DNA from: an uncultured Planctomycetia bacterium | GTDB lineage: Bacteria; Omnitrophota; Gorgyraeia; Tantalellales; Tantalellaceae | DNA length: 64,000 nucleotides | Assembly: GCA_964527765.1 (NCBI GenBank) | Contig: CAZGQR010000003.1 | Span: 75,366 to 139,365, forward strand | Direction of reading: 5' to 3' | Shown: piece after piece, positions 1 to 64,000 of the stretch | How positions within the stretch are numbered: the first letter of the stretch is position 1 | Layout of the letters: each line of letters opens with the position of its first letter | Notes under the pieces: generated by a model | The model's database searches: none | What the model was told of the DNA's origin: nothing | What the model saw: the letters and a program-made list of their open reading frames with translations, nothing else | Made by a program: the position numbers and the translations under genes

Positions 1-1
1 C

Positions 2-430
2 CTGGAAAAGGCCGGCTATGATTTTTCCCTGGTCTGGTCATACTCGGGGCATGACGGGCATAATGCCAAGCCGGTCATGGATGAGATAGCGCAATATCAG
101 GTGGGAAATTACAAGTTCGCCAAACTGAAAAAAATGCCTCGTGAATATGTCAGGCACGCCTTCCTTTACATCCTTACGGCAAGGGAGCTTTTCATCGCGC
201 AAAGAAATACCAAGGCGGGCTCCGCGGGAAATGACCCCACGGATCCGGATTCCGAATTCTTTTCTTACCTTTCCGGGCGCGCGAAAAACATATCCGATGA
301 AAAGCTGCGTTATGCGGTCGAGGAGATACTTCTGATATCCATGCTCAAAGGCATACCGCTGAACCGCGGAAACATCAAATTCCTCCTGCTGGACGCCGTC
401 AGCGGCAGACAGCCCCGATCGCGCCAGTGA
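2..430 (+). CDS. Hypothetical protein, C-terminal part (reading frame open to the window edge; ATG at 77 may be internal)
   Basis: Frame 2 has no stop from nt 2 to TGA 428-430. No family recognised by eye. Convergent with the PilZ gene. Confidence 0.4.
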   Translation: MEKAGYDFSLVWSYSGHDGHNAKPVMDEIAQYQVGNYKFAKLKKMPREYVRHAFLYILTARELFIAQRNTKAGSAGNDPTDPDSEFFSYLSGRAKNISDEKLRYAVEEILLISMLKGIPLNRGNIKFLLLDAVSGRQPRSRQ

Positions 431-460
431 TCAATAGGGTACGGTTTATCGCGCTAAGCG

Positions 461-871
461 TTATACTTTTGACGGCGGGGTGTTTTTCAGGTATTCCGTG
501 GAGGCTTTCCTGAAAGAAAGGCTTTTGCGGTTGTATAGGTTGCATTCTCTCCGGAACTGCGTGATCTCTCCGATCTCTTTTTCAAGCGTTAGGGGAAAGT
601 CTTTCGGAACATTAAAGAACTTGGCGCCGATGTTATAGATATTCTTCCCGAGCTGCCTGACATAGACGATGATCGCCTTCAGGCGGAACATCTTGTTCTT
701 AAGGAAGACGTGGACATGTACCTTGTCATTTTTGCGCACTTCTTCCGTGGCAGTGAACGCAATGCCCCCTCCGCTTACATCTACCAGATCAAGGGGCCCG
801 TTCACGTGCTTTTCATCCCCTTCGATCGGGTAAGCGGCCATATAACGCTTCCATTTTCTTCTTTCTACCAT
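461..871 (-). CDS. Stand-alone PilZ-domain protein (c-di-GMP receptor type), 136 aa
   Basis: Start taken at internal ATG 871 (MVERRKWKRY...); the longer 263-aa ORF overlaps the upstream gene. Both PilZ signatures are present: RRKWKR (RxxxR) and DVSGGG (DxSxxG). Confidence 0.75.
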   Translation of the reverse strand: MVERRKWKRYMAAYPIEGDEKHVNGPLDLVDVSGGGIAFTATEEVRKNDKVHVHVFLKNKMFRLKAIIVYVRQLGKNIYNIGAKFFNVPKDFPLTLEKEIGEITQFRRECNLYNRKSLSFRKASTEYLKNTPPSKV

Positions 872-975
872 AGCGTTTACAAGTATATCACAACAATTAA
901 AGCAAGTAAAGGTTAGTATATCAAAAAGTCGGATAGGCCGGAAAAATGCTGCTTTTTGCTTGCGGGACGCGAAAT

Positions 976-1608
976 TCAGCGGGCGGCATCGCCGTTTTCC
1001 GCTTCTTTGCCGACAAAAAGAAGAGGAAATATGATATCGCTTACGCAGCAGGGCACCCAAACGGCGAGAAATAAAAATAAAAAGACAGCCGCGTAGGAAA
1101 AGAAATTTAACGCTTTCCCTGCCGCCATGATAACATGAAAAAGCGACGCCCATGTGCTTACCAGAACATGTCCCGCGTGCGGAAACCGGGTCCTGGGCCA
1201 GAAATACGCAATGGTTATGCCGGCCACAGCGAGAGGGTTCACAAGCCACCATTCCTCGATAAAACCTATATGCGGTTCGGCGTGCGGCATCCCCAGGAGA
1301 AGTTCCCCGAGATAGGGTATGACCGAATCACTTAATGTCGCTATGCCGATCGATCCAACGTAGCCGACAATAAGCAGCGCCGCAATACTGCATCGTCCCC
1401 TGTCGGCCCTGCACTTATAATTTTTGTACATGGCGGCAGTAACCAGCGCGCTCAGGACAACGTGTATCGGATGAAGCGTGTAAAAAACATCGTAGGCGGT
1501 CCTGTAGGGCAGCTTGCAGAAAAACAGCATGATGACCACTCCTGTCAACGCGCCAAAAGCGGTAAACGGGGCATGCCTTCTCAGCTCGTACAGGATTGTG
1601 CTTTTCAT
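976..1608 (-). CDS. Polytopic membrane protein rich in conserved-looking His/Cys, function unknown (possible metal/ion transporter)
   Basis: 210 aa, about 6 hydrophobic segments, motifs HPIH, HAEPH, HAGH, CC. Starts 13 nt after the upstream GT gene, so likely the last gene of the operon. Confidence 0.5.
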   Translation of the reverse strand: MKSTILYELRRHAPFTAFGALTGVVIMLFFCKLPYRTAYDVFYTLHPIHVVLSALVTAAMYKNYKCRADRGRCSIAALLIVGYVGSIGIATLSDSVIPYLGELLLGMPHAEPHIGFIEEWWLVNPLAVAGITIAYFWPRTRFPHAGHVLVSTWASLFHVIMAAGKALNFFSYAAVFLFLFLAVWVPCCVSDIIFPLLFVGKEAENGDAAR

Positions 1609-1621
1609 GTGCGGAAAGCTC

Positions 1622-2662
1622 TTACTCGCTCAGTAATCTCTCAAACAGGTCTATATACCGCCTGGCTATTCTTTTCGGTGAATGCGCTTCCACGAATTTA
1701 TCCGCGTCTTCTATAAGGTGTTTCCGCTTCTTCTCGCTGCCAAGCAGGTCGATGAGTCTCTTGTTCAGGGCGGTAATGTCCCTGTAGTGGATCACTTCGC
1801 TTGTCCAGTCATGAAAAAAATCCGACTGACTGGGGACGAATATCGGACAGCCGGCGCCCATCGCCTGATAGACGGTCGACGAGACAACAGCGTGGAACCG
1901 GCTCTGGAATTTATGAAGGATGACCGCGTCCGAGGCAAAAAGGTAATCATCGAATTCTTTCGTCGACAAAGCATTGCATTTTCGCACTATCCGCCAATCG
2001 GTGGGGGTCAGCTCCTCAAGCATCTGGTAATCTTTGGCAACAAGATGCAAAAGGACCGCCTTTCTTTTGAGCTTCGGGGGCAGATCCCTGTAATAGGAAT
2101 GATACCCGCGCATGCCGAACGAATAGATGATCTTCTTGTCCAGCGGAAGTTTCAGCCTTTTTCTGGCCGCGGTTTTTTTGCACCTCCTCAGCTCCCAGGC
2201 GGGAAACGGGATATATTCCGCATCCGGGTAGATCTTCCGCAGGAAGTCCTGCCTGTGATCGAAATAAACGATCTTATCCCAGTCTATCTCATAAAACCAC
2301 GAATGGTCGCATATCCTGTTCTCGTGGACAACGTGCACCAGTTTTGCCTTCTTCCTCAGCACGGGGATTATATTGGACAATTTTTCCACCGGCAGCATTC
2401 CCAGGTCTTCGACAAGAAGCACGTCAAAATCGGTTTCCAGGAACGGGCGGGCATCCAGAGCATAAGTCCCTGTCCTTGTCCCGAAACATCTTTTCACGTA
2501 ACTTTCGTCCTTGGCGGTGATACCCTCCCCGTGATAATCATGCCTCGAAAAGGTGAACACCGTTACCTTGTGCCCCATCTCCCTGAAGGCCCTGCCTATG
2601 GGCTCCGCGTGCATCGCGACTCCGCTATTTGTATTCCATGCAGCCATGATTCCTATTTTCAT
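1622..2662 (-). CDS. GT-B fold glycosyltransferase-like protein (GT4/GT1-like), 346 aa
   Basis: Start at ATG 2662 (MKIGIMAAW) with GGAGG 7 nt upstream. N-terminal MKIxIxxxxxxxSGV and C-terminal ...YQAMGAGCPIFVP resemble GT-B nucleotide-sugar transferases. Family not firmly identified. Confidence 0.5.
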   Translation of the reverse strand: MKIGIMAAWNTNSGVAMHAEPIGRAFREMGHKVTVFTFSRHDYHGEGITAKDESYVKRCFGTRTGTYALDARPFLETDFDVLLVEDLGMLPVEKLSNIIPVLRKKAKLVHVVHENRICDHSWFYEIDWDKIVYFDHRQDFLRKIYPDAEYIPFPAWELRRCKKTAARKRLKLPLDKKIIYSFGMRGYHSYYRDLPPKLKRKAVLLHLVAKDYQMLEELTPTDWRIVRKCNALSTKEFDDYLFASDAVILHKFQSRFHAVVSSTVYQAMGAGCPIFVPSQSDFFHDWTSEVIHYRDITALNKRLIDLLGSEKKRKHLIEDADKFVEAHSPKRIARRYIDLFERLLSE

Positions 2663-2710
2663 TCCGTATCCTCCTTCTGGCAGAACGTTTCTGCAGTCGC
2701 CCAAATATTA

Positions 2711-3778
2711 TCATGTAAACGGAACTTTTGCAAGGCGGTCCTCTTTTAAGATGTCCGAAACCGTTCCCTGCCACTCCGTGTCCCCGTAACGTATCTTCCG
2801 GAAATGCCAGTATTCGGCCCCCCAGAGCAAGATGGCGTCAACTCCAAGCTCCCGGAATTCCCTGAAAAGTTCCGCCATCATCTCGGGCGCACTCGTCAAT
2901 ACCGCCCCTTCCCCTTTATGGACCAGCTGGCCGGGCTCCCAGGGTTCCGCTTGAAGCTCCGCGATCCAGGCCTTTTTTCCCTTACTTTGCGCGAGCGCCA
3001 GGACTTTTGAAAAATATCTCTCCCGCTCCTTCCGGCTGGTGCGGAAATATAGATCCGCGTTCCAGAACTCTTTTCCTACGACCGGATAGACATTAAGCCC
3101 CAGGATATCGCCTATGGCCAGGCATTCCCTGACGGGGTCATGCCGGCTAAGAAGGCGGTTGAGAAAGCGAAGGATCCTGTTGGGATATGTTGCCGTCGTC
3201 AAAAGGATCGGGCGCTTTCTCCCGTCGAGGCTCCTTACAAGCTCCACTTCCTGCTCTAAAAAAGCCCTGCCTATAAACCAGTATTGCCTCCCGGTGCGGT
3301 TCAGCGGCTCGTTCTCAACCTGCCACCAATGTATGATGGAATCGTCCTTATAGCGATCTACGACTTTTCTTATGAATTGAAGCGTGCGTTTTCGCAGATA
3401 TTCGTCTCTTGAGACATCCGTGCCGAAGGAAAGAGAAGTTCTTTTCAAGACCCAGTCGGGGATAAAATATTCGGGCCACCGGGGAGCCTTCATGCCTACC
3501 GTCAGCGCAACAGGGACCTTCTTTTTCGCGGCTTCATGTATCTGCCAGTCAAGAGCGGAAAAGTCATAGACATTTTCTTCTTTCTCTATTTCGTCCCAGT
3601 AGGCTCCCAGGCGAATAAGGTCGAACCCGGCCTCGAGTATGGAAAGATAGGTTTTTTCCCGGTCCATCCCCAGGTATTCGCTCTGGCGCGGACTGTAGGT
3701 CGTTCCTATTTGCACCGGTCCCGCATACAGCGCCGAGCACTGGAAAACAAATAATACCGCGAGGGCAAGCGCCTTCAT
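2711..3778 (-). CDS. Secreted clan GH-A (TIM-barrel) glycoside hydrolase, GH42/GH5-like
   Basis: Signal peptide MKALALAVLFVFQCSALYAG. Acid/base motif WQVENEP and candidate nucleophile strand WIAELQAEPW. N-terminal Y-x-P...AGFDLIRLG..W..IE..E..YDF pattern is typical of clan A. Confidence 0.65.
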   Translation of the reverse strand: MKALALAVLFVFQCSALYAGPVQIGTTYSPRQSEYLGMDREKTYLSILEAGFDLIRLGAYWDEIEKEENVYDFSALDWQIHEAAKKKVPVALTVGMKAPRWPEYFIPDWVLKRTSLSFGTDVSRDEYLRKRTLQFIRKVVDRYKDDSIIHWWQVENEPLNRTGRQYWFIGRAFLEQEVELVRSLDGRKRPILLTTATYPNRILRFLNRLLSRHDPVRECLAIGDILGLNVYPVVGKEFWNADLYFRTSRKERERYFSKVLALAQSKGKKAWIAELQAEPWEPGQLVHKGEGAVLTSAPEMMAELFREFRELGVDAILLWGAEYWHFRKIRYGDTEWQGTVSDILKEDRLAKVPFT

Positions 3779-3785
3779 AGACTTG

Positions 3786-5423
3786 TTATTTCCGTTTTTT
3801 GTCGGTGACCCAGAACGTCATATACCTGCCGAACATGAGCCGCGTCTGGGCATCCAGCGCAGGCAATGCGCTCAAAAAGATGATCGTCAGCGGGACCAGC
3901 AGCCACTGCAAGGCGAACCCTATCCTTTTAAAAATAGGATGTTTTTCTTTCTTTTCGGGCAGCAGCAGCAGGCTCAGTATGATGCTTGTGATCAGCGAGA
4001 GTGTCGCGAGGTGAAATATGGTTCCTGTGATGCGCGGCGCGCTGTAATAAAAGACGGAGTGCGAAAAATCCCTTCCGGCGAAAATAGCCGGCAGCCACCC
4101 GATGATCGTAAGCAGAAAAGCCCAGGTCGTCCAGGAAATATGGCCTTCGAACAATTTATACCCGCACTTTATCCTGCTCATGAGGGGTATGCCGCTCTTT
4201 TTCAAAAAGGCCCTCATCACTATGGGAAAATTTTCCACTCCCCAGGCCCATCGTCTTTTCTGCTTGTAGACATTGACGACCGTCTGCCACCATGTATCTG
4301 CGACCACCGCATCCATGGAAAGCGTGGTATACATCGGGACCACATGATATTTTCCGTCATAATGGACAAATGCTTTCCAGAATATAGCCGAGTCGTCCGA
4401 GATCATATCCACCGGCCAGTACCCTACTTCGACCAACGCTTTAAAACTCATGCTGTGGCTTGAAAACGTGACCAGCGTCTGGGGGTTGGTCGCCTCGATG
4501 AGCTGAAAAAAGGAAGACCCCGCCTCAAGGACCCTGGTGATCCCCGGCGCATCCCAGATATTATTGTTGTACACCGGTACGGGCTGAAAGCTTGCGCGGG
4601 TCCTCCACGGACATATCAAGAAATAATAAGTAAGGCTTGCGAAATACATGGGGCTCACCACTGTATCCGCGTCAAAACAGGATGAGATCACATTATCAAA
4701 ATGGATCTTTCGCTCCGCGAAATATTCCGCTGCTCTCTTCGCCGCAAAGGTCGTGTTGGCTCCCTTGGCCCGGGCCTCGCCGACAATACCGTCGGGGTGA
4801 ACGACTATCAGTATATCGAAAAAAGAGTCCCGGTAAACGTCCCTGATCTGTTCTGCCCCCTTTTTGACTTCCCCGCTCGCTCTTTCTTCCAGGGCCAGGA
4901 TCACCACGATCTGCTTCGGGGGAAATGTTCCTGCGGCAAGGCTTGCGATGCCCGGCTCGACGACTTCACGCGTCTCCTTGGCTACCGGGATAATGACCAG
5001 ATGATAAATATCCGCTGAAAGCGGCTGGTCGCCCCCGGCCCCTTTCAGGGATTCGACCTCCCTGCGATGGCATAACAGCGAGACCTTCTCCCTCGCATCC
5101 CCCGTTAAGGGCCGTTTCTTGAGCTGCCCAAGATATTCATCAAGCCGGTCCAGGCCGCGCACTCTTTCCATCCAGTCGGTCTTCTTCTCGACAGAAAGCC
5201 TGAGATAGGAAAGAATAAGGAAAAGGGTCATGTATAACAACTTTAAAAGCCAGTAAAAATAAAAAGCGATTATTATCACGGCGGCGGCGAGGGGATGCAC
5301 AAAAGCCAGGATGGCCAGCCCTATGATGATGGTCCAGCTCGTTGCGCCGGGGACGATCTCAAAAAAACGCTGAAGTGTTCTTTCCCGTCCGGTCAGCTTA
5401 TTGCCGGTGAAGTCGAACCTCAT
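3786..5423 (-). CDS. Integral-membrane processive family-2 glycosyltransferase (beta-glycan synthase-like)
   Basis: 545 aa with N- and C-terminal TM bundles. Motifs CFDADT (DxD), ISDDS (ED/TED-like) and QKRRWAWG (QxxRW). Stop/start overlap (ATGA) with the upstream PEGA gene. Confidence 0.8.
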   Translation of the reverse strand: MRFDFTGNKLTGRERTLQRFFEIVPGATSWTIIIGLAILAFVHPLAAAVIIIAFYFYWLLKLLYMTLFLILSYLRLSVEKKTDWMERVRGLDRLDEYLGQLKKRPLTGDAREKVSLLCHRREVESLKGAGGDQPLSADIYHLVIIPVAKETREVVEPGIASLAAGTFPPKQIVVILALEERASGEVKKGAEQIRDVYRDSFFDILIVVHPDGIVGEARAKGANTTFAAKRAAEYFAERKIHFDNVISSCFDADTVVSPMYFASLTYYFLICPWRTRASFQPVPVYNNNIWDAPGITRVLEAGSSFFQLIEATNPQTLVTFSSHSMSFKALVEVGYWPVDMISDDSAIFWKAFVHYDGKYHVVPMYTTLSMDAVVADTWWQTVVNVYKQKRRWAWGVENFPIVMRAFLKKSGIPLMSRIKCGYKLFEGHISWTTWAFLLTIIGWLPAIFAGRDFSHSVFYYSAPRITGTIFHLATLSLITSIILSLLLLPEKKEKHPIFKRIGFALQWLLVPLTIIFLSALPALDAQTRLMFGRYMTFWVTDKKRK

Positions 5424-6886
5424 GATCCTCCTGTTTGTTCGGTTTTATTTTCTTCCGTTGCTGCGGGAAAAGGCGTCGGGACCATGCCCTTGCTGGGCAC
5501 TATCTCGACCGAAAGAAGGTTCTCCGTCCCGGGTTCAAGAAAATACATTTTCCCCGTCTGTTCCGCATAATAGACCGCGCTTTTATCTTTCACATGAAAA
5601 AGATGATCCAGCGTGAACTCGCCATATTCCTCTATCTCTATCAGGAAAACGTCATTACCGTCCCGAAACAGTATGTGCGACCCCTCGTATACCCAGAAAC
5701 ACTGTTCGATGTCCTTGCCCTCCCTGTAGGCCCACGAAAGGGTAGGGCCTTTTTCGAACTGCACATCCTGTGTTTCCTCGGTCGAGAAGTCCAGTATCCC
5801 GATCCTGTCTTTCTGCCATACAAGCGCGCGCTCGAGTTTCGGATCGAATTCGACTCCCCTTACGCCTTTTTCGATAAACCGGTACGGGAGGCGGTTCGCC
5901 AGAAGCTTTCCGTCCTCACCCAGAAAAAGCATATAATCTTCGGAAAGAACCCTTACGTGAAAAAACCCCTTTTGTCCGAAGATAGAGGCGCCCAGCGCCT
6001 GATCGTCCATCAGCACTTTTTTGCTTTTTGTGTCATAGCTCATTTTCAAAAAAATATTATCACCGTGCAGAACGTATACTTCGCCGTTGAGCAGGCCGTA
6101 CCCCCGGACGTTCGGAACGCACCTTGGGTAGACCGCGCCGGAATCTACCTCCACCCGGCTCAGATAGTCTTCCTGAAAGGCAAAAAGAGTTTTTTCCTGC
6201 CCGGGCAGCCATTTGACCGCGCTGGGCACAACAGGGAAAAGCCCCGTAATATCTTCAACTGCATCCTTGTCTTCTCCGAGCTCTACCCATAGAAATCTCT
6301 CCCCGCCCCGGGAAGCAAGGCGCAAAATGACAACACAACTTTCCCTCACCGTAAAATATGACGCCAGTTCAGCGCCCGCAAAAGGAGAGTCTTTTTCAAA
6401 CAGCGCATGCGCTTTTTCGTTATTGTAATCGTATACCAGGATATCCCCCGCCGCCGGCCCGCCTGCAGCGAGAAAAAAGCCGCTTCCGGGAACGGGGAGC
6501 AGGTCCTGTATCCTATCGGGAAGAAGGGTGCTGGTTTTCCACTGAAGCGGCAGCAGCAGGATCTTGTCCAAAACCGTTGCTTTTTCAACTTCTACGGGGA
6601 CCGTCTGAGACCAGGGTTTATGATCATCCAGGGTCAGCTTGACGGGATAATCGCCCGGGACGAGCCCGCGGACCACAGTCGGGGTATTCTCCGCGTACTG
6701 ACTGTCCTTCAGGTAAATGGCGGCACCGGTCGGAGCGGTCGATAAATAGATCACCCCTGTTTGCACAACGCTCTCCTCCGCCCCGGGCCTGTAAATGTAC
6801 CCGAACGCATACAGAAGAATAAGCGGGCACAAGATTATGTATATGGCGGCAAAAATGTAAAAGAAGATCCTTCTTAAAAGCTGCAT
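5420..6886 (-). CDS. N-terminally membrane-anchored PEGA-domain protein with large uncharacterised ectodomain
   Basis: TM helix FFYIFAAIYIILCPLILLYAF, then a PEGA-like segment STAPTGAAIYL...NTPTVVRGLVPGDYPVKL. About 400 aa of beta-rich sequence follows. Translationally coupled to the GT2. Confidence 0.65.
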   Translation of the reverse strand: MQLLRRIFFYIFAAIYIILCPLILLYAFGYIYRPGAEESVVQTGVIYLSTAPTGAAIYLKDSQYAENTPTVVRGLVPGDYPVKLTLDDHKPWSQTVPVEVEKATVLDKILLLPLQWKTSTLLPDRIQDLLPVPGSGFFLAAGGPAAGDILVYDYNNEKAHALFEKDSPFAGAELASYFTVRESCVVILRLASRGGERFLWVELGEDKDAVEDITGLFPVVPSAVKWLPGQEKTLFAFQEDYLSRVEVDSGAVYPRCVPNVRGYGLLNGEVYVLHGDNIFLKMSYDTKSKKVLMDDQALGASIFGQKGFFHVRVLSEDYMLFLGEDGKLLANRLPYRFIEKGVRGVEFDPKLERALVWQKDRIGILDFSTEETQDVQFEKGPTLSWAYREGKDIEQCFWVYEGSHILFRDGNDVFLIEIEEYGEFTLDHLFHVKDKSAVYYAEQTGKMYFLEPGTENLLSVEIVPSKGMVPTPFPAATEENKTEQTGGS

Positions 6887-6895
6887 ATCTTCTCT

Positions 6896-8323
6896 CTACC
6901 TTTCCAGTCCTTCCCAGATAACTTCGAAACGCTTCTTAAGATCATCGGTGGAGAACGGCCAGACCGTGCGCCCGTAAAGAGCCTGGGTTACTTCCTTGTA
7001 GGAAAGCTTGTTCATCCTGAACTTAGGTATTTTATTGTCGATCTCAAGACAGTAGCGCATGAGCAGGAGCTGTTTCTGGACCATGTGGGGAAGCAAAAAG
7101 TGCTGCTGCACGGTCTCCCGGGCATGCTTGCTGAGAGTTTCCCGCAGCAGTTTATCTTCCAGGATAGACCTTATTGCCCGGAATATTTCGGCGCGCTCAT
7201 AAGGCTCGACCAGAAAACCGTTATGCCCGTTCACGACCTGCTTCTTTATCCCCCCGACCTTACTGCCTACCACGGGAGTCCCCTGCCACATCGCCTCAGA
7301 GACCACAAGACCGAACCCTTCCTTTGTGGAAACATGGACAAAGCAATCGGCGATCGTCAGAAGCGAGCCGATGATCTCGTCGTTATTTTCCACATTGAGC
7401 AAAAGGTGGATGTCCTCTTCTCCCTCGGCGGCTTTTTTCATCTCTTCGTACATCTTCATGCCCTCGGGGTCGTCGGTGGCGGAATTGCCGACCAGGATAA
7501 GGAGCGGGTGGGCCCCTTTTATGGGATTTTTTTTCAGAAGTTTAAACGCTTCTATGATAGCCCTCTGGTTCTTATGAATATCGTACCGTGATACCGCTGC
7601 CACTATCGGCCGTTCCGGATCTATATTATGCTTGTTGAACAATTGTTCCAGGGTCTTCAGGGCCTCCTTCCTGGAGCGGGGTTTATTCTTCGCCCGCAGG
7701 GGGTCGATCGAGGGGGTTATTTCGTAAGCGGGGATCTGTATGTTGTCCCTCATAAATTCCTTCGCCGTAAAGATAGCCCCTTCGTATTGGTTGATATAAG
7801 GAAGCAGAAAACGCCAGATCCTGCGGCTGGCGCTTGAAGTATCTATATGGCACCGCCAGAATATGTGGCCGTATACATTGCCGTTCATGATTATAGCGGC
7901 GGGCTGCGGGTCGTGGATAGTGACCATGTGCCCCACGACTTCTACCCCGCGGGTATTTTCATCGATCGTGTCAAGATAGGCGTGGAAGATCTCCCTGAGC
8001 GTGATGGTCTGGTCGACCCCCTGAAGCAGGTTGTGGAATTTCTTCGTCACCGTGAAAAATTCTTCGCTGCCCTCTATGACGAACCACCTTGCGTCGATGC
8101 CGAGCCCTCTCGCGAACGGTACCACGCTCTGGAGCATCTCCGCGACGCCGCCGCCGATAAAAGTGGAGTTTACGTTCGCCCATACTTTCTTCTCCAGGTC
8201 CCCGGCCAGGAACTTGATATTGTCCATCAATTCCTTCCCGACAAAAGGCTCATACAGATCGACATTAACGGGCTCAAGCGGAACATATTCGTTCCCGTAT
8301 TTTCTGCTCTTATCATCAAACAT
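6896..8323 (-). CDS. GT4 glycosyltransferase, TreT-like (trehalose glycosyltransferring synthase family)
   Basis: Motifs VNSTFIGGGVAEML, IDARWFVIEG..EFF.VTKKFHN.LQG, HDPQPAA, WRCHID, PSIDPL and EGFGLVVSEAMW match my recollection of archaeal/bacterial TreT. Overlaps the otsB stop by 8 nt. Confidence 0.6.
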   Translation of the reverse strand: MFDDKSRKYGNEYVPLEPVNVDLYEPFVGKELMDNIKFLAGDLEKKVWANVNSTFIGGGVAEMLQSVVPFARGLGIDARWFVIEGSEEFFTVTKKFHNLLQGVDQTITLREIFHAYLDTIDENTRGVEVVGHMVTIHDPQPAAIIMNGNVYGHIFWRCHIDTSSASRRIWRFLLPYINQYEGAIFTAKEFMRDNIQIPAYEITPSIDPLRAKNKPRSRKEALKTLEQLFNKHNIDPERPIVAAVSRYDIHKNQRAIIEAFKLLKKNPIKGAHPLLILVGNSATDDPEGMKMYEEMKKAAEGEEDIHLLLNVENNDEIIGSLLTIADCFVHVSTKEGFGLVVSEAMWQGTPVVGSKVGGIKKQVVNGHNGFLVEPYERAEIFRAIRSILEDKLLRETLSKHARETVQQHFLLPHMVQKQLLLMRYCLEIDNKIPKFRMNKLSYKEVTQALYGRTVWPFSTDDLKKRFEVIWEGLER

Positions 8324-9131
8324 GTCCTTCTAACCCCCTTTTCAGCGTAAAAAGCAACCCGAGGAATCTTCTTACTTCTCCCGTGTCGCTCAAATAATAA
8401 TCGGCAAAGCTGGACCGGCCGCCGCCCTTTCCTACTTTTATGGTATACCCGCGGCGCTTTAAAAGGCGGAACGCATCTTCATCCGTCCTGTCGTCGCCGA
8501 TATAGAATGGGACTATCCTGCCTTTTATTTGTTTCTGTTTTTCTCCAAGCAAATGCAGGGCTGTCTTCCCCTTGTCCCATTTTACCGGAGGCCGGATCTC
8601 CCACACCTTTTTGCCTTTCGTTATAACGACCCTTCCCCGGGCACTATACGGTCCCGCGATGCTCTTGAAGATGTTTTCGGCTTGTTTTACCCTGCGCTTA
8701 TCGACCATCCGGAAATGAACGCTCAAGGTCAAGGTCTTGTCCTCTATATAGATACCCCTGAAGGAACGGTACCTTTTTTTTAATTCTCTGCCTATCTTGC
8801 TGATCGTTCTCTTTGCCTTCAGGGCCTCCGGCACGACATGCCGCAGACCCGGGCCCCTGGCTTCCAGGCCGTGATTGCCGGCATAAACGATGCCTGAGAC
8901 GCCGACGCGCCTCCGGACATCCCGGAGCGCCCGGCCGCTTATGACCGCTACCGATATATTTTCCCGGGAAAGGAGTTTTTTCAATGCTTTCGCGGTGGCA
9001 CCGCTCAGTCTGACCTTTTTCGGGTGCCTCCTGATCAGGGTAAGAGTCCCGTCAAAATCAAGAAAAAGATAAAGATATTTATTCCTGACTTCATCCGCTA
9101 TTTCCGGCCACTTTTTAATCAAGTGTTCCAT
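8316..9131 (-). CDS. otsB: Trehalose-6-phosphate phosphatase
   Basis: HAD motifs LFLDFDGTLT and GDDRTDEDAF. 271 aa. 6 nt downstream of otsA. Confidence 0.9.
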   Translation of the reverse strand: MEHLIKKWPEIADEVRNKYLYLFLDFDGTLTLIRRHPKKVRLSGATAKALKKLLSRENISVAVISGRALRDVRRRVGVSGIVYAGNHGLEARGPGLRHVVPEALKAKRTISKIGRELKKRYRSFRGIYIEDKTLTLSVHFRMVDKRRVKQAENIFKSIAGPYSARGRVVITKGKKVWEIRPPVKWDKGKTALHLLGEKQKQIKGRIVPFYIGDDRTDEDAFRLLKRRGYTIKVGKGGGRSSFADYYLSDTGEVRRFLGLLFTLKRGLEGHV

Positions 9132-9137
9132 TCTCTT

Positions 9138-10622
9138 TTATTCTTCTCTGATCATGAAGGGCTTTTTTGCCTGCTCGAAATACCGCAGGCAGTTCTGAAG
9201 CCAGATCCCAATATTGTTGAATTTGATGTTTCTGCGCATCCTGCCCATCCTCCGCCTTCTTTCCTCCACCGGCATATGGAGAGCCTGATATATGGCATTG
9301 GCGATGTCTTCGATGCTGTACGGATTGACGGGAAGACAGTTCTTTATCTCGGCTATGGCCCCGGCGAACTTGGAAAGGACCAGAACGCCGTCATTGTCGG
9401 AATGGGCGGCAACGTATTCCTTGCACACAAGGTTCATCCCGTCCCTCAACGGGGTCACCAGGGCCACGTCCGACGCCAGATAAAGGGCTACCAGCTCCTC
9501 AAACGGGATCGTCCCGTAATTGTAATGGATGGGCGCCCACAGGCCTGTCGAGAACTTCCCGTTGACCCGCCCGATTATTTCATCGATCTCTTTCTTCAGC
9601 GTTTTGTAAGTCTCCACGTCTTCCCTGCTGGGGATCACCAGCTGATAATAAAAGAATTTTTCTGCCAGCTCGGGATGTTCGTTAAGAAGCTGCTCCAGGC
9701 CGAGCAGTCTTTCCTTTATGCCCTTGGAATAATCGATGCGGTCAATGCCGAGTATCAGTTTCGGGCACGCGGCCTGCTGAAGTATCTCCTCTTTTCTCGC
9801 GATCACTTCCGGCTTGCGCGATGTTCTGTCCAGCAGCTCGAAATCTATGCTTATGGGGTTGGCGAAAAAACGTGTTTTGATATTCTCCTCGATGGTTTTA
9901 TCCTTCGGGATGCTTTTTTCTTTAAGATAGACATCGACCGCTCCCAGGAAATTTTTCAAATACTGCCGGTGCTGAAAACCGACCGTATTGCAGCAAAGAA
10001 GGGACCTTAGTATCTGTCGCTGCCACGGCAAGATCGAAAAGATATCCATGTGCGGGAATGGTATGTGCAGGAAAAAGTGTATTTCCTGTTCCGGCCGCAG
10101 CTGCCTGAGGTAATAGGGCGCCAGGAACAGGTGGAAGTCCTGGATCCATACGATATCGTTTTCCGCGGCGACCCTGTCGATGCAGGCGGCAAAACGTTTA
10201 TTGACCGCAGCGTATGTTTCCCAGGCGGAATAATCAAGAAAGGATTTTTCGAAAAAATAATGAAAAAGCGCCCACAGGGTGCCGTTCGAAAAACGGTTAT
10301 AATATTCGTCCAGCTCGTTGTGGTTTATAGGCACGCAGCCGATGCGGTAGGATTTGCCCCGTTTCCGCCTGAGCTCCTCTTTGGATTCTACTTTCCCGAT
10401 GTCTATAAGTTTCAGTTTCTCTTTTTGCGGGCTTTCAGCGGGGTATCCGTCCCAGCCCAGCCATACCCCGTCGGCATCGAGCAGGATCGGCTCCATGGCG
10501 GTAATAAGCCCGCCCGCGGCTTTCCCCCAGGCAAAGTTGCCTTTTTCGTCCTTATACCTGTAAAAAGGAAGCCTGTTAGACACGACAACGAGGCCCCTGT
10601 CTTTGCCCTTAAAGCGGATCAT
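9138..10622 (-). CDS. otsA: Alpha,alpha-trehalose-phosphate synthase (GT20)
   Basis: VVVSNRLP, WLGWDG, VWIQDFHLFL, GIDRIDYSKGI, LVTPLRDGMNLV: classic OtsA blocks. 494 aa. Confidence 0.92.
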   Translation of the reverse strand: MIRFKGKDRGLVVVSNRLPFYRYKDEKGNFAWGKAAGGLITAMEPILLDADGVWLGWDGYPAESPQKEKLKLIDIGKVESKEELRRKRGKSYRIGCVPINHNELDEYYNRFSNGTLWALFHYFFEKSFLDYSAWETYAAVNKRFAACIDRVAAENDIVWIQDFHLFLAPYYLRQLRPEQEIHFFLHIPFPHMDIFSILPWQRQILRSLLCCNTVGFQHRQYLKNFLGAVDVYLKEKSIPKDKTIEENIKTRFFANPISIDFELLDRTSRKPEVIARKEEILQQAACPKLILGIDRIDYSKGIKERLLGLEQLLNEHPELAEKFFYYQLVIPSREDVETYKTLKKEIDEIIGRVNGKFSTGLWAPIHYNYGTIPFEELVALYLASDVALVTPLRDGMNLVCKEYVAAHSDNDGVLVLSKFAGAIAEIKNCLPVNPYSIEDIANAIYQALHMPVEERRRRMGRMRRNIKFNNIGIWLQNCLRYFEQAKKPFMIREE

Positions 10623-10676
10623 TTCCCCGTCCTTTTGCCTTCCGTATGAATATAGGTAGTATTATTATAATTTTTT

Positions 10677-10706
10677 ATTATAACAATTAAGAAAGCTTAT
10701 TTCCAA
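10677..10706 (-). promoter_or_regulatory. Candidate sigma70-type promoter of the otsA operon
   Basis: Minus strand TTGGAA-18 nt-TATAAT in the AT-rich 129-bp spacer, about 55 nt upstream of the otsA ATG. Confidence 0.4.
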
Positions 10707-10751
10707 TGATTTCCTGTTCGAGTGATGTCGCGCGGGAAAACGGATATCAGA

Positions 10752-11795
10752 TCATTTTCGGCTGTAAGTCTCGGTGAATTTAATGATCATGTCCATCATC
10801 TTTACCGCCTCGACGGGATACCGACCGGCCGCCGATTCTTCCGAAAGCATCACGAAATCAGTGCCGTCGAGTATTGCATTGGCGACATCGGTGGTCTCGG
10901 CGCGCGTGGGCCGGCTGTGCTCGGTCATGTGCTCCAGCATCTGTGTCGCGGTGATCACGAACTTTTTCTTCTGGTTGCATTTTTTTATGATCATCTTCTG
11001 TATGATGGGGATCTCATAGATGGGCACCGCTACCCCCATGTCTCCTCTGGCCACCATTATGCCGTCCGAGGCATCAATGATCTCATCTATGTTCCTTATG
11101 GCCTCCCTGCTTTCTATCTTGGCCACGACAAGGCATTGAAAAGATCTCTGTTTTATGTGCTTCCTGATCGTATCGATGTCTTCCTTGCTGCGGACAAAAG
11201 ATTGAGAGACATAATCCACCTTGTGTTTTATCCCGAAATCAAGATCCTTTTTGTCTTTCGGCGTGACTCCGGCAAAGGGAATATGGACACCCGGCATGTT
11301 AATGCCCTTGCGCTCCTTCAGGATGCCCCCTTCGATCACTTCCGCTTTCACTTTCTTTTCTGATGTGCCCTTTGCTTTAAGGATTATATTGCCGTCATCT
11401 ATGTATATGAGCTGTCCCGCTTTTATCCCCTTCAGGTTTCCTTTGTAATCAAAGGGGATCACTCGCTCCTCCCCCGTATCCGGCTCTGCCGTAAGCCAGA
11501 CCGTTGCTTTTTTATCGAGCGTTTTGGTCTTTTTGCCCTTGAACCTGCATACCCGGATGCGAAATCCTTCCAGGTCCTGCATGATGCGGATATGCCGCCT
11601 GTATTTTTTGTTGATCTTTCTTATCAGTTCTATCCGCCCGAGGTGCTCTTTATGGCTCCCGTGTGAAAAATTGAGCCGGGCGACATTCAGCCCGGCCATG
11701 ACCATCTTGCGCAGCACGGTATAGCTGCTGCTGGCCGGTCCTATTGTCGCGATGATCTTTGTTCTGGCAAGTCTTTCCATTTTTTTTCTGGCCAT
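10752..11795 (-). CDS. pyk: Pyruvate kinase, short form (A+B domains only, 347 aa)
   Basis: [28 protein letters not shown]. The protein ends right after the A-domain barrel, with no C-terminal (allosteric) domain. Confidence 0.85.
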
Positions 11796-11816
11796 GATTT
11801 GTCCTCCGCGTAGTTA

Positions 11817-12239
11817 TTATGAAATATCGTGCTTGCAGACCCGAAAGACCTGGATGTCGGGGGCATACCGCTTGAACATCTCAACGACATGCTCGTCGTC
11901 ATCGAAAAACATGCCCACATCGCTCTCCTTGCAGTACCTTACCTTCTGCCAGACGAATTTCTCATAGTCGCTGAGCCCGGCATGCGGGCAATCTTCCACC
12001 TCGCCTTCCTGTTTCGGAAGATGATATATTGTGTCATATGCGATGCTGCCCGCGCTTAGATCCCTCAGCGTTCTTTCCCTGTCCGCGTTCCGATCGGGCC
12101 TGGTAGTGACAACGTGCACTTCCCAGCCCTCTTTCCTGGCTGCATTTGAAAGAAGGCTGAAAAAATCGGGCTGTCTCATTATTGTGTCATCGACATCCAG
12201 CCCTATCTTTATTTTTTTCTTTTTTCCTTTTCGCGTCAT
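11817..12239 (-). CDS. Small HAD-superfamily hydrolase-like protein (nucleotidase-like)
   Basis: 140 aa. DxDxT motif in IGLDVDDTIM, distal FFDDD acidic motif. 21 nt upstream of pyk. Confidence 0.5.
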   Translation of the reverse strand: MTRKGKKKKIKIGLDVDDTIMRQPDFFSLLSNAARKEGWEVHVVTTRPDRNADRERTLRDLSAGSIAYDTIYHLPKQEGEVEDCPHAGLSDYEKFVWQKVRYCKESDVGMFFDDDEHVVEMFKRYAPDIQVFRVCKHDIS

Positions 12240-12248
12240 CTCTCCAGA

Positions 12249-12824
12249 TCATTTTTTCACGGCCGGCACTATTATTTTCCCTTCTTCGTCGTCCCCGTAA
12301 GCCGTGAAGTCTCCCTTCCTGTAATAATACGCCGTTACTGCGGCGCATACCGCGTCTAAAAGGTCCTGCCCGCCCTTCTTTGAAACGAAATGGATCGGCA
12401 GGTTAAAAAACAGCTTGCTGTCCTTGAAACAATTATACGAAGCTGTGGGGAAAACTTCTATCACGTTCGGCCGCCGGATCCCAAAAGCGTCGAATAAATA
12501 GAACCCCACCTGGAACCAATCATGTTTTTCGGAATCGAACGTCTCTCTTGTCGGGGTGAACTGCGGGTTTGCGAGCTTCCGGGATCTTATCTCTCTCTCG
12601 CACTGTCTGCCGTTTTTCGGCCCCTTAGAAAGATACCTCGAGGCGTCTATCGCGATGACGGAATCCTTTCCATACTTGTCATAGATCTTTCTGGCCAGCT
12701 TGATCGCGTCTTCCTTCGAAGAGACCTTCTCGGCCAGGATCTTCTCGATCTCAAGCCGATCGTTCAACACGGCGATAACCTGGTTTCTCTTGCTGCCCGC
12801 GACATCGATCCCTATATATCTCAC
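12249..12824 (-). CDS. DUF429-like protein (predicted RNase H-fold nuclease)
   Basis: 191 aa. N-terminal MRYIGIDVAGSKR and AIDAS motifs fit my recollection of DUF429. Not verified by search. Confidence 0.45.
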   Translation of the reverse strand: MRYIGIDVAGSKRNQVIAVLNDRLEIEKILAEKVSSKEDAIKLARKIYDKYGKDSVIAIDASRYLSKGPKNGRQCEREIRSRKLANPQFTPTRETFDSEKHDWFQVGFYLFDAFGIRRPNVIEVFPTASYNCFKDSKLFFNLPIHFVSKKGGQDLLDAVCAAVTAYYYRKGDFTAYGDDEEGKIIVPAVKK

Positions 12825-12842
12825 GCCTGCTCTCCCGGATCC

Positions 12843-13127
12843 TTACTCCTCTTCGGTCTCTATTAATCTTTTCCGCTGTATATATTCTGTCTTTGTCAGT
12901 CCTCCGCGCTGATACTCCCGGTCAAGATCCCTCATCAGCCTGTCATGCCGCGGCCGGGGTCCGGATCCCGCCAGCGGCTCCGGAGGCGGATCCGCTTCAG
13001 AGCCTATCCGCTCCCCGGGTTCCGCCTTGTCCTCTCCGGCAAAAGCTGAGGCGGCAGTGCCGGACCCTTTCGGCGCTGCCGTCAAAAGAGCAATGATCGC
13101 CATACACAGAAAAAATTTTATCTTCAC
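12843..13127 (-). CDS. Small secreted/lipid-anchored protein with SHOCT-like C-terminus
   Basis: GTG 13127 preceded by GAGAGGGA. VKIKFFLCMAIIALLTAAP is a signal-like N-terminus, followed by a Pro/Gly-rich linker. C-terminal RGGLTKTEYIQRKRLI resembles a SHOCT motif. Confidence 0.45.
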   Translation of the reverse strand: MKIKFFLCMAIIALLTAAPKGSGTAASAFAGEDKAEPGERIGSEADPPPEPLAGSGPRPRHDRLMRDLDREYQRGGLTKTEYIQRKRLIETEEE

Positions 13128-13207
13128 GCGGGTCCCTCTCGTTATCCTGCTCCAAAGATACGCCTTTCCATCCTCTGTAATTATAGCGTATCTTGAATAA
13201 GGCGGGA

Positions 13208-13242
13208 AGAAATAAAAAGCCCGGCTTAAGATCAGCCGGGCT
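13208..13242 (-). terminator. Intrinsic terminator after tRNA-Asp
   Basis: Perfect 9-bp GC-rich stem (13218-13226 / 13234-13242) with a 7-nt loop, followed on the minus strand by TTTTTATTT. Confidence 0.75.
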
Positions 13243-13251
13243 CCTAACATC

Positions 13252-13329
13252 TGGCGGGGCGGACGGGGCTCGAACCCGCGACCTTCGGATCGACAGTCCG
13301 ACGTTCTAAACCAACTGAACTACCGCCCC
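13252..13329 (-). tRNA. tRNA-Asp (GTC)
   Basis: Cloverleaf read by eye: acceptor GGGGCGG/CCGCCCC, anticodon stem TCGGA/TCCGA, loop CTGTCGA, T arm GCGGG-TTCGAGC-CCCGT, encoded CCA. Confidence 0.92.
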
Positions 13330-13415
13330 TTTGAGCGTGTGTTTATTTATAACACAGAACACCTGGCGCGTCAATCGCTCCGTAACGCATCGGCCGAGAG
13401 TCCGAATTTCAATAG

Positions 13416-13493
13416 TGGTGGGCGATGTAGGATTCGAACCTACGACATCTACCTTGTAAGGGTAGCGCTCTAAACCAGCTGAGCTAATCGCCC
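13416..13493 (-). tRNA. tRNA-Val (TAC)
   Basis: Acceptor GGGCGAT/ATCGCCC, D arm GCTC..GAGC, anticodon stem CTACC/GGTAG, loop CTTACAA, T loop TTCGAAT, encoded CCA. Confidence 0.92.
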
Positions 13494-13516
13494 GCGCCCG
13501 ATTCCCTGAAAAACGT

Positions 13517-13545
13517 ATTATATATTGGCCCCGAAAATATGTCAA
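13517..13545 (-). promoter_or_regulatory. Consensus sigma70 promoter of the tRNA-Val/tRNA-Asp unit
   Basis: Minus strand TTGACA-17 nt-TATAAT (perfect consensus), about 17 nt upstream of the tRNA-Val 5' end, just downstream of the glmS stop. Confidence 0.7.
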
Positions 13546-13554
13546 ACCCGACCG

Positions 13555-15411
13555 CTATTCCACCGTGACCGATTTGGCGAGATTGCGCGGCTGATCTATA
13601 TCATACCCGAAGTCCTCAGCCACATGATACGCCAAGAGCTGCAGCGGGATGGCGACAAGGATCGGCGAGAACGTTTCCTTGATCCGCGGGATCTCGATAA
13701 TATCGTCTATACGGCCGTCCCGCAGCACCTTGTCGCCCTCAGAGATAATGGCGATAACGATGCCGCCTCTGGCCTTGATCTCCTGAATGTTCGATATCAT
13801 CTTGTCGTAGGTATCAGCCTGCGGCGCGATGCAGACCACCCACGGGTTTTCGTCTATAAGGGCGATCGGGCCGTGTTTCATCTCTCCCGCGGGATACCCT
13901 TCCGCGCTGATATAAGAGATCTCCTTGAGCTTTAATGCCCCTTCAAGCGCGTTGGGATAGTTTATGTTTCTCCCCAGATAAAGAAAACAGCTTTTGTTGT
14001 TTCGGGCCAGGTAATATTCATGGAAGTCCGCGGCGTATTTCGCAAGAACATTTCCCCGCGAACGGTATTTATCCAGCAGCCTGTCGGCGAGAGCCGGTAT
14101 CTTCTTGAGGTCTTTGAGAAATTGCGCCCTCTCCCTTGCGGGGCGTTTTTTTACCCGGGCAAGATAATAAGTTAAAAGATACAGCACGGCAAGCTGCGCA
14201 GTATATGCCTTGGTGGATGCCACGGCTATTTCCGGGCCGGCGTGCGTGTATATCACCCCGTCGGACTCCCTGGCGATGGAGCTGCCCAGAACGTTGCATA
14301 TGGCCAGGACGAGCGCGCCTCTTTTTTTTGCTTCCCGCAGCGCCGCCAGGGTGTCGGCCGTTTCGCCGGATTGCGATATGACGATCACCAGCGTATCCTT
14401 GCCCACCAGAGGGGCCCGATAGCGGAACTCGCTTGAGAAATCCACCCATACCGGGATCTTCGCATATCTTTCGATCATGTATTTACCGGTGACCCCTGCG
14501 TGATATGCCGTTCCGCAGGCAACGACCGCGATCCTTTGCGCTTTTCTGAACTGCGTTTCGGAAATCGCGAGTTCTTCGAATCTCACCCTGCCCGTCTTTA
14601 TTCTTTCCTTGAAAATATTGCGCAGCACTTCGGGCTGTTCAAAGATCTCCTTCAGCATAAAATGTTTGTATCCCGATTTCTCGGCCTGTGATATGTCCCA
14701 TTTTACCGCTGTCGGCCTTCTGCGGACCTTTTTTCCTTTTGCGCCCCAAATAACGCATCCCTTCGCCGAAAGATCCGCCACTTCGCCGCTTTCAAGATAA
14801 ATCGCCTTTTTAGTGTACTCGAGCACGGCAGGTATATCGCTGGCGATAAAATTCTCTTCCTCCCCCAGGCCGACGATCAGCGGGCTGTCCCTGCGCGCTC
14901 CGACGATCCTTCCCGGCTCCCCCTTGTGCACTACCGCTACCGCGAAAGAGCCTTTCAGTTTCTTTATCGCCGTCCTGACGGCCATGCAAAGATCCCCTTT
15001 ATAGTGCTGTGCGATCAGATGCGCGATGACCTCGCTGTCGGTGTCGGAAGAGAATGCATATCCTTTGTTCTGCAGTTTTTTCTTCAGTTCGAGGTAGTTC
15101 TCGATAATGCCGTTATGAACGATTGCGATATGCGTTCTGGGGTCGACGTGAGGGTGCGCGTTTATATCGTTGGGGGCTCCGTGCGTCGCCCATCGCGTGT
15201 GGCCTATGCCCGTCTTTCCCCTGAGCGGTGCGCGTTTAAGCTCGTCTATCAGAACGGACAGTTTGCCCTGTTTTTTCCTCACATGCAGTTCTCCCCCCCT
15301 TAAAACAGCGACTCCCGCTGAGTCGTACCCGCGGTATTCAAGGCGGGAAAGTCCCTTGATGAGAATTTTTGACGCGTCCTGATTTCCTGTGTATCCTATG
15401 ATCCCGCACAT
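13555..15411 (-). CDS. glmS: Glutamine--fructose-6-phosphate aminotransferase
   Basis: MCGIIGY N-terminal nucleophile, two SIS domains, C-terminal ...RNLAKSVTVE. 618 aa. Confidence 0.95.
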   Translation of the reverse strand: MCGIIGYTGNQDASKILIKGLSRLEYRGYDSAGVAVLRGGELHVRKKQGKLSVLIDELKRAPLRGKTGIGHTRWATHGAPNDINAHPHVDPRTHIAIVHNGIIENYLELKKKLQNKGYAFSSDTDSEVIAHLIAQHYKGDLCMAVRTAIKKLKGSFAVAVVHKGEPGRIVGARRDSPLIVGLGEEENFIASDIPAVLEYTKKAIYLESGEVADLSAKGCVIWGAKGKKVRRRPTAVKWDISQAEKSGYKHFMLKEIFEQPEVLRNIFKERIKTGRVRFEELAISETQFRKAQRIAVVACGTAYHAGVTGKYMIERYAKIPVWVDFSSEFRYRAPLVGKDTLVIVISQSGETADTLAALREAKKRGALVLAICNVLGSSIARESDGVIYTHAGPEIAVASTKAYTAQLAVLYLLTYYLARVKKRPARERAQFLKDLKKIPALADRLLDKYRSRGNVLAKYAADFHEYYLARNNKSCFLYLGRNINYPNALEGALKLKEISYISAEGYPAGEMKHGPIALIDENPWVVCIAPQADTYDKMISNIQEIKARGGIVIAIISEGDKVLRDGRIDDIIEIPRIKETFSPILVAIPLQLLAYHVAEDFGYDIDQPRNLAKSVTVE

Positions 15412-15454
15412 GGTATGGCCGTTCTCCTAATGCCTCTTTTTGCACGCTCCGCGA

Positions 15455-15982
15455 TTATCGTTCCCGGAACTTTTCCATGAGATTCATAATGTCGTTCCTC
15501 GCACAGCGCCCTACCAGGGAAGCCATGTAAAGAAGAATGGACAGCTGCCAGCAATCTTCAGGGCCGAGGATAAGCGCCGTGTTAACGTTTTCCTCGCGCT
15601 CCAGTTCCTTTTTGTATTTTTCTACGCCTTTTGCCAGGGACAGTTCCTCAAGTTCCAGTTTCTCCACGGTGTTATTGTACTTAAGCGACGGAAACCTTAT
15701 CCCTCTCATCAGGAGAAACATCTGCATGGCGCCCTGTTCTATCTCGAGGTCCTGTTCAAAATCAAATCCCTCGAACTGCGGCAGATCTTCCGGAAGGAGT
15801 ATCATGGGTTTTTCTATGATTATCTTTCCTTTTCTTACTATTGTATGCCCTTCGTTCACGACGGACTCCGCCAGAAACATGTACGGCACCGCCGTGCTTG
15901 CGAACGTCGAGAGCCCTTTGGCGCGGCCTCTTATCACTTCGGTCTTTTCCTGTGCTTTCTCCCAAAGCTGTTCAATGTCCAT
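15455..15982 (-). CDS. Hypothetical acidic cytoplasmic protein, 175 aa
   Basis: ATG 15982 preceded by GAGGAG. Composition looks coding and no TM segments. No family recognised. Confidence 0.55.
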   Translation of the reverse strand: MDIEQLWEKAQEKTEVIRGRAKGLSTFASTAVPYMFLAESVVNEGHTIVRKGKIIIEKPMILLPEDLPQFEGFDFEQDLEIEQGAMQMFLLMRGIRFPSLKYNNTVEKLELEELSLAKGVEKYKKELEREENVNTALILGPEDCWQLSILLYMASLVGRCARNDIMNLMEKFRER

Positions 15983-16097
15983 GCTCTCTCCTCAAAAATA
16001 CCCCCTCCCCATAAAGGAAGGGGAACAGCCGGGCCGGACCGGCCCTTTTCCCCGCTATTCGCTCGGCGCAAATCTCCCTTCGAATCCTTCAATAAGA

Positions 16098-16175
16098 TGG
16101 CGTCCCCAAGGGGATTCGAACCCCTGTCGACAGATCGAAAATCTGTTGTCCTAGGCCAGGCTAGACGATGGGGAC
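16098..16175 (-). tRNA. tRNA-Glu (TTC)
   Basis: Acceptor GTCCCCA/TGGGGAC, anticodon stem ACAGA/TCTGT, loop TTTTCGA, T arm AGGGG-TTCGAAT-CCCCT, encoded CCA. Confidence 0.9.
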
Positions 16176-16188
16176 GCAAACGCGGTTT

Positions 16189-16217
16189 ATTGTACAAAAG
16201 CCTTTCTTTATTTGCAA
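16189..16217 (-). promoter_or_regulatory. Candidate promoter for tRNA-Glu
   Basis: Minus strand TTGCAA-17 nt-TACAAT between the gyrA stop and tRNA-Glu. Confidence 0.5.
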
Positions 16218-16224
16218 CTCTTTT

Positions 16225-18687
16225 TTACTCTTCGCTCTTACCTTCTTCCGCCGCCTCTTCCTCTTCTTTCGCCACAACGCTCGCGACGGAGGTCAGCCTG
16301 TCCGGAGACTTCAGGCTTATGACCCTTACCCCCTGTGTCGCTCTTCCGACCTTGCTTATTCCTTTAACGGCCGCCCTGACGACCATTCCCTTCTTTGAGA
16401 TCAGCATGATCTCATTTTCCTCCCGGACGGCCTTGACCCCCACGACCGAACCGTTCTTTGCGACAACCTTGAGGTTAATTATCCCGCTGCCGCCTCTTGA
16501 CTGCCGGCGATAAGCATCAAACTCGGTTCGCTTGCCGAATCCTCCTTCGGTCACGGTCAGAAGCGCCCCGGAGGGGTCCACTTTCGTCATGCCGACGACC
16601 CTGTCCTTCTTCTTCAGCGATATGCCCTTGACCCCTTGCGCGCCGCGCCCCATGGGTCTTATATCTTTTTCAGAAAATCGTATCGCTTTTCCGTTCGCGG
16701 TCGCCAGGCAGATCTCATCCTTGCCGCCGGAAAGAACCGATTCTATAAGCTGGTCTCCCTTCCCGAGGGTAACGGCAATGATGCCCCCCTTTCGGGGGTT
16801 GCTGAAAGCGGTCAGCGGTGTTTTCTTTATTTTGCCCTGCTCCGTGGCCATAACAACAAACTCGCCTTCGGTGAATTCCCGGACAGGGACAACGGATGTT
16901 ATCTTCTCGTCGCCGGAGACCCCGATAAGGTTGACGATGGGCCGCCCCTTGGTCCTGCGCCCGGCCTGGGGGATCTCGTGCACCTTGAGCCAGTGCAGTT
17001 TGCCCGCGCTGGTAAAAATGAGCATGTAGTCATGCGTCGAGGCGACGAAAAGGTGTTCGACGAAATCCTCTTCCCTGGTCTCGGCCCCCGTCACGCCTTT
17101 TCCTCCGCGCCGCTGTTTCTTGTAAGCGCTCACGGGGAACCTCTTTATATATCCCGCATGGCTCAGGGTGATCACCATGTCTTCTTCCGCGATAAGGTCT
17201 TCTATGTCTATGTCCTCCGCGGCCGCGGTAACCTCCGTCCTGCGGGGGTCTCCGAATTTTTCCTTGACCTCCAACGACTCTTCCTTGATAATGCCCAGGA
17301 CTTTTTTCTCGCTTGCCAGTATCCCCTTCAGTTTTTCTATGGTCTTCAAAAGCTCCAGGTATTCGTTCTGTATCTTTTCTGTCTCAAGGTTGGTCAGTTG
17401 CTGCAGCCTCATGGCCAGTATCGCCAGCGCCTGTTTCTCGGAAAGGCTGAATTTTTTCATGAGCCCCACTTTTGCCGCTTCCGGATCTTTTGACTTCTTG
17501 ATGAGCTTTATGACTTCATCCAGGTTCTTGATGGCGATCTTCAGGCCCTCGAGGATATGGGCCCTTTCCTCTGCCCTGGCAAGATCGAACCTTGTCCGTT
17601 TTATGATCACATCTTTGCGGTGCTTGACAAAAAGCTCCAGCATCTCCTTCAGGTTAAGGATCCTGGGCTGCATATCGACTATGGCGAGCATTATGACCCC
17701 GAAGGTGTCCCGCATCTGGGTGTGTTTATAAAGCTGGTTCATGAGGACTTCCGAGTTATACCCGCGCCGGACATCTATCACCACTCTCATGCCGTCCCGG
17801 TCGGATTCGTCCCTGATATCCGCGATGCCTTCGACTTTCTTGTTTTTGACAAGGCTGGCGATCGAAGTAATAAGGCGCGTCTTGTTGACCTGATAGGGGA
17901 TCTCCGTGATCACTATGCTCTCTTTCCCCTGTTTTTTCTGCTCCACATGCACCTTCGCGTGCAGGGTGAGGGACCCTCTGCCTGTCCGGTAAGCCCTGCG
18001 GATCTCGTCCTTCCCGCAGATAAGCGCCCCCGTCGGAAAATCCGGGCCCTTGACGATCTTCGCCAGGTCATCGACCGAACAATCCGGATTATCTATGAGA
18101 TAGCATGTCGCGTCCACGATCTCCGTGAGATTGTGCGGAGGTATGTTCGTGGCCATCCCGACGGCGATCCCGCTGGAACCGTTGAGCAGGAGGTTGGGCA
18201 ATACCGCCGGAAGGACTTCCGGCTCTGAAAGCGACCCGTCAAAATTGGGCTGGAAACCCACCGTCTCTTTTTCTATGTCCTTGAGCATCCATTCGGTTAT
18301 CTGCTGCAGTCTTGCTTCTGTATACCGCATCGCAGCTGCCGGGTCTCCGTCAACGGACCCGAAATTGCCCTGACCGTCGATGAGGGGATACCTGAGAGAG
18401 AAGTCCTGCACCATGCGCACGAGCGTGTCATAAACCGCCGCGTCCCCGTGCGGGTGGTATTTTCCAAGAACCTCGCCGACGATCCTCGCGCTTTTTTTGA
18501 ACGACTTGCTGTACACAAGTCCCATATCCTTCATCGCGTAAAGTATGCGTCGATGAACGGGCTTAAGCCCGTCCCGCACATCCGGCAGTGCGCGTCCGAC
18601 GATCACGCTCATGGCGTAATTTATGTACGAGTCCTTCATCTCTTCTTCGATATAGACCGGAATGATCTTCTCGTTTCTTGTATACAT
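16225..18687 (-). CDS. gyrA: DNA gyrase subunit A
   Basis: [24 protein letters not shown], active-site region AAMRYTE, C-terminal beta-pinwheel repeats. 820 aa. Confidence 0.96.
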
Positions 18688-18726
18688 TTTTTCTCCCGTT
18701 TATTCGCTCTTGCCTTTTGGTCCGCC

Positions 18727-21663
<2,937 letters not shown>

Positions 21664-21667
<4 letters not shown>

Positions 21668-22767
21668 GCCGCCAGCTGCATAGGCAGCACCACGTAGGTG
21701 TATTCCTCTCCGTGCCGCACTACTCCCGGCTTGTTGGAATCGTTGACCTCAAAAACAATTTTCTCGTCCGACAGGTTTTTCAGGACATCTATAAGGTATC
21801 GGGGGTTAAACCCTATTTCTACGTCCGGCCCCCCTTTATATTCCACGTCTATCTCCTCTTTTGCCTCTCCGAGATAAGGGGTGTTTTTGGAAATGGTCAT
21901 TTTCTTTTTCTTTATATTAAGCTTGATCGCCATGGAGTCCTGGTCCGTGAAAATACTGGCTCTTCGCGCGGCGGATAAGAACTCTTCTCTGGGTATTTGT
22001 ACTTCCTTCGGCGACCTTTCGGGGATGACGTTCCTGTAGTTGGGGTATTCCCCTTCTATCAGCCTGGACAGGACGAAGCTGTTCTCAAAAGAGAACAGGA
22101 CCTGGTTGTCGCTGAACTTGATCTGCACTTCACCTTCATCCCGCAGCATCCTTTTTACTTCCTGAACTGTTTTGGTCGGGATAATGGCGTCCCTGTCCAC
22201 AAGCGTCTTTTTTGAAAGACGTTTCTTGACCAGCGCCAGCCTTCTGCCGTCTGTCGCCACCACGGATATTTGATCTCCCTTTACGCTGAGCAGTACGCCG
22301 TTCAACACAAACCGGGTGTCGTCTTTACTGATGGCGAAATCCGTGAGGTTCAGCATTTCCCTTAAGATGCTCTGTTTGATGGTAATGGAATCTTTGTCTT
22401 TGAAGGCCGGTAGTTGGGGAAATTCCTCTTGAGGCAGGCCGATTATCTTGAAAAGGGCTTTTCCGCTTTTTATTATCACAAAGTTGTTTTTTTTCATAGA
22501 AAGGTCCACGTCGCTTCCGTCCGGAAGGGCTTTGATGATGTCAAAGAATTTTCTTGCCGGTATCGTTGTCGCTCCCGCCTGTTGGGTTGTAATAGGTATC
22601 GTCGCGCATATCCCTATATCAAGGTCCGTGGCCGTTAATTTTAGATTGTTGCCTTCCACCTCAAGCAAGACATTGTTTAAAATAGGAAGGCTGCTTTTGG
22701 GGGATATTGCGTTTTGGACGATCTGGATACCTTCCATTAAGGTGTCTTTTGTTGTTTTTATTTCCAT
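21664..22767 (-). CDS. dnaN: DNA polymerase III beta sliding clamp
   Basis: 367 aa, three-domain clamp pattern (LKLTATDLDI..., VVATDGRRLA...). AGGAGG RBS. Lies downstream of dnaA. Confidence 0.95.
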
Positions 22768-22905
22768 TTCTTCCTCCTATGTAACCACTGTTTTACTACA
22801 AGTAAGAATATATTAAATATTGTAGTCGTATTAGTAAAAGAGCCTGTAAGTTGTGTGATTTTACGATAACCCCCCGCCAGAAAAGAACTTGCATTATTAA
22901 CAACC

Positions 22906-22914
22906 TGTGGATAA
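22906..22914. promoter_or_regulatory. Perfect DnaA box (TGTGGATAA) in the dnaA-dnaN spacer
   Basis: Exact 9-mer consensus, next to a roughly 65-bp AT-rich stretch (22795-22860). Confidence 0.7.
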
Positions 22915-22931
22915 GTACGGGATAACTTTAA

Positions 22932-24341
22932 TTATTTTCTTATAAGCGCAGTAAGCTTTTCTATAACGCTTTTTGTTTTTTTGTTTTCTTCGATCTCCCT
23001 GCTTATTTTATCACAAGCATGGAGCACCGTTGTGTGGTCTCTCCCCCCGAAGAAACCACCGATATCCGGCAGGGAATAATCCGTCATTTCCCGCGAAAGG
23101 TACATGGCAAGCTGCCGGGGGTATACTATGGCGCGCGTCCTCTTTTTTGTTTTCATGTCAGGTTCTTTGATGTCAAAAAAGCCCGCGACGACCTTTTGTA
23201 TCAGATCAACGGTTATCTTCTTCTCCTCGGCCGCCAACATGCCCCGGAGGACCTCTTTAGCAAGGGCGACCGTTATTTCCTGTCCTGTAAGTTTTGCGTA
23301 CGCGACGACACGGATAAGGGCCCCCTCCATTTCCCGGATGTTTGTCCGTATGTTCTCCGCGAGAAAATACAGGACCTCCTTGGGAACCTTTACAGATTCA
23401 TTCTCGCTCTTTTTTTCCATGATGGCTATCCGCGTTTCAAAGTCAGGCAGCTGTATATCGGCGATCAGGCCCCAGGCGAACCTGGACACCAGGCGCTCCT
23501 CGAGACCCTGTATTTCCTGGGGGGACCGGTCGCTGGAAAGGACGATCTGTTTGTGCGCGTCATGCAGCGCGTTGAACGTATGAAAGAACTCCTCCTGCGT
23601 GGACTCCTTTCCGGCAATGAACTGGATATCGTCTATAAGAAGGATATCGACGTTTCTGTATCTGGCGCGGAACTTCGGCGTGGCCTTGGTCCGTATGGCG
23701 TGTATCAGCTGGTTGGTAAATTCCTCGCTTGACATGTACAAGACCCGGGCCTTTGGATGCCCTTTCAGGATCTCCTGTCCCATGGCCTGCATCAGGTGGG
23801 TCTTGCCCAGGCCGACCCCGCCGTACAGGAACAGCGGATTGTAAACCTTGGAAAGCTTTTCACAGACAGCCAGCGCCGCAGCGTGCGCGAAGCGGTTGCT
23901 CCCCCCGACAACAAAATTGTCGAAAGTGTAGTTGGGGTTGAGCCCCAGTTCCCGGTGGCGGCTTTCCGGCACCTGCCGCGTGCTGCTGAACACGGACTTC
24001 AACCATCCGACCGACTGTTCTTTATCCTTGGCTTCCGCGGGAACGGCCGGGGAGGAAGCGCGCCTTTCCCCGCCGCCGTCTTTTGCGTCGCTCTCGGAGG
24101 GCTCTTCAACGATCTCGAACTTTACCAGCAGACTTTTCCCGGAAGCCTGCTGAAGTGCCGTCTTTACCAGGCTTATATATTTTTCCCGGATCCAGCTCTC
24201 AAAGAATTTATTAGGGACTCCGAGGGTGATGGACTTGCTGTCCAGAGAAACCTGTGTTATAGGAAGGAACCAGGCATTAAAAATCTGGTCGTTCACTTCA
24301 GACTGAAGAATGGATAAGGCCTTTTTCCAGATATTTTCCAT
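22932..24341 (-). CDS. dnaA: Chromosomal replication initiator DnaA
   Basis: Walker A GGVGLGKTHL, FHTFNAL, box VII/VIII, C-terminal DHTTVLHA DNA-binding helix. 469 aa. Confidence 0.96.
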   Translation of the reverse strand: MENIWKKALSILQSEVNDQIFNAWFLPITQVSLDSKSITLGVPNKFFESWIREKYISLVKTALQQASGKSLLVKFEIVEEPSESDAKDGGGERRASSPAVPAEAKDKEQSVGWLKSVFSSTRQVPESRHRELGLNPNYTFDNFVVGGSNRFAHAAALAVCEKLSKVYNPLFLYGGVGLGKTHLMQAMGQEILKGHPKARVLYMSSEEFTNQLIHAIRTKATPKFRARYRNVDILLIDDIQFIAGKESTQEEFFHTFNALHDAHKQIVLSSDRSPQEIQGLEERLVSRFAWGLIADIQLPDFETRIAIMEKKSENESVKVPKEVLYFLAENIRTNIREMEGALIRVVAYAKLTGQEITVALAKEVLRGMLAAEEKKITVDLIQKVVAGFFDIKEPDMKTKKRTRAIVYPRQLAMYLSREMTDYSLPDIGGFFGGRDHTTVLHACDKISREIEENKKTKSVIEKLTALIRK

Positions 24342-24367
24342 TGCTGCGGGGCAAATCTATAATAAAT

Positions 24368-24429
24368 TGATCAACAGAACGCCGAAATTTTCCACAAAAA
24401 AGAAACGGGATATCAACAGGTTATCCACA
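24368..24429. promoter_or_regulatory. Cluster of four same-orientation DnaA boxes upstream of dnaA (autoregulatory and/or oriC)
   Basis: TTATCCACA (24421-24429, perfect), TTTTCCACA (24388-24396, 1 mismatch), TGATCAACA (24368-24376) and ATATCAACA (24410-24418), 2 mismatches each. Confidence 0.65.
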
Positions 24430-24474
24430 GGCTGTGTGCAAGTGTTTTTCGAGATCCGGCAAACATTGAGATTC

Positions 24475-24503
24475 ATTATATACGGTAGGCCCGCCCATTG
24501 CAA
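24475..24503 (-). promoter_or_regulatory. Candidate dnaA promoter
   Basis: Minus strand TTGCAA-17 nt-TATAAT. The DnaA-box cluster lies between it and the dnaA ATG. Confidence 0.55.
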
Positions 24504-24550
24504 GCATTTTTTTTGAAAGAAAAAAGAGAATTTAAGCTCCCCAAAAAAAC

Positions 24551-24579
24551 TTGACTTAGCATTGGGTTGTGCTATAATC
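24551..24579 (+). promoter_or_regulatory. Promoter of the rpmH-rnpA-yidD-yidC-jag operon
   Basis: TTGACT-17 nt-TATAAT, 48 nt upstream of the rpmH GTG. Confidence 0.7.
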
Positions 24580-24627
24580 ATAAAACTCATTTTCGGTTGA
24601 TTTATAGGAAGTAAAAGGAGCTTTTCC

Positions 24628-24765
24628 GTGAAGAAAACTCTAAGACCCAAGTCTAATCTGAAGCGTAAAAGGAAACACGGGTTCCGCAAGCGGAGCAAGT
24701 CTAAGGCGGGACGGGCGGTGTTAAGCCGGAGACGGAAAAAAGGCAAGAAAGTCCTGTCTGCGTGA
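24628..24765 (+). CDS. rpmH: 50S ribosomal protein L34 (45 aa; below the ORF-track cutoff)
   Basis: GTG start 7 nt after AAAGGAG. Translation [45 protein letters not shown] is the typical L34 sequence. Confidence 0.9.
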
Positions 24766-25112
24766 AAATAAGGCACATTTTAAAAGCGAAGGATTTTGCT
24801 GATATCGTAAAGAGCGGCGAAAGAGCGCGCGGGCGGACACTCGCTCTGTATGTCAAGCATGGAAGCGGGGAAGAAAAAACATCAGTCGGGGTTGTTGTCT
24901 CCAAAGAGTTCGCGCCCTCGGCCGTGAAAAGGAATTATATAAAACGCCTGGTTTATTCGTACTTTCAGGACCGCGAACAGCCCCTGTCGCAAGGGATCAG
25001 GGTGGTTGTCAGGCTGATCAGGGACGTCAAGGAACTGAGAAGGAAGCCCCTGTCGCAAGGGATCAGGGGAGAGCTCGAGGCCCTGGCAAAGAAAATCGGG
25101 ATAAAAGCATGA
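24762..25112 (+). CDS. rnpA: RNase P protein component
   Basis: GTG overlapping the rpmH stop (GTGA). Conserved AVKRNYIKR (RNR motif). 116 aa. Confidence 0.85.
24979..25068 (+). repeat. Two identical in-frame 24-bp direct repeats inside rnpA
   Basis: AGCCCCTGTCGCAAGGGATCAGGG at 24979-25002 and 25045-25068 (66-nt period), each encoding PLSQGIR. Confidence 0.9.
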
Positions 25113-25324
25113 AGAGACTCATGATCGCGGCGATAAAAGGATACAAAAAATTCATAAGCCCTTACATTATAAGGAGTTGCAGATACGCGCCCACCTGTTC
25201 CGAATACGCCGTAGAGGCCCTGGAAAAATTTGGTTTTTTCCGGGGGATCATGATGGCCGCCTGGAGGATCCTGCGGTGTAATCCTTTCTCTCGCGGGGGT
25301 TTTGATCCCGTGACCAAGGAGTAG
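25109..25324 (+). CDS. yidD: Membrane protein insertion efficiency factor YidD
   Basis: YKKFISP..SCRY.PTCSEYA..A......G......RILRCNPF..GG.DPV: canonical YidD. Overlaps the rnpA stop. Confidence 0.92.
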   Translation: MKRLMIAAIKGYKKFISPYIIRSCRYAPTCSEYAVEALEKFGFFRGIMMAAWRILRCNPFSRGGFDPVTKE

Positions 25325-25341
25325 CAAGAAGGAATTATTCG

Positions 25342-26964
25342 ATGGAAAAAAGGATGATCATAGCGATAGCGTTATCTTTGTTGGTCCTGCTGGGCTTTCA
25401 AGGGCTGGTCGCCAAAAGACACGCGCGTGTCCAGGTCGCGACCCCGGCTCCCTCCATGGGGGCGCCTGCCGGAACGGCTGAGAGGCCTCCCGCCGGCGAG
25501 ACCGCGATCCCGGCGGCAAAGTCCCGACAGGTTCCTGCCGGGGAAACCCTGGAAGAAAACATTACGGAGATCCGAACGGAGCTCTATGCGCTCGCCTTTT
25601 CCGATATGGGCGGGAGCCTGAGGAAACTGTCCTTGAACGAATATCGGAAACAGGACGAGGAAGAAGTTCTTTATGATGAGGAGAACCCGGCGGAAAGGCT
25701 CTTTGCCATGCGGAGCGAGCTTTCCCCGGGGTTAGAAAACAGGAAATTCGAATTGTTCAAAACAAGCGGGACGCTGGAATACAAGCTAACTGATCCGGGC
25801 TGGCTAGAGATAACGAAACGGTACACTTTTCACAAGTCTTTTGGTTATATCGACTTAGAGGTTTTCGCCAAAAACCTTTCGCCACGCAGAATCGTTTTTT
25901 CATATCAGATCGTAGGCCCTTCCGGGCTGGAAAGATCGGATCACATCGCCGGGAGAAGCTTTTTACAGGCGGATACGATGATAGACGGCAAGCTCTGGAA
26001 AATAAAATCTGTGAAGGGAGTGCAGGAGAGAACCGGGGACATATCCTGGACAGCGCTTAAGAACAGATACTTTGCGCTGATGCTCAAGCCATTCAACGCG
26101 CCCAGATCCGTGGCAATAACACAAACCGGGGACAAAAACTTTTTAATCGCCCTGAACAGCCGGACCTGCGAGCTGGAACCCGGGACGGAAACTGAAGACC
26201 GGTACCTGCTGTATGCGGGGCCTTTGGATGAGGAAAGAATCGCGGCAGCCGGCTATGATATGCAGAAGGTAGTGGATTACGGCTTTTTCGGGGGGGTCAG
26301 CAAGGCGCTGCTCTCTGTGTTACGCTTTTTCCACAAGTGGGCGCACAACTGGGGGGTGGCGATAATCCTTCTTACCATCCTGATCAATGCCGTCTTGTTC
26401 CCGCTCACGGTCAAGAGTTTTTCTTCGATGCAGCAAATGAAAACAATTCAGCCGCACATACAAAAACTGAAGGAGCTCCACAAAGATAACCCGCAGAAAC
26501 TCAACAAGGAGATGATGGAGCTATATAAGAAATACAACGTAAACCCTCTTGGCGGATGCCTGCCGCTGCTTTTGCAGATGCCCATATTTATAGCTCTTTA
26601 CCAGGGCCTCATGCGGTCCGTTGAGCTGAAAGGGGCGCAGTTTCTGTGGATAAAGGATCTGGCGAAGCCGGATGCGGTCCCCCTCCCGTTTTCTTTGCCG
26701 GTTATCGGCACGAATATAAACATTTTGCCGCTTCTTATGGTAGGCGTTATGATGTTACAGCAGAAGATCTCTCAGGGGGCTGCAGCCGGGACGATGACAA
26801 GCGAACAAGCCAGTCAGCAGAAAATGATGATGATGGCCATGCCTCTGCTTTTCGGCGTCCTTTTTTACAAGATGCCGGCGGGGTTGGTTCTTTACTGGCT
26901 GACGAACACGATCCTGATGACTGCGGAACAGAGTCTTATCAGCAAGCGCATAAGCAGAAATTAA
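25342..26964 (+). CDS. yidC: Membrane protein insertase YidC
   Basis: 540 aa. N-terminal TM, periplasmic domain, conserved C-terminal core (NWGVAIILLTILIN..., PLGGCLPLLLQMPIF, VLYWLTNTIL). Confidence 0.95.
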   Translation: MEKRMIIAIALSLLVLLGFQGLVAKRHARVQVATPAPSMGAPAGTAERPPAGETAIPAAKSRQVPAGETLEENITEIRTELYALAFSDMGGSLRKLSLNEYRKQDEEEVLYDEENPAERLFAMRSELSPGLENRKFELFKTSGTLEYKLTDPGWLEITKRYTFHKSFGYIDLEVFAKNLSPRRIVFSYQIVGPSGLERSDHIAGRSFLQADTMIDGKLWKIKSVKGVQERTGDISWTALKNRYFALMLKPFNAPRSVAITQTGDKNFLIALNSRTCELEPGTETEDRYLLYAGPLDEERIAAAGYDMQKVVDYGFFGGVSKALLSVLRFFHKWAHNWGVAIILLTILINAVLFPLTVKSFSSMQQMKTIQPHIQKLKELHKDNPQKLNKEMMELYKKYNVNPLGGCLPLLLQMPIFIALYQGLMRSVELKGAQFLWIKDLAKPDAVPLPFSLPVIGTNINILPLLMVGVMMLQQKISQGAAAGTMTSEQASQQKMMMMAMPLLFGVLFYKMPAGLVLYWLTNTILMTAEQSLISKRISRN

Positions 26965-26971
26965 GGCCGCC

Positions 26972-27172
26972 ATGAAAAAAGCAAAGCTCACTAAAACCAT
27001 AGAAGTAGAAGCTACCACCAGAGAAGAAGCTATTCGAAAAGCGCTCAAGACATTAGATGCCCACAGAGAAGATGTGACCATAAGGGTTATCCAGGAAGAA
27101 AGTAAAGGCCTTTTTGGCATGGAAGGCGCCAAACCCGCCAAAGTAAAAGTCACCCTCAAATCCCACAAATAA
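26972..27172 (+). CDS. Jag/KhpB N-terminal-domain-only protein (66 aa)
   Basis: KTIEVEATTREEAIRKALKTLDAHREDVTIRVIQEESKGLFG resembles the Jag_N domain, at the canonical position after yidC. No KH or R3H domains follow. Confidence 0.6.
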   Translation: MKKAKLTKTIEVEATTREEAIRKALKTLDAHREDVTIRVIQEESKGLFGMEGAKPAKVKVTLKSHK

Positions 27173-27215
27173 GCAGATTCCAGGCAACCATTCAAGCGCT
27201 CAAAGTGCGACGCAA

Positions 27216-27292
27216 GGACCGTTTGTCATGCTCCTACCAGGGCCCCTCCGCCCGGTGTGGATCCTCCCTGTACGGAGCATGACAAACGGTCC
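27216..27292. repeat. 77-nt long-stem inverted repeat (candidate structured RNA or protein-binding site)
   Basis: Perfect 19-bp arms GGACCGTTTGTCATGCTCC (27216-27234) / GGAGCATGACAAACGGTCC (27274-27292). After a 3x3 internal loop, an inner 5-bp CAGGG/CCCTG helix. No U-tract follows. Confidence 0.8.
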
Positions 27293-27309
27293 AACCGCTG
27301 GCTACCTTG

Positions 27310-27325
27310 GTTTCCACGTGGAAAC
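27310..27325. promoter_or_regulatory. parS-like 16-bp perfect palindrome GTTTCCACGTGGAAAC
   Basis: Perfect palindrome about 60 bp upstream of the parA -35. Related to the TGTTTCACGTGAAACA parS consensus but with an extra C/G around the CACGTG core. Confidence 0.5.
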
Positions 27326-27385
27326 TTTTACTTTAATGCACCATTATTCCGGACCGGAAAAACATCAACTATTTTGCCCCTGCCC

Positions 27386-27414
27386 TTGACTTTGTGAAAA
27401 TCATGTGCTATATT
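27386..27414 (+). promoter_or_regulatory. parAB promoter
   Basis: TTGACT-17 nt-TATATT, 83 nt upstream of the parA ATG. Confidence 0.6.
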
Positions 27415-27456
27415 TTTTGCAAATAAAAAGTTTCACCCGCACAGTTGATCAAAGAT

Positions 27457-27472
27457 ATTTCCACGTGGAAAC
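27457..27472. promoter_or_regulatory. Second parS-like palindrome aTTTCCACGTGGAAAc
   Basis: Same 14-bp core TTTCCACGTGGAAA, located in the parA 5' UTR. A canonical half-site GTTTCAC also occurs at 27430-27436. Confidence 0.5.
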
Positions 27473-27496
27473 CAAGAGGCGGACAGCGAAAACAGC

Positions 27497-28315
27497 ATGA
27501 AAAAAATAGCTTTCTGTAATCAAAAAGGCGGTGTGGCAAAAACGACGTCGGCCTTAAATATTGCTGCGTACCTCGCCTTGAATGGCAAAAAAACCCTTCT
27601 GATCGACCTGGACCCTCAGGCTAACGCCACCAGCGGACTCGGCATCAATAAAGACGAAATACGACACAGCATTTATAATGTTCTCCATGAACACATCGGG
27701 CTGGATGAGGCCATCAAACCTACCGAGATCGACCTCCTGTCAGTGCTCCCCTCAAACATAAATTTGACCGGGGCGGAAGTTGAATTGGTAAATGTTATGG
27801 GCAGAGAGTACCGTCTCAAAAAAGCCGTGCAGGAGGTGCAAGGGAGTTTCGAGTTTATAATCTTTGACTGCCCGCCCTCCTTGGGCCTTTTGACGATAAA
27901 CGGGCTGACCGCAGCGAATTCGGTGATCATCCCCATTCAGTGCGAATACTACGCGCTCGAGGGGTTGAGCCAATTGATCAAGACAGTAAATCTCGTCCGG
28001 GAGAATCTCAACGGAAAACTGGAGATAGAAGGTGTTTTAATGACGTTGGCGGACTACCGGACAAATTTGACGAAAGAAGTCATAGGTGAAGTCAAACAGT
28101 ATTTTGGCGACAAGGTATATAAGTCTATAATCCCGCGGACAATAAAGCTTACAGAAGCCCCGGGGTTTGGAAAACCGATAGCTCTTTATGCAAAAGATTC
28201 GGTTGGCGCAAAAAAATATGAGGAAGTGACCCGGGAGATCCTCAAGCTCCCACTAAAAACAGAACCCATTGAAAATGAAGGAGTTACAACAAATATGGAG
28301 GAAAGTTATGGATAA
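27497..28315 (+). CDS. parA: Chromosome partitioning ATPase ParA/Soj
   Basis: Deviant Walker A NQKGGVAKTT, DLDPQANAT, IIFDCPPSLG. 272 aa. Confidence 0.93.
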   Translation: MKKIAFCNQKGGVAKTTSALNIAAYLALNGKKTLLIDLDPQANATSGLGINKDEIRHSIYNVLHEHIGLDEAIKPTEIDLLSVLPSNINLTGAEVELVNVMGREYRLKKAVQEVQGSFEFIIFDCPPSLGLLTINGLTAANSVIIPIQCEYYALEGLSQLIKTVNLVRENLNGKLEIEGVLMTLADYRTNLTKEVIGEVKQYFGDKVYKSIIPRTIKLTEAPGFGKPIALYAKDSVGAKKYEEVTREILKLPLKTEPIENEGVTTNMEESYG

Positions 28316-29141
28316 AAGACTGGGGAAAGGATTAGACGCTCTTATTTCGGAAGATGTCAGTAAAGGCAAAGAAAAGGTTGAAAAAATCAGAACATCAGAG
28401 ATCGCGCCCAATCCCCTTCAACCAAGAAAAAGGTTCAGCGAAGAAAAAATGGACGAACTTATTTGTTCCATACGGGAAAAAGGAGTCATCCAGCCGGTGT
28501 TGCTCAGGCCCACAGGAGGAGGATACGAGCTTGTTGCGGGGGAACGGCGCTGGCGGGCCGCGCAAAAACTGCAGATCGAAGAAGTTCCCGCCATAATAAG
28601 AGACGACATAGACGACGCCAACAGCCTGGAGATCTCGCTTATTGAAAACATCCAGAGAGAAGAGCTGAACCCCATAGAAGAAGCGAATGCTTATCAGGAA
28701 TTGATCGGCCAGTTTGAATATACGCTGGACAAGGTCGGGCAGATGATGGGAAAGGACAAAACAACGGTTTCCAACAGCCTGCGGCTGTTGACCCTCCCGG
28801 AGGAGATACAGAACTATGTTGAAGAGGGGAAGATCTCTGCCGGCCACGCTAAGGCCATCCTGTCCATCACCAGCGAACAGAAGAGGAAAAAAATCGCCAA
28901 AACAATAATGCGAAAAGGAATTTCCGTCCGGGAAACGGAACAGCTGGTGCGTAAGCTTACGGAATCGAAACCGAAGCTGAAAAGAACGAAGGAACCCGAA
29001 ATAGCGCAGATCGAAGAGGCCTTGCAGCACAAACTTGGCACAAAAGTGACCGTTCACAAAGGGCAAAAAAGGGGGCGCATCGAGATCCAGTATTTTTCCA
29101 ATGAAGACCTTCAGCGTTTATTGCGGCTGATCCTTCAGTAG
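28308..29141 (+). CDS. parB: Chromosome partitioning protein ParB/Spo0J
   Basis: Start at ATG 28308 (MDKRLGKGLDALI), GGAGGA 6 nt upstream, 8-nt overlap with parA. Motifs QPR, GERRWRAA and an HTH region. Confidence 0.92.
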   Translation: MDKRLGKGLDALISEDVSKGKEKVEKIRTSEIAPNPLQPRKRFSEEKMDELICSIREKGVIQPVLLRPTGGGYELVAGERRWRAAQKLQIEEVPAIIRDDIDDANSLEISLIENIQREELNPIEEANAYQELIGQFEYTLDKVGQMMGKDKTTVSNSLRLLTLPEEIQNYVEEGKISAGHAKAILSITSEQKRKKIAKTIMRKGISVRETEQLVRKLTESKPKLKRTKEPEIAQIEEALQHKLGTKVTVHKGQKRGRIEIQYFSNEDLQRLLRLILQ

Positions 29142-29156
29142 GGGGGCGAATAGAGA

Positions 29157-29210
29157 GGGGCGGATCCGGCATTATCCAGCAGGAAAGCGGGCCCGCCCCG
29201 TTTTTTATTT
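29157..29210 (+). terminator. Intrinsic terminator after parB
   Basis: GGGGCGG (29157-29163) pairs with CCGCCCC (29193-29199), with an internal GCGGGC/CCGC option. Followed by G-TTTTTTATTTT. Confidence 0.6.
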
Positions 29211-29224
29211 TCCCGCGAAAACGC

Positions 29225-29253
29225 TTGACATTATACCGCTAAAGTAGTATTAT
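29225..29253 (+). promoter_or_regulatory. pyr operon promoter
   Basis: TTGACA-17 nt-TATTAT. Confidence 0.65.
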
Positions 29254-29259
29254 CCTTTG

Positions 29260-29366
29260 AGAGAAAAGACCTTTTAAACTGGTCCGGAGAGACCTGAAAA
29301 GGAGCAAAGAATGAATAAATTAAAGTTGATAAGCCTGCTTGTCTCGTGACAGGGAGGCTTTTTTTG
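29260..29366 (+). promoter_or_regulatory. PyrR-binding transcription attenuator (leader RNA plus intrinsic terminator)
   Basis: GGUCCGGAGAGACC hairpin (29281-29294) resembles the PyrR box ARUCCAGAGAGGYU. Downstream is a 13-bp terminator stem (29331-29343 / 29348-29360, 1 mismatch) plus a T7 run, immediately upstream of pyrR. Confidence 0.7.
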
Positions 29367-29407
29367 TGTCTATGGACCGGGCCAGGGGAAAGAGACAGAG
29401 GGACGAG

Positions 29408-29947
29408 ATGGAACTTAAACTAAAGTCAAGGATACTGGATGCAGAGGGCATAAAAAGAACGCTACAGAGGATATCCCATGAAATACTGGAAAAGAACCAG
29501 GGCGGGGTCGAATTGGCCATAATCGGCATACGGTGCAGAGGAGCATATCTGGCCGAAAGAATAGCGGAGAACATAAAGACGATCGAAGGAAAAGAAACCC
29601 CGGTGGGAGCGCTGGACATCACCATGTACAGAGACGACCTTACGGAGATCGCGGAACAACCGGTGGTGCATTCGACGGAAATAGAGTTCGATATAACAGG
29701 CAAAAAGATCATTCTTGTGGATGATGTCCTGTTTTCCGGGCGGACAGTGAGATGCGCCCTGGATGAGCTTATCGATTTCGGCAGGCCGGCGAATATCCAG
29801 CTGGCGGTTCTTATAGACCGCGGGCACAGGGAATTGCCGATAAGGCCGGATTTTGTCGGGAAGAACATTCCGACGGCAAAGGAAGAAAGCGTCGAAGTGA
29901 GACTGAAAAATGTGGATGGAGTGGAGGAAGTGGTTGTCTTAGCATAA
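29408..29947 (+). CDS. pyrR: Bifunctional pyr mRNA-binding attenuation protein / uracil phosphoribosyltransferase PyrR
   Basis: Start at ATG 29408 (after AGAGGGA). [22 protein letters not shown]..., PRPP loop [12 protein letters not shown]. 179 aa, aligning end-to-end with my recollection of B. subtilis PyrR. Confidence 0.9.
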
Positions 29948-29963
29948 AACGGGGACTGAAGCC

Positions 29964-30962
29964 ATGAGCACGAAAAATACCGTAAAATGGACAAAGAAAC
30001 ATCTTCTGGGGATCGAAGACCTTTCCGCGGAAGAAATACAGCTTATACTTGATCATGCCGTGGGGTTCAAGGAAGTGCTGGAGAGGCCCATACCAAAAGT
30101 CCCCACCTTGAGAGGCAAGACCATCGTTAATATGTTCTGTGAGCCCTCCACAAGGACGCGCTCTTCGTTCGAGCTTGCGGCCAAGAGATTGAGCGCGGAC
30201 ACGCTGAATCTTGCGACGGCATCTTCCAGCTTCCTTAAAGGAGAAACCCTGAAAGATACGGCCAGGAACATCGAGGCGATGAAAGTGGACATGATCGTCA
30301 TGCGCCACGCGTGCCCCGGAGCGCCCCATTTTCTTTCCGGCTGTGTAGGGGCATCGGTGATCAACGCCGGGGACGGAGCCCACGAGCACCCCACCCAGGC
30401 CCTGCTTGACGTGTTCACGATCAGGGAAAAGCTGGGGAAGGTAAAGGGCCTTAAGGTCAGCATAATAGGGGATATTGCCCATTCGAGGGTCGCCCGGAGC
30501 AATATCTGGGCATTAACAAAATTGGGAGCAAAGGTTACGGTGTGCGGTCCCAAGACTTTGATCCCGGTCGAGATAGAAAAAATGGGGGTCAGAGCCACGT
30601 ATGACGTAAAAGAAGCGCTGAGTGGGGCGGATGTCCTGAACATGTTAAGGATACAGCTCGAAAGGCAGAAAAGGCCCCTTTTCCCCAGCATACGGGAGTA
30701 TGTAAGGGAGTTCGGCATAAACTCCCGCCTTTTAGAGAAACACGCTAAAAAAGAGGTGATGATAATGCATCCGGGGCCGATAAATAGAGGCGTTGAGCTC
30801 AGCCAGGATGTTGCGGACGGAGAGTATTCCGTTATACTCAACCAGGTAACGAACGGTGTTGCAGTAAGAATGGCGGTGTTATTTCTGCTGGGACACGTTA
30901 AAAAGGAACAAGTGGGGGAACAGCACAAGAAAATGATGAAAAACAAGCTGACAATCCCATAA
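29964..30962 (+). CDS. pyrB: Aspartate carbamoyltransferase catalytic subunit
   Basis: [15 protein letters not shown] and HPGP motifs. 332 aa, with a roughly 25-aa C-terminal extension. Confidence 0.94.
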
Positions 30963-30996
30963 ATATGCTTAAATAAAGGTCAAAAGTGGAGCAAAT

Positions 30997-32280
30997 ATGA
31001 AAATTTTGATAAAAAACGGAAGGATCATAGACCCGTCTCAAGGAATTGATAAGACAGGGGACATATTGGTCGAGAACGGGAAGATCGCACAGGCCGGCGG
31101 GTCCATAAAGGACAAAAACGCTAAAACGATTTTAGCCAAAGACAAGATCGTAGCTCCCGGTTTTGTGGACATGCATACCCATTTGAGGGAGCCCGGCCGG
31201 GAGGAAGTCGAGACGATAGAAACGGCCCTGAGCGCGGCGGTCAGCGGCGGTTTTACGACGGTCAGCGCCATGCCGAATACGGAACCCCCCTGCGACAGCC
31301 AGGCCCATGTGAAGTTTCTGCTTGAGAGGGCGGCTGAGGTCAAGCTGGCAAATATATTACCGGTAGGGACGATCACCAAGAACAGGGAAGGCCTCGAGAT
31401 GTCCGAGATGGGGGAATTAAGACAGGCAGGATGCCTTGCGGTTTCGGATGACGGGGATCCCGTGGCCGATCCGGGGCTTATGAGGATAGCCATGGAATAT
31501 GCGTCCATGGTCGATCTCCTCGTGATATCCCACTGCGAGGATAAGGCCCTTTCTGCCGAAGGCGTCATGCACGAGGGATACTGGTCAACGGTCCTTGGGC
31601 TGAAGCCCATACCGGCAGAGGCGGAGAGCACGATAGTCGAACGCGATATCCGTCTTGCGGGATTGGCCGGGGCCAGGCTGCACATCGCCCATGTCTCCAC
31701 GGCCGAGAGCGTGGAAATCATAAAAAACGCCAAGAAAGAAGGCGTGAAGGTAACCGCGGAAGTTACGCCGCATCATTTCACGCTCAGCGATGAAGCCCTT
31801 AAGACATTCGATACCAACATGAAGGTTTCGCCTCCGCTGCGGTCCGCAAAAGACGTACAGGCCTTAAAGGAGGGGATCAGAGACGGAACGATCGATGTCA
31901 TAGCCACGGATCATGCCCCGCACCTGGCGAACGAGAAAGAAAAGGAATTCGACTACGCGCCTTTCGGGATGATCGGCCTGGAAACGGCGCTCCCGCTGGC
32001 GGTCATGAAACTCGTTGATGAAGGATATCTGGATTGGCCCGGGCTTATCCGGAAACTGTCAACAAGGCCTTCGGAAATATTGAAATACAACAGGGGCTCG
32101 CTGGAAAAGGGAGCCCCTGCCGATATCGTGATAATCGACCCGGCCAAAGAATGGATTTATACCAGGGACAGGATCAGGTCGCGCTCGAGTAATTCTCCGT
32201 TCATCGGCTGGAGGATGAAGTCAGCGGTGACAGATGTCATTGTCGGGGGAAAGATCGTCCTGAAGACGGCGGGAATGTAG
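30997..32280 (+). CDS. pyrC: Dihydroorotase
   Basis: DMHTHLREPG metal site, ATDHAPH. 427 aa. Confidence 0.94.
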   Translation: MKILIKNGRIIDPSQGIDKTGDILVENGKIAQAGGSIKDKNAKTILAKDKIVAPGFVDMHTHLREPGREEVETIETALSAAVSGGFTTVSAMPNTEPPCDSQAHVKFLLERAAEVKLANILPVGTITKNREGLEMSEMGELRQAGCLAVSDDGDPVADPGLMRIAMEYASMVDLLVISHCEDKALSAEGVMHEGYWSTVLGLKPIPAEAESTIVERDIRLAGLAGARLHIAHVSTAESVEIIKNAKKEGVKVTAEVTPHHFTLSDEALKTFDTNMKVSPPLRSAKDVQALKEGIRDGTIDVIATDHAPHLANEKEKEFDYAPFGMIGLETALPLAVMKLVDEGYLDWPGLIRKLSTRPSEILKYNRGSLEKGAPADIVIIDPAKEWIYTRDRIRSRSSNSPFIGWRMKSAVTDVIVGGKIVLKTAGM

Positions 32281-32297
32281 TTTGGCTGCGGGCTGAC

Positions 32298-32765
32298 ATG
32301 CATAAAGAGAGATTCATAGTTACCAAGGAGCTCGGGAAGCTGGCAAAGTGGCTGCGGATACTGGGGTATGACAGCGTGTATTATGACGGGAAAGAGACCG
32401 CCGGGCTTGTGATACAGGCGCTGAGGGACAAGAGGGTCCTCATCACGCGCAGTTCCGCGCTGACAAAATATACGGGGGTGCAGGTAGTGGTCGTAAGATC
32501 TGACCATGTGGAAGAACAGCTGGAGCAGGTCACGCGCGAACTCGGCCTGCTGCTGGATGAAGAGCTCCTGTTCCAGCGGTGCGTCGAATGCAATGCCCCG
32601 CTGGAAGATATCAGCAAAAAAAAGGTCGAAGGAAAGGTGCCGGAATATGTATTTGAGACGCAGGAGCGCTTCAAGCGGTGCCCGCAGTGCGACAAAGTAT
32701 TCTGGAAAGGGACACATTGGGACATGGTGAAAAAATGGCTGGCAAAAAAGCGTCAAAAAAAGTAA
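32298..32765 (+). CDS. Mut7-C (DUF82) PIN-like/Zn-ribbon domain protein
   Basis: LGKLAKWLRILGYDS, QRCVECNAPL, RCPQCDKVFWKGTHW match the Mut7-C RNase-domain architecture. 155 aa. Confidence 0.7.
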   Translation: MHKERFIVTKELGKLAKWLRILGYDSVYYDGKETAGLVIQALRDKRVLITRSSALTKYTGVQVVVVRSDHVEEQLEQVTRELGLLLDEELLFQRCVECNAPLEDISKKKVEGKVPEYVFETQERFKRCPQCDKVFWKGTHWDMVKKWLAKKRQKK

Positions 32766-33547
32766 TAAAAGCGAAAATATGCCTCAATAAAAGCATCGCC
32801 CCGGATTATTTTGTGATGCGGATCGAATCGGGATGGCTGGCCCGAAACTCTTCTCCCGGCCAGTTCGTCACGGTCAAGATCCAGGAAAATGTGAAGGACC
32901 CCCTGCTCAGGATCCCTCTTGGCGTGCACGCGATCCGCGGAAAGGGGATCGACCTGCTGTACAAAGTCGTCGGGCCCGGGACCCGCTGCTTGAGCTCAAG
33001 GAACAAGGGCGAGAAGATCGATGTGCTGGGGCCGTTGGGAAACGGATTCGATCTTGCCCCGCTTGCACGCGGGCAAGACCCCAGGGTTGTCGTGGTCGCA
33101 GGCGGGCACGGCATCGCGCCGCTTTATGCTCTGGCCGAAGCCATTACGACAAAACGGAAAAAAGTAGATTTTTTCAACGGCGTATATACCAGAAAAAATA
33201 TCGTCTGCTCAAAAGAACTTAAGAAGCTCGGCGCAAGAGTTCGTATAGCGACAGAAGACGGGACGCAGGGGCACAAGGGATACGTGACGGATCTTCTGGA
33301 GAAGAAACTTAAAGCCGGCGCGTATGACCCGAAGAACACGGTCATATATGCCTGCGGCCCCAGGCCGATGCTTGCCGCTCTTGCAAAAATAGCCGAACGT
33401 TTCGGGGTGCCTGCCCAGGTCTCGCTTGATGCATACATGGCTTGCGGGATCGGCGCCTGCCTCGGCTGCTCTGTCATGACGACAGACGGGTATCGGCTCG
33501 TGTGCAAGGACGGCCCCGTGTTTGACGCCCGGGAGATCGTATGGTAA
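32735..33547 (+). CDS. pyrK: Dihydroorotate dehydrogenase B electron-transfer subunit
   Basis: Only in-frame ATG giving a PyrK-length product (270 aa). FAD/NAD-binding domain and C-terminal 2Fe-2S motif CGIGACLGC...C. Overlaps the Mut7-C gene by 31 nt. Confidence 0.88.
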   Translation: MAGKKASKKVIKAKICLNKSIAPDYFVMRIESGWLARNSSPGQFVTVKIQENVKDPLLRIPLGVHAIRGKGIDLLYKVVGPGTRCLSSRNKGEKIDVLGPLGNGFDLAPLARGQDPRVVVVAGGHGIAPLYALAEAITTKRKKVDFFNGVYTRKNIVCSKELKKLGARVRIATEDGTQGHKGYVTDLLEKKLKAGAYDPKNTVIYACGPRPMLAALAKIAERFGVPAQVSLDAYMACGIGACLGCSVMTTDGYRLVCKDGPVFDAREIVW

Positions 33548-33581
33548 AACATTATAACATAGGCGGGACAGGTCTGAAAAT

Positions 33582-34499
33582 ATGGACTTACAGGTAACAA
33601 TAGGGAAAATAAGGTTCAAGAACCCGATATGGGTGGCTTCGGGGACCTTTGGGTACGGAGAAGAGTTCCTGGATTTTGTTGACCTCGATAATATAGGCGC
33701 GATAGTCACAAAGACCCTGACGCCGGAGGCGCGGGAAGGCAACCCCCCGCCCAGGCTCGTGGAAACGCCCTCGGGGCTGCTTAACTCCATAGGGCTTGAG
33801 AATGAAGGCGTCGATCATTTTAAAGCGGAGCATTACCCATTCCTGAAAAAACTTAAGACAAGAATAATAGTAAGCATCGGGGGCCTGAGAAAAGAAGAAT
33901 TCGAAAGATGCGCGGAAAAACTTTCCGCGGAGGACCCTCCGGACGCTATTGAGATCAATCTTTCCTGTCCAAATGTCACCCATGCCGGGACGCGGCACGC
34001 CTATATATCCCAGGATCCCCGCGCAACGGAGAGAATAGTTTCAGCCTGCCGGAGGAAGGCCGGGTGCGCCGTCATAGCAAAACTTACGCCGGATGTAACG
34101 GATATCGCTGTCATAGCCGGGGCGGCAGAGGCCGGCGGCGCCGATGCCGTGTCCTTGATCAATACCTGCCCGGGGATAGCGGTGGATGCGGAAGAAATGA
34201 AGCCGGTACTCGGCAACATTGTCGGGGGCCTGAGCGGGCCGGCGATAAAGCCGATCGCCCTGAAAGCGGTCCGGGATGTGTACGGGAAGGTAAAGATCCC
34301 GGTGATAGGAATAGGCGGCGTGATGACGGGTATTGACGTTGCAGAGTTCATGTTGTGCGGTGCCTGTGCGGTACAGGTGGGAACGGCGAACCTTGCGGAC
34401 CCCGTCGCGTATGACAGGATCCTTGGAGAGTTCGAGACATATCTGAGACAAAAGAAAATAGAGAAAGCAAGCTCGCTGGTGGGCAGACTCAAAACTTAG
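33582..34499 (+). CDS. pyrD: Dihydroorotate dehydrogenase B catalytic subunit
   Basis: NPIWVASGTFGYG, LNSIGLEN, NLSCPN, IGIGGV. 305 aa. Confidence 0.94.
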   Translation: MDLQVTIGKIRFKNPIWVASGTFGYGEEFLDFVDLDNIGAIVTKTLTPEAREGNPPPRLVETPSGLLNSIGLENEGVDHFKAEHYPFLKKLKTRIIVSIGGLRKEEFERCAEKLSAEDPPDAIEINLSCPNVTHAGTRHAYISQDPRATERIVSACRRKAGCAVIAKLTPDVTDIAVIAGAAEAGGADAVSLINTCPGIAVDAEEMKPVLGNIVGGLSGPAIKPIALKAVRDVYGKVKIPVIGIGGVMTGIDVAEFMLCGACAVQVGTANLADPVAYDRILGEFETYLRQKKIEKASSLVGRLKT

Positions 34500-34526
34500 A
34501 ATCTTTGACTTGCAGGCGGGAGGAAT

Positions 34527-35228
34527 ATGGCGGCGAAAGAAAAACTAATAGTGGCATTGGACGCGGAAAGCCCGGGCCAGGCCCTCAAGCTTATAGACAT
34601 TCTCTCCGATGAGGTCGAGATCTTCAAGGTAGGGATCGCACCGTTTACCGGGTTTGGGCAGAAAGTGCTGGAAAAGCTGCATTCGGCCGGGAAGAAAGTT
34701 TTTCTGGACCTTAAGTTCCATGATATCCCAAATACGGTCGCCGGCGCGGCGCGGGCCGCCGCGGAGAAAGGCGTGTTCATGATGAATTTTCACTGTCTTG
34801 GAGGCCGCAGCATGCTGGAAGCGGCGGCGAAAGGCGCAAGGGAAGCGAAAAGCGGGGGAAAGCCGATCCTGCTGGGCGTCACGATACTCACCAGCATGAA
34901 CAATGAGGATATGCGCTCCATAGGGATCGCGGGAGATCTGCAGGAGAAAGTGATCGAACTCGCCCGGCTTGCCGCTGACAGCGGGCTTGACGGCGTGGTA
35001 GCTTCGGCGAAGGAAGCTCGCGCCATCAAGGAGAAAATAGGAAAAGATTTTCTGGTCGTGACCCCGGGGGTCCGCCCGGAGTGGGCCGCCCGGGGCGATC
35101 AAAAAAGGATACTGACCCCGAAACAGGCGATGTCCGAAGGGGCGGACTATATCGTTGTCGGCAGGCCGATAATCCAGGCGGAGGATCCGGCTGCCGCGGC
35201 GAAAAAAATAATAGAGGAAATGGGTTAA
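34527..35228 (+). CDS. pyrF: Orotidine 5'-phosphate decarboxylase
   Basis: LIVALD, DLKFHDIPNTV, VVGRPI. 233 aa. Confidence 0.93.
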   Translation: MAAKEKLIVALDAESPGQALKLIDILSDEVEIFKVGIAPFTGFGQKVLEKLHSAGKKVFLDLKFHDIPNTVAGAARAAAEKGVFMMNFHCLGGRSMLEAAAKGAREAKSGGKPILLGVTILTSMNNEDMRSIGIAGDLQEKVIELARLAADSGLDGVVASAKEARAIKEKIGKDFLVVTPGVRPEWAARGDQKRILTPKQAMSEGADYIVVGRPIIQAEDPAAAAKKIIEEMG

Positions 35229-35265
35229 GGTATTAGTAAGGTCGCTTGTTAAAGGAGACGCGATT

Positions 35266-35841
35266 ATGCAAGAGATGGAAATAATGGATATTTTTACCAA
35301 GACGGGAGCTTACCAGCAGGGGCACTTTTTGCTGTCCAGCGGGTTACATTCGGGAGCGTATCTGCAATGCGCGCTGGTCCTGCAGGACCCGATCCTTGCT
35401 GCGAGACTATGCGGCGTCCTGGCGGCAAAATTCCGGACGGATGAACCCGATATCGTGATCGGACCGGCCATGGGCGGCATAGTCCTGGCCTATGAACTGG
35501 CCAGGAACTTGAATGCCCGGGCGATCTTTGCGGAAAGGGACAAAGAGGGGAAGATGGCGCTTCGCAGAGGGTTCAGGATCGTGCCGGGAAGCAAAGTGCT
35601 GGTCGCTGAAGACGTGCTTACGACCGGAGGCTCGGTCAAAGAGGTAGTATCCCTTATAGAGAAAGACGGCATAGCCCCGATAGGAATAGCATGCCTGGTG
35701 GACAGGAGCGCGAAGAAAATCGATTTTGGTGGAATAAAGCACGAAAGCCTGATAAAATTGGATATTCCCACTTTCACCAAAGAAACATGCCCTCTTTGCC
35801 AGGAAGGCATACCTGTCGTGAAGCCGGGATCCAGGGGCTGA
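35266..35841 (+). CDS. pyrE: Orotate phosphoribosyltransferase
   Basis: GHFLLSSGLHS, PRPP motif VLVAEDVLTTGGS. 191 aa. The exact start is uncertain, as several N-terminal Met codons are available. Confidence 0.9.
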   Translation: MQEMEIMDIFTKTGAYQQGHFLLSSGLHSGAYLQCALVLQDPILAARLCGVLAAKFRTDEPDIVIGPAMGGIVLAYELARNLNARAIFAERDKEGKMALRRGFRIVPGSKVLVAEDVLTTGGSVKEVVSLIEKDGIAPIGIACLVDRSAKKIDFGGIKHESLIKLDIPTFTKETCPLCQEGIPVVKPGSRG

Positions 35842-35856
35842 CAAAAGGAGAAGATC

Positions 35857-36474
35857 ATGGAAATGGAACTGAAAAGCATAATCGAAAAAATAAAAGAGGA
35901 AGGCGTCGAGGAAGGGCAGAAAAAAGCCACCGATATAATCGGCCAGGCCGAAAATAAGGCCAAGGAAACCATAGAAGCGGCCGAAAAGGAAAAGGAAGAT
36001 ACAGTAAAGAATGCCGCAAAAGAGGCCGAGAGGCTGCGGAAGAACGGGGAAGAAGCCTTGCGCCAGGCCTCGCGCGATGTTTTGCTTGGGCTGAAAGAAG
36101 AGATCACCGCGCTTTTTGACAGCGTGATAAAAGAGGAGGTGGCGAAGCAGCTCTCGCCGGAGGTTCTTAAAGATATGATAATTACCCTTGTGCAGAAGTT
36201 CAAAAGGGACGAAGAACCTGATATAGAGATCCTGCTGAGCGACAAGGATAAAAAAGCCCTGGAAAAGGTCCTTTTGGCCAGGTTCAAGGAAAAGATGGCA
36301 AAAGGCGTGACCTTAAAGGCGTCTCCCAAAGTGGAAAAGGGATTCCTGATGGGAGGCAAAGGAAAAGGGGCTTATTACGACTTCACGGACGAAGCGATAG
36401 CAGAAGTGTTTAAAGCGTTTCTGAACCCCAAAATAGCGGATCTCTTAAATCCCGGAAAAAAAGATGTCAAATAA
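35857..36474 (+). CDS. atpE: V-type ATPase subunit E
   Basis: 205 aa. Lys/Glu-rich coiled-coil N-terminus and globular C-terminus. First gene of the V-ATPase cluster, 15 nt after pyrE. Confidence 0.8.
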   Translation: MEMELKSIIEKIKEEGVEEGQKKATDIIGQAENKAKETIEAAEKEKEDTVKNAAKEAERLRKNGEEALRQASRDVLLGLKEEITALFDSVIKEEVAKQLSPEVLKDMIITLVQKFKRDEEPDIEILLSDKDKKALEKVLLARFKEKMAKGVTLKASPKVEKGFLMGGKGKGAYYDFTDEAIAEVFKAFLNPKIADLLNPGKKDVK

Positions 36475-36967
36475 GTATTATTATCTTGGGGCGTCGCTCC
36501 CGTACGTCAGTTTCGGGGACGACCCTCCTTTCAGCAGGGAAGGGTTTATCGCGGAATGCGAAAAGTGGCTCTCGCCGGCCGACATGCAAGCGCTGCTCTC
36601 GGCGGACCTGCACTGCCGGGAGGAAAAATGCGAGGGCATTCCGCTCTTAAGAAGATGGAAGAGCTTTGACGCGGCCTTGAAGGCGGAGCTGGCGCGTATC
36701 AGGGCGGCGGCAAAAAAGGGCGAAGGATACAAGACCTCCGACATACTTAAGAACATCATGGGCAAGGAGACCCCTCTTCTCATGGAACGGGCTTTGGAAA
36801 AACTCAGGTGGATATTCATCGAAGAATGCAGCAAACAATATTTTTACGATATAAACGCGCTGGCCTCCTATTTTTTAAAGGTGCAGATCCTTGAAAGGCT
36901 GGCAACATTCAACAAAGACGAAGGCGAAAAATTCTTTTACAGTTTGTGCGAGGTAAAATATGAGTAA
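36464..36967 (+). CDS. DUF2764-type V-ATPase operon protein (putative subunit C equivalent)
   Basis: 167 aa, YYYLGASLPY... N-terminus. Sits between E and A, as in Bacteroidota/Chlamydiota V-ATPase operons. Overlaps both neighbours. Confidence 0.6.
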   Translation: MSNKYYYLGASLPYVSFGDDPPFSREGFIAECEKWLSPADMQALLSADLHCREEKCEGIPLLRRWKSFDAALKAELARIRAAAKKGEGYKTSDILKNIMGKETPLLMERALEKLRWIFIEECSKQYFYDINALASYFLKVQILERLATFNKDEGEKFFYSLCEVKYE

Positions 36968-38690
36968 ACAGTTGGGCAGAATAGCGGGCATTAACGGGAA
37001 CATGATAACGGTGAAATTCCCGAGCGATATCATCCAGAACGAGGTCGCGTACGTGCTGAGCCGGGGGAAAAGGCTGAAGGCTGAAGTCGTGAAGATCAGA
37101 GGCAATGACGCGTTCCTCCAGGTGTTCGAATACACGAAAGGCATAAAGGTCGGGGACGAAGTCGAATTTTCGGGAAAGATGCTTTCGGTGCAGCTGGGGC
37201 CGGGGCTCCTGACCCAGATCTATGACGGATTACAGAACCCGCTTCCGGAACTTGCCGAAAAATTCGGTTTTTTCCTGCCGGTGGGAGAAGAGCTTAACGC
37301 TCTTTCGTCCGAGAAGGAATGGAAATTTACCCCGATCGCCAAAAAGGGAGACAAGGTCACGAGAGGCTGTTTTCTCGGGGAAGTGCCGGAGGGGATCTTC
37401 AAGCATAAGATAATGGTGCCTTTCGATCTGCGGGAAGAGTATACGGTCGAGAAAATGGCGCCCCCGGGGGATTATACGATAGACAAGAAAATCGCGGAGC
37501 TGAAGGACTCGAAAGGAAACGCGATCGACGTGACCATGACATTCGACTGGCCGGTAAAAATACCCGTAAGGGCGTATGAAGATAAGATACAGCCCAAAGG
37601 TTCCCTTATAACGAAGGTCAGGATCATCGATACGCTCTTTCCGGTTGCCAGGGGCGGGACATACTGCATCCCCGGGCCCTTCGGTGCGGGCAAGACCGTG
37701 CTTCAGCAGCTGACCAGCCGTTATGCGGACGTCGACATCGTTATCATAGCGGCCTGCGGGGAAAGAGCCGGTGAAGTAGTCGAAACATTGAAAAATTTCC
37801 CCAAGCTTACGGATCCGCGGACGGGCAGATCCCTGATGGAAAGGACCGTAATTATCTGCAACACCTCCTCGATGCCGGTAGCCGCGAGAGAATCTTCCGT
37901 ATATACCGCCTCCGCGCTGGGGGAATATTACCGGCAGATGGGGCTCAACGTGCTGCTTCTGGCCGATTCGACTTCACGCTGGGCTCAGGCGATGAGGGAG
38001 ATCTCCGGAAGGCTTGAGGAGATCCCCGGCGAGGAAGCATATCCGGCTTATCTGGAATCCCGCATAGCCAGTTTTTATGAAAGGGCCGGCCTGGTGAAGC
38101 TTCATAACGGGGGGCTGGGAAGTCTTACCATAGGGGGCACGGTAAGCCCGGCGGGGGGCAATTTTGAAGAGCCGGTCACGCAGGGGACCCTTAAGGTCGT
38201 GGGGGCCTTTCACGGCCTGTCCCGGGAAAGGGCCGAAGCAAGAAAATATCCTTCGGTCGATCCTCTCGCGAGCTGGAGCAAGTACAAAAGCATCATACCG
38301 CAGGATCAGATCGATACGGCAAGGGAAGTGCTGTTCAAGGGCGAGCAGGTCAGCCAGATGATGAAAGTCGTGGGAGAGGAAGGGACGTCCCTGGAAGACT
38401 TCGTCGTCTATCTCAAGAGCGAATTCCTTGATAACGTGTATCTCCAGCAGAACGGTTTTGACGAGGTAGATGCCTCCACATCGGCCGACCGGCAGAAATA
38501 CGTTTTTGCGAAAGTGATCGGGGTGCTGAGACGCGAGTTTCCGTTTAAGGACAAGGGGCAGGCAAGGGATTTCTTCTACAATCTGCGGCACAAGTTCATA
38601 GACTGGAATTATAAGCAGTGGGGATCCGACGAGTTTAAGGATCAGGAAAAGGAAATAAACGATTTACTGGAAGGTGAGAAACAGCCATGA
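36960..38690 (+). CDS. atpA: V-type ATPase catalytic subunit A
   Basis: Walker [10 protein letters not shown], non-homologous region, LADSTSRWA. 576 aa. Confidence 0.95.
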
Positions 38691-39979
38691 GGAAAGTTTG
38701 TACCAGGATATTGAATATCGCGGGAAACGTCGTGACCGTCAAAACGGACGGCGTGGCGAACGAAGAACTTGCGGACATTTCGACTTCAAGAGGAACCTCG
38801 TTCGCCCAGGTAATACGCCTTGACGGGGATATGGTCCATCTTCAGGTATTCGCCGGCGCGGGAGGCGTGTCCACGGGGGACGAGGTGCGGTTCCTCGGAC
38901 ACCCGATGCAGGTGGGGTTTTCCGACAATATGCTGGGGAGGATATTCAACGGAAGCGGCGAACCCAGGGATAACGGCCCGGCGATCACGGAAAACATGAT
39001 AGAGATAGCCGGCCCTGCCGCGAATCCGGCGAAGAGAATAATCCCCAAGAGAATGGTCAGGACAAATGTCCCGATGATAGACCTGTTCAATTCGCTGGTC
39101 GAATCCCAGAAGCTCCCGATATTTTCCGTTTCCGGCGAACCCTATAACGAGCTTCTGGCCAGGATAGCCCTTCAGGCCGAGGTGGATATCATCATCCTGG
39201 GGGGCATCGGGCTAAAGTATGACCAGTACATGTACTTTAAGGATACCCTTGAAGAGGGCGGGGCCTTAAGCAGGACGATATTTTTCATACATACGGCGGC
39301 AGACCCGACGGTCGAGGGGCTCATGATCCCGGACCTCGCCCTGGCGGTGGCCGAGAAGTTCGCTCTCGGGGGGAAAAGAGTCCTGGCGCTTCTTACGGAT
39401 ATGACGAATTTCGCCGATGCCTTGAAAGAAATAGCCATAACAATGGAACAAGTTCCCTCTAACAGGGGATATCCGGGCGATCTTTACAGCCAGCTTGCCT
39501 CGAGGTACGAAAAAGCGGTCGATTTTGAAGGAGCCGGGTCCATAACGATCCTGGCTGTCACCACCATGCCGGGGGACGATATCACCCATCCCATTCCCGA
39601 CAATACCGGTTATATCACCGAAGGACAATTTTATCTCAGGAACGGCAGGATAGAACCGTTCGGTTCCCTGAGCAGGCTCAAGCAGCAGGTCAACAAGGAT
39701 ACGCGGGAAGACCACAGGGCCGTCATGGACAACATGATACAGCTCTATGCGAAATACGGCGAAACGGAAGAGAAAAGGTCCATGGGGTTCAGGATGAGCG
39801 ATTGGGATAAAAAACTCCTGAAGTACGGCGATCTTTTTGAGAGCCAGATGATGGACCTGAAGGTGAACGTTCCCCTGGAAGAGGCGCTTGACAACGGCTG
39901 GAGGATCCTGGCGGAATGCTTTAAGCCCGAAGAAACCAATTTCCGGACGGAACTTATAGAGAAGTTCTGGCCGAAATAA
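38687..39979 (+). CDS. atpB: V-type ATPase subunit B
   Basis: 430 aa. ...[14 protein letters not shown]..., [13 protein letters not shown] overlap with atpA. Confidence 0.94.
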
Positions 39980-39993
39980 GACCGGCAAACCAT

Positions 39994-40608
39994 ATGGCAA
40001 AGATAAGACTGACCAAGAATGAGCTGAAAAAACAGAAAGACGCGCTGAAAAGGTACCGGCAGTATCTTCCCACCCTGATCCTGAAAAAACAACAGTTGCA
40101 GATGGAGATACTCAAACTGCACCATGCCATGGAAGACATAAAAAAAGAGAAAGCGTATGTCAAGGCTCAGACATATGAGTGGGCGGATGTTTTTACCGAG
40201 AAAGTGGGCATAGAAAAATTGGTCAGCCTGAAAGAGATCGTGACTACCACGGGGAACATTGCCGGCATCGATATACCCGTCTTCGATAAAGTGATCTTCG
40301 ACGAAAAAGAGTACGACTTTATCACTATGCCGCTGTGGATCGATTATGGCATAGAAGCGCTGAAGCGGGTCATGACGCTGAACGCGAAAATGGAAGTTCT
40401 GGAAAAACAGGATGCCCTTGTAAGGGAAGAGCTGAGGATCACGACCCAGAGAGTGAACCTTTTTGAAAAAGTGATGATCCCCGAAGCGCGCGAGAACATA
40501 AGAAAGATACAGATATATCTGGGCGATCAGGACACGGCGGCCGTTGTGACGGGGAAGATCGCCAAGGAGAAGATACAGAAAAAAGCGCAGGTGCAGGTGG
40601 GCGCATGA
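39994..40608 (+). CDS. atpD: V-type ATPase subunit D
   Basis: RLTKNELKKQKDALKRYRQYLPTL..., a long coiled coil. 204 aa. Confidence 0.88.
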   Translation: MAKIRLTKNELKKQKDALKRYRQYLPTLILKKQQLQMEILKLHHAMEDIKKEKAYVKAQTYEWADVFTEKVGIEKLVSLKEIVTTTGNIAGIDIPVFDKVIFDEKEYDFITMPLWIDYGIEALKRVMTLNAKMEVLEKQDALVREELRITTQRVNLFEKVMIPEARENIRKIQIYLGDQDTAAVVTGKIAKEKIQKKAQVQVGA

Positions 40609-42392
40609 TAGAACGGATGAAAAAAGTCACGGTCCTGGTTTCCGAAAGGGAAAGAGAGAAGTTCATCTCCAGGCTGCGGAAAGCGGGTGTTTTGCATATC
40701 AGGCACGTCAAAGCGCCGGTCCACCATGAAATAAATTTCATCGAAGACAGGATCTCAAGGATCGGGCAGATGATCTCCGCGCTTGCTCCGTACGCGGAGA
40801 AAGAGACCCAGGACGGGAAAGCAAGCAGTCATGAGAGGGATGTGCTGGCCAGGGTGGACGCCGTTATGGAGGCGTGCAGGGAAAAGCAGGACCTGGTAGC
40901 GCATATACGGGAGATGCGCGGGCGGATAGAATGGTTCAAGCCGTGGGGCGAATTTGACCCCGAGGATCTGGAAACGCTGGGGGAAAAGAATGTGCGCATC
41001 AGGCTTTACCGTTTGAGGAAGGACGAATTCAGGAAGCTCGGGAAAGACAGGAAATATCACGTGGTCAAGAAAGAAAAGGGGCTCGTATATATCGCGACCG
41101 TAGCATGGAATTCGGAGGAGAAGTTGCCCTTCGAGGAAGTGGCCGTCCCGCCGCTCGGCCCGGAAAAAATGAGAGGACAGATAGACCAGCTTAACGGCAG
41201 AATAGCCGGAGTGGATGATTTCCTGAAACAGGAGGCCAGGGGCATATACGCGATGAAAAGATGCGAGGAGAAGCTGAAGAAAGAGCATGAGTCCATGGCC
41301 GTCATGTTCGGCATGCAGGAGGAAGGGAAGTTTTCATACCTGCAGGGCTTTTGCCCGATCAAAGCGGTAAAGAAGATCTCCGCGATGGTAAAACAGCACG
41401 GACTGGGCTATTTAGCGGAAGAACCGGATAACCCGGATGAAACGCCTACGCTCATCACAAACCCCAGGTGGGTCAGGATAATCAACCCGGTATTCCAGTT
41501 CATGAACACGCTTCCCGGCTACAATGAGTTCGACATCAGTTTTTATTTTCTGATCTTTTTCAGTTTGTTTTTCGCGATGCTGATAGGTGATGCGGGATAC
41601 GGGACCCTTTTTCTGGCAGTGACGTTCCTGGTCAGGCGCAAGTTGAGGGACCTGCCGTCCGAACCGTTCCTTTTGATGTATATTCTAAGCTGCGGAACGA
41701 TCGTGTGGGGCGCGATCACCGGAACATGGTTCGGAGTCGAAAGAATAGCCCAGCTGCCTTTTTTCAGCAGTCTGGTCATAGAGAAAATAGGCAGTTTCGC
41801 CGATAGCCAGAATTTCCTGATATTCCTGTGCTTCATAATAGGCGCCGTGCAGTTGACGGTTGCGCACGCGCTGAAGGGGATAAAGGTCATAAATTCCGTG
41901 TTGGCCCTGGCGGAGGCGGGATGGATCCTGATCCTGTGGGGCATGTTTTTCGCGGCGGGGAAGTTCGTTATCGCCAGGCCCTTTCCCCCGGCTGCCGGAT
42001 GGCTGCTTGTCGGGGGTATCGGTCTTGTTCTCCTGTTCTCTAATCCGCAGAAAGGTATTTTCAAGGGCATGCTTACCACTTTAGCGAACCTGCCCCTGAG
42101 CGTGATAAGTTCGTTTTCGGATATCATTTCTTATTTAAGGCTGTTCGCCGTGGGATATGCCACGGTCATCGTTGCGGAAAGTTTTAATAACATGGCTCTG
42201 GCAGGCGGGATCGGCAGCGTGATAAAAGGATTGGGCGCGGCGATGATCCTGTTCCTGGGGCATGCGCTGAACATCCTTCTGGGTTTTATGGCAGTTATCG
42301 TCCACGGGATAAGGCTGAACATGCTCGAGTTCTCCAGCCATCTGGGGATGCAATGGTCCGGCAAGAAGTATGAACCTTTTTGTGAAAAGTAG
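40605..42392 (+). CDS. atpI: V-type ATPase subunit I (a-subunit)
   Basis: 595 aa. Cytoplasmic N-terminal half plus multi-TM C-terminal half with SYLRLFAVGYA and HGIRLNMLEF motifs. Confidence 0.9.
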   Translation: MIERMKKVTVLVSEREREKFISRLRKAGVLHIRHVKAPVHHEINFIEDRISRIGQMISALAPYAEKETQDGKASSHERDVLARVDAVMEACREKQDLVAHIREMRGRIEWFKPWGEFDPEDLETLGEKNVRIRLYRLRKDEFRKLGKDRKYHVVKKEKGLVYIATVAWNSEEKLPFEEVAVPPLGPEKMRGQIDQLNGRIAGVDDFLKQEARGIYAMKRCEEKLKKEHESMAVMFGMQEEGKFSYLQGFCPIKAVKKISAMVKQHGLGYLAEEPDNPDETPTLITNPRWVRIINPVFQFMNTLPGYNEFDISFYFLIFFSLFFAMLIGDAGYGTLFLAVTFLVRRKLRDLPSEPFLLMYILSCGTIVWGAITGTWFGVERIAQLPFFSSLVIEKIGSFADSQNFLIFLCFIIGAVQLTVAHALKGIKVINSVLALAEAGWILILWGMFFAAGKFVIARPFPPAAGWLLVGGIGLVLLFSNPQKGIFKGMLTTLANLPLSVISSFSDIISYLRLFAVGYATVIVAESFNNMALAGGIGSVIKGLGAAMILFLGHALNILLGFMAVIVHGIRLNMLEFSSHLGMQWSGKKYEPFCEK

Positions 42393-42406
42393 TAAGGAGG
42401 TATATC

Positions 42407-42847
42407 ATGGTTTCAGGGTTAGGTGATATGGGGCTTTCGCTCGCTTTCTCCGCGATCGGTTCGGCGCTGGGAACGGGAGTCGCGGGCATGGCCGCTGTTG
42501 GGGCGTGGAAAAGAGCTTTTATGCAGAACAAGGCGGCACCTTTCATTCTTATCGCTTTTGTGGGAGCCCCTTTGTCGCAGACCATTTACGGGATGATCTT
42601 GAGGAACGCTATCCAGGGAGCTAACCTTGACCCCCAGACGTATCCTTTTCAGATGGCTCTGGGTATGGCCGCGGGCCTGGCGATGGGAGCCTCGGCATGG
42701 ATGCAGGGCAAGGCCGGCGCGAGCGCGGCAGACGCCCTGGCCGAGACCGGAAAGGGCTTCGGCAATTACATAATGGTCCTCGGGGTCATCGAAACGGTAG
42801 CCTTGTTTGTGATGGTGTTCGCCCTGACGGCTCTCCCGAAAGGATAA
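42407..42847 (+). CDS. atpK: V-type ATPase proteolipid subunit K (duplicated 4-TM c-subunit)
   Basis: 146 aa, AAGGAGG RBS, Gly/Ala-rich TMs, carboxylate in GVIETVALF. Confidence 0.9.
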   Translation: MVSGLGDMGLSLAFSAIGSALGTGVAGMAAVGAWKRAFMQNKAAPFILIAFVGAPLSQTIYGMILRNAIQGANLDPQTYPFQMALGMAAGLAMGASAWMQGKAGASAADALAETGKGFGNYIMVLGVIETVALFVMVFALTALPKG

Positions 42848-42878
42848 GAAGCCGCCGGGCCAAACCGGAAAAGACAGT

Positions 42879-43544
42879 ATGCCAGCCGGAACCCTCTATA
42901 TCGTCAGCACGCCGATAGGGAATCTTGAGGATATCACGCTGCGGGCCATACGGGTCCTGAAGGAAGCGGACCTTGTGGCGGCGGAGGACACCCGCAGGTC
43001 GAAGACCCTGTTTACGGCTTACGGGATAAAAAGCGCGCTCACCAGCTATCATTCATACAACCTGGAGAAGAAGACGCCTCAGCTTGTCAAGGCGCTGCTG
43101 GACGGCAAAAATATTGCGCTCATTTCCGATTCCGGCACACCGGGCATTTCCGATCCCGGTTCCGTGCTGATAAATGAGTGTGTGAAGAACGGCATACCCC
43201 TTACCGCGGTTCCCGGCCCCACGGCGCTTGTGACCGCGCTGGTCCTGTCCGGCAAGCCCACGCATAAATTCGCCTTTGAGGGCTTTCTTTCCAACAAAGC
43301 GGCTCGCAGGCGGAAGCAGCTGGAGGGGCTGAAGGAAGAAAAAAGGACCGTGATAATCTATGAATCCCCCCACAGGATAGTGAGATTCCTTGAGGATTTC
43401 ATAGATGTCGTGGGCGACCGCGAGATCGTCATCGCGCGGGAAATGACCAAGAGGTTCGAGGAGATCAGGAGGGGGAGGGCAAGCCGCCACCTGGAGCACT
43501 TTTCGGAACATAAGCCCCGCGGCGAATTTATAATCGTTTTCTGA
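42879..43544 (+). CDS. rsmI: 16S rRNA (cytidine1402-2'-O)-methyltransferase
   Basis: GTLYIVSTPIGNLEDITLRA...VLKEADLVAAEDTR, SDSGTPGISDPG. 221 aa. Confidence 0.9.
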   Translation: MPAGTLYIVSTPIGNLEDITLRAIRVLKEADLVAAEDTRRSKTLFTAYGIKSALTSYHSYNLEKKTPQLVKALLDGKNIALISDSGTPGISDPGSVLINECVKNGIPLTAVPGPTALVTALVLSGKPTHKFAFEGFLSNKAARRRKQLEGLKEEKRTVIIYESPHRIVRFLEDFIDVVGDREIVIAREMTKRFEEIRRGRASRHLEHFSEHKPRGEFIIVF

Positions 43545-43595
43545 CGAAAAAGCGCTCCGAAAGGCCGCAAGTCCGCAGTCCGCGAACTGTAAGTA

Positions 43596-43623
43596 TTGAC
43601 TTTTTCCCGGCAGTTGCTACAAT
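43596..43623 (+). promoter_or_regulatory. Candidate ndk promoter
   Basis: TTGACT-16 nt-TACAAT, 43 nt upstream of the ndk ATG. Confidence 0.55.
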
Positions 43624-43665
43624 AGTGACCTAAGTATTTCATTATATCTTAATAGCGGGGGCAAT

Positions 43666-44163
43666 ATGGTAGAGCAAACACTCGTGCTGATAAAGCCGGA
43701 CGGCCTGAAAAAATCTTTGACCGGGAACATCCTGACGAGACTCTCCGAGACAAAACTGGACATCGTAGGGGCAAAGATAGTAAGGGTCTCCCGGGAGCTC
43801 GCCAAAGAGCATTACAGGGCGATGGCGGACAAGCCTTTTTTTGAGGAACTCATCAGATATATCATGGGAGAATACCATAAGAAAAAGGTCATGGCCCTTA
43901 TATATTGGGGGGACAACGCCATCAGTAAAGTAAGAGAGATCTGCGGGGAGACCAATCCGGAGAGGGCGGACGCCGTTTCGATAAGAGGGGCCTACGGCAG
44001 GATCACTACGGCGGGAGTATATGAGAACGTCATTCACGCTTCCGAGAGCACCGGGGAAGCCGAAAGAGAAATAAAACTCTGGTTCGAGCCGGATGAAATC
44101 CTGCTCGACATATACCCCGTGACCGAAGTCGAAGTGAAGAAAAAGATCAGAAAATGGGCATGA
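43666..44163 (+). CDS. ndk: Nucleoside diphosphate kinase
   Basis: EQTLVLIKPDG, active-site His in NVIHASES. 165 aa. Confidence 0.9.
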   Translation: MVEQTLVLIKPDGLKKSLTGNILTRLSETKLDIVGAKIVRVSRELAKEHYRAMADKPFFEELIRYIMGEYHKKKVMALIYWGDNAISKVREICGETNPERADAVSIRGAYGRITTAGVYENVIHASESTGEAEREIKLWFEPDEILLDIYPVTEVEVKKKIRKWA

Positions 44164-44203
44164 CCCTTCTCGCCAAGGGCGCAAATAAAGCATAAGGAAG
44201 ACC

Positions 44204-45088
44204 ATGATAAAATCAATGACAGGTTTCGGCAAAAGCACCGAAAAATCCCCGTACGGCACGATAACCGCCGAGATCAAAACACTGAACTACAAAAACCTGA
44301 GCGTCACCTGCAATCCGTTCAACGGGCTCTTCCTGCTGGAAGAGAAAATTAAAAAGCTCTTCGAAGGGAAGATATTCCGGGGAAAGGTCCTTGTCAGGAT
44401 AACGGCCGAAGGGAAGAGCGGGCAGAAAAGTCTCCAGAGGATAGAGGTAAACGAGAGTGTTGCCCGGGAATATCTCAGAAAGATCAGGAAAGCCCAGAAA
44501 AATCTGGGCGTCAAGGGCGAAATACAGATAAGAGATCTGATAGAATTTCCCGGAGTCGTGGAAAGCGGCGTCGATAAAAAGCAGGAGCAGGTCTGGCCGT
44601 ATGTCAGGAAAGCGCTGGAAAAAGCGCTGAATAAACTGATCGCATACCGCAGGAGCGAAGGGATACGGCTTGCCGGGGATTTTAATGGGCGCCTTCGCGA
44701 GATAAAAAAGAAATTGCGCGAGATCAGCGGGTACGGCAAGCAGAGCGTTGCCGGGTACCGCAAAAAACTGGTCCGGTCAATCCGGGACATCGCGGAAAAC
44801 GTGGAGCTGGACAAGAACAGACTGGAGACGGAAGTCGCTTTGTTTTCCAGGAACTGCGATATAGCGGAAGAGATCACGCGCCTGGAGGGGCATCTGGCGG
44901 CGTACAGGGATGCCATGAATAAAGTGAAAACGGATGTGGGCAAGAAGCTGGATTTTATAGCCCAGGAGATGCAAAGGGAAGCCAACACCATAGGGGCGAA
45001 ATCAAGCGATTTCAGGATATCCAAAGCCGTTATTGAGGTAAAGAGCGAAATAGAGAAAATGCGGGAACAGATCAAGAACATCGAATGA
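44204..45088 (+). CDS. yicC: YicC family stress-induced protein
   Basis: MIKSMTGFG N-terminus and C-terminal DUF1732 pattern (EMQREANTIGAKS). 294 aa. Confidence 0.88.
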   Translation: MIKSMTGFGKSTEKSPYGTITAEIKTLNYKNLSVTCNPFNGLFLLEEKIKKLFEGKIFRGKVLVRITAEGKSGQKSLQRIEVNESVAREYLRKIRKAQKNLGVKGEIQIRDLIEFPGVVESGVDKKQEQVWPYVRKALEKALNKLIAYRRSEGIRLAGDFNGRLREIKKKLREISGYGKQSVAGYRKKLVRSIRDIAENVELDKNRLETEVALFSRNCDIAEEITRLEGHLAAYRDAMNKVKTDVGKKLDFIAQEMQREANTIGAKSSDFRISKAVIEVKSEIEKMREQIKNIE

Positions 45089-45687
45089 AAAAGAAAAGAG
45101 AACCTCTCATCATTATCGTTTCCGCGCCGAGCGGCAGCGGCAAGACAACTCTCATAAACCGTTTGCTGGAAAAGATACCCGAGATGCAGAGGTCTATTTC
45201 ATGTACGACGAGACAGCCGAGGGAAGGGGAGAAAGACAAGAGGGATTATTTGTTCATTCCCAGGGAAGAATTCAAGGAGAGGATAGAGAAAGGCGAATTT
45301 CTGGAGTGGGAGGAAAACTTCGGTCATTATTACGGCACCCCGAAAGAACAGTTCCAGGAAGCGGTGGAAAAGGGGGAAGACATAATCTTAAGCATAGACG
45401 TTAAGGGCGCCAGGGCCATCAAGAGAAACTTCCCCGAAAGCGTAAGCGTTTTCATAATGCCTCCATCCGCCGAAGAGCTTGCGACAAGACTTAGGAAGAG
45501 GAACACGGACCGGGAAAAAGACGTTTCTATGCGGCTGGAAGAGGCGCGGCGGGAGATCTCGGCCGCGGATGAGTATGATTACCTGGTCGTCAACAAAGAA
45601 CTGGGAGAAGCGGTAGAGGAGCTGAAATCCATCATAGAGACCGAGAGAAGGAACAGGACGGTCAATACGGAAGAAGACGAGAAATAA
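45085..45687 (+). CDS. gmk: Guanylate kinase
   Basis: P-loop SAPSGSGKTT, TTRQPREGE..G.DY.F. ATGA overlap with yicC. Confidence 0.93.
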   Translation: MKKKREPLIIIVSAPSGSGKTTLINRLLEKIPEMQRSISCTTRQPREGEKDKRDYLFIPREEFKERIEKGEFLEWEENFGHYYGTPKEQFQEAVEKGEDIILSIDVKGARAIKRNFPESVSVFIMPPSAEELATRLRKRNTDREKDVSMRLEEARREISAADEYDYLVVNKELGEAVEELKSIIETERRNRTVNTEEDEK

Positions 45688-45887
45688 TGGAAAAAGCGCT
45701 GAGGGAAACATTGATACAAAAAACCGGCAGTATTTACAAACTCTGTAACCTGGCGGCGATGAGGGCCATGGAGCTTAATAGCGGGATGAAAAAGCTGGTC
45801 GAAGCGGAACCCAGCGAAAAAGTCACCACTTTGGCCATTAAAGAGATCGCCGCAGGAAAAGTCAAGCTGAAGGCGACCAAAGGATAA
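45687..45887 (+). CDS. rpoZ: RNA polymerase omega subunit
   Basis: 66 aa. SIYKLCNLAAMRAMEL matches the omega core. Canonical gmk-rpoZ linkage. Confidence 0.85.
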   Translation: MEKALRETLIQKTGSIYKLCNLAAMRAMELNSGMKKLVEAEPSEKVTTLAIKEIAAGKVKLKATKG

Positions 45888-45891
45888 AAAG

Positions 45892-46431
45892 GTGGGAAAG
45901 AACATTCTTTTGGGCGTGACCGGCAGTATCGCCAGCTTTAAGGCTTGCGATCTTATAGGCCTTCTTCGCAAGAAGGGGCATTCCGTGCGCTGTGTGATGT
46001 CTGCCGACGCCAAATGGTTCGTTACGCCGCTCGCGCTGGAGACGCTTACGGGCAAGAAGGTGATCGATGATATGTTCCGGCTGCCCGAGAGCAGGGACCC
46101 CGCGCATATCTCTCTGGCCGATGAAGCGGATATCATTCTGATAGCGCCCGCGACCGCCGATATGATCGCGAAAATAGCCGCGGGTCTCTGCGACGATATA
46201 CTGGCGTGTACCGTGTGCGCTTCTGATTGCCCGGTAGTTTTTGCTCCCGCCATGAACGATACAATGTTCAATAATCCTATTGTGCGGGAAAATATAGAGT
46301 ACCTTCGCGGGAAGGGATACCATTTCATCGATCCTGTAGTGGGGCACCTGGCGTGTGGACGTGAAGGCATGGGGCATCTGGCGCCGCTGGAGAAAATAGT
46401 CAAAGAAGCGGAAAAGATCTTAGCATTATGA
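45892..46431 (+). CDS. coaC: Phosphopantothenoylcysteine decarboxylase (stand-alone flavoprotein half of CoaBC)
   Basis: GTG start. ILLGVTGSIASFKA, IAPATADMIAK, PAMN..M. 179 aa. Confidence 0.88.
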   Translation: MGKNILLGVTGSIASFKACDLIGLLRKKGHSVRCVMSADAKWFVTPLALETLTGKKVIDDMFRLPESRDPAHISLADEADIILIAPATADMIAKIAAGLCDDILACTVCASDCPVVFAPAMNDTMFNNPIVRENIEYLRGKGYHFIDPVVGHLACGREGMGHLAPLEKIVKEAEKILAL

Positions 46432-47105
46432 CACAGGCGCGCGCGATGCATAGACCGGACAAAGACCCCGGATCTTCCAGGAGAATACTGGTAACCGCGG
46501 GACCTACCATAGAGCCTCTGGATCCTGTCAGATATATTTCTAATCGGTCCACCGGAACAATGGGCTATGAGATAGCGGCAGAAGGCCGGAGGCGCGGTTT
46601 CAAAGTGTGCCTTATAAGCGGGCCCGTGCATCTGCCGCCGCCGTCCGGCGTGGAAGTGCTGAGCGTGACAACGGCGCGGGAGATGAAGGACAAGGTGGCC
46701 GAACGCATCGGCGGATGCGATTGCGTGATCATGGCGGCGGCGGTCTGTGATTTTCGGCCGGAGAAAAGCGCAAAGCGGAAGATCAAGAAACGGGAAACCC
46801 TGGACATCAAGCTCGTTAAGAACCCTGACATACTTTTGGAAGCAGGGCAAAGAGAGGGTCTTGTAAAGGTGGGGTTCGCTCTTGAGACGGAAAACGCGCT
46901 CGAGAACGCGAAGGGTAAACTTGAGAAGAAAGGGCTGGACCTGATCGTGATCAACACGATAGACGAAAAATCCGATCCGTTCGGTCCGGGCGCGGCACGA
47001 TATATCCTGCTGGACAGAGACGGTAATATCCGGGAAGTCGAAAGCCTTACCAAGAAACAGATGGCGGGGATCATCGTGCGGGAGGTGGAAAGGCTGCTGC
47101 AATGA
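46428..47105 (+). CDS. coaB: Phosphopantothenate--cysteine ligase (stand-alone CoaB half)
   Basis: ILVTAGPTIEPLDPVRYISNRSTGTMG, AAAVCDFRP, KIKK. ATGA overlap with coaC. Confidence 0.88.
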   Translation: MTQARAMHRPDKDPGSSRRILVTAGPTIEPLDPVRYISNRSTGTMGYEIAAEGRRRGFKVCLISGPVHLPPPSGVEVLSVTTAREMKDKVAERIGGCDCVIMAAAVCDFRPEKSAKRKIKKRETLDIKLVKNPDILLEAGQREGLVKVGFALETENALENAKGKLEKKGLDLIVINTIDEKSDPFGPGAARYILLDRDGNIREVESLTKKQMAGIIVREVERLLQ

Positions 47106-47542
47106 AGAAATGGGATATAGGCAGTAAAGGATTCACGATAAGCGAACTGGTGCTTGTGTTGGTCATAGCGCTTGTTGTGGGAGGGCTGATGCTGCCGTTC
47201 ATCCGGTATAACGCCAGGAGAATGGATAAGACCGCGTGCGCGAACAACCTGCGCCAAGTGGGGCTGGCGCTGTACATTTACGCGAAGGAGCATGAAGGGA
47301 GATTCCCGCCCACTCTCAAGGCCCTTTATGACGAGCGCTATCTGGCCGACAGGCGGCTGATGGATTGTCCCGCGAGCAGGGACACGGGGACACCGGAATC
47401 CCCGGATTATATATACACCGCCGGTTTGTCCGTCAGGGATCCTTCATTGACCGCCCTCGTGCGGGATAAGGCCAGGAACCATCCGCGCGGAGGAAAGAAC
47501 ATACTTTATGTCAACGGCGCAGTGGTCTGGGAGGAAGAATAG
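47102..47542 (+). CDS. Prepilin-type N-terminal cleavage/methylation protein, DUF1559 / H-X9-DG-like
   Basis: G|FTISELVLVLVIALV class III signal (Glu at +5). C-terminal NHPRGGKNILYVNGAV resembles the H-X9-DG motif of PVC-group pseudopilins. ATGA overlap with coaB. Confidence 0.7.
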   Translation: MKKWDIGSKGFTISELVLVLVIALVVGGLMLPFIRYNARRMDKTACANNLRQVGLALYIYAKEHEGRFPPTLKALYDERYLADRRLMDCPASRDTGTPESPDYIYTAGLSVRDPSLTALVRDKARNHPRGGKNILYVNGAVVWEEE

Positions 47543-47600
47543 GAAAGGCGGAAGCCGATTGACATTTTTATTTTATTATGATAATTTAACTCACGCTTCG

Positions 47601-47674
47601 GGCGCGGTGGCCGAGCAGATAGGCAGCGGTCTGCAAAACCGCGTACACCGGTGCGAATCCGGTCCGCGCCTCCA
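47601..47674 (+). tRNA. tRNA-Cys (GCA)
   Basis: Acceptor GGCGCGG/CCGCGCC, anticodon stem GCGGT/ACCGC, loop CTGCAAA, T arm ACCGG-TGCGAAT-CCGGT, encoded CCA. TTGACA at 47559-47564 lies upstream. Confidence 0.9.
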
Positions 47675-47743
47675 GATTCTTGCGAAGCAGTGTTTTTCCG
47701 CAGATGCGGCGAATAGGGGCCTCGGAGAGGATGCTTAAAAGGT

Positions 47744-47831
47744 GGGCGAGTGGCGGAATTGGCAGACGCAAAGGACTTAAAATCCTTCGGTTGAATAAAC
47801 CATGAGGGTTCGAGTCCCTCCTTGCCCACCA
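47744..47831 (+). tRNA. tRNA-Leu (TAA), class II
   Basis: Acceptor GGGCGAG/CTTGCCC (one G-U), anticodon stem AAGGA/TCCTT, loop CTTAAAA, long variable arm, T arm GAGGG-TTCGAGT-CCCTC, encoded CCA. Confidence 0.88.
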
Positions 47832-47847
47832 TGCCGATACTGGAAGG

Positions 47848-47876
47848 TTGCATAGGAACACAAAAGGTGTCATAAT
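47848..47876 (+). promoter_or_regulatory. Candidate promoter for tRNA-Val(GAC)-thrS
   Basis: TTGCAT-17 nt-CATAAT, about 35 nt upstream of tRNA-Val. Confidence 0.5.
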
Positions 47877-47911
47877 ATAGATTAATATTTTAGCCGGAAG
47901 AATAATACGGT

Positions 47912-47988
47912 GGGCGGTTAGCTCAGATGGTTAGAGCGCCACGTTGACATCGTGGAGGTCACTGGTTCGATCCCAGTATCGCCCACCA
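47912..47988 (+). tRNA. tRNA-Val (GAC)
   Basis: Acceptor GGGCGGT/ATCGCCC (one G-U), anticodon stem CCACG/CGTGG, loop TTGACAT, T arm ACTGG-TTCGATC-CCAGT, encoded CCA. Confidence 0.92.
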
Positions 47989-47999
47989 CTGCACGGGAT

Positions 48000-49766
48000 A
48001 TGGCAAAGAAAAAAGACGAAAATCTTGAAAAATTAAGGCACAGTGCGGCTCATGTCATGGCCGACGCGGTCAAGAGGCTGTTCCCCGGGGTGAAACTGGG
48101 CATAGGCCCGGCTATCGAGAACGGGTTTTACTATGATTTTGACTTCTCGGGATGCGACATGGGCTCTTCCGGCAGGCCCCAAGGTCATTTTCTGACCCCG
48201 GAAGATCTCCCGAAAATTGAAAAGGAGATGGCCCGGATAGTAAAGCAGAAGCTTCCTTTCGAGAAGAAAGTGGTGACAAAGGCGGAAGCCGTAAAGGCCT
48301 TTGAAGCCGAAGGCGAAGTGTATAAGCTTGAGCTGCTGAACGAATTGAGAGACGAGGAGATAACCCTTTACCGGCACGGCGATTTTACGGATCTTTGCAG
48401 GGGGCCGCATGTTGCCGATACGGGAAAGGTCGGCGTGTTTAAGCTTCTGTCGTTAGCCGGCGCGTACTGGAGGGGCGACGAGGCCAATCCCATGCTGCAG
48501 CGCATATACGGCACCGCGTTCAGCGATGAGAAGGACCTGGAGGAATTCCTGACGTTCAGGGAAGAGGCCCAGAAGAGGGACCACAGAAAGCTGGGCAAAG
48601 AGCTGGATCTTTACAGTTTCGATGAATCGATGGGAGCCGGCCTCGTGCTGTACCATCCCAAAGGGGCGATGCTCAGGCAGATCATCGTCGATTACATAAC
48701 GGAAAAACATATCGAAAAAGGGTATCAGCTGATCTCGAGCCCGCATATCCTTAAAAGCGATATCTGGATACGCTCCGGGCACTATGATTATTATAAGGAA
48801 TATATGTATACGTTTAAAAGCGATAACCAGGAATATGCCGTCAAACCGATGAACTGCCCCGGGCATATACTCGTATATTCGTCCAAAGTGCGCAGCTACA
48901 GGGAATTTCCCATAAGATACTTTGAGCTCGGCAGCGTTTACAGACACGAGAAATCCGGAGTGCTTCATGGCCTTCTGCGCGTGAGAGGTTTTACGCAGGA
49001 CGATGCCCATATATTCTGCCTGCAGGAACAGGCGGCGGAAGAGGTCGTGAATGTCATGGATTTCGTGGAAGAGACGCTGAAAGTGTTCGGGTTTCGGGAA
49101 TTTGAAGTGGAACTGAGCACCCGCCCCGAAAAATTTATAGGGGCAGAAGAAGATTGGAATAAAGCCACGGATGCGCTGAAAGACGCTCTCCGGAAGAAAG
49201 GGCTCGAGTATAAGATAAATGAGGGGGAAGGAGCTTTTTACGGGCCGAAGATAGACATCAAGCTGAAAGATGCCCTGGGGAGAGCCTGGCAGTGCGCGAC
49301 GATACAGTGTGATTTCGCTTTGCCTGAGCGGTTTGATCTGAAATATACCGACCAGAACGGAGCCGAGAAACGCCCCATCGTGCTGCACCGCGTGATCCTG
49401 GGCAGTCTGGAACGCTTTATCGGGGCGCTGGTCGAGCATTACGGAGGAGCGTTCCCGCTGTGGCTGGCTCCCGTCCAGGTAAAGGTCGTTCCCATCACGG
49501 AAGCTCATCTTGGCTACGGGAAGGAGATAGAACAGCAGCTTATGAAGCTCGGATTTCGCGCGGAAACAGACTCTCGGAACGAGAAGATGCAGAAAAAGAT
49601 AAGAGATGCCGAACTGGCAAAGATCCCATATATGGCTGTTGTAGGCAACAGGGAGGCGGAACAGGGGACAGTTGCCGTCAGGAGCAGAAGGCACGGAGAT
49701 ATAGGCGCGCTGGGGCGCGAAGATTTCCTGAAACGCCTGCAGCAAGAGGTCGCAAGCAGGGAATAG
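48000..49766 (+). CDS. thrS: Threonine--tRNA ligase (no N-terminal TGS domain)
   Basis: Start at ATG 48000 (MAKKKDENLEKLRHSAAHVMA...); the longer ORF would run through tRNA-Val. Editing-domain HSAAH, class II motifs and anticodon-binding domain are present. 588 aa. Confidence 0.92.
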   Translation: MAKKKDENLEKLRHSAAHVMADAVKRLFPGVKLGIGPAIENGFYYDFDFSGCDMGSSGRPQGHFLTPEDLPKIEKEMARIVKQKLPFEKKVVTKAEAVKAFEAEGEVYKLELLNELRDEEITLYRHGDFTDLCRGPHVADTGKVGVFKLLSLAGAYWRGDEANPMLQRIYGTAFSDEKDLEEFLTFREEAQKRDHRKLGKELDLYSFDESMGAGLVLYHPKGAMLRQIIVDYITEKHIEKGYQLISSPHILKSDIWIRSGHYDYYKEYMYTFKSDNQEYAVKPMNCPGHILVYSSKVRSYREFPIRYFELGSVYRHEKSGVLHGLLRVRGFTQDDAHIFCLQEQAAEEVVNVMDFVEETLKVFGFREFEVELSTRPEKFIGAEEDWNKATDALKDALRKKGLEYKINEGEGAFYGPKIDIKLKDALGRAWQCATIQCDFALPERFDLKYTDQNGAEKRPIVLHRVILGSLERFIGALVEHYGGAFPLWLAPVQVKVVPITEAHLGYGKEIEQQLMKLGFRAETDSRNEKMQKKIRDAELAKIPYMAVVGNREAEQGTVAVRSRRHGDIGALGREDFLKRLQQEVASRE

Positions 49767-49807
49767 CCCTGCAGCAGCGCGAACCTGTTATTACAAAGGA
49801 GGTCGCC

Positions 49808-50356
49808 ATTTCCTACAGACCAGGATTTCAGAGAAGGGGCAGAAAGGTAACTGATAGCACCCGGGTCAATCAGCGGATACGGGTTCCGCGGGTAAGGTTG
49901 GTGGACGATGAAGGCAATCAGCTGGGGGTCGTGGACACCCGGGCGGCGCTTGAAAAGGCCGTGGAGAAAGGCCTGGACCTTGTGGAGGTAGCGCCCGGCT
50001 CGGATCCGCCTGTATGCCGGATAATGGATTACAGTAAATACAAGTATGAACAGAGGAAAAGGCAGAAACTGGCCAAAAAGAAGCAGCATATGACCCATGT
50101 AAAGGAAGTAAGGTTTAACCCGAAGATAGAAGAGCATGATTACCAGGTCAAACTGAAACATATAAAGGAATTTTTAAGCGACAAAGATAAGGTAAGGGTC
50201 TCGCTGCGTTTCAGGGGACGGGAAATGGCGCATCGGGAATTGGGAATGGAACTTCTGGATAAAATAGCCAAAGATGTGGCCGCTCTGGGGGAGATGGAAG
50301 CGGCGCCTAAGACCATGGGGAAGATCGTGGTGATGACTTTGGTCCCGAAGAGCTGA
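49808..50356 (+). CDS. infC: Translation initiation factor IF-3 with predicted ATT start codon
   Basis: AAGGAGG (49796-49802) lies 5 nt before in-frame ATT 49808, and there is no in-frame ATG/GTG after the thrS stop. INQRIRVPRVRLVDDEGNQLGVV is the IF-3 N-domain. 182 aa. Confidence 0.85.
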   Translation: MSYRPGFQRRGRKVTDSTRVNQRIRVPRVRLVDDEGNQLGVVDTRAALEKAVEKGLDLVEVAPGSDPPVCRIMDYSKYKYEQRKRQKLAKKKQHMTHVKEVRFNPKIEEHDYQVKLKHIKEFLSDKDKVRVSLRFRGREMAHRELGMELLDKIAKDVAALGEMEAAPKTMGKIVVMTLVPKS

Positions 50357-50396
50357 CAAAAAGTGATTGCAGATAGAAAGGGGATGAGGATACGCG

Positions 50397-50594
50397 ATGC
50401 CAAAGCTGAAGACGAAAAAAGGAGTAAAAAAACGGTTTAGACTGACCAAGACCGGCAAGATAAAGAGAAGCAAGGCCGGCAAGAGACATATTCTCACGAA
50501 AAAAAGCAGAAAACGCAAACGTAAACTGGCGCAGTCGACAACGGTCAGTAAGACTTTCGAGAGAAAAGTAAAAAGACTGCTGCCCTATGGGTGA
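50397..50594 (+). CDS. rpmI: 50S ribosomal protein L35
   Basis: [14 protein letters not shown]... 65 aa. Confidence 0.93.
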
Positions 50595-50603
50595 GGAGAG
50601 GAC

Positions 50604-50951
50604 ATGACCAGAGTAAAGCATGCAGCGAGTTCGCTGAAACGAAGAAAAAGGACCCTTAAGGCCGTTAAAGGACAGCGCGGAGCAAGGTCCAAGTTGTACA
50701 GGACCGCAAAGGACGCCGCCAGAAGAAGCATGGTCTTCAACTATGCCGACAGGAAGCGCAAGAAAAGCGATTATCGCTCTCTGTGGATCGCCCGCATCAC
50801 GGCGGCATGCAGGGAGGAGGATATTTCCTACAGCAAGTTCATCGCTGGTCTGAAGAAAGCGAAAATAGAGCTTAACCGGAAGGTCCTGGCTTATATCGCG
50901 GCAAATGACAGCCGCGGGTTTAAGACACTTGTGAAAAAAGTTAAAACGTGA
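50604..50951 (+). CDS. rplT: 50S ribosomal protein L20
   Basis: MTRVKHAASSLKRRKRTLKAVKGQRG... 115 aa. infC-rpmI-rplT order. Confidence 0.94.
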   Translation: MTRVKHAASSLKRRKRTLKAVKGQRGARSKLYRTAKDAARRSMVFNYADRKRKKSDYRSLWIARITAACREEDISYSKFIAGLKKAKIELNRKVLAYIAANDSRGFKTLVKKVKT

Positions 50952-52306
50952 TCAAATCCATGGGCAGGCTGACTCCTCCACAGCTGGTGATAGTGAGTTT
51001 TCTATGCGCCATAATTCTCGGCACTATCATCCTGTCCCTGCCTTCCGCCACGCGGGATGAGGGCAGGATGTCCGTTGTGGACAGTCTTTTTACCGCGACC
51101 AGCGCCACCTGTGTCACGGGATTGACGGTCAAGGACACCGGGAGCTATTTTTCCACGTTCGGGAGATGGGTCATCTTTGTTTTATTCCAGGCCGGGGGGC
51201 TCGGGATAATGACCTTTTCCACGCTCTTTGCCGTTATGCTGGGCAGGAAGATCGGTTTTCATGAAACGGACGTCATAAGGAACACCCTGGACAAGCATAA
51301 CATCCTGGGGCTTAATAAACTGATCGGGTATATCCTCGGCATCACGGTCGCGGTCGAGGCGGTCGGCGCCTCCTTTTTGTTCTTACGGTGGAGGGCCATA
51401 ACGGACTGGGGCATCATTGAGACGCTTGAGAAGTCCGTCTTTCACGCGGTTTCAGCTTTTTGTAACGCGGGATTCTCGCTGTTCCGCAGCAGTTTCGTGC
51501 GGTTTGAATCCGATCCGTGCATAAATCTGACAATGATATTTCTCATATTTTTCGGGGGCATAGGGTTCATAGTCATCATGGATATCCTCGGGCTGTTTTA
51601 CCGGCGGGGAACGGCCAGGAGATTGAGCCTTCAGGCGAAGATCGCGCTTGCCGTATCGCTCATCCTGATAATAACCGGCGCCGTTTTGATACTTGTTTTC
51701 GAAAAAGATAATGTCATGCGGGCGATGTCCTGGCCCCAGCGCCTGTGGGGGTCGGTCTTTCAGGCGGTGACAGCCAGGACGGCGGGGTTCAATACGCTGC
51801 CGACAGGCAGCCTGGCCGTGCCTTCGCTGCTGTTTATCACATTCTTGATGTTTATAGGCGCATCCCCGGGGTCCACGGGGGGCGGCATTAAGACATGCAC
51901 GTTCGCGGTGATCATCGTGACCGTTATCGGCATGATGAAGAACAGGCGGCGGGCCATGCTTTTCGGCCGTTCGATCCCCCGCGCTGTCATCAGGGAATCC
52001 CTGGTTATTTTTTTCCTGGGCCTGACGTGGATATTTGCCTTTACGGTACTTCTTGCATATCTGGAAGGGCGCTATTCTCCGGGGAACACGTCGCTTGTGG
52101 GATATTTATTTGAAGTGGTATCTGCCTTTGGGACAGTAGGGCTATCGACCGGGATAACGGAAGGTTTAAGCAATGCCGGCAAGCTATGCATAGCTGCGAC
52201 GATGTTCGCCGGCAGGGTGGGGCCGCTGACGCTTGCCCTGGCCGTGGCGTACAGGGAGAGAAAAGACACTTACGTTTTTCCCGAAGAGACCGTCATGGTC
52301 GGGTGA
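50948..52306 (+). CDS. trkH: TrkH/KtrB-family potassium uptake membrane subunit
   Basis: 452 aa. Repeated M-P-M selectivity segments (TATCVTGL, QAGGLG, RTAGFN, GGGIKT, FGTVGLS). GTG overlaps the rplT stop; alternative ATG at 50960. Confidence 0.88.
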   Translation: MIKSMGRLTPPQLVIVSFLCAIILGTIILSLPSATRDEGRMSVVDSLFTATSATCVTGLTVKDTGSYFSTFGRWVIFVLFQAGGLGIMTFSTLFAVMLGRKIGFHETDVIRNTLDKHNILGLNKLIGYILGITVAVEAVGASFLFLRWRAITDWGIIETLEKSVFHAVSAFCNAGFSLFRSSFVRFESDPCINLTMIFLIFFGGIGFIVIMDILGLFYRRGTARRLSLQAKIALAVSLILIITGAVLILVFEKDNVMRAMSWPQRLWGSVFQAVTARTAGFNTLPTGSLAVPSLLFITFLMFIGASPGSTGGGIKTCTFAVIIVTVIGMMKNRRRAMLFGRSIPRAVIRESLVIFFLGLTWIFAFTVLLAYLEGRYSPGNTSLVGYLFEVVSAFGTVGLSTGITEGLSNAGKLCIAATMFAGRVGPLTLALAVAYRERKDTYVFPEETVMVG

Positions 52307-52376
52307 TCACCCATACGACAGCTCAGGGCCGATCCTGAGCAAGTAAGCGGGCGCGCAGAAGGACGGGAGGATACAG

Positions 52377-53108
52377 ATGAAACAGTTTGCGGTTATAGGC
52401 TTAGGACGGTTCGGATCGAGTGTGGCGGCCTCTCTTGCGGCGAGAGGGCAGCAGGTCATCGCCATAGACAAGAACGAAGAATTTGTGCACGATATCATGG
52501 ATAGCGTCACCAAGGCGGTATGTCTGGATGCTACCGATGAAAAGGCCGTGAAGTCGGTAGGTCTCCAGAATGTCGATGTAGCCATATGCGGCATCGGTAC
52601 GGACGTGGAAGCCAGCATCCTGATCGCTCTTCTTTTGAAGGATCTCGGCGTCCCGGAAATAGTATGCAAGGCGGTCAGTACGGCCCATAAGAAGGTGCTC
52701 GAGAAGATCGGGGCGACGAAAGTGATCCTTCCGGAAAAAGACATGGGAGAGAGGATCGCCGAGACCCTTGTTTCGGTATCGGATACGGTGCTGGATCATA
52801 TCGGCCTGTCGGGGGACTCGAGTATCATCGAGATCATCGCGCCTGAGGACTTTGTCGGGAAAAACCTGAGAGACCTGGACATAAGGACGCGATACCAAGT
52901 GAACGTGATCGCCGTAAAGAAAAAGACCAAAGTCGTGAAGAACGGAGAAACGATCGAGGAAGAAGAGGTCAATGTCACGCCGCAGGCGAACGATGTCGTG
53001 GCCAAGGATGATATACTCGTGGTTTTCGGCGCAAATGACAAGATAAAAGCCCTCAGGGATAAGGGCTGGTCCGTTGAAGGACAGTCCGGGAACAGGACAA
53101 AGGGATGA
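52377..53108 (+). CDS. trkA: TrkA/KtrA RCK-domain regulatory subunit
   Basis: Rossmann VIGLGRFG (TrkA-N) plus a C-terminal TrkA-C domain. 243 aa. Confidence 0.88.
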   Translation: MKQFAVIGLGRFGSSVAASLAARGQQVIAIDKNEEFVHDIMDSVTKAVCLDATDEKAVKSVGLQNVDVAICGIGTDVEASILIALLLKDLGVPEIVCKAVSTAHKKVLEKIGATKVILPEKDMGERIAETLVSVSDTVLDHIGLSGDSSIIEIIAPEDFVGKNLRDLDIRTRYQVNVIAVKKKTKVVKNGETIEEEEVNVTPQANDVVAKDDILVVFGANDKIKALRDKGWSVEGQSGNRTKG

Positions 53109-54124
53109 GCGTTACAAGCAAACTTGATGAAATAAAAAGAGATTTCGAAAAAGCGCTCGACAAGTGCAAGAACGCCCGGGAAGCGGAAGATGTGAGAGTA
53201 AAATACCTGGGACGAAAAGGCGAATTGACCGCGGTCCTGCGCTCTCTTTCGGGCCTGTCCGCCGACGAAAAGCGCAAAGCCGGGGAAAAGGCGAACGCGC
53301 TCAAGAATGAGTTCACCGCGGGGCTGCAGGCGCTAAAAGGGAAGCTGGAGGCAAAGAGCGCGGAAAAGAAAGACCAACTGGACGTTACCATGCCGGGAAT
53401 ACCGGCCAGGCTTGGGACGGTCCACCCCGTGACACGGACCATGAGGCGCATAAACGAGATATTTGTCTCGCTCGGGTTCAGCATCGCGGAAGGCCCGGAG
53501 ATAGAATCGGAATTCTATAATTTCGAAGCGCTCAATATCCCGCTGGAACATCCTTCCCGCGACGCGTTCGATACGTTCTATATCGACCGAAAAAACCTGC
53601 TCAGAAGCCATACGTCGAACGTGCAGATCCATGTGATGCAAAAACAGCTTCCCCCCATCCAGGTCATAATGCCCGGGAGAGTGTACAGGCCGGATGCGGT
53701 GGACGCGTCGCACTCTTTTATGTTCCATCAGGTCGAAGGGCTCATGGTGGATGAGGATATCAAGTTTTCCGACCTCAAGGGAGCGCTTTCCGTTTTTGCC
53801 AAAAGCATGTTCGGCGAGGACATCAAGATGAGATTCCGACCGCACTTTTTTCCTTTTACCGAGCCCAGCGCCGAAGTGGATATTTCCTGTATAATATGCG
53901 GCGGCCGGGGGTGCAGGGTATGTTCCGGCAACGGCTGGCTGGAAATACTGGGAGCCGGCATGGTGAATCCCAAGGTCTTCGAAGCCGTCGGGTATGACCC
54001 CGGGAAATATACCGGATATGCTTTCGGCATGGGCGTTGAAAGGATAGCTATGCTGCTCTACGGCATAGAGGATATACGCATTTTTTACGAGAATGATATA
54101 AGGTTCCTGAAACAGTTCGTGTAA
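53105..54124 (+). CDS. pheS: Phenylalanine--tRNA ligase alpha subunit
   Basis: HPVTRT, class II motifs FRPHFFPFTEPS and GMGVERIAML. 339 aa. Confidence 0.95.
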   Translation: MSVTSKLDEIKRDFEKALDKCKNAREAEDVRVKYLGRKGELTAVLRSLSGLSADEKRKAGEKANALKNEFTAGLQALKGKLEAKSAEKKDQLDVTMPGIPARLGTVHPVTRTMRRINEIFVSLGFSIAEGPEIESEFYNFEALNIPLEHPSRDAFDTFYIDRKNLLRSHTSNVQIHVMQKQLPPIQVIMPGRVYRPDAVDASHSFMFHQVEGLMVDEDIKFSDLKGALSVFAKSMFGEDIKMRFRPHFFPFTEPSAEVDISCIICGGRGCRVCSGNGWLEILGAGMVNPKVFEAVGYDPGKYTGYAFGMGVERIAMLLYGIEDIRIFYENDIRFLKQFV

Positions 54125-54129
54125 AAGCC

Positions 54130-56175
54130 ATGAAATTAAGCTATAGCTGGTTAAAAGAATACGTGGATATCAATGTTGCTCCCGGGAAACTCGCCGGGGG
54201 GCTGACCATGTCCGGTTCGGAAGTGGAAGCCGTGCATGACGCCGACGGCGACAAGGTCATGGACCTGGAGATAACCGCCAACAGGCCGGATTGTCTGAAT
54301 ATCATAGGCCTTGCCAGAGAGGTCTCCGCGGTGTTCGATAAAGATCTCTCCCTCCCCGCGATGGGGATCCCGGAAAAAGCGCCTCGCGGGAAAGGGCCCG
54401 GGATAGAATGCGCGATAAAGAGCAGGAAGCTATGCCCGCGCTACACGGCCAGGGTCATATCGGATGTTAATGTGAAAGAAACAAGCGGAGGAATAAGGAA
54501 AAAGCTGCTCGCCGAGGGCCTGCGCGCGGTCAACAATGTCGTGGATGTGACGAATTTTTGTCTGATGGAAACGGGACAGCCGTTGCACGCTTTCGATCTG
54601 GATAAGCTGCGCGGAGGAAAAGTGATCATCCGCGAAGCTGCCAAAGGAGAAAAGATAACCACCATTGACGGGGAACAGAGGGAACTTGGACCCGGCATGC
54701 TGGTCATTGCGGATTCGGACCGGCCGGTGGCCATTGCCGGTATCATGGGAGGCAAGGATACGGAAGTCACCGAGAGCACCAGGAACGTGCTCCTGGAAAG
54801 CGCTTATTTTGATCCCATCTCCGTAAGGCGGACGTCCCGGGTCCTGGGGATCTCAAGCGATTCCAGTTACCGCTTCGAACGCGGCGTGGACAAGGGCATG
54901 ATACAGGCGGCGTCCGACCGTGCCGCCGGCCTGATCTCCGCGGAGACCGGCGGAAAGATATGCGAGTTCCATGATGCCGGCACGCTTGTTCCCGATAATG
55001 TGACAATAGAGTTCAACGTGGGGGAAGCAGAGAAAATATTGGGCATCCCCCTGGAAAAGAAAAAGGTGGAACGTATATTCCGGAGACTGGGAATGGCGGT
55101 CTCCTCCGGCAAGGCCGGTAAATTGAAAGTAGGCATCCCGACCTTTCGGGAAGACTTGAGGGAAAGGATAGATCTGGTCGAAGAGGTTGCCAGGATATAC
55201 GGGTATGACAACATCCCCGCGACGATAACAAAATTTATCCCGCAGGTCAAAAGAAAAGAACGCTCCCGCAAGATTCTGGAAGAGCTGTATGAGATACTTC
55301 CCGCGCTGGGCTTGAGCGAGATCATGACATACAGCTTGGTAAGCGAGGAGGCGGCCGGAAAGTTCCCGGTCGTCACCGAGGATACGGTCAAACTCATCAA
55401 TCCTTTATCGGAAGATCACAAGGTGCTGACCCCGCAGCTATTGGACGGGATGTTGCGGGCCATTTCGTGGAACCTGAACAGGAAAAACGCGGATCTCGCT
55501 TTTTTTGAGATAGGGAAGATCTATTGTCGTCCGGGAGGAAAGGACAAATTTCAGGAGACCCCGGCGGTGTGTGTCGGGCTGACCGGGCTTCTGCGGAAAA
55601 ACTGGCGGGAAGGCGAACGCCCCGTGGATCTTTATGACCTCAAAGGGATCCTGGAAACGGTGTTTTCCAGGCTGAGGATCCCGGCGGCATTTCATGGGAC
55701 CAGGATCAGGGGACTGGAGAATTGCGGCGAGGCAAGGCTTCCGGACGGTGACGTGAATATCGGGTTCTTCGGCGAGGTGGGCGCAAAACTTCTGGATGAG
55801 TACGATATTTCGCAGCGCGTTTATGTCTGCCAGATCAAACTAGACGAGATCATAGAAAAAGCGGTCCTGGAAGACCATTATCATGCCGTTCCGCGCTTTC
55901 CTTCATCTTCGAGGGATATTTCCGTTCTTTGCGACCGGCCCCTTACCGCCGGAGAGATCAGCGCCGTCATAGCGGAGACCGGAGAGGAAATAATCCGCGG
56001 GATCGAGCTCACGGATGTTTATGAGGGCAAACAGATCCCGGCGGATAAGAAGAGCCTTTCTTACAGCATCAGATACGGACTGGACACGCGCACCCTGACG
56101 GACGAGGAAGTTGAAGCCGTGCATTCAAAGATCAAAGAGGCTCTTGAAAAGAAATTCGGCGTTACCTTCCGGTAA
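54130..56175 (+). CDS. pheT: Phenylalanine--tRNA ligase beta subunit (short form lacking the OB-fold tRNA-binding B2 domain)
   Basis: MKLSYSWLKEYV..., B3/4, B5 and FDX-ACB regions. 681 aa. The sequence passes from ...SGSEVEAVH directly to DLEITANRPDCL. Confidence 0.92.
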   Translation: MKLSYSWLKEYVDINVAPGKLAGGLTMSGSEVEAVHDADGDKVMDLEITANRPDCLNIIGLAREVSAVFDKDLSLPAMGIPEKAPRGKGPGIECAIKSRKLCPRYTARVISDVNVKETSGGIRKKLLAEGLRAVNNVVDVTNFCLMETGQPLHAFDLDKLRGGKVIIREAAKGEKITTIDGEQRELGPGMLVIADSDRPVAIAGIMGGKDTEVTESTRNVLLESAYFDPISVRRTSRVLGISSDSSYRFERGVDKGMIQAASDRAAGLISAETGGKICEFHDAGTLVPDNVTIEFNVGEAEKILGIPLEKKKVERIFRRLGMAVSSGKAGKLKVGIPTFREDLRERIDLVEEVARIYGYDNIPATITKFIPQVKRKERSRKILEELYEILPALGLSEIMTYSLVSEEAAGKFPVVTEDTVKLINPLSEDHKVLTPQLLDGMLRAISWNLNRKNADLAFFEIGKIYCRPGGKDKFQETPAVCVGLTGLLRKNWREGERPVDLYDLKGILETVFSRLRIPAAFHGTRIRGLENCGEARLPDGDVNIGFFGEVGAKLLDEYDISQRVYVCQIKLDEIIEKAVLEDHYHAVPRFPSSSRDISVLCDRPLTAGEISAVIAETGEEIIRGIELTDVYEGKQIPADKKSLSYSIRYGLDTRTLTDEEVEAVHSKIKEALEKKFGVTFR

Positions 56176-56243
56176 AATTGTTCTTGATCCGGTTTTTATT
56201 GCAATGAATTCCATTGCGCCCGCCCCGCGGGTGGTGATATAAT

Positions 56244-56437
56244 AAATCCGTTACGATCTGTTTGACTCGTGAAGCGGGTTTATCGAATTGGGCCAACACT
56301 ATAGAACTGGGAGCCTAGCTCTGGCATTCTCTCGGGATTGTCAGGAGGGCACCCACCTGGACTACCAGGACACCAATTCTTTTCCTGCGCACGGTCTGAC
56401 GGATTTGGGGCCGGATTCATATCCGGCCCTAATTTTT
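56244..56437 (+). ncRNA. Candidate structured RNA / leader between pheT and rarA, ending in an intrinsic terminator
   Basis: Extended -10 TGATATAAT (56235-56243). Complementary 8-mers AAATCCGT (56244-56251) / ACGGATTT (56399-56406), 7-mers GAATTGG (56285-56291) / CCAATTC (56373-56379), hairpin CCTGG-ACTA-CCAGG (56356-56369). Terminator GGGCCGGAT-TCAT-ATCCGGCCC plus TAATTTTT (56408-56437). Confidence 0.3.
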
Positions 56438-56461
56438 CTCAAGCGGTTCAGAGAGGATAAT

Positions 56462-57790
56462 ATGGACCTGTTCGCAAAAAAGACGCATGAAGAAAAGACA
56501 GCTTCTCTCTCGGTCCGGATGTGCCCCGTGAAGCTTGCGGATTTTCTGGGGCAGGAACATATAGTCGGCGAGGGAAAGCTTCTGCGCAGGGCGATCGAGG
56601 CGGATCGGATAAGTTCCGTGATATTTTACGGCCCTCCCGGAGCGGGGAAGACCGCGCTTGCCATGGTGATATCCAAAAGAACGGGAGCGCGGTTCGTAAG
56701 AAGGAACGCCGTTTCCAGCAACGTGGCGGAGATCCGGAAGATAGTCGAGACCGCGAAAAAACAGAAAGAGCTCGACGGGCAAAGGACCATACTGCTTCTG
56801 GATGAGATACACCGGTTCAATAAAGCCCAGCAGGATGTCCTTTTGCCGGAAGTGGAAACGGGGCATATCATCCTCATAGGCACAACTACCGAGAACCCGT
56901 TTTTCACGGTCATATCCGCGCTCCTGTCACGGAGCCAGATCTTCGAATTCAAGCCTCTCAGCGAAGAGACGGTCCTCACGCTTCTGCGAAAGTCGCTGGA
57001 GGACAGGCACGGGGGCCTTGGAAACGAAAATGTCCGGGCGGATGAGAAAGCCCTGGAACACCTGGCAAGGATCTCTGACGGAGACGCGCGCAAAGCATTG
57101 AATGCCCTGGAAATAGCCGTTCTTACTACCGAACCCGGAAAAGACGGCATTATTCATGTCACGCTGAAAGAAGCGGAAGAGTCCATACAGAAAAAAGCCG
57201 TAGTGTATGATGCCGCCGGCGACGCGCACTATGACACGATAAGCGCTTACATAAAAAGCATGAGGGGTTCGGATCCCGACGCCGCGCTTTACTGGTTGGC
57301 CAAAATGATCATTGCGGGGGAGGATATCAGGTTTATCGCCAGACGCCTTGTGATATGCGCATCTGAAGATGTGGGCAACGCGGATCCCCAGGCGCTGGTA
57401 GTGGCGAATGCCGCGATGCAGGCCGCTGATTTTGTCGGTTTTCCGGAAGCAAAGATACCGCTGGCGCAGGCGACTATCTATGTTGCGTGCGCCCCGAAAA
57501 GCAACGCGTCTTACACGGCGATAGAAAAAGCCACGAGAGACCTGGAACTTGAGAGGACCCAGGAAGTGCCGGATCACCTGAAAGACGCCAGTTATCCGGG
57601 CGCCGAAAAACTCCGGCACGGCCGGGGATATAAATACGCTCATTCCTACAAGGGGCATTATGTGGAGCAGGAGCACATGCGCAAAAAGAGGAGTTACTAT
57701 ATTCCCACGGACCAGGGTTTTGAGAAAAAGATCAGGGAACGGATGGAGCGCTTGAAAAGATCCGAAGGGAAGACCGGGAACGATGAATAG
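56462..57790 (+). CDS. rarA: Replication-associated recombination protein A (MgsA/RarA AAA+ ATPase)
   Basis: Start at ATG 56462 after GAGAGGA. GPPGAGKT, LLDEIHRFNK, GDARKALN, SMRGSDPDAALYW. 442 aa, collinear with my recollection of E. coli RarA. Confidence 0.92.
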   Translation: MDLFAKKTHEEKTASLSVRMCPVKLADFLGQEHIVGEGKLLRRAIEADRISSVIFYGPPGAGKTALAMVISKRTGARFVRRNAVSSNVAEIRKIVETAKKQKELDGQRTILLLDEIHRFNKAQQDVLLPEVETGHIILIGTTTENPFFTVISALLSRSQIFEFKPLSEETVLTLLRKSLEDRHGGLGNENVRADEKALEHLARISDGDARKALNALEIAVLTTEPGKDGIIHVTLKEAEESIQKKAVVYDAAGDAHYDTISAYIKSMRGSDPDAALYWLAKMIIAGEDIRFIARRLVICASEDVGNADPQALVVANAAMQAADFVGFPEAKIPLAQATIYVACAPKSNASYTAIEKATRDLELERTQEVPDHLKDASYPGAEKLRHGRGYKYAHSYKGHYVEQEHMRKKRSYYIPTDQGFEKKIRERMERLKRSEGKTGNDE

Positions 57791-58778
57791 AAAAGCGATC
57801 GCGCTGATATCCGGGGGGCTTGACAGCCTGCTTGCGGCGAAAGTCATCATGGAACAGGGGATAGAGGTCCTTGGCGTGGCGTTCGTCATGCAGTTCGCTT
57901 CCCGGGACGTGCGCGCTTTCAGGGAACACGTGAATGAAGCTGCCGCCGATGCCGGGATCCCGACCAGGTTCGTCGATATTTCGGAAGAATTTCTGAAGAT
58001 CGTAAAAGACCCGCGGCACGGCTACGGGTCCAATCTCAATCCCTGCATCGATTGCAAGATCCTGATGCTGCGGTTCGCAAAAGATATCATGCGGGAAGAA
58101 AAGGCCGGTTTTGTCATTACCGGGGAAGTGCTGGGAGAGCGCCCCATGTCGCAGAGAAAGGACGCCCTGAACATGATCAGGAAAAGATCATCGCTTGAAG
58201 GGTACCTGCTCCGGCCGCTTTCGGCCAGACTTCTCGAAGAAACCGCTCCCGAAAAGGAAGGCGTTATCGACAGGGAAAAATTGCTTGATATAAGGGGGCG
58301 TTCGCGCGAGGCGCAGCTGGAGCTGGCGAAAAAGTATGATCTGCGCAAATTTTTTACCCCTGCCGGCGGATGCCTTCTGACGGATCCGATATTCGCCCGG
58401 AGATTGAAAGATCTCATTTCAAGGGATGACCTGAACACTGATAACGTGTCATTGCTCAAATGCGGCAGGCATTTCCGGCTGGATGACGAGACCAAGGCCG
58501 TTGTGGGGCGCGACGAAAAGGATAACAGGCGCGTGCGGGACCTTAAAAAAGGCAGCGATGTGATGATGCGGTTGAAAGGGCGCCCCGGTCCGTATGTCCT
58601 GCTCCGGGGGAACACAAGTTCCGAGAACGTGGAAAGGGCCGCATCTCTGGCGATAAGCCATTCCAAGGGCAAGAACGAGGAAAGCGCGGCTGTCGAGTTC
58701 TGGATGGCCGAGGAGAGCAGGAAAACCATAATGGTAGGGCCCATGGACGCGGGGGAAGTTGAACGATTAAGGGTATAA
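57783..58778 (+). CDS. PP-loop (SGGxDS) ATP pyrophosphatase, ThiI/MnmA-like predicted tRNA sulfurtransferase without THUMP or rhodanese domain
   Basis: ALISGGLDSLLAA PP-loop, NPCIDCK and GGCLLTD cysteines, ITGEVLGERPMSQ. 331 aa. 8-nt overlap with rarA. Confidence 0.5.
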   Translation: MNRKAIALISGGLDSLLAAKVIMEQGIEVLGVAFVMQFASRDVRAFREHVNEAAADAGIPTRFVDISEEFLKIVKDPRHGYGSNLNPCIDCKILMLRFAKDIMREEKAGFVITGEVLGERPMSQRKDALNMIRKRSSLEGYLLRPLSARLLEETAPEKEGVIDREKLLDIRGRSREAQLELAKKYDLRKFFTPAGGCLLTDPIFARRLKDLISRDDLNTDNVSLLKCGRHFRLDDETKAVVGRDEKDNRRVRDLKKGSDVMMRLKGRPGPYVLLRGNTSSENVERAASLAISHSKGKNEESAAVEFWMAEESRKTIMVGPMDAGEVERLRV

Positions 58779-58815
58779 GATCAAAAGACGAGCAGGCTGA
58801 CTTACAGGATGAAAG

Positions 58816-59226
58816 ATGAAAGAGGAAGGAATAGTAATAACGGTTGAGAACGATGCGGCTGTGGTGGAAATACCGCCGCGAAAAGAATGTACCGGATGCT
58901 GTTCATGCAGGGCTTCCGGTCCGCGCCGTATAACGATCAGCGGAGAGAAAACAGAGCCCCTTAAGCCGGGGGACCATGTGGAGATAGACATAGACACGTC
59001 ATCGATGATGCAGGTGTACCTTCTTCTGTACGGCTTTCCCCTTGCGGCTTTTCTCGGGGGGCTGCTTATCCTGCACACGGTTTTGCGTTCCCCGATCGTA
59101 AGTTTTTTAGGGGCTATTGCGGCTACCATTGTTACTTACGCGCTGGTCGGCCGCTACATAAGAAGGAATCTCCGGTTTTCGCCCGAGGTTTGCGTGAAAA
59201 GAGGCACAGACCTCGACAAGCGGTAG
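58816..59226 (+). CDS. RseC/MucC-family (SoxR-reducing system-like) small membrane protein
   Basis: N-terminal beta-domain with CTGCCSC cysteine cluster followed by two TM helices. 136 aa. Confidence 0.6.
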   Translation: MKEEGIVITVENDAAVVEIPPRKECTGCCSCRASGPRRITISGEKTEPLKPGDHVEIDIDTSSMMQVYLLLYGFPLAAFLGGLLILHTVLRSPIVSFLGAIAATIVTYALVGRYIRRNLRFSPEVCVKRGTDLDKR

Positions 59227-59278
59227 CATCTGTGTTAAAATCTACCGGCTATATGGAAATAATTCGCACGGTTTTGTT

Positions 59279-61111
59279 ATGAAGAATTACATTAGATTCA
59301 TCAAACTCATATTGCCGCATGGCGGCGTTTTTGCCATGGCGGTCCTGTGCATGATCCTGTCGTCAGCTTTCAGCGCGTCCCCGCTGGCGCTCATTATTCC
59401 TCTTGTGGACAGGGTCATATCGGGCAAGCAGATCGCGGTTCCCGCCGGGGTCGAGCTTCCGGAGATACTGGCGCGCATGGTGGATTGGGTCAACGGCCTG
59501 TCGTCCCTGCAGCTCCTTAACGTTATGACCGCGATGATAGTCGGGATCTTCCTGCTCAAGGGGCTTTTTGAATTCCTGAAGCAATATCTGATGAGCGATG
59601 TAAGCCAAAAGGTGGTCCGGGACGTAAAGAATGCGATCTACAAAAAACTCCAGGACCTTTCCATGGAGTTTTACAGTCACAATCCCACCGGGCAGCTGAT
59701 GTCGCGCATCACTTATGACGCGGACGTGATCCGCGACGCCATAAGCACCGGAGTGGCGGATTCGTTCTCCCAGCCCATTGAGCTGGTGTTCTATCTCGGC
59801 GTGCTCATCAGCCTTAAATTGTACGGCGGGATCCCCTGGAACCTGATAATCATAAGTTTCGTGATCTTTCCCCTCGTTCTTTATCCTGTCGTGAGAATAG
59901 GCAAGAGATTACGGAAGATCAGCAAGAGCTCCCAGGAGAAGATCGGTGATATCAATAACATGCTTTTTGAGACGATATCGGCCATCAAGCTCGTCAAGTC
60001 TTTCTGCATGCAGGACTATGAGTGGAAGCGGTTCAGGGAGCAAAACCTGAAATTTTACAAATTGAACATGAAGTCCGTTAAGAGGATGAAGATCGTAAGC
60101 CCCCTGACCGAGGTTATGGCTGTGGCCTGTGTCGCGGTGATATTGTGGTTAGCCGGAAAGAACATAGTCAGCGGAGAGCTCTCCGCCGGGGTATTCACCG
60201 CTTTCCTGGCAGCGGTATTTTCCATGCTGAAACCCGTGAAAAAAATAAGCGGTGTTTACGGCATTAACCAGCACGCGCTCGCTGCCGCGGAACGCATATT
60301 CCAGCTTCTGGACGAACCGGTTACCATAAAAGAGAAGCCGGATGCCGTGGAACTCAGGTCTTTTGAGAAAAACATAACCTTTGAGAACGTTTCTTTCAGG
60401 TATGACAAGGAAGAGATCCTGAATGATATAGACCTTCGGATCAATAAAGGGGAGATAGTGGCGCTTGTCGGACCTTCCGGCGGCGGCAAGAGCACCCTTG
60501 TCAACCTGATCCCCAGATTTTATGATCCCGTCCGGGGTACTGTCCGCATCGACGGAATAGAGGTAAAAGACATATCGATCAGGTCTCTCAGGGAGAAAAT
60601 AGGCCTGGTGACCCAGGAGACGCTTCTGTTCAATGATTCGGTAAAGGTCAATATCAGCTACGGGCATGAGGACATTGACCACGAGCAGCTTGTCCGCGTG
60701 GCCAAGGCGGCCAATGCCCATCGGTTCATCAGGGATTTCCCGGAAGGGTACGATACCGTGATCGGGGAAAGAGGGCTCAGGGTCTCGGGGGGACAGAGGC
60801 AGCGGATAGCCATCGCCCGGGCCGTTTATAAGAATCCGCCTATTCTGATATTTGATGAAGCGACCTCTCAGCTGGACACCGAAAGCGAAAAACTGGTACA
60901 GGAAGCGATCAACAATCTGATGAAGGGAAGGACGGTCATCGTCATCGCTCACAGGTTGAGCACGATCAAGCACGCTGACAAGATCGTGGTCATAGACAGG
61001 GGCAGGATCATAGATAAGGGGTCGCATGAAGAGCTGATCGACCGGAACCCCCTGTATAGAAGGCTTTATGAAATGCAATTCATGGATCAGAGTCCCGTAC
61101 AAAACACTTGA
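59279..61111 (+). CDS. msbA: ABC transporter permease/ATPase fusion, MsbA-like lipid/multidrug exporter
   Basis: 6-TM domain plus NBD with GPSGGGKST, LSGGQRQRIAIARA, LIFDEATSQLD. 610 aa. The substrate assignment is tentative. Confidence 0.75.
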   Translation: MKNYIRFIKLILPHGGVFAMAVLCMILSSAFSASPLALIIPLVDRVISGKQIAVPAGVELPEILARMVDWVNGLSSLQLLNVMTAMIVGIFLLKGLFEFLKQYLMSDVSQKVVRDVKNAIYKKLQDLSMEFYSHNPTGQLMSRITYDADVIRDAISTGVADSFSQPIELVFYLGVLISLKLYGGIPWNLIIISFVIFPLVLYPVVRIGKRLRKISKSSQEKIGDINNMLFETISAIKLVKSFCMQDYEWKRFREQNLKFYKLNMKSVKRMKIVSPLTEVMAVACVAVILWLAGKNIVSGELSAGVFTAFLAAVFSMLKPVKKISGVYGINQHALAAAERIFQLLDEPVTIKEKPDAVELRSFEKNITFENVSFRYDKEEILNDIDLRINKGEIVALVGPSGGGKSTLVNLIPRFYDPVRGTVRIDGIEVKDISIRSLREKIGLVTQETLLFNDSVKVNISYGHEDIDHEQLVRVAKAANAHRFIRDFPEGYDTVIGERGLRVSGGQRQRIAIARAVYKNPPILIFDEATSQLDTESEKLVQEAINNLMKGRTVIVIAHRLSTIKHADKIVVIDRGRIIDKGSHEELIDRNPLYRRLYEMQFMDQSPVQNT

Positions 61112-61135
61112 AATTAGGTGCGTTTTCTATATAAT
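61108..61135 (+). promoter_or_regulatory. Candidate promoter of rpsB-tsf-pyrH-frr
   Basis: TTGAAA-16 nt-TATAAT overlapping the msbA stop. Implies a 5' UTR of roughly 125 nt. Confidence 0.5.
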
Positions 61136-61266
61136 AGTCGTTTAGTTGTATGATGTTCGGACATTAAAACAGTTAGGCCCGCAGGGCGCAATGAGTCGCT
61201 GGTAGAGGATTTTATAATTGCGCAATATGCTCGGGATTAGCTGGGAAAGAAGGAGGAATGCAAGCG

Positions 61267-62115
61267 ATGACTTTAGACTCGACGCTTATAAGAGAATTGC
61301 TGGAAAACGGTGTGCATTTTGGGCATCAGACCAATAAGTGGAACCCAAAAATGAAACCGTACATTTTCGGCGAAAAAAGCGGTATCTATATCATTGATCT
61401 GAAAAAAACGGAGGAAGCGCTGACCGAAGCGCTTGATTTTCTCTACGGCCTGGCCGCTTCAGGCAAAACGGTGCTTTTTGTGGGGACAAAAAAACAGGCC
61501 AAGCAGATCATCAGGGAAGAGGCCCAGCGTTGCGAAATGTTCTTTGTGGATGAACGCTGGCTCGGAGGATGCCTTACTAATTTCACAACCATAAGAAAAA
61601 GCGTGGAAAGGCTTAATCACCTTCAGGAGATGAAGGCAAGCGAGATCTACGGGTCTCTTGCCAAAAAGGAAAAAGCCCACATCGACAGGGAAGAGTACAA
61701 GCTGCTCAAGAATCTCGGGGGGATACGGGACATGAAGGAGCTTCCGGATTGCCTTGTCGTTGTCGACGCGGAAGCCGAGCACATAGCTATCAGGGAAGCG
61801 TATAAGATGGGGATACCCGTCATAGCGCTCGTGGACACCAATTGTGATCCCACCATGATCGAGTACACGATCCCGGGTAACGATGACGCCATCCGGTCCA
61901 TCAAGTACATTGTTTCCAAGCTGGCGGACGCCGTAGAAAAAGGGCACAATGAATCTACGGGCAAGAAGACGGTCGAGAAAAAACGGGAAACGGAAGAGGA
62001 AAAGGCGCCGGAGGAGCCGCGGGCCGAAGTCAAAGAGAAAGAAAAGGAACCGGAAGCGGAGAGCGCCGAGGAAGAGATCATAGAAGGCGATATAAAGCTG
62101 GATGACGCGCAATGA
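61267..62115 (+). CDS. rpsB: 30S ribosomal protein S2 (with charged C-terminal tail)
   Basis: GVHFGHQTNKWNPKM, VDTNCDP. ATG 61267 lies 10 nt after GGAGG; ATG 61258 (the ORF-track start) is only 1 nt after it. Confidence 0.92.
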   Translation: MTLDSTLIRELLENGVHFGHQTNKWNPKMKPYIFGEKSGIYIIDLKKTEEALTEALDFLYGLAASGKTVLFVGTKKQAKQIIREEAQRCEMFFVDERWLGGCLTNFTTIRKSVERLNHLQEMKASEIYGSLAKKEKAHIDREEYKLLKNLGGIRDMKELPDCLVVVDAEAEHIAIREAYKMGIPVIALVDTNCDPTMIEYTIPGNDDAIRSIKYIVSKLADAVEKGHNESTGKKTVEKKRETEEEKAPEEPRAEVKEKEKEPEAESAEEEIIEGDIKLDDAQ

Positions 62116-62154
62116 TCAAGGCGTGGATCATCATTAATACAGGGGAGAGAAAGA

Positions 62155-63475
<1,321 letters not shown>

Positions 63476-63487
63476 GAGGTGGTTTTT

Positions 63488-64000
63488 ATGATTCAGACAG
63501 AAGGCGAAAGGATCGGCAAGGAAGCTGAATCTAAAATGAGAGCGGCACTGGAAGCCGTGCAGAAACAATTCTCGACGATAAGGACGGGGAGAGCGCATCC
63601 AAGTCTTGTGGAAGGCATCAAGGTGGATTATTACGGCACGAAGACCCCCCTCAAGCAACTGGCCAGTATAGCTACTCCGGAACCGCGCCTTATAGTGATA
63701 CAGCCGTGGGATAAGAATTCCGCCTCTGAGATAGAGAAAGCGATCCTTGCTTCCGATGTCGGGATAACCCCCATGAATGACGGTAAGGTCATCCGCCTAT
63801 CCATGCCTCAGCTGACGCAGGAAAGGCGCGAGGAACTGATCAAGGTCCTTCACAGGATCACCGAGGAAGGGAAAGTCTCGGTCCGTAATGCCCGCCATCA
63901 TGCTAATGAAGAATCCGTCAAGCTCGAAAAAGAGAACAAGATGACGGAAGACGACAAGTTCCAGGCCAAGGAGAGAGTCCAGAAACTGACGGATAACTAC
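63488..64000 (+). CDS. frr: Ribosome recycling factor, 3'-truncated by the window edge
   Basis: ATG 63488 after AAGAGGTGG. ...FSTIRTGRAHPSLVEGIKVDYYG..., IQPWD. Open to nt 64000, so not in the ORF track (no stop). Confidence 0.9.
   Translation, partial: MIQTEGERIGKEAESKMRAALEAVQKQFSTIRTGRAHPSLVEGIKVDYYGTKTPLKQLASIATPEPRLIVIQPWDKNSASEIEKAILASDVGITPMNDGKVIRLSMPQLTQERREELIKVLHRITEEGKVSVRNARHHANEESVKLEKENKMTEDDKFQAKERVQKLTDNY

Follow-up and report, generated by a model that had tools for sequence, protein, structure and literature searches.

The stretch of DNA analysed here (hereafter the window; 64,000 nucleotides from an uncultured member of the Omnitrophota) carries otsA, otsB and a gene for a long-form TreT-family GT4 protein (treT) at the head of a gene string for a putative glycan synthase, and comparison with relatives indicates that these trehalose genes are an accessory graft on a conserved, origin-proximal glycan operon; among the three, treT is the one retained there. 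The analysis observed which families the genes belong to, how they are spaced, that the promoter is conserved and that the cassette is an accessory, movable unit. As an explanation we lean, modestly, towards co-regulated stress protection, with one transcript for a compatible solute (trehalose is an established one) and an envelope glycan, rather than chemical coupling of the two; a protectant sugar inside the cell and a glycan outside it are probably produced together. The stress role that we infer for the operon is drawn wholly from general knowledge. The component enzyme families are known, and the wiring of the operon and the TreT subfamily are new as objects of study.

Organization of the gene string

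The minus strand of the window encodes, in order, the GT20 trehalose-6-phosphate synthase homologue OtsA (10622..9138, 494 amino acids (aa)), the HAD-IIB trehalose-6-phosphate phosphatase OtsB (9131..8316, 271 aa), the long-form TreT-family GT4 (8323..6896, 475 aa), a membrane-anchored PEGA and β-propeller protein (6886..5420, 488 aa), a membrane-integrated, putatively processive GT2 synthase (5423..3786, 545 aa), a secreted clan GH-A glycoside hydrolase (GH; 3778..2711, 355 aa), a soluble GT-B-like glycosyltransferase (GT4b; 2704..1622, 360 aa, or 346 aa in public gene calls), a small polytopic membrane protein of no family (1608..976, 210 aa) and a stand-alone PilZ-domain protein (841..461, 126 aa), the last before a convergent gene. 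The genes from GT2 to PilZ, down to position 461, extend the string past the range of the original prediction, whose ORF coordinates and gaps of 6 (otsA/otsB), −8 (otsB/treT) and 9 nt (treT/PEGA) were reproduced; with the otsB start of the public gene calls (9122), the first gap would be 15 nt. PEGA and GT2 overlap by 4 nt at the GT2 start, and every junction from otsA to the 210-aa membrane-protein gene is an overlap or a gap of ≤13 nt (with GT4b at its public-call start, the gap before it is 48 nt). No terminator-type hairpin was found at these junctions, which are 6–13 nt or overlapping, while intragenic terminator-like matches numbered 21 vs 14.9 ± 4.2, an enrichment that is not clear. Transmembrane (TM) segments were absent from OtsA, OtsB and TreT in a TM scan, and the PEGA protein, GT2 and GH had TM or signal sequences.

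A sigma-70-type promoter-like element (10706-10677, minus strand; 10/12 match plus TG) precedes the ATG of otsA by 54 nt and consists of a −35 TTGGAA (10706-10701), an 18-nt spacer and an extended −10 TGtTATAAT (−10 at 10682-10677). It is the top-scoring promoter-like site in 13 kb; since the 12 sites found by the scan are at chance level (10.4 ± 3.7), we take the promoter as real because it is conserved across species. In three further Omnitrophota species the homologous operon likewise follows a TTGGAA-N17/18-TGnTATAAT element, which strengthens the earlier proposal of a promoter at this site. The gene that follows the element and a similar leader is PEGA in L087 (where trehalose genes are missing), treT in L091, and otsA in both L092 and the window. 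Further upstream lies a co-directional pyruvate kinase gene (11795..10752, minus strand, 347 aa; PF00224, barrel domain only); the 129 nt between it and otsA hold no clear terminator, and its transcription could run through into otsA. Such read-through, or internal starts, may occur and would speak against a single-unit view. Among relatives, pyruvate kinase stands 12 nt from the PEGA gene in L002 and ahead of the cluster in L004, L087, L090 and L092.

The PEGA/β-propeller protein is always paired with the GT2, for which family matches are weak (PF13632, PgaC). Across 27 homologues the GT2 motifs DAD251, SDD342 and QKRRW388 do not vary, TM segments occupy both the N- and C-terminal ends, and the top Foldseek matches are BcsA and hyaluronan synthases (from a model with a pLDDT of only 62), pointing to a processive enzyme of the BcsA/hyaluronan-synthase class. 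Homologues at ≥58% identity occur in >120 Omnitrophota clusters, as if the gene were a housekeeping-like one conserved across many lineages. The GH gene, which follows GT2 in most relatives, encodes a signal-like N-terminus and a TIM-barrel of clan GH-A with an NEP acid/base motif (ENEP at 156), and matches PF02449/PF00331/PF00150 as well as, weakly, GH42, GH5 and GH35 structures in the PDB. GT4b has weak PF13439/PF13524 matches and none among PDB sequences; it is retained in the clusters of L001-L004, L087 and L090-L092, right after treT in L001-L003, and homologues of the 210-aa membrane protein lie downstream of it in L087, L090 and L091. The PilZ protein (PF07238, 30.2 bits vs a cut-off of 22.5), whose homologues form the cluster end in L002, L003, L004 and L092, is a candidate c-di-GMP receptor. 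With synthase-dependent exopolysaccharide systems (BcsA-BcsB-BcsZ cellulose, PNAG PgaCD, hyaluronan synthase) the window shares a membrane GT2 with D, DxD, (S/T)DD and QxxRW motifs, the BcsA/hyaluronan synthase fold match, a periplasmic glycoside hydrolase and a PilZ protein. However, its PilZ is a separate small protein and not a C-terminal domain as in BcsA, the GT2 partner is the PEGA/β-propeller protein instead of BcsB, the hydrolase belongs to clan GH-A rather than GH8, and there is an extra GT-B; the origin-proximal location and the breadth of GT2 conservation in the Omnitrophota set it apart as well.

The trehalose proteins

The earlier family assignments of all three trehalose proteins were upheld by profile and PDB matches. 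OtsA, which would be a cytoplasmic trehalose-6-phosphate synthase, matched PF00982 (E 4e-129), and its best PDB matches were all trehalose-6-P synthases (E 1e-98). OtsB matched PF02358 (E 7e-43), scored above the TIGR00685 cut-off (156.9 vs 68 bits) and had T6P phosphatases as top PDB matches. As in the OtsA/OtsB (TPS/TPP) of E. coli and mycobacteria, the GT20 synthase and the HAD-IIB T6P phosphatase are adjacent and co-directional; the window differs in its otsA-otsB order, in the overlap of treT with otsB, in the location of the cassette inside a glycan-synthase operon and in an OtsA under the TIGR02400 equivalog cut-off (482.5 vs 564.85 bits).

The 475-aa protein groups with TreT, apart from the sucrose and other GT4 families. 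It matched PF21269 (TreT_GT1, E 3e-47) and PF00534, and in the PDB the TreTs of T. uzoniensis (3e-88, 41% identity) and P. horikoshii (1e-79, 39%), with BshA next among other GT4 proteins at 5e-15 and SPS, SuSy and GlgM at 1e-12 or weaker. Characterised TreTs (EC 2.4.1.245; T. litoralis, P. horikoshii 2x6q, T. uzoniensis 6zj4) have the same TreT_GT1 + Glycos_transf_1 architecture, are 39–41% identical to it over ~390 residues, and share the motifs NST..GGGVAE, FHN (acceptor His), HDPQP, WRCHID, SRxD..K, DDPEG and EGFGLxVxE. All hallmark motifs, and the His of the acceptor pocket (H97, equivalent to H92 of PhTreT), are among the 63 positions common to the long-form and canonical clades, and the predicted reaction is NDP-glucose + glucose <-> trehalose + NDP. 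Unlike known TreTs, the protein is of a long form (~475 aa) with a conserved C-terminal tail of ~50 aa that the archaeal TreTs lack, scores 303 against an NCBIfam TreT equivalog cut-off of 775, and has 19 clade-specific residues, several of which adjoin the donor-binding R-x4-K and E-x7-E motifs (H250/N252/Q253 next to R246/K251; H330 next to E335). Known TreTs come from hyperthermophiles, whereas the long-form clade comes from mesophilic uncultured bacteria, and it separates in the tree from the canonical, characterised archaeal TreTs; to our knowledge it has no characterised member. It can also coexist with a canonical TreT, as in L006, where a 404-aa canonical protein and a long-form one are encoded within one operon or gene string. 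Because of this separation, the 19 specific residues and the L006 pair, the long-form activity may differ from that of TreT; for the same separation and co-occurrence, the simple redundancy of two trehalose routes originally proposed is not assured.

Linkage among relatives

Nine dereplicated Omnitrophota groups link trehalose genes to the glycan module, and four different gene orders occur among them; together with the tight spacing and the conserved promoter and leader, this bears out the earlier view that the two are fused in one operon. The expected recurrence in relatives was found, although restricted: the linked genomes form a single clade of the TreT tree, and part of the recurrence is therefore shared ancestry. 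The cassette is an accessory graft, because one homologous locus exists in three states, with no trehalose gene (L087), with treT only (L091) and with otsA-otsB-treT (window), all within a gyrA-175/177aa-glmS neighbourhood (plus gyrB in the window and L091). The sole difference between L090 and L092 is the absence or presence of otsAB, respectively. In two species (L090, L091) treT stands alone at the operon head, which hints at a tie between TreT and the synthase more specific than general co-regulation. In the window, L092 and L096 the cassette comes first; in L004 it also comes first, accompanied by two extra genes, and in L001-L003 it lies between GH and GT4b, where some other relatives have a DHH gene, either alone or preceded by an MFS gene.

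The glycan module is widespread without trehalose genes (for example L087-L089), and the cassette also occurs without the module (L084, where it sits between corA and a YjeF_N gene, L005 and others), which argues against obligate chemical dependence. Trehalose as an obligate primer of the polymer was ruled out on these grounds. The original statement that all the enzymes draw on NDP-glucose was overstated, given that clusters of relatives hold NDP-sugar epimerase/dehydratase genes. OtsAB beside TreT, which had been called unusual, is found in 16 of the 31 dereplicated Omnitrophota TreT loci, with otsA-otsB directly upstream of treT, and the same TreT clade lies within trehalose clusters of Bacteroidales (TPSP, T6PP, GH65 phosphorylase). 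In Binatia, the clade is flanked by the NDP-sugar genes DUF4301 and rmlB-rmlA-rmlC. The long-form gene is often solitary, with neither otsAB nor the glycan module.

Explanations for the linkage

The explanation by co-regulated stress protection starts from the position of the cassette, which lies after the promoter and leader that belong to the glycan operon and before that operon's first gene; one transcript would therefore span both modules. OtsA would convert NDP-glucose and glucose-6-P to trehalose-6-P, which OtsB would dephosphorylate to trehalose, while the TreT-family enzyme would form trehalose from NDP-glucose and free glucose; the GT2 would polymerise and export a β-linked glycan handled by its periplasmic partners. 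Parallel TPS/TPP and TreT routes within one organism are described for T. tenax (PMC3634074), S. acidocaldarius (PMC7688234) and Rubrobacter (PMC4148983), and trehalose synthesis was earlier inferred from Omnitrophota MAGs (PMC8542988). The same signal would then raise the intracellular solute and the extracellular or envelope glycan under osmotic, desiccation or cold stress.

That the adjacency is meaningless, the cassette having landed and moved in a variable chromosomal spot where it is self-expressed or merely tolerated, is very unlikely. The confinement to one TreT clade, the close relatives with the cassette elsewhere (L084) or absent at the locus (L087) and the variable GH/GT4b junction would fit, but the linkage has outlasted at least three different rearrangements, the scan of the treT-PEGA interval found no separate promoter-like site, and, since the cassette follows the conserved promoter of the operon and its junctions are ≤9 nt, co-transcription would be unavoidable.

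Sucrose synthase feeds cellulose and polysaccharide synthesis in plants and cyanobacteria, alongside SPS/SPP. By functional analogy only, the window likewise has a putatively reversible GT4 disaccharide synthase next to a processive GT2 and an irreversible phosphate-dependent second route (OtsA/OtsB in place of SPS/SPP), with trehalose (predicted) instead of sucrose. TreT might thus run in reverse (trehalose + NDP -> NDP-glucose + glucose), feeding the GT2 and recycling its NDP from a trehalose pool supplied by OtsAB or an MFS sugar importer, although we consider this doubtful. It would suit the finding that treT directly precedes the PEGA-GT2 pair in six of the nine linked groups and is retained without otsAB, as well as the MFS sugar-transporter gene within the clusters of L090 and L092, the NDP-sugar neighbours in Binatia and the reversibility of T. 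litoralis TreT (PMC1769515). However, the TreT of T. tenax works in one direction only (PMC3634074), co-transcription of OtsAB with a TreT that cleaves trehalose would create a futile cycle (net G6P -> glucose + Pi), the epimerase/dehydratase genes suggest polymer sugars other than glucose, TreT is missing from the vicinity of most PEGA-GT2 loci, and treT does not adjoin GT2 in L001-L003.

It is also improbable that the 475-aa protein has a role in vivo other than trehalose synthesis, either using another acceptor in the glycan pathway (a sugar phosphate, a different monosaccharide or a glycan primer) or acting on OtsA/OtsB as their partner or activator. Such a role would agree with its distance from characterised TreTs, the sub-threshold equivalog score, the specific residues and tail, the canonical TreT in L006, the acceptor promiscuity of TreTs (PMC4490520) and a distant TreT homologue of S. 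acidocaldarius that is a GT4 T6P synthase (PMC7688234). Against it stand the 63 shared positions and the embedding of the clade in trehalose clusters of two phyla, and its frequent solitary occurrence disfavours an obligate partner. In favour of such a role, the 8-nt otsB/treT overlap, which is kept in L001, L002, L007 and L011, suggests coupled production, and a precedent exists in the tpsp-gt-msc operon of T. tenax (PMC3634074), where GT20 and T6PP functions are, as in the window, encoded beside a GT4 that is co-transcribed with and activates them, and where a separate TreT provides both routes in one organism. There, however, the GT4 is PimA-like (387 aa) and activates a fused TPSP, whereas that of the window is TreT-like, and the T. 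tenax operon has a mechanosensitive channel as its partner gene where the window has a putative polymer synthase.

Gene string and promoter

The trehalose and glycan genes form a tight string on the minus strand (window 461-10706), in sequence that derives from Candidatus Omnitrophota. The string consists of the trehalose cassette, i.e., otsA (GT20, 10622..9138), otsB (trehalose-6-phosphate (T6P) phosphatase, 9131..8316) and a gene for a TreT-family GT4 (treT, 8323..6896), followed by the glycan module, i.e., genes for a PEGA-domain protein (6886..5420), a GT2 glycosyltransferase (5423..3786), a glycoside hydrolase (GH, 3778..2711), a GT-B-like protein (GT4b, 2704..1622), a 210-aa membrane protein (1608..976) and, 134 nt past the latter, a 126-aa PilZ protein (841..461), all on the minus strand. 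The junctions from otsA to the 210-aa membrane gene measure 6, −8, 9, −4, 7, 6 (or 48) and 13 nt, the first three exactly as given in the original prediction, and none of them contains a terminator-like site. Cassette and module thus have the make-up of a single operon (co-directional genes, short or overlapping junctions and no terminator between), and several samples carry the same arrangement.

The promoter-like site previously noted ahead of otsA is the best match within 13 kb; the number of such matches overall is at chance level, and the scan count was not used as evidence. Instead, we compared homologous loci from other genomes and metagenomes (L-numbers below). An element composed of TTGGAA or TTGAAA, 16-18 nt and TGnTATAAT, together with a similar purine-rich leader, lies before the PEGA gene in L087, before treT in L091 and before otsA in L092 and the window, so the candidate promoter is backed by the same −35 and extended −10 in three relatives. 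Since this element heads the operon whether its first gene is PEGA, treT or otsA, the trehalose genes appear to lie behind the promoter that belongs to the glycan operon and ahead of that operon's first gene. With tight junctions and a promoter that is conserved in relatives, the proposed transcriptional fusion of the trehalose genes to the glycan operon stands as a sequence-based prediction.

The comparison defines a natural series at one locus behind one conserved promoter. L087, L091 and the window share a gyrA-175/177aa-glmS neighborhood (for the window and L091 it extends to an upstream gyrB; the L087 locus starts inside gyrA). The position just ahead of the PEGA gene is free of trehalose genes in L087, holds treT only in L091 and holds otsA-otsB-treT in the window. 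L090 and L092 have another upstream context (MamF-like, 77-aa ORF), and their sole difference is the presence of otsAB. A search for otsA or otsB remnants in L090 and L091, the loci with treT only, gave no match among ORFs of at least 60 aa. The promoter-like element described above was absent from the 200 nt next to the first gene in L096, L004 and L090, and in L002 the PEGA gene starts only 12 nt after pyk, which suggests that transcription from further upstream also occurs. A search of the whole window against Rfam placed no riboswitch or known RNA in the otsA leader at the gathering threshold.

The trehalose enzymes and the glycan module

OtsA is a full-length GT20 protein (PF00982, 3-472 of 473 profile positions, E 4e-129), and every one of its leading PDB matches, as far as 4e-54, is named as a T6P synthase. 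It scores under the curated equivalog cut-off of TIGR02400 (482.5 vs. 564.85), and lower again against the glucosylglycerol-phosphate synthase model (373.8 vs. a cut-off of 569). OtsB lies above the curated T6P-phosphatase equivalog cut-off (TIGR00685, 156.9 vs. 68.05 bits), and its PDB matches are T6P phosphatases (T6PPs).

The 475-aa TreT-like protein carries the TreT-specific N-terminal domain (PF21269, E 3e-47, 1-143 of 144 profile positions) and a C-terminal GT1-type domain (PF00534, E 2e-36), and is 41% and 39% identical to the TreTs of T. uzoniensis and P. horikoshii, respectively. The possibility that it belongs with a GT4 family unrelated to trehalose is not borne out, since solved TreTs (6zj4, 3e-88; 2x6q, 1e-79) are far ahead of the next family, BshA (5e-15), with SPS, SuSy and GlgM at 1e-12 or weaker. 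The protein does not pass the TreT_Thcocales equivalog NF041139 (303.1 bits vs. a cut-off of 775), as expected for a distant lineage, given that this model was built for Thermococcales. At the residue level, for which substrate contacts were taken from one review (PMC4490520), R-x4-K (R246/K251) and E-x7-E (E335/E343) are kept, and H97, the equivalent of the acceptor-pocket histidine His92 of PhTreT (PMC4490520), is conserved.

In a rough distance tree (neighbor-joining, midpoint-rooted without an outgroup, 110 sequences), the window protein was placed with 105 bacterial long-form sequences, outside the four-member canonical clade, in which the characterized TuTreT and PhTreT group with a 404-aa Omnitrophota paralogue from L006 and with L114. 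This long-form clade (106 sequences) includes Omnitrophota, Binatia, Bacteroidales, Thermodesulfobacteriota and others. To our knowledge, none of its members has been characterized. Across both clades 63 positions are conserved (106 long-form plus four canonical sequences), and a further 19 are specific to the long form, including H250/N252/Q253 beside R246/K251 and H330 beside E335; the long-form C-terminal tail has a median of 39 residues. A survey from 2006 listed TreT in Archaea and Thermotoga maritima only (PMC1769515), whereas the comparison now shows that mesophilic bacteria hold a large clade of long-form TreTs.

The neighborhood of long-form TreT is trehalose-themed in two phyla, with otsAB in Omnitrophota and T6PP/GH65 genes in Bacteroidales. 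Within the L025-L080 set, the Bacteroidales gene comes after genes for a T6PP and a beta-PGM-GH65 fusion, a GT20-T6PP fusion being encoded close by, and the Binatia gene lies between DUF4301 upstream and rmlB-rmlA-rmlC downstream (Binatia/Bacteroidales examples: L037 8110-9840, L038 11361-12527 and L064 5346-9781). In L006 (2831-4045 and 6405-7829), a canonical 404-aa TreT (424 bits to T. uzoniensis TreT) sits directly upstream of otsA-otsB and a long-form TreT follows, so that two TreT paralogues flank OtsAB. Because this locus carries both forms, the long form is not necessarily a simple duplicate of canonical TreT.

In the glycan module, GT2 carries the motifs DAD251, SDD342 and QKRRW388, none of which varies among 27 homologues, and has transmembrane segments at both ends (23-70 and 465-519), as in the TM-flanked GT-A proteins of the processive BcsA/hyaluronan synthase class. 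BcsA and hyaluronan synthases took all of the top ten places in Foldseek (E from 4e-5 to 1e-3), at TM-scores of only ~0.3 and from a poor model (pLDDT 61.8), so that this fold search is no more than indicative. On the strength of motifs and terminal segments, GT2 is predicted to be a processive, membrane-integrated synthase. PDB sequence searches with GT2, the PEGA protein and GT4b returned nothing useful. A BcsB-like fold for the membrane-anchored PEGA protein was rejected, as its fold is a beta-propeller. A signal peptide and the clan GH-A motif NEP are present in the hydrolase. In BcsA the PilZ domain is fused to the synthase, whereas a domain search found none in the 545-aa GT2; here a separate 126-aa PilZ protein, a candidate for c-di-GMP binding, terminates the cluster, and PilZ proteins are also the last members in L002, L003, L004 and L092.

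Relatives carry extra genes near the module, coding for a DHH/DHHA1 phosphoesterase, an MFS sugar transporter, NDP-sugar epimerases/dehydratases and a PMT_2/TPR protein. The phosphoesterase gene lies between the GH and GT4b genes (L087 11767-12717, L090 17273-18193, L091 15603-16556 and L092 15066-16031), and the window lacks it at that position; together with PilZ, it is a hint that cyclic dinucleotides may control the glycan module. That all enzymes of the string draw on NDP-glucose, as originally proposed, could not be established, and the clusters of relatives add NDP-sugar epimerase/dehydratase genes. A further idea, that glmS is a constant part of the cluster and the polymer thus perhaps one of GlcNAc, was rejected: the 612-631-aa genes after PilZ in L002-L004 gave no GlmS match and are PMT_2/TPR proteins (Pfam was run on those of L002 and L003).

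Linkage across relatives and its readings

To assess synteny, we retrieved 80 species-representative and 27 metagenomic loci as well as targeted contigs, and searched their ORFs with the window proteins. Four linked arrangements were observed: the cassette directly ahead of PEGA-GT2-GH (window, L092 and L096), treT alone in that place without otsAB (L090 and L091), the cassette between GH and GT4b (PEGA-GT2-GH-[otsA otsB treT]-GT4b, L001-L003), and the cassette separated from PEGA-GT2-GH-GT4b by h140 and DUF2490 genes (L004/L097). Unlinked states are also common, namely the otsA-otsB-treT triple among unrelated genes (L084/L017, L005, L007, L011, L013 and others), treT alone (L085, L086, L008-L010 and others) and PEGA-GT2(-GH) without a trehalose gene (L087-L089). 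PilZ directly after treT was rejected as a general pattern, being seen in L085 and L010 only.

Of the 31 groups left when loci were dereplicated at 97% TreT identity, 16 have otsA-otsB immediately ahead of treT; the adjacency of OtsAB and TreT, previously regarded as unusual, is therefore normal for the phylum. The GT2 module is within the flank in nine of 21 groups, a fraction biased upward since three of the nine (L090-L092) were selected on purpose, their TreT and GT2 hits coming from contigs of equal length, and the unbiased species-representative set has four linked loci among 24 of Omnitrophota type (L001-L024), many of them short-flanked. The link between trehalose genes and synthase is real, yet restricted to one clade of the TreT tree. 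In L096 (11446-12909 vs. 10001-11428), TreT is 81% identical to that of the window, in contrast to ~42% for the adjacent PEGA protein (429 of 1120 bits), with GT2 at ~69% (858 of 1245 bits). This points either to a far slower evolution of the trehalose genes than of the PEGA protein or to an exchange of the trehalose genes between lineages.

The best-supported reading is one of co-transcribed stress protection, in which an operon for a synthase-dependent envelope or matrix glycan would have gained a cytoplasmic module for trehalose synthesis at the 5′ end, the two being transcribed as one. OtsA and OtsB would make trehalose from G6P, the TreT-family enzyme would make it from free glucose, and the shared control would combine solute and glycan into one stress response. 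Parallel TPS/TPP and TreT routes within one organism are on record (PMC3634074, PMC7688234, PMC4148983), and a study of Omnitrophota MAGs has inferred that they make trehalose (PMC8542988). A role for trehalose as obligate primer of the polymer is unlikely, because the PEGA-GT2 pair is far commoner than the linkage and the cassette also occurs elsewhere. GT2 itself is conserved over many Omnitrophota lineages (more than 120 clusters at a minimum of 58% identity).

It is also conceivable, albeit improbable, that long-form TreT, from its place at the operon head, acts as the trehalose counterpart of sucrose synthase, converting trehalose and the NDP released by GT2 to NDP-glucose, with trehalose (made by OtsAB or imported) as a glucosyl reservoir for an Omnitrophota envelope beta-glucan. 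What keeps such a supply in consideration is that treT is the cassette member that stays with the synthase and that TreT can be reversible (PMC1769515). The other live alternative is that the TreT-like protein uses a divergent acceptor, or that it serves as a partner protein in the way of the T. tenax glycosyltransferase (PMC3634074). If TreT does feed the synthase, this would be a new nucleotide-sugar supply route for a bacterial polysaccharide synthase; if not, the locus amounts to an ordinary, albeit neat, example of stress genes under joint regulation. The gene families themselves are known. Their combination at this locus is uncharacterized, as are the long-form TreT clade and the PEGA/propeller-GT2 system. 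Omnitrophota are widespread, uncultured and largely uncharacterized, and the locus offers a concrete, testable link between the making of a compatible solute and a glycan system of the envelope or matrix.

Genomic surroundings

The window includes a replication-origin region (16225-29141), with dnaA (24341..22932), dnaN (22767..21664), gyrB (21282..18727) and gyrA (18687..16225) on the minus strand, yidC (25342-26964), parA (27497-28315) and parB (28269-29141) on the plus strand, and a flip in the sign of the GC skew near 23-25 kb. Located 12-22 kb from the origin, the operon is oriented away from it. The comparison defines an uncharacterized PEGA/beta-propeller and GT2 synthase pair beside the replication origin. 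Three tRNA genes are on the minus strand (13252-13493 and 16098-16175): tRNA-Asp and tRNA-Val lie between glmS and a string of small genes upstream of pyk, and tRNA-Glu adjoins gyrA.

The pyruvate kinase (10752-11795, −) has only 347 aa, comprising the barrel domain without the C-terminal domain, and a gene of this short type also adjoins the PEGA-GT2 cluster in L002, L004, L087, L090 and L092. A neighboring 140-aa protein (11817-12239, −) has no Pfam match and a HAD-like DVDDT motif, and could be a small sugar-phosphate phosphatase; its homologue directly follows treT in L004/L097 (L004 11450-11848). The window encodes V/A-type ATPase genes (A, B and I-like subunits, 36960-42392, +) rather than an F-type ATP synthase. 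Finally, a 6S RNA (56252-56409, +; RF00013, 51.8 bits vs. a gathering score of 46.4) extends into the longest ORF for an MgsA-type AAA+ ATPase (56288-57790) at its start, so the ATPase gene probably begins further downstream.

Follow-up and report, generated by a model that had tools for sequence, protein, structure and literature searches.

The 64,000-nucleotide stretch of DNA analysed here, called the window below, carries a gene for a Mut7-C protein inside a pyr operon (Table 1). To judge from the names of its close homologues, the organism belongs to Candidatus Omnitrophota. The encoded protein matches the Pfam model PF01927 over its full length (profile positions 2-144 of 146), with an E-value of 2.7e-44 and a score of 151.2 bits against a cut-off of 23.3, which confirms the family assignment made in an earlier note on this DNA. 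The neighbours of the gene were named from Pfam and NCBIfam profiles, and these flanks establish the order pyrR-B-C-[Mut7-C]-K-D-F-E given in that note. A reading of the sequence likewise returns the two junctions it had described, namely a gap of 17 nt between the pyrC stop codon, which ends at 32280, and the Mut7-C ATG at 32298, and an overlap of 31 nt between the pyrK ATG at 32735 and the Mut7-C stop codon at 32765. This ATG is the sole plausible start of pyrK, since the NF000798 alignment begins at its residue 9. The pyrK match to that model (206.4 bits) falls slightly short of the curated cut-off of 219, and the Pfam domains PF10418 (DHODB_Fe-S_bind) and PF00175 (NAD_binding_1) both score above theirs. 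For pyrR, the likely start is the ATG at 29408, on the 3' side of the candidate attenuator, rather than the listed TTG at 29339.

Table 1. Coordinates of the features discussed, in the window and in related loci (L numbers).
Feature	Sequence	Coordinates	Strand	Basis or remark
yidC, jag, parA, parB	window	25342-29141		directly upstream of the pyr promoter
Sigma-70-like promoter, TTGACA / 17-nt spacer / TATTAT	window	29225-29253	+	consensus scan, 11/12 matches
PyrR-binding leader with terminator hairpin and U-tract (candidate attenuator)	window	29266-29367	+	RF00515
Terminator-like hairpin in the pyr leader	window	29338-29353		followed by a T-run
pyrR	window	29408-29947	+	NF003549, E 3e-75, aligned from residue 28 of the longer ORF
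pyrB, aspartate carbamoyltransferase catalytic chain	window	29964-30962	+	NF002032, E 5.8e-121
pyrC, dihydroorotase	window	30997-32280	+	TIGR00857, E 1.3e-131, above its cut-off
Mut7-C ORF	window	32298-32765	+	155 aa, ATG start
Codons T9-K10-E11 of Mut7-C	window	32322-32330	+	Thr replaces canonical Asp; Glu11 class-specific
Codon S52 of Mut7-C	window	32451-32453	+	site of Asp in the canonical 'LTRD' motif
Predicted zinc ribbon of Mut7-C, C95, C98 ... C128, C131	window	32580-32690	+	conserved cysteines
pyrK, electron-transfer subunit of dihydroorotate dehydrogenase B	window	32735-33547	+	NF000798, E 5.1e-61
pyrD	window	33582-34499	+	NF005574, E 1e-109
pyrF	window	34527-35228	+	NF001273, E 5.4e-87
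pyrE	window	35266-35841	+	TIGR01367, E 1.2e-65
V/A-type ATPase genes (205-aa subunit, DUF2764, A and B subunits)	window	35857-39979		start 16 nt after pyrE
Endonuclease Q homologue	L011	4782-6044		example
Endonuclease Q homologue	L005	8453-9682		example
LolA-like / TP_0789-like lipoprotein-carrier gene	L005	6057-6794		between pyrC and Mut7-C
LolA-like / TP_0789-like lipoprotein-carrier gene	L168	4710-5468		between pyrC and Mut7-C
tRNA-Arg(CCG)	L009	9707-9778		
tRNA-Arg(CCG)	L083	9473-9544		
tRNA-Arg(CCG)	L092	3132-3204		
tRNA-Arg(CCG)	L096	4282-4355		
tRNA-Arg(CCG)	L109	9677-9749		
tRNA-Arg(CCG)	L089	7472-7543		
tRNA-Arg(CCG)	L011	6898-6971		
tRNA-Arg(CCG)	L091	7671-7742		
Fpg (formamidopyrimidine-DNA glycosylase)	L011	7910-8716		a few genes 3' of Mut7-C and endonuclease Q
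Fpg (formamidopyrimidine-DNA glycosylase)	L170	12507-13236		a few genes 3' of Mut7-C and endonuclease Q
Small GIY-YIG nuclease-domain gene	L169 (Candidatus Gorgyraea atricola)	3473-3727		between pyrR and pyrB

The best promoter-like site of the region, a pattern match only, lies upstream of the pyr leader. The leader itself aligns to RF00515 over the full length of the model, with a score of 48.4 bits (E 2.3e-4) that lies below the gathering score of 54, and equivalent PyrR sites stand 5' of pyrR in L005 (56.2 bits, above the gathering score), L109 (53.1) and L006 (44.4). A further PyrR site in front of Mut7-C or of endonuclease Q was detected neither in the operon of the window nor in any of 13 related loci, and no terminator-like site was detected on the + strand between pyrC and pyrK. 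Co-transcription of Mut7-C with the pyr genes, as proposed in the earlier note, is plausible given the tight or overlapping spacing on both sides, the lack of an internal terminator and the single putative attenuator in the leader, and from this arrangement we infer that the gene would also be under PyrR control. The GC content of the Mut7-C gene (0.52; 0.67 at third codon positions, GC3) is the same as that of the flanking genes, and the gene therefore looks resident rather than recently inserted. An antisense ORF of 199 aa (32157-32756, - strand) spans nearly the whole gene; it was set aside as a side effect of the coding strand. A tblastn search for carA and carB, for which the earlier note had suggested a look at the genome, found neither in the 64-kb window.

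The pyr operon is wedged between yidC-jag-parA-parB and the genes of a V/A-type ATPase, and no terminator-like site was found between pyrE and the latter; the pyrE-ATPase junction is conserved in L161, L162, L164-L167 and L169. In L162, rnpA and yidD precede yidC-jag-parA-parB. The cluster rnpA-yidD-yidC-jag-parA-parB is a classical origin-proximal one, and the pyr operon may therefore lie near the replication origin. Unrelated functions are packed co-directionally in this genome, so that membership of an operon is weak evidence of function.

The window protein consists of a reduced PIN-like alpha/beta domain and a zinc ribbon. Its AlphaFold2 model (pLDDT 90) has a fold like that of the solved MUT7-C domain, and the next-best structural neighbours of the alpha/beta domain are ligand-binding flavodoxin-like domains; a sequence search of the PDB with the window protein gave nothing relevant, and NCBIfam holds no model for it. 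The four cysteines of the predicted zinc ribbon are invariant in a 40-sequence alignment and show little or no variation among the 277 sequences that are assigned to classes below. The protein carries a net charge of +8 and retains the basic and aromatic residues that are conserved in the family (W18-L-R20, R46, T50-R51, K107, K/R133, W136 and H140). Common to both classes are the four cysteines, the motif LGxLAxWLRxxGYD, R46, T50-R51, Q74, N99 and W136-x-G-x-H140.

To compare the acidic positions of the family, 281 homologues from a protein search and from 160 fetched loci were aligned and numbered by the residues of the window protein. The residue that follows strand 1 divides them into a canonical class with Asp9 (142 sequences) and a variant class with Thr, Ser or Ala at this position (135 sequences), and every named member of the variant class is a Candidatus Omnitrophota. 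Asp occupies position 9 throughout the canonical class (142/142), and the 135 variants have Thr there in 123 cases, Ser in 10 and Ala in 2 (Thr in the window protein), whereas position 11 is Asn or Met in the canonical class and Glu in 135/135 variants, the window protein included. Asp34, present in 117/142 canonical sequences, is replaced by variable residues (K/V/I/T/E/R) among the variants and by Thr in the window; Asp52, present in 123/142, gives way to Asn in 50 and Ser in 46 variants and is kept in 19 of the 135 (Ser in the window); and position 69 is Asp or Glu in 118/142 canonical and 130/135 variant sequences (Asp in the window). Counted over positions 9, 34, 52 and 69, canonical sequences have four acidic residues in 92/142 cases and three in 35/142 (three to four in 127/142), whereas all 135 variants have two or fewer and 95 of them exactly one.

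The earlier note had pointed to the motifs FIVT and LITRSS as substitutions at two acidic positions. Both motifs are present, as F-I-V-T9 and L-I-T-R-S52-S, and the substitutions are real, although the note understated them: the alignment shows catalytic residues that are not intact, with three of the four acidic positions gone (D9 to T, D34 to T and D52 to S) and D69 alone remaining, and the loss is class-wide rather than a one-off. In alpha/beta nucleases the metal site lies at the C-terminal edge of the strands. Positions 9, 34, 52 and 69 directly follow strands 5-8, 25-28, 47-50 and 63-65 of the model, and to judge from this secondary structure they would cluster at the metal-site edge. 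The Asp after strand 1 is the sole active-site residue reported to be conserved across PF01927 (PMC5499597). The window protein has Thr9 in its place and thus lacks the single conserved catalytic feature of the family, so that the name RNase is not warranted for it; it also falls short of the three to four clustered acidic residues of PIN-like nucleases.

When 1.84 billion cluster representatives were searched exhaustively, 4,454 relatives were found at E <= 1e-3. Among the best 150 of these together with the window protein, position 9 is Thr or Ser in 21 and Asp in 117; the variant class is a small minority of the family. It did not come out as a single clade in two neighbour-joining trees of the 151 cluster representatives, in which the best split without other members contained 6-7 of the 21; it is the shared T9/E11 signature, the phylum and the synteny that point to a single origin of the class.

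The genomic address of the two classes was compared in loci found through Mut7-C, 80 from genomes and 80 from metagenomes. All 30 variant-class loci with upstream sequence, three of which were found in later sampling, lie in a pyr operon, and the gene directly follows pyrC in 28 of them. In the remaining two, L005 and L168, a LolA-like gene intervenes between pyrC and Mut7-C; in L005 carA also stands between these genes, and carA and carB are split by the pair of Mut7-C and endonuclease Q. The link to pyr genes reaches lineages whose PyrC is just 46-51% identical to that of the window, whereas pyr genes adjoin none of the 129 canonical loci, which belong to Chloroflexota, Syntrophales, Elusimicrobiota and other groups. 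Two layouts occur in the variant class. In the window, L001, L081 and L165, the genes after Mut7-C are pyrK-D-F-E; in 29 other loci Mut7-C is followed by a homologue of endonuclease Q of about 410 aa, often with overlapping stop and start codons, and usually then by tRNA-Arg(CCG), other genes, carA, carB and pyrK. The recurrent neighbours of the canonical Asp9 homologues are an MBL-fold hydrolase, CorA, a Vut_1 transporter, YjeF and pantothenate kinase; they reflect Dehalococcoidia-type local synteny and offered no hint of a function.

These surveys were ascertained through Mut7-C itself, and relatives were hence resampled through PyrC and through endonuclease Q. The PyrC sample comprised six long contigs, whose PyrC shares 65-78% identity with that of the window. 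In five of them (L161-L164 and L166) pyrC is followed directly by pyrK, with no Mut7-C gene and no pseudogene remnant of one; L165 is the sole carrier. L164 (PyrC 78%) and L162 (68%) keep the order of the window from yidC to the ATPase genes, minus Mut7-C alone. In a neighbour-joining tree of PyrC, which was built without support values, loci with and without Mut7-C are interleaved inside the clade of the window, and this suggests repeated loss of the gene within that clade. The survey of pyr operons that the earlier note had proposed thus gave a divided answer: where the variant class occurs, it occurs in pyr operons (30/30), and it is absent from 5/6 of the relatives sampled through PyrC. 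The description of the protein as "hard-wired into pyrimidine biosynthesis" was too strong, since these close relatives have neither the gene nor a remnant, and for the same reason Mut7-C is dispensable for the pyr operon and is not a step of the pathway.

Other unrelated genes occupy the slot after pyrC in Omnitrophota, namely those for endonuclease Q, a LolA-like protein and a flavodoxin-like protein, and genes of the SLOG, YjbQ and Fpg families appear further downstream in other loci. The Fpg genes of L011 and L170 add another DNA-repair gene to the co-directional cluster that contains Mut7-C and endonuclease Q, and the GIY-YIG gene of L169 is another nuclease-fold gene within an Omnitrophota pyr operon.

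Endonuclease Q is a dU/dI-directed DNA endonuclease of PHP fold. The Omnitrophota homologue matches PfuEndoQ over its full length (E 3.6e-49) and bears the NCBI label 'endonuclease Q family', and its gene lies directly downstream of Mut7-C in 29 loci. Pyr operons with this gene were seen in L003-L011, L015-L017, L082-L092, L094, L096, L109, L113 and L167-L170. The four loci sampled through endonuclease Q divide evenly, two with the order pyrC-Mut7-C-EndoQ and two (L167 and L169) with pyrC-EndoQ-pyrK and no Mut7-C. All four combinations of presence and absence of the two genes therefore occur at the pyrC-pyrK junction, which means that both are optional there and that neither needs the other alongside. 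The 64-kb window itself has no endonuclease Q gene, which makes the link of its lineage to this enzyme an indirect one. Apparently, a uracil/hypoxanthine-directed repair nuclease is placed under a PyrR attenuator in Omnitrophota, and the titles and abstracts of the 15 endonuclease Q papers listed make no mention of pyr operons or of a PyrR-attenuated EndoQ. A tRNA-Arg(CCG) gene on the same strand lies downstream of EndoQ in eight scanned loci (Table 1); in some (L009, L092) it is the very next gene, in the others it stands at a distance of 0.5-0.9 kb, and L006 and L010 have an unnamed tRNA gene in the equivalent place. This tRNA gene probably marks the end of a pyrR-B-C-Mut7-C-EndoQ unit, before carAB.

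Our best explanation, which we put forward tentatively and at somewhat under an even chance, is that the Mut7-C protein of the window is an accessory, non-catalytic nucleic-acid binder co-expressed with the pyr genes. It would no longer perform PIN-type metal-dependent cleavage and would bind nucleic acid, most likely single-stranded RNA. Its gene would be the fourth cistron of one transcript that starts from the promoter-like site and passes the candidate PyrR attenuator upstream of pyrR, and low UMP/UTP would lead to PyrR read-through and to a higher level of the protein. Because most other Omnitrophota pair Mut7-C with the dU/dI endonuclease Q, the protein would serve the handling of nucleic acids in connection with pyrimidine supply and would take no part in the catalysis or allostery of pyr enzymes; the gene is an optional passenger of the pyr operon, not a missing component of pyrimidine biosynthesis. 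MUT7-C domains have been described as binding RNA without a nuclease activity of their own, the binding by isolated animal domains being weak, and RNA binding was proposed as the ancestral MUT7-C function (Busetto et al. 2024, PMC11347159). The suggestion of the earlier note, an RNA binder rather than an RNase, is consistent with this work and with our sequence data.

The rival explanations and this one overlap in part. The protein may still be a nuclease with a relocated active site, in which Glu11, D/E69 and the hydroxyl of Thr9 would bind the metal and the substrate would be RNA, for example the long pyr transcript during its processing, or else DNA, in company with endonuclease Q. We consider this unlikely: the presence of Glu11 in 135/135 variants and never in canonical sequences is a pattern typical of functional replacement, D/E69 is kept in 130/135 and D52 still stands in 19/135, but the window protein has lost three of the four acidic positions, position 34 is free to vary (K/V/I/T/E/R), position 52 is mostly Asn or Ser, and the MUT7-C domains that were tested did not act as nucleases by themselves (PMC11347159). 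A doubtful but serious contender is a hitch-hiker with no pyrimidine link, which entered once at the pyrC-pyrK junction in an Omnitrophota ancestor and was then inherited or lost, its position reflecting compact, co-directional gene packing. The absence of Mut7-C from 5/6 PyrC-sampled and 2/4 EndoQ-sampled relatives fits such a history, as do the interleaving of carriers and non-carriers in the PyrC tree, the LolA-like and flavodoxin-like genes at the same junction with SLOG, YjbQ-family and Fpg genes further downstream, and the ATPase genes only 16 nt after pyrE. A pure passenger would, however, be expected to relocate at least occasionally, whereas 30/30 loci have the gene within the pyr operon, across lineages with PyrC 46-51% identical to that of the window, and its neighbours lie very close to it or overlap with it.

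Two further readings assign the protein a partner. As an accessory factor of endonuclease Q in the repair of uracil and hypoxanthine in DNA, it would be found in the window as a leftover after EndoQ had moved or been lost. We know of no such partnership described for archaeal endonuclease Q. The succession of the two genes in 29 loci, often with overlapping stop and start codons, the full-length match of the homologue to PfuEndoQ (E 3.6e-49) and the frequent loss of Mut7-C in the four-locus clade without adjacent EndoQ would agree with it, yet EndoQ follows pyrC without Mut7-C in L167 and L169, Mut7-C occurs without adjacent EndoQ in the window, L001, L081 and L165, and neither gene needs the other next to it, so that we rate this quite unlikely. 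Least credible of all, and in our view very improbable, is a subunit of aspartate carbamoyltransferase or dihydroorotase with a regulatory or scaffolding role, which would be analogous, not homologous, to PyrI, a protein made of a nucleotide-binding domain and a four-cysteine zinc domain. The position after pyrB-pyrC (directly after pyrC in 28/30 loci) and the combination of a zinc-binding module with a small alpha/beta domain whose structural neighbours are flavodoxin-like and ligand-binding recall PyrI, but the protein matches PyrI neither in sequence nor in fold, close relatives with similar pyrB and pyrC (PyrC up to 78% identical) do without Mut7-C, and the residues shared with canonical Mut7-C are basic and aromatic, as expected for nucleic-acid binding. 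Two other candidates were discarded: the toxin of a toxin-antitoxin pair, as proposed for the related groups COG4634 and PIN_10, for the gene adjoins pyrC and pyrK rather than a small antitoxin gene and the active site is degenerate, and a component of anti-phage defence, for no PADLOC match was found at E <= 0.01.

The non-catalytic nucleic-acid binder that we favour can be extended to a broader and improbable idea, in which the slot after pyrC would be a PyrR-controlled 'nucleic-acid care' module: read-through at low UMP/UTP would supply EndoQ and a catalytically dead Mut7-C along with the biosynthetic enzymes, and Mut7-C would then attach to single strands that are damaged or rich in uracil, or pass them on to a nuclease. 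If true, this would couple the sensing of the nucleotide pool directly to the repair or turnover of nucleic acids, with a pseudo-nuclease as adaptor.

A full-text search of the accessible literature found no paper that links Mut7-C, COG1656 or PF01927 to pyr operons, in agreement with the statement of the earlier note that the association had not been described; what has to be tempered is its original claim, as Mut7-C is optional in the pyr operon. Judged by its sequences and their neighbourhoods, the variant class is a phylum-restricted, putative pseudo-nuclease subclass with a fixed genomic address. It is sharply delimited (T/S9, E11, and the loss of D34 and D52), offers many sequences for comparison and provides a natural 'dead' version to set against canonical members. 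PyrR control gives a concrete regulatory hypothesis for Mut7-C, and the EndoQ homologue within pyr operons is a second lead, one that would connect the supply of pyrimidines with the way uracil in DNA is dealt with.

To our knowledge, a function has yet to be assigned to any of the stand-alone Mut7-C proteins of prokaryotes. With the stand-alone prokaryotic members (PF01927/COG1656; PIN-like group 5, Matelska et al. 2017) the window protein shares LGxLAxWLRxxGYD, R46, the T-R pair, Q74, N99 and W-x-G-x-H; it differs from them in lacking Asp9, Asp34 and Asp52 and in having the class-specific, invariant Glu11. The canonical members sampled occur in lineage-specific contexts without pyr genes, whereas the window class is fixed in pyr operons. 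In C. elegans MUT-7 and human EXD3 (PDB 8Q66; Busetto et al. 2024) the MUT7-C domain is joined to a 3'-5' exonuclease and has insertions in its zinc finger, while the window protein is minimal, stand-alone and without a partner domain. Endonuclease Q (PfuEndoQ, PDB 5ZB8; TIGR00375/PF27218) is an unrelated PHP-fold enzyme, and its Omnitrophota homologue shares the post-pyrC slot with Mut7-C in most relatives. Compared with the Bacillus-type operon (pyrR-P-B-C-AA-AB-K-D-F-E), the window operon likewise has pyrR first, a putative PyrR leader with a terminator, and the genes B-C and K-D-F-E in the same order, but neither it nor the rest of the window has pyrP or carAB (pyrAA/AB), a single candidate attenuator was detected, and the variant Mut7-C gene occupies the position of carAB.

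Follow-up and report, generated by a model that had tools for sequence, protein, structure and literature searches.

Genomic context of the spacer

The window, a stretch of 64,000 nucleotides of DNA from an uncultured bacterium of the Candidatus Omnitrophota, carries on its forward strand a spacer flanked by pheT and rarA, whose annotation is as follows:

54130..56175, + strand: pheT, phenylalanine--tRNA ligase beta subunit, short 681-aa form, upstream neighbour of the RNA described below (Pfam B3_4, B5, tRNA_synthFbeta, FDX-ACB; NCBIfam TIGR00472 at 618 bits)
56451..56464, + strand: rarA ribosome-binding site GAGAGGA and ATG start (56462), with only 24 nt from the preceding T-run to the start codon
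56462..57790, + strand: rarA/mgsA, replication-associated recombination protein A, conserved downstream neighbour (Pfam MgsA_C, AAA_assoc_2, AAA)

The spacer measures 286 nt (56176-56461). It had been singled out in a preliminary description, made from the letters of the DNA, as unusually long for the window, and a crude gene map agrees with this, the median inter-ORF gap being about 30 nt and 6 of the 58 other gaps being at least 200 nt long.

Some features of the flanking genes are worth recording. The PheT of the window (681 aa) matched the 798-position bacterial model TIGR00472 from position 158 to 798 and is without the N-terminal tRNA-binding (EMAP/B1) region, a short form common to the Omnitrophota relatives. 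After rarA, and with an 8-nt overlap at its stop, comes a gene (57783-58778) whose product joins a PP-loop ATPase domain (ThiI / tRNA_Me_trans type) to an NFACT-R_2 RNA-binding domain at the C-terminus and fell below every curated NCBIfam cut-off; an RseC/MucC-like gene lies next to it downstream.

Rfam annotation of the spacer

A default Rfam scan of the 64 kb, as suggested in the preliminary description, returned six tRNAs and, as the only non-tRNA family, the 6S/SsrS RNA (RF00013). The match lies at 56252-56409, on the + strand only. With 51.8 bits it exceeds the gathering score of 46.4 (whole-window E = 2e-7), and it spans model positions 1-187 and hence the full length of the family. A lineage covariance model, R1, built from 14 short-form sequences, found exactly one copy in the window, at 150 bits, a score to be read in the light of the window sequence having been in the training set. 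Together, the two matches delimit the RNA:

56250..56411, + strand: 6S / SsrS RNA core (Rfam match 56252-56409; lineage model match 56250-56411)

The margin of the RF00013 match is just about 5 bits because the apical stem is shortened, and this thinness is compensated by the evidence from relatives and from covariation. The motifs flanking the central bubble, GCC-A on the template strand and GGCACCCACCU on the 3' side, fall in invariant or nearly invariant columns and align to the Rfam consensus, GCC-A in the 5' bubble strand being invariant in the alignment of relatives.

A permissive scan of positions 55900-56800 (E <= 1) detected no riboswitch or leader family, in agreement with the earlier failure to recognise a familiar riboswitch consensus in the spacer, and returned only 6S and SorY. 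The SorY hit, placed on the terminator, is at chance level, its 19.5 bits falling short of a gathering score of 111.

We therefore regard the spacer, with high confidence, as the canonical 6S (SsrS) RNA gene of a Candidatus Omnitrophota bacterium, equipped with a predicted promoter and terminator of its own. One of the two readings first offered for it, an independent small RNA of about 190 nt, 6S-like in size and with its own promoter and terminator, is thus borne out by a match above the gathering score and by covariation. The gene is of an already known kind, detectable by routine Rfam annotation, and is not a new riboswitch. A literature search for 6S RNA together with Omnitrophica found no papers.

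Distribution and gene neighbourhood in relatives

Using the RarA protein as query, 80 loci (L001-L080) were collected from species-representative genomes. The closest of them, at 60-80% identity, belong to Candidatus Omnitrophota metagenome-assembled genomes, with Ca. Makaraimicrobium thalassicum as the best relative, followed by Planctomycetota and Nitrospirota. In the first three batches of 20 loci, Rfam placed a 6S RNA at or above the gathering score upstream of rarA and on the same strand in 12, 20 and 15 loci, respectively (47 loci), and the RF00013 scores of these homologues ranged from 48 to 105 bits. The R1 model recovered exactly one copy in each of 66 of the 80 loci, including scores of 75-106 bits on four Omnitrophota loci outside its training set. 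When R1 and Rfam were combined, a 6S RNA preceded rarA on the same strand in 68/80 loci, drawn from Omnitrophota, Planctomycetota and Nitrospirota; four of the 12 loci without a match (L008, L009, L012 and L071) have too little upstream sequence to judge.

Within Omnitrophota the whole block pheS-pheT-6S-rarA-PP-loop-rseC is kept. In the Nitrospirota loci, ftsY and a ZapA-like ORF stand upstream of 6S in place of pheT while the 6S-rarA pair persists, which identifies rarA as the partner of 6S across phyla. 6S always precedes rarA, at a distance that varies from about 15 to about 500 nt, being about 450 nt in Nitrospirota and 90-150 nt in some Planctomycetota. Examples of the span from 6S to rarA are:

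L011, 2060-2249
L019, 2820-3001
L037, 2322-3001
Window, 56250-56464

The upstream region of one Nitrospirota locus (L037, 883-2502) shows the order ftsY, ZapA-like ORF (1879-2151), 6S, the ZapA call having been made by eye on the translation. This ZapA-like ORF-6S order resembles the zapA-ssrS neighbourhood of Escherichia coli.

The gap between 6S and rarA in Nitrospirota, about 400-450 nt long in some 40 loci (L037, 2505-2950), is conserved at the nucleotide level, a blastn search with the L037 gap having matched 35 of 40 other loci. It gave no Rfam match at E <= 1 and contained no conserved ORF apart from an N-terminal extension of RarA. It may represent a long structured rarA leader or an undescribed non-coding RNA.

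Secondary structure

The minimum free energy (MFE) of the segment 56240-56440 was -84.3 kcal/mol, compared with -56.7 +/- 4.3 in 200 dinucleotide shuffles, none of which folded as well (z = -6.4). MFE and centroid folds were identical and describe a 6S-type rod, with a closing stem, a central bubble and an apical stem-loop, made up of the following parts:

5' strand 56255..56278 and 3' strand 56384..56405, + strand: closing (terminal) stem, interrupted (MFE pairs; consensus helices 1-3)
56285..56291 with 56373-56379, + strand: helix P2 or downstream duplex, GAAUUGG with CCAAUUC (MFE; consensus helix 4)
56292..56307, + strand: 5' strand of the central bubble, GCCAACACUAUAGAAC (unpaired in MFE and consensus folds)
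56308..56355, + strand: apical (internal) stem-loop (MFE; consensus helices 5 and 6)
56356-56372, + strand: 3' strand of the central bubble, holding a small hairpin
56356..56369, + strand: the small hairpin CCUGG-ACUA-CCAGG in the 3' strand of the bubble (MFE)

The apical stem-loop is shorter than the Rfam consensus, with approximately model positions 82-113 deleted. Across 14 relatives, pairing in the 3'-bubble hairpin amounts to 87% and its covariation is weak.

The motifs listed in the preliminary description all occur at the coordinates given there, and several of its complementary segments can be assigned to this fold. The inner 7-mers, GAATTGG (56285-91) and CCAATTC (56373-79), are exact complements and form helix P2, and the CCTGG-ACTA-CCAGG hairpin (56356-69) is the one found in the bubble by the MFE fold. 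The outer 8-mers, AAATCCGT (56244-51) and ACGGATTT (56399-406), are also exact complements, but the helix they would form is not conserved: its 5' arm lies upstream of the predicted transcription start, the complement is absent in two relatives (L001 and L003), and the conserved closing stem uses 56255-62 instead, its outermost pairing being 56255-56262 with 56398-56405. The caveat originally attached to this helix, that it would be partly untranscribed if the promoter is used, was correct. Likewise, the local GAGC-CTA-GCTC hairpin (56311-21) is present in the window but is not a conserved pairing, since 5-6 of 14 relatives cannot form its inner pairs; for 13-14 of the 14 sequences the same columns support long-range apical-helix pairing, and 5-6 compensatory changes accompany it.

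Covariation

Comparative folding, which had been proposed together with the two initial readings, recovered the rod with strong covariation in relatives. RNAalifold predicted it from plain MAFFT alignments, with compensatory double changes in 18 of 34 pairs in a first alignment and in 17 of 33 in a second. In a structural alignment of 65 distinct sequences, 92.8% of the cells form standard pairs, compared with 42-47% in a control in which the 3' partners were slid by 1-3 columns, and 35 of 46 pairs show changes on both sides; none of 500 shuffles reached any of the observed covariation measures. The structural alignment was fitted to the model and leans toward the structure, a bias of which the MAFFT-based results are independent. 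By element, the closing stem (helices 1-3) is 93-95% paired with 14 of 19 pairs compensatory, all seven pairs of P2 (helix 4) are compensatory across the 65 distinct sequences, and the apical helices 5 and 6 have 13 compensatory pairs out of 17.

This pattern of substitution bears on whether the spacer holds a small protein gene. ORFs of 40-46 aa do exist there, in a mechanical sense, at 56338-56460 (+), 56280-56420 (-) and 56162-56299 (-), but relatives differ by paired, compensatory substitutions of the kind seen in RNA helices, indels between relatives fall inside the ORFs, and the region matches the 6S family in Rfam. A coding function for these ORFs can practically be dismissed.

Promoter, terminator and predicted transcript

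The elements that delimit the 6S gene on either side of the rod are:

56214..56219, + strand: -35-like hexamer TTGCGC, weak, 18 nt upstream of TATAAT
56235..56243, + strand: extended -10 element TGATATAAT of the 6S gene (pattern search)
56406..56438, + strand: intrinsic terminator, hairpin 56405-56432 and TTTTT 56433-37, with an 11-12-bp GC-rich stem (core GGGCCGGAU / AUCCGGCCC) followed by UUUUU

Both promoter elements had been noticed in the preliminary description and lie where it placed them. The motif TGNTATAAT occurs four times in the window, counting both strands, against about one occurrence expected per 64 kb. Each of the seven closest relatives (L001-L007) has a perfect copy 4-15 nt before the point where the 6S model begins, and four (L001, L003, L006 and L007) also have TTGCG with the spacing unchanged. 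From these conserved elements, the transcription start is predicted near G56250. A simple promoter scan missed this promoter because the -35 hexamer matches only 3/6 positions.

At the other end, the terminator with a GC-rich stem upstream of rarA is present as first described, although its distance to rarA needs correction: the T-run ends 13 nt before the ribosome-binding site and about 24 nt before the start codon, rather than 25 nt before the ribosome-binding site. Hairpin and T-run are conserved in the same seven relatives, whereas more distant ones have a U-run directly after the closing stem and no separate hairpin. In the window, the terminator hairpin (56406-56431) abuts the rod (56255-56405) without overlapping it. 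The predicted primary transcript would thus run from about 56250 to about 56437, approximately 188 nt, of which the 6S core accounts for about 160 nt.

The terminator stem itself, GGCCGGAU/AUCCGGCC (56408-56429), is nearly unchanged in L001-L007 while the loop varies, the RarA proteins of these loci being only 72-80% identical to that of the window. Such conservation exceeds what a generic terminator needs, so that the mature RNA may keep the hairpin.

The arrangement of rod and terminator also bears on the second reading initially offered for the spacer, a terminator-type riboswitch or attenuator, in which a ligand- or protein-sensing leader would gate the 56406-56437 terminator into rarA, the PP-loop gene and the rseC-like gene. 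A structured element with a strong terminator just upstream of rarA on the same strand, the lack of an obvious promoter of rarA itself, and the conserved linkage between the two would all be expected of such a leader. Against it stand the 6S match in a scan that yielded no riboswitch or leader family at E <= 1, and a fold in which terminator and rod, sharing no positions, offer no antiterminator/terminator competition. Moreover, many relatives have no separate hairpin, in other distant relatives 125-500 nt (about 450 nt in Nitrospirota) separate the RNA from rarA, and in some Planctomycetota 90-150 nt, and the covarying pairs outline a 6S rod whose central bubble is unpaired, rather than a ligand pocket. 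With no family match, no competing pairings and no hairpin in distant relatives, the attenuator is not supported, and we consider it very improbable.

Even less credit is due to the view that the region is a long 3' untranslated region of pheST, serving only as operon terminator and with incidental internal complementarity. It does begin directly after the pheT stop, and its terminator could also stop pheST transcripts; nevertheless, the structure is conserved and covaries in Nitrospirota, where zapA and ftsY rather than pheT lie upstream, a rare perfect extended -10 is conserved just before the structured part, and Rfam assigns the region to 6S.

Relationship between the 6S RNA and rarA

Identification of the spacer as a 6S gene is compatible with the 6S RNA and rarA forming one transcription unit, through partial read-through of the terminator or through excision of 6S from the 5' end of a common 6S-rarA transcript. 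The rarA ATG lies 24 nt after the T-run in the window and 22-33 nt after the 6S 3' U-run in four other loci (L011, L015, L019 and L023), distances that leave no room for a separate rarA promoter and consequently point to read-through or to processing of a common transcript. A simple promoter scan found no sigma-70-like + strand promoter between 6S and rarA, and the same-strand order recurs in the 68 of 80 loci described above, from at least three phyla. There is also a precedent in E. coli, where 6S is co-transcribed with ygfA (PMC2848244). On the other hand, the 6S terminator looks efficient, with its 11-12-bp GC-rich stem followed by five U, the 3' portion of the 6S gene may contain a rarA promoter, and in lactic acid bacteria 6S appears to be monocistronic, with rarA upstream of it (PMC8414754). 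On balance, co-transcription is a possibility that we entertain tentatively.

The 6S-rarA synteny is known in Firmicutes, namely in lactic acid bacteria and Bacillus subtilis (PMC8414754). The same-strand order of 6S followed by rarA is now extended to at least three other phyla, which is the only, and mildly, novel point of the present analysis. A broader proposal, which we advance with still more reserve than co-transcription in itself, is that 6S-rarA constitutes a transcription unit of ancient origin shared by the phyla Omnitrophota, Planctomycetota and Nitrospirota, echoed in the Firmicutes neighbourhood, with rarA expressed via terminator read-through or precursor processing.

Predicted mechanism and comparison with known 6S RNAs

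The rod, bubble and product RNA (pRNA) mechanism of 6S RNAs has been described (PMC8876501, PMC3299989), and the following model for the window is drawn by analogy with characterised members. Transcription would begin near 56250, driven by the extended -10 promoter (TTGCGC-N18-TATAAT with TG), and end at the terminator at about 56437. The RNA would fold into the 6S rod, with closing stem, P2, a large central bubble bearing the 3'-side hairpin, and the shortened apical stem. By mimicking an open promoter, the rod would bind the RNA polymerase holoenzyme containing the housekeeping sigma factor and damp transcription when nutrients are scarce. During outgrowth, the polymerase would use the 5' bubble strand as template for short pRNAs, predicted to begin 5'-GUUGGCCC... 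from a start at C56297, and these would unzip P2, of which GAAUUGG (56285-56291) is the predicted pRNA-templating strand, releasing the polymerase. At least part of rarA expression would probably come from transcripts that start at the 6S and/or pheST promoters and read through.

Alignment to the E. coli-type consensus in Rfam predicts the start at C56297, and the resulting putative pRNA, 5'-GUUGGCCCAAUUCG, has G as its first nucleotide and GG at positions 4/5; GG at pRNA positions 4/5 or 5/6 is reported to be conserved (PMC8414754). Simulated refolding of the pRNA-bound RNA, with 8, 11 or 14 nt blocked, gave no new collapse helix and no extended 3' hairpin. A pairing between AGAACUGG (56303-10) and CCAAUUCU (56373-80), complementary by eye at 7/8 positions, is unsupported.

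The ~160-nt 6S RNA of Aquifex aeolicus is a short 6S RNA of the same rod and bubble design, although it comes from another phylum and differs in sequence. With the ssrS RNA of E. coli, the prototype of RF00013, the RNA of the window shares the rod with closing stem, central bubble and apical stem, the GCC-A and GGCACCCACCU motifs, and a protein gene immediately downstream on the same strand (ygfA there, rarA here) (PMC2848244). Its truncated apical stem leaves it with a core of about 160 nt, compared with 184 nt in E. coli, and a dedicated intrinsic terminator hairpin separates the RNA from the downstream gene. Furthermore, it has a pre-formed 5-bp hairpin in the 3' bubble strand, a region that is unstructured in the free E. 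coli RNA (PMC8876501).

That small pre-formed hairpin is instead a feature of B. subtilis 6S-1, encoded by bsrA (PMC8876501). The predicted pRNA, starting with G and with GG at positions 4/5, likewise resembles those of B. subtilis 6S-1 and of lactic acid bacteria (PMC8414754), as do the TATAAT promoter, the rho-independent terminator and the proximity of rarA (PMC8414754, PMC8876501). The position of rarA is different, being upstream of 6S in lactic acid bacteria and on the opposite strand in B. subtilis, whereas here it is downstream on the same strand (PMC8414754). A further difference from these Firmicutes RNAs is that no central-bubble collapse helix was found in silico in the window RNA. 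The 6S-like Ms1 RNA of Actinobacteria is also rod-like and binds RNA polymerase, as is predicted here, but it binds the core enzyme and forms a separate family (PMC9130861); the RNA of the window matches 6S and not Ms1.

Significance

The main value of the analysis lies in correct annotation, in that the spacer, the longest in this part of the window to lack an explanation, corresponds to a standard global regulator, and a compact 6S RNA of about 160 nt is thereby documented in the uncultivated phylum Omnitrophota. The 6S-rarA synteny could help to find divergent 6S genes, and the neighbourhood hints at a functional link between sequestration of RNA polymerase and replication restart. If the two genes do form a single transcription unit, the level of a replication-fork rescue and replication-restart factor would be tied to the growth-phase-controlled 6S promoter.
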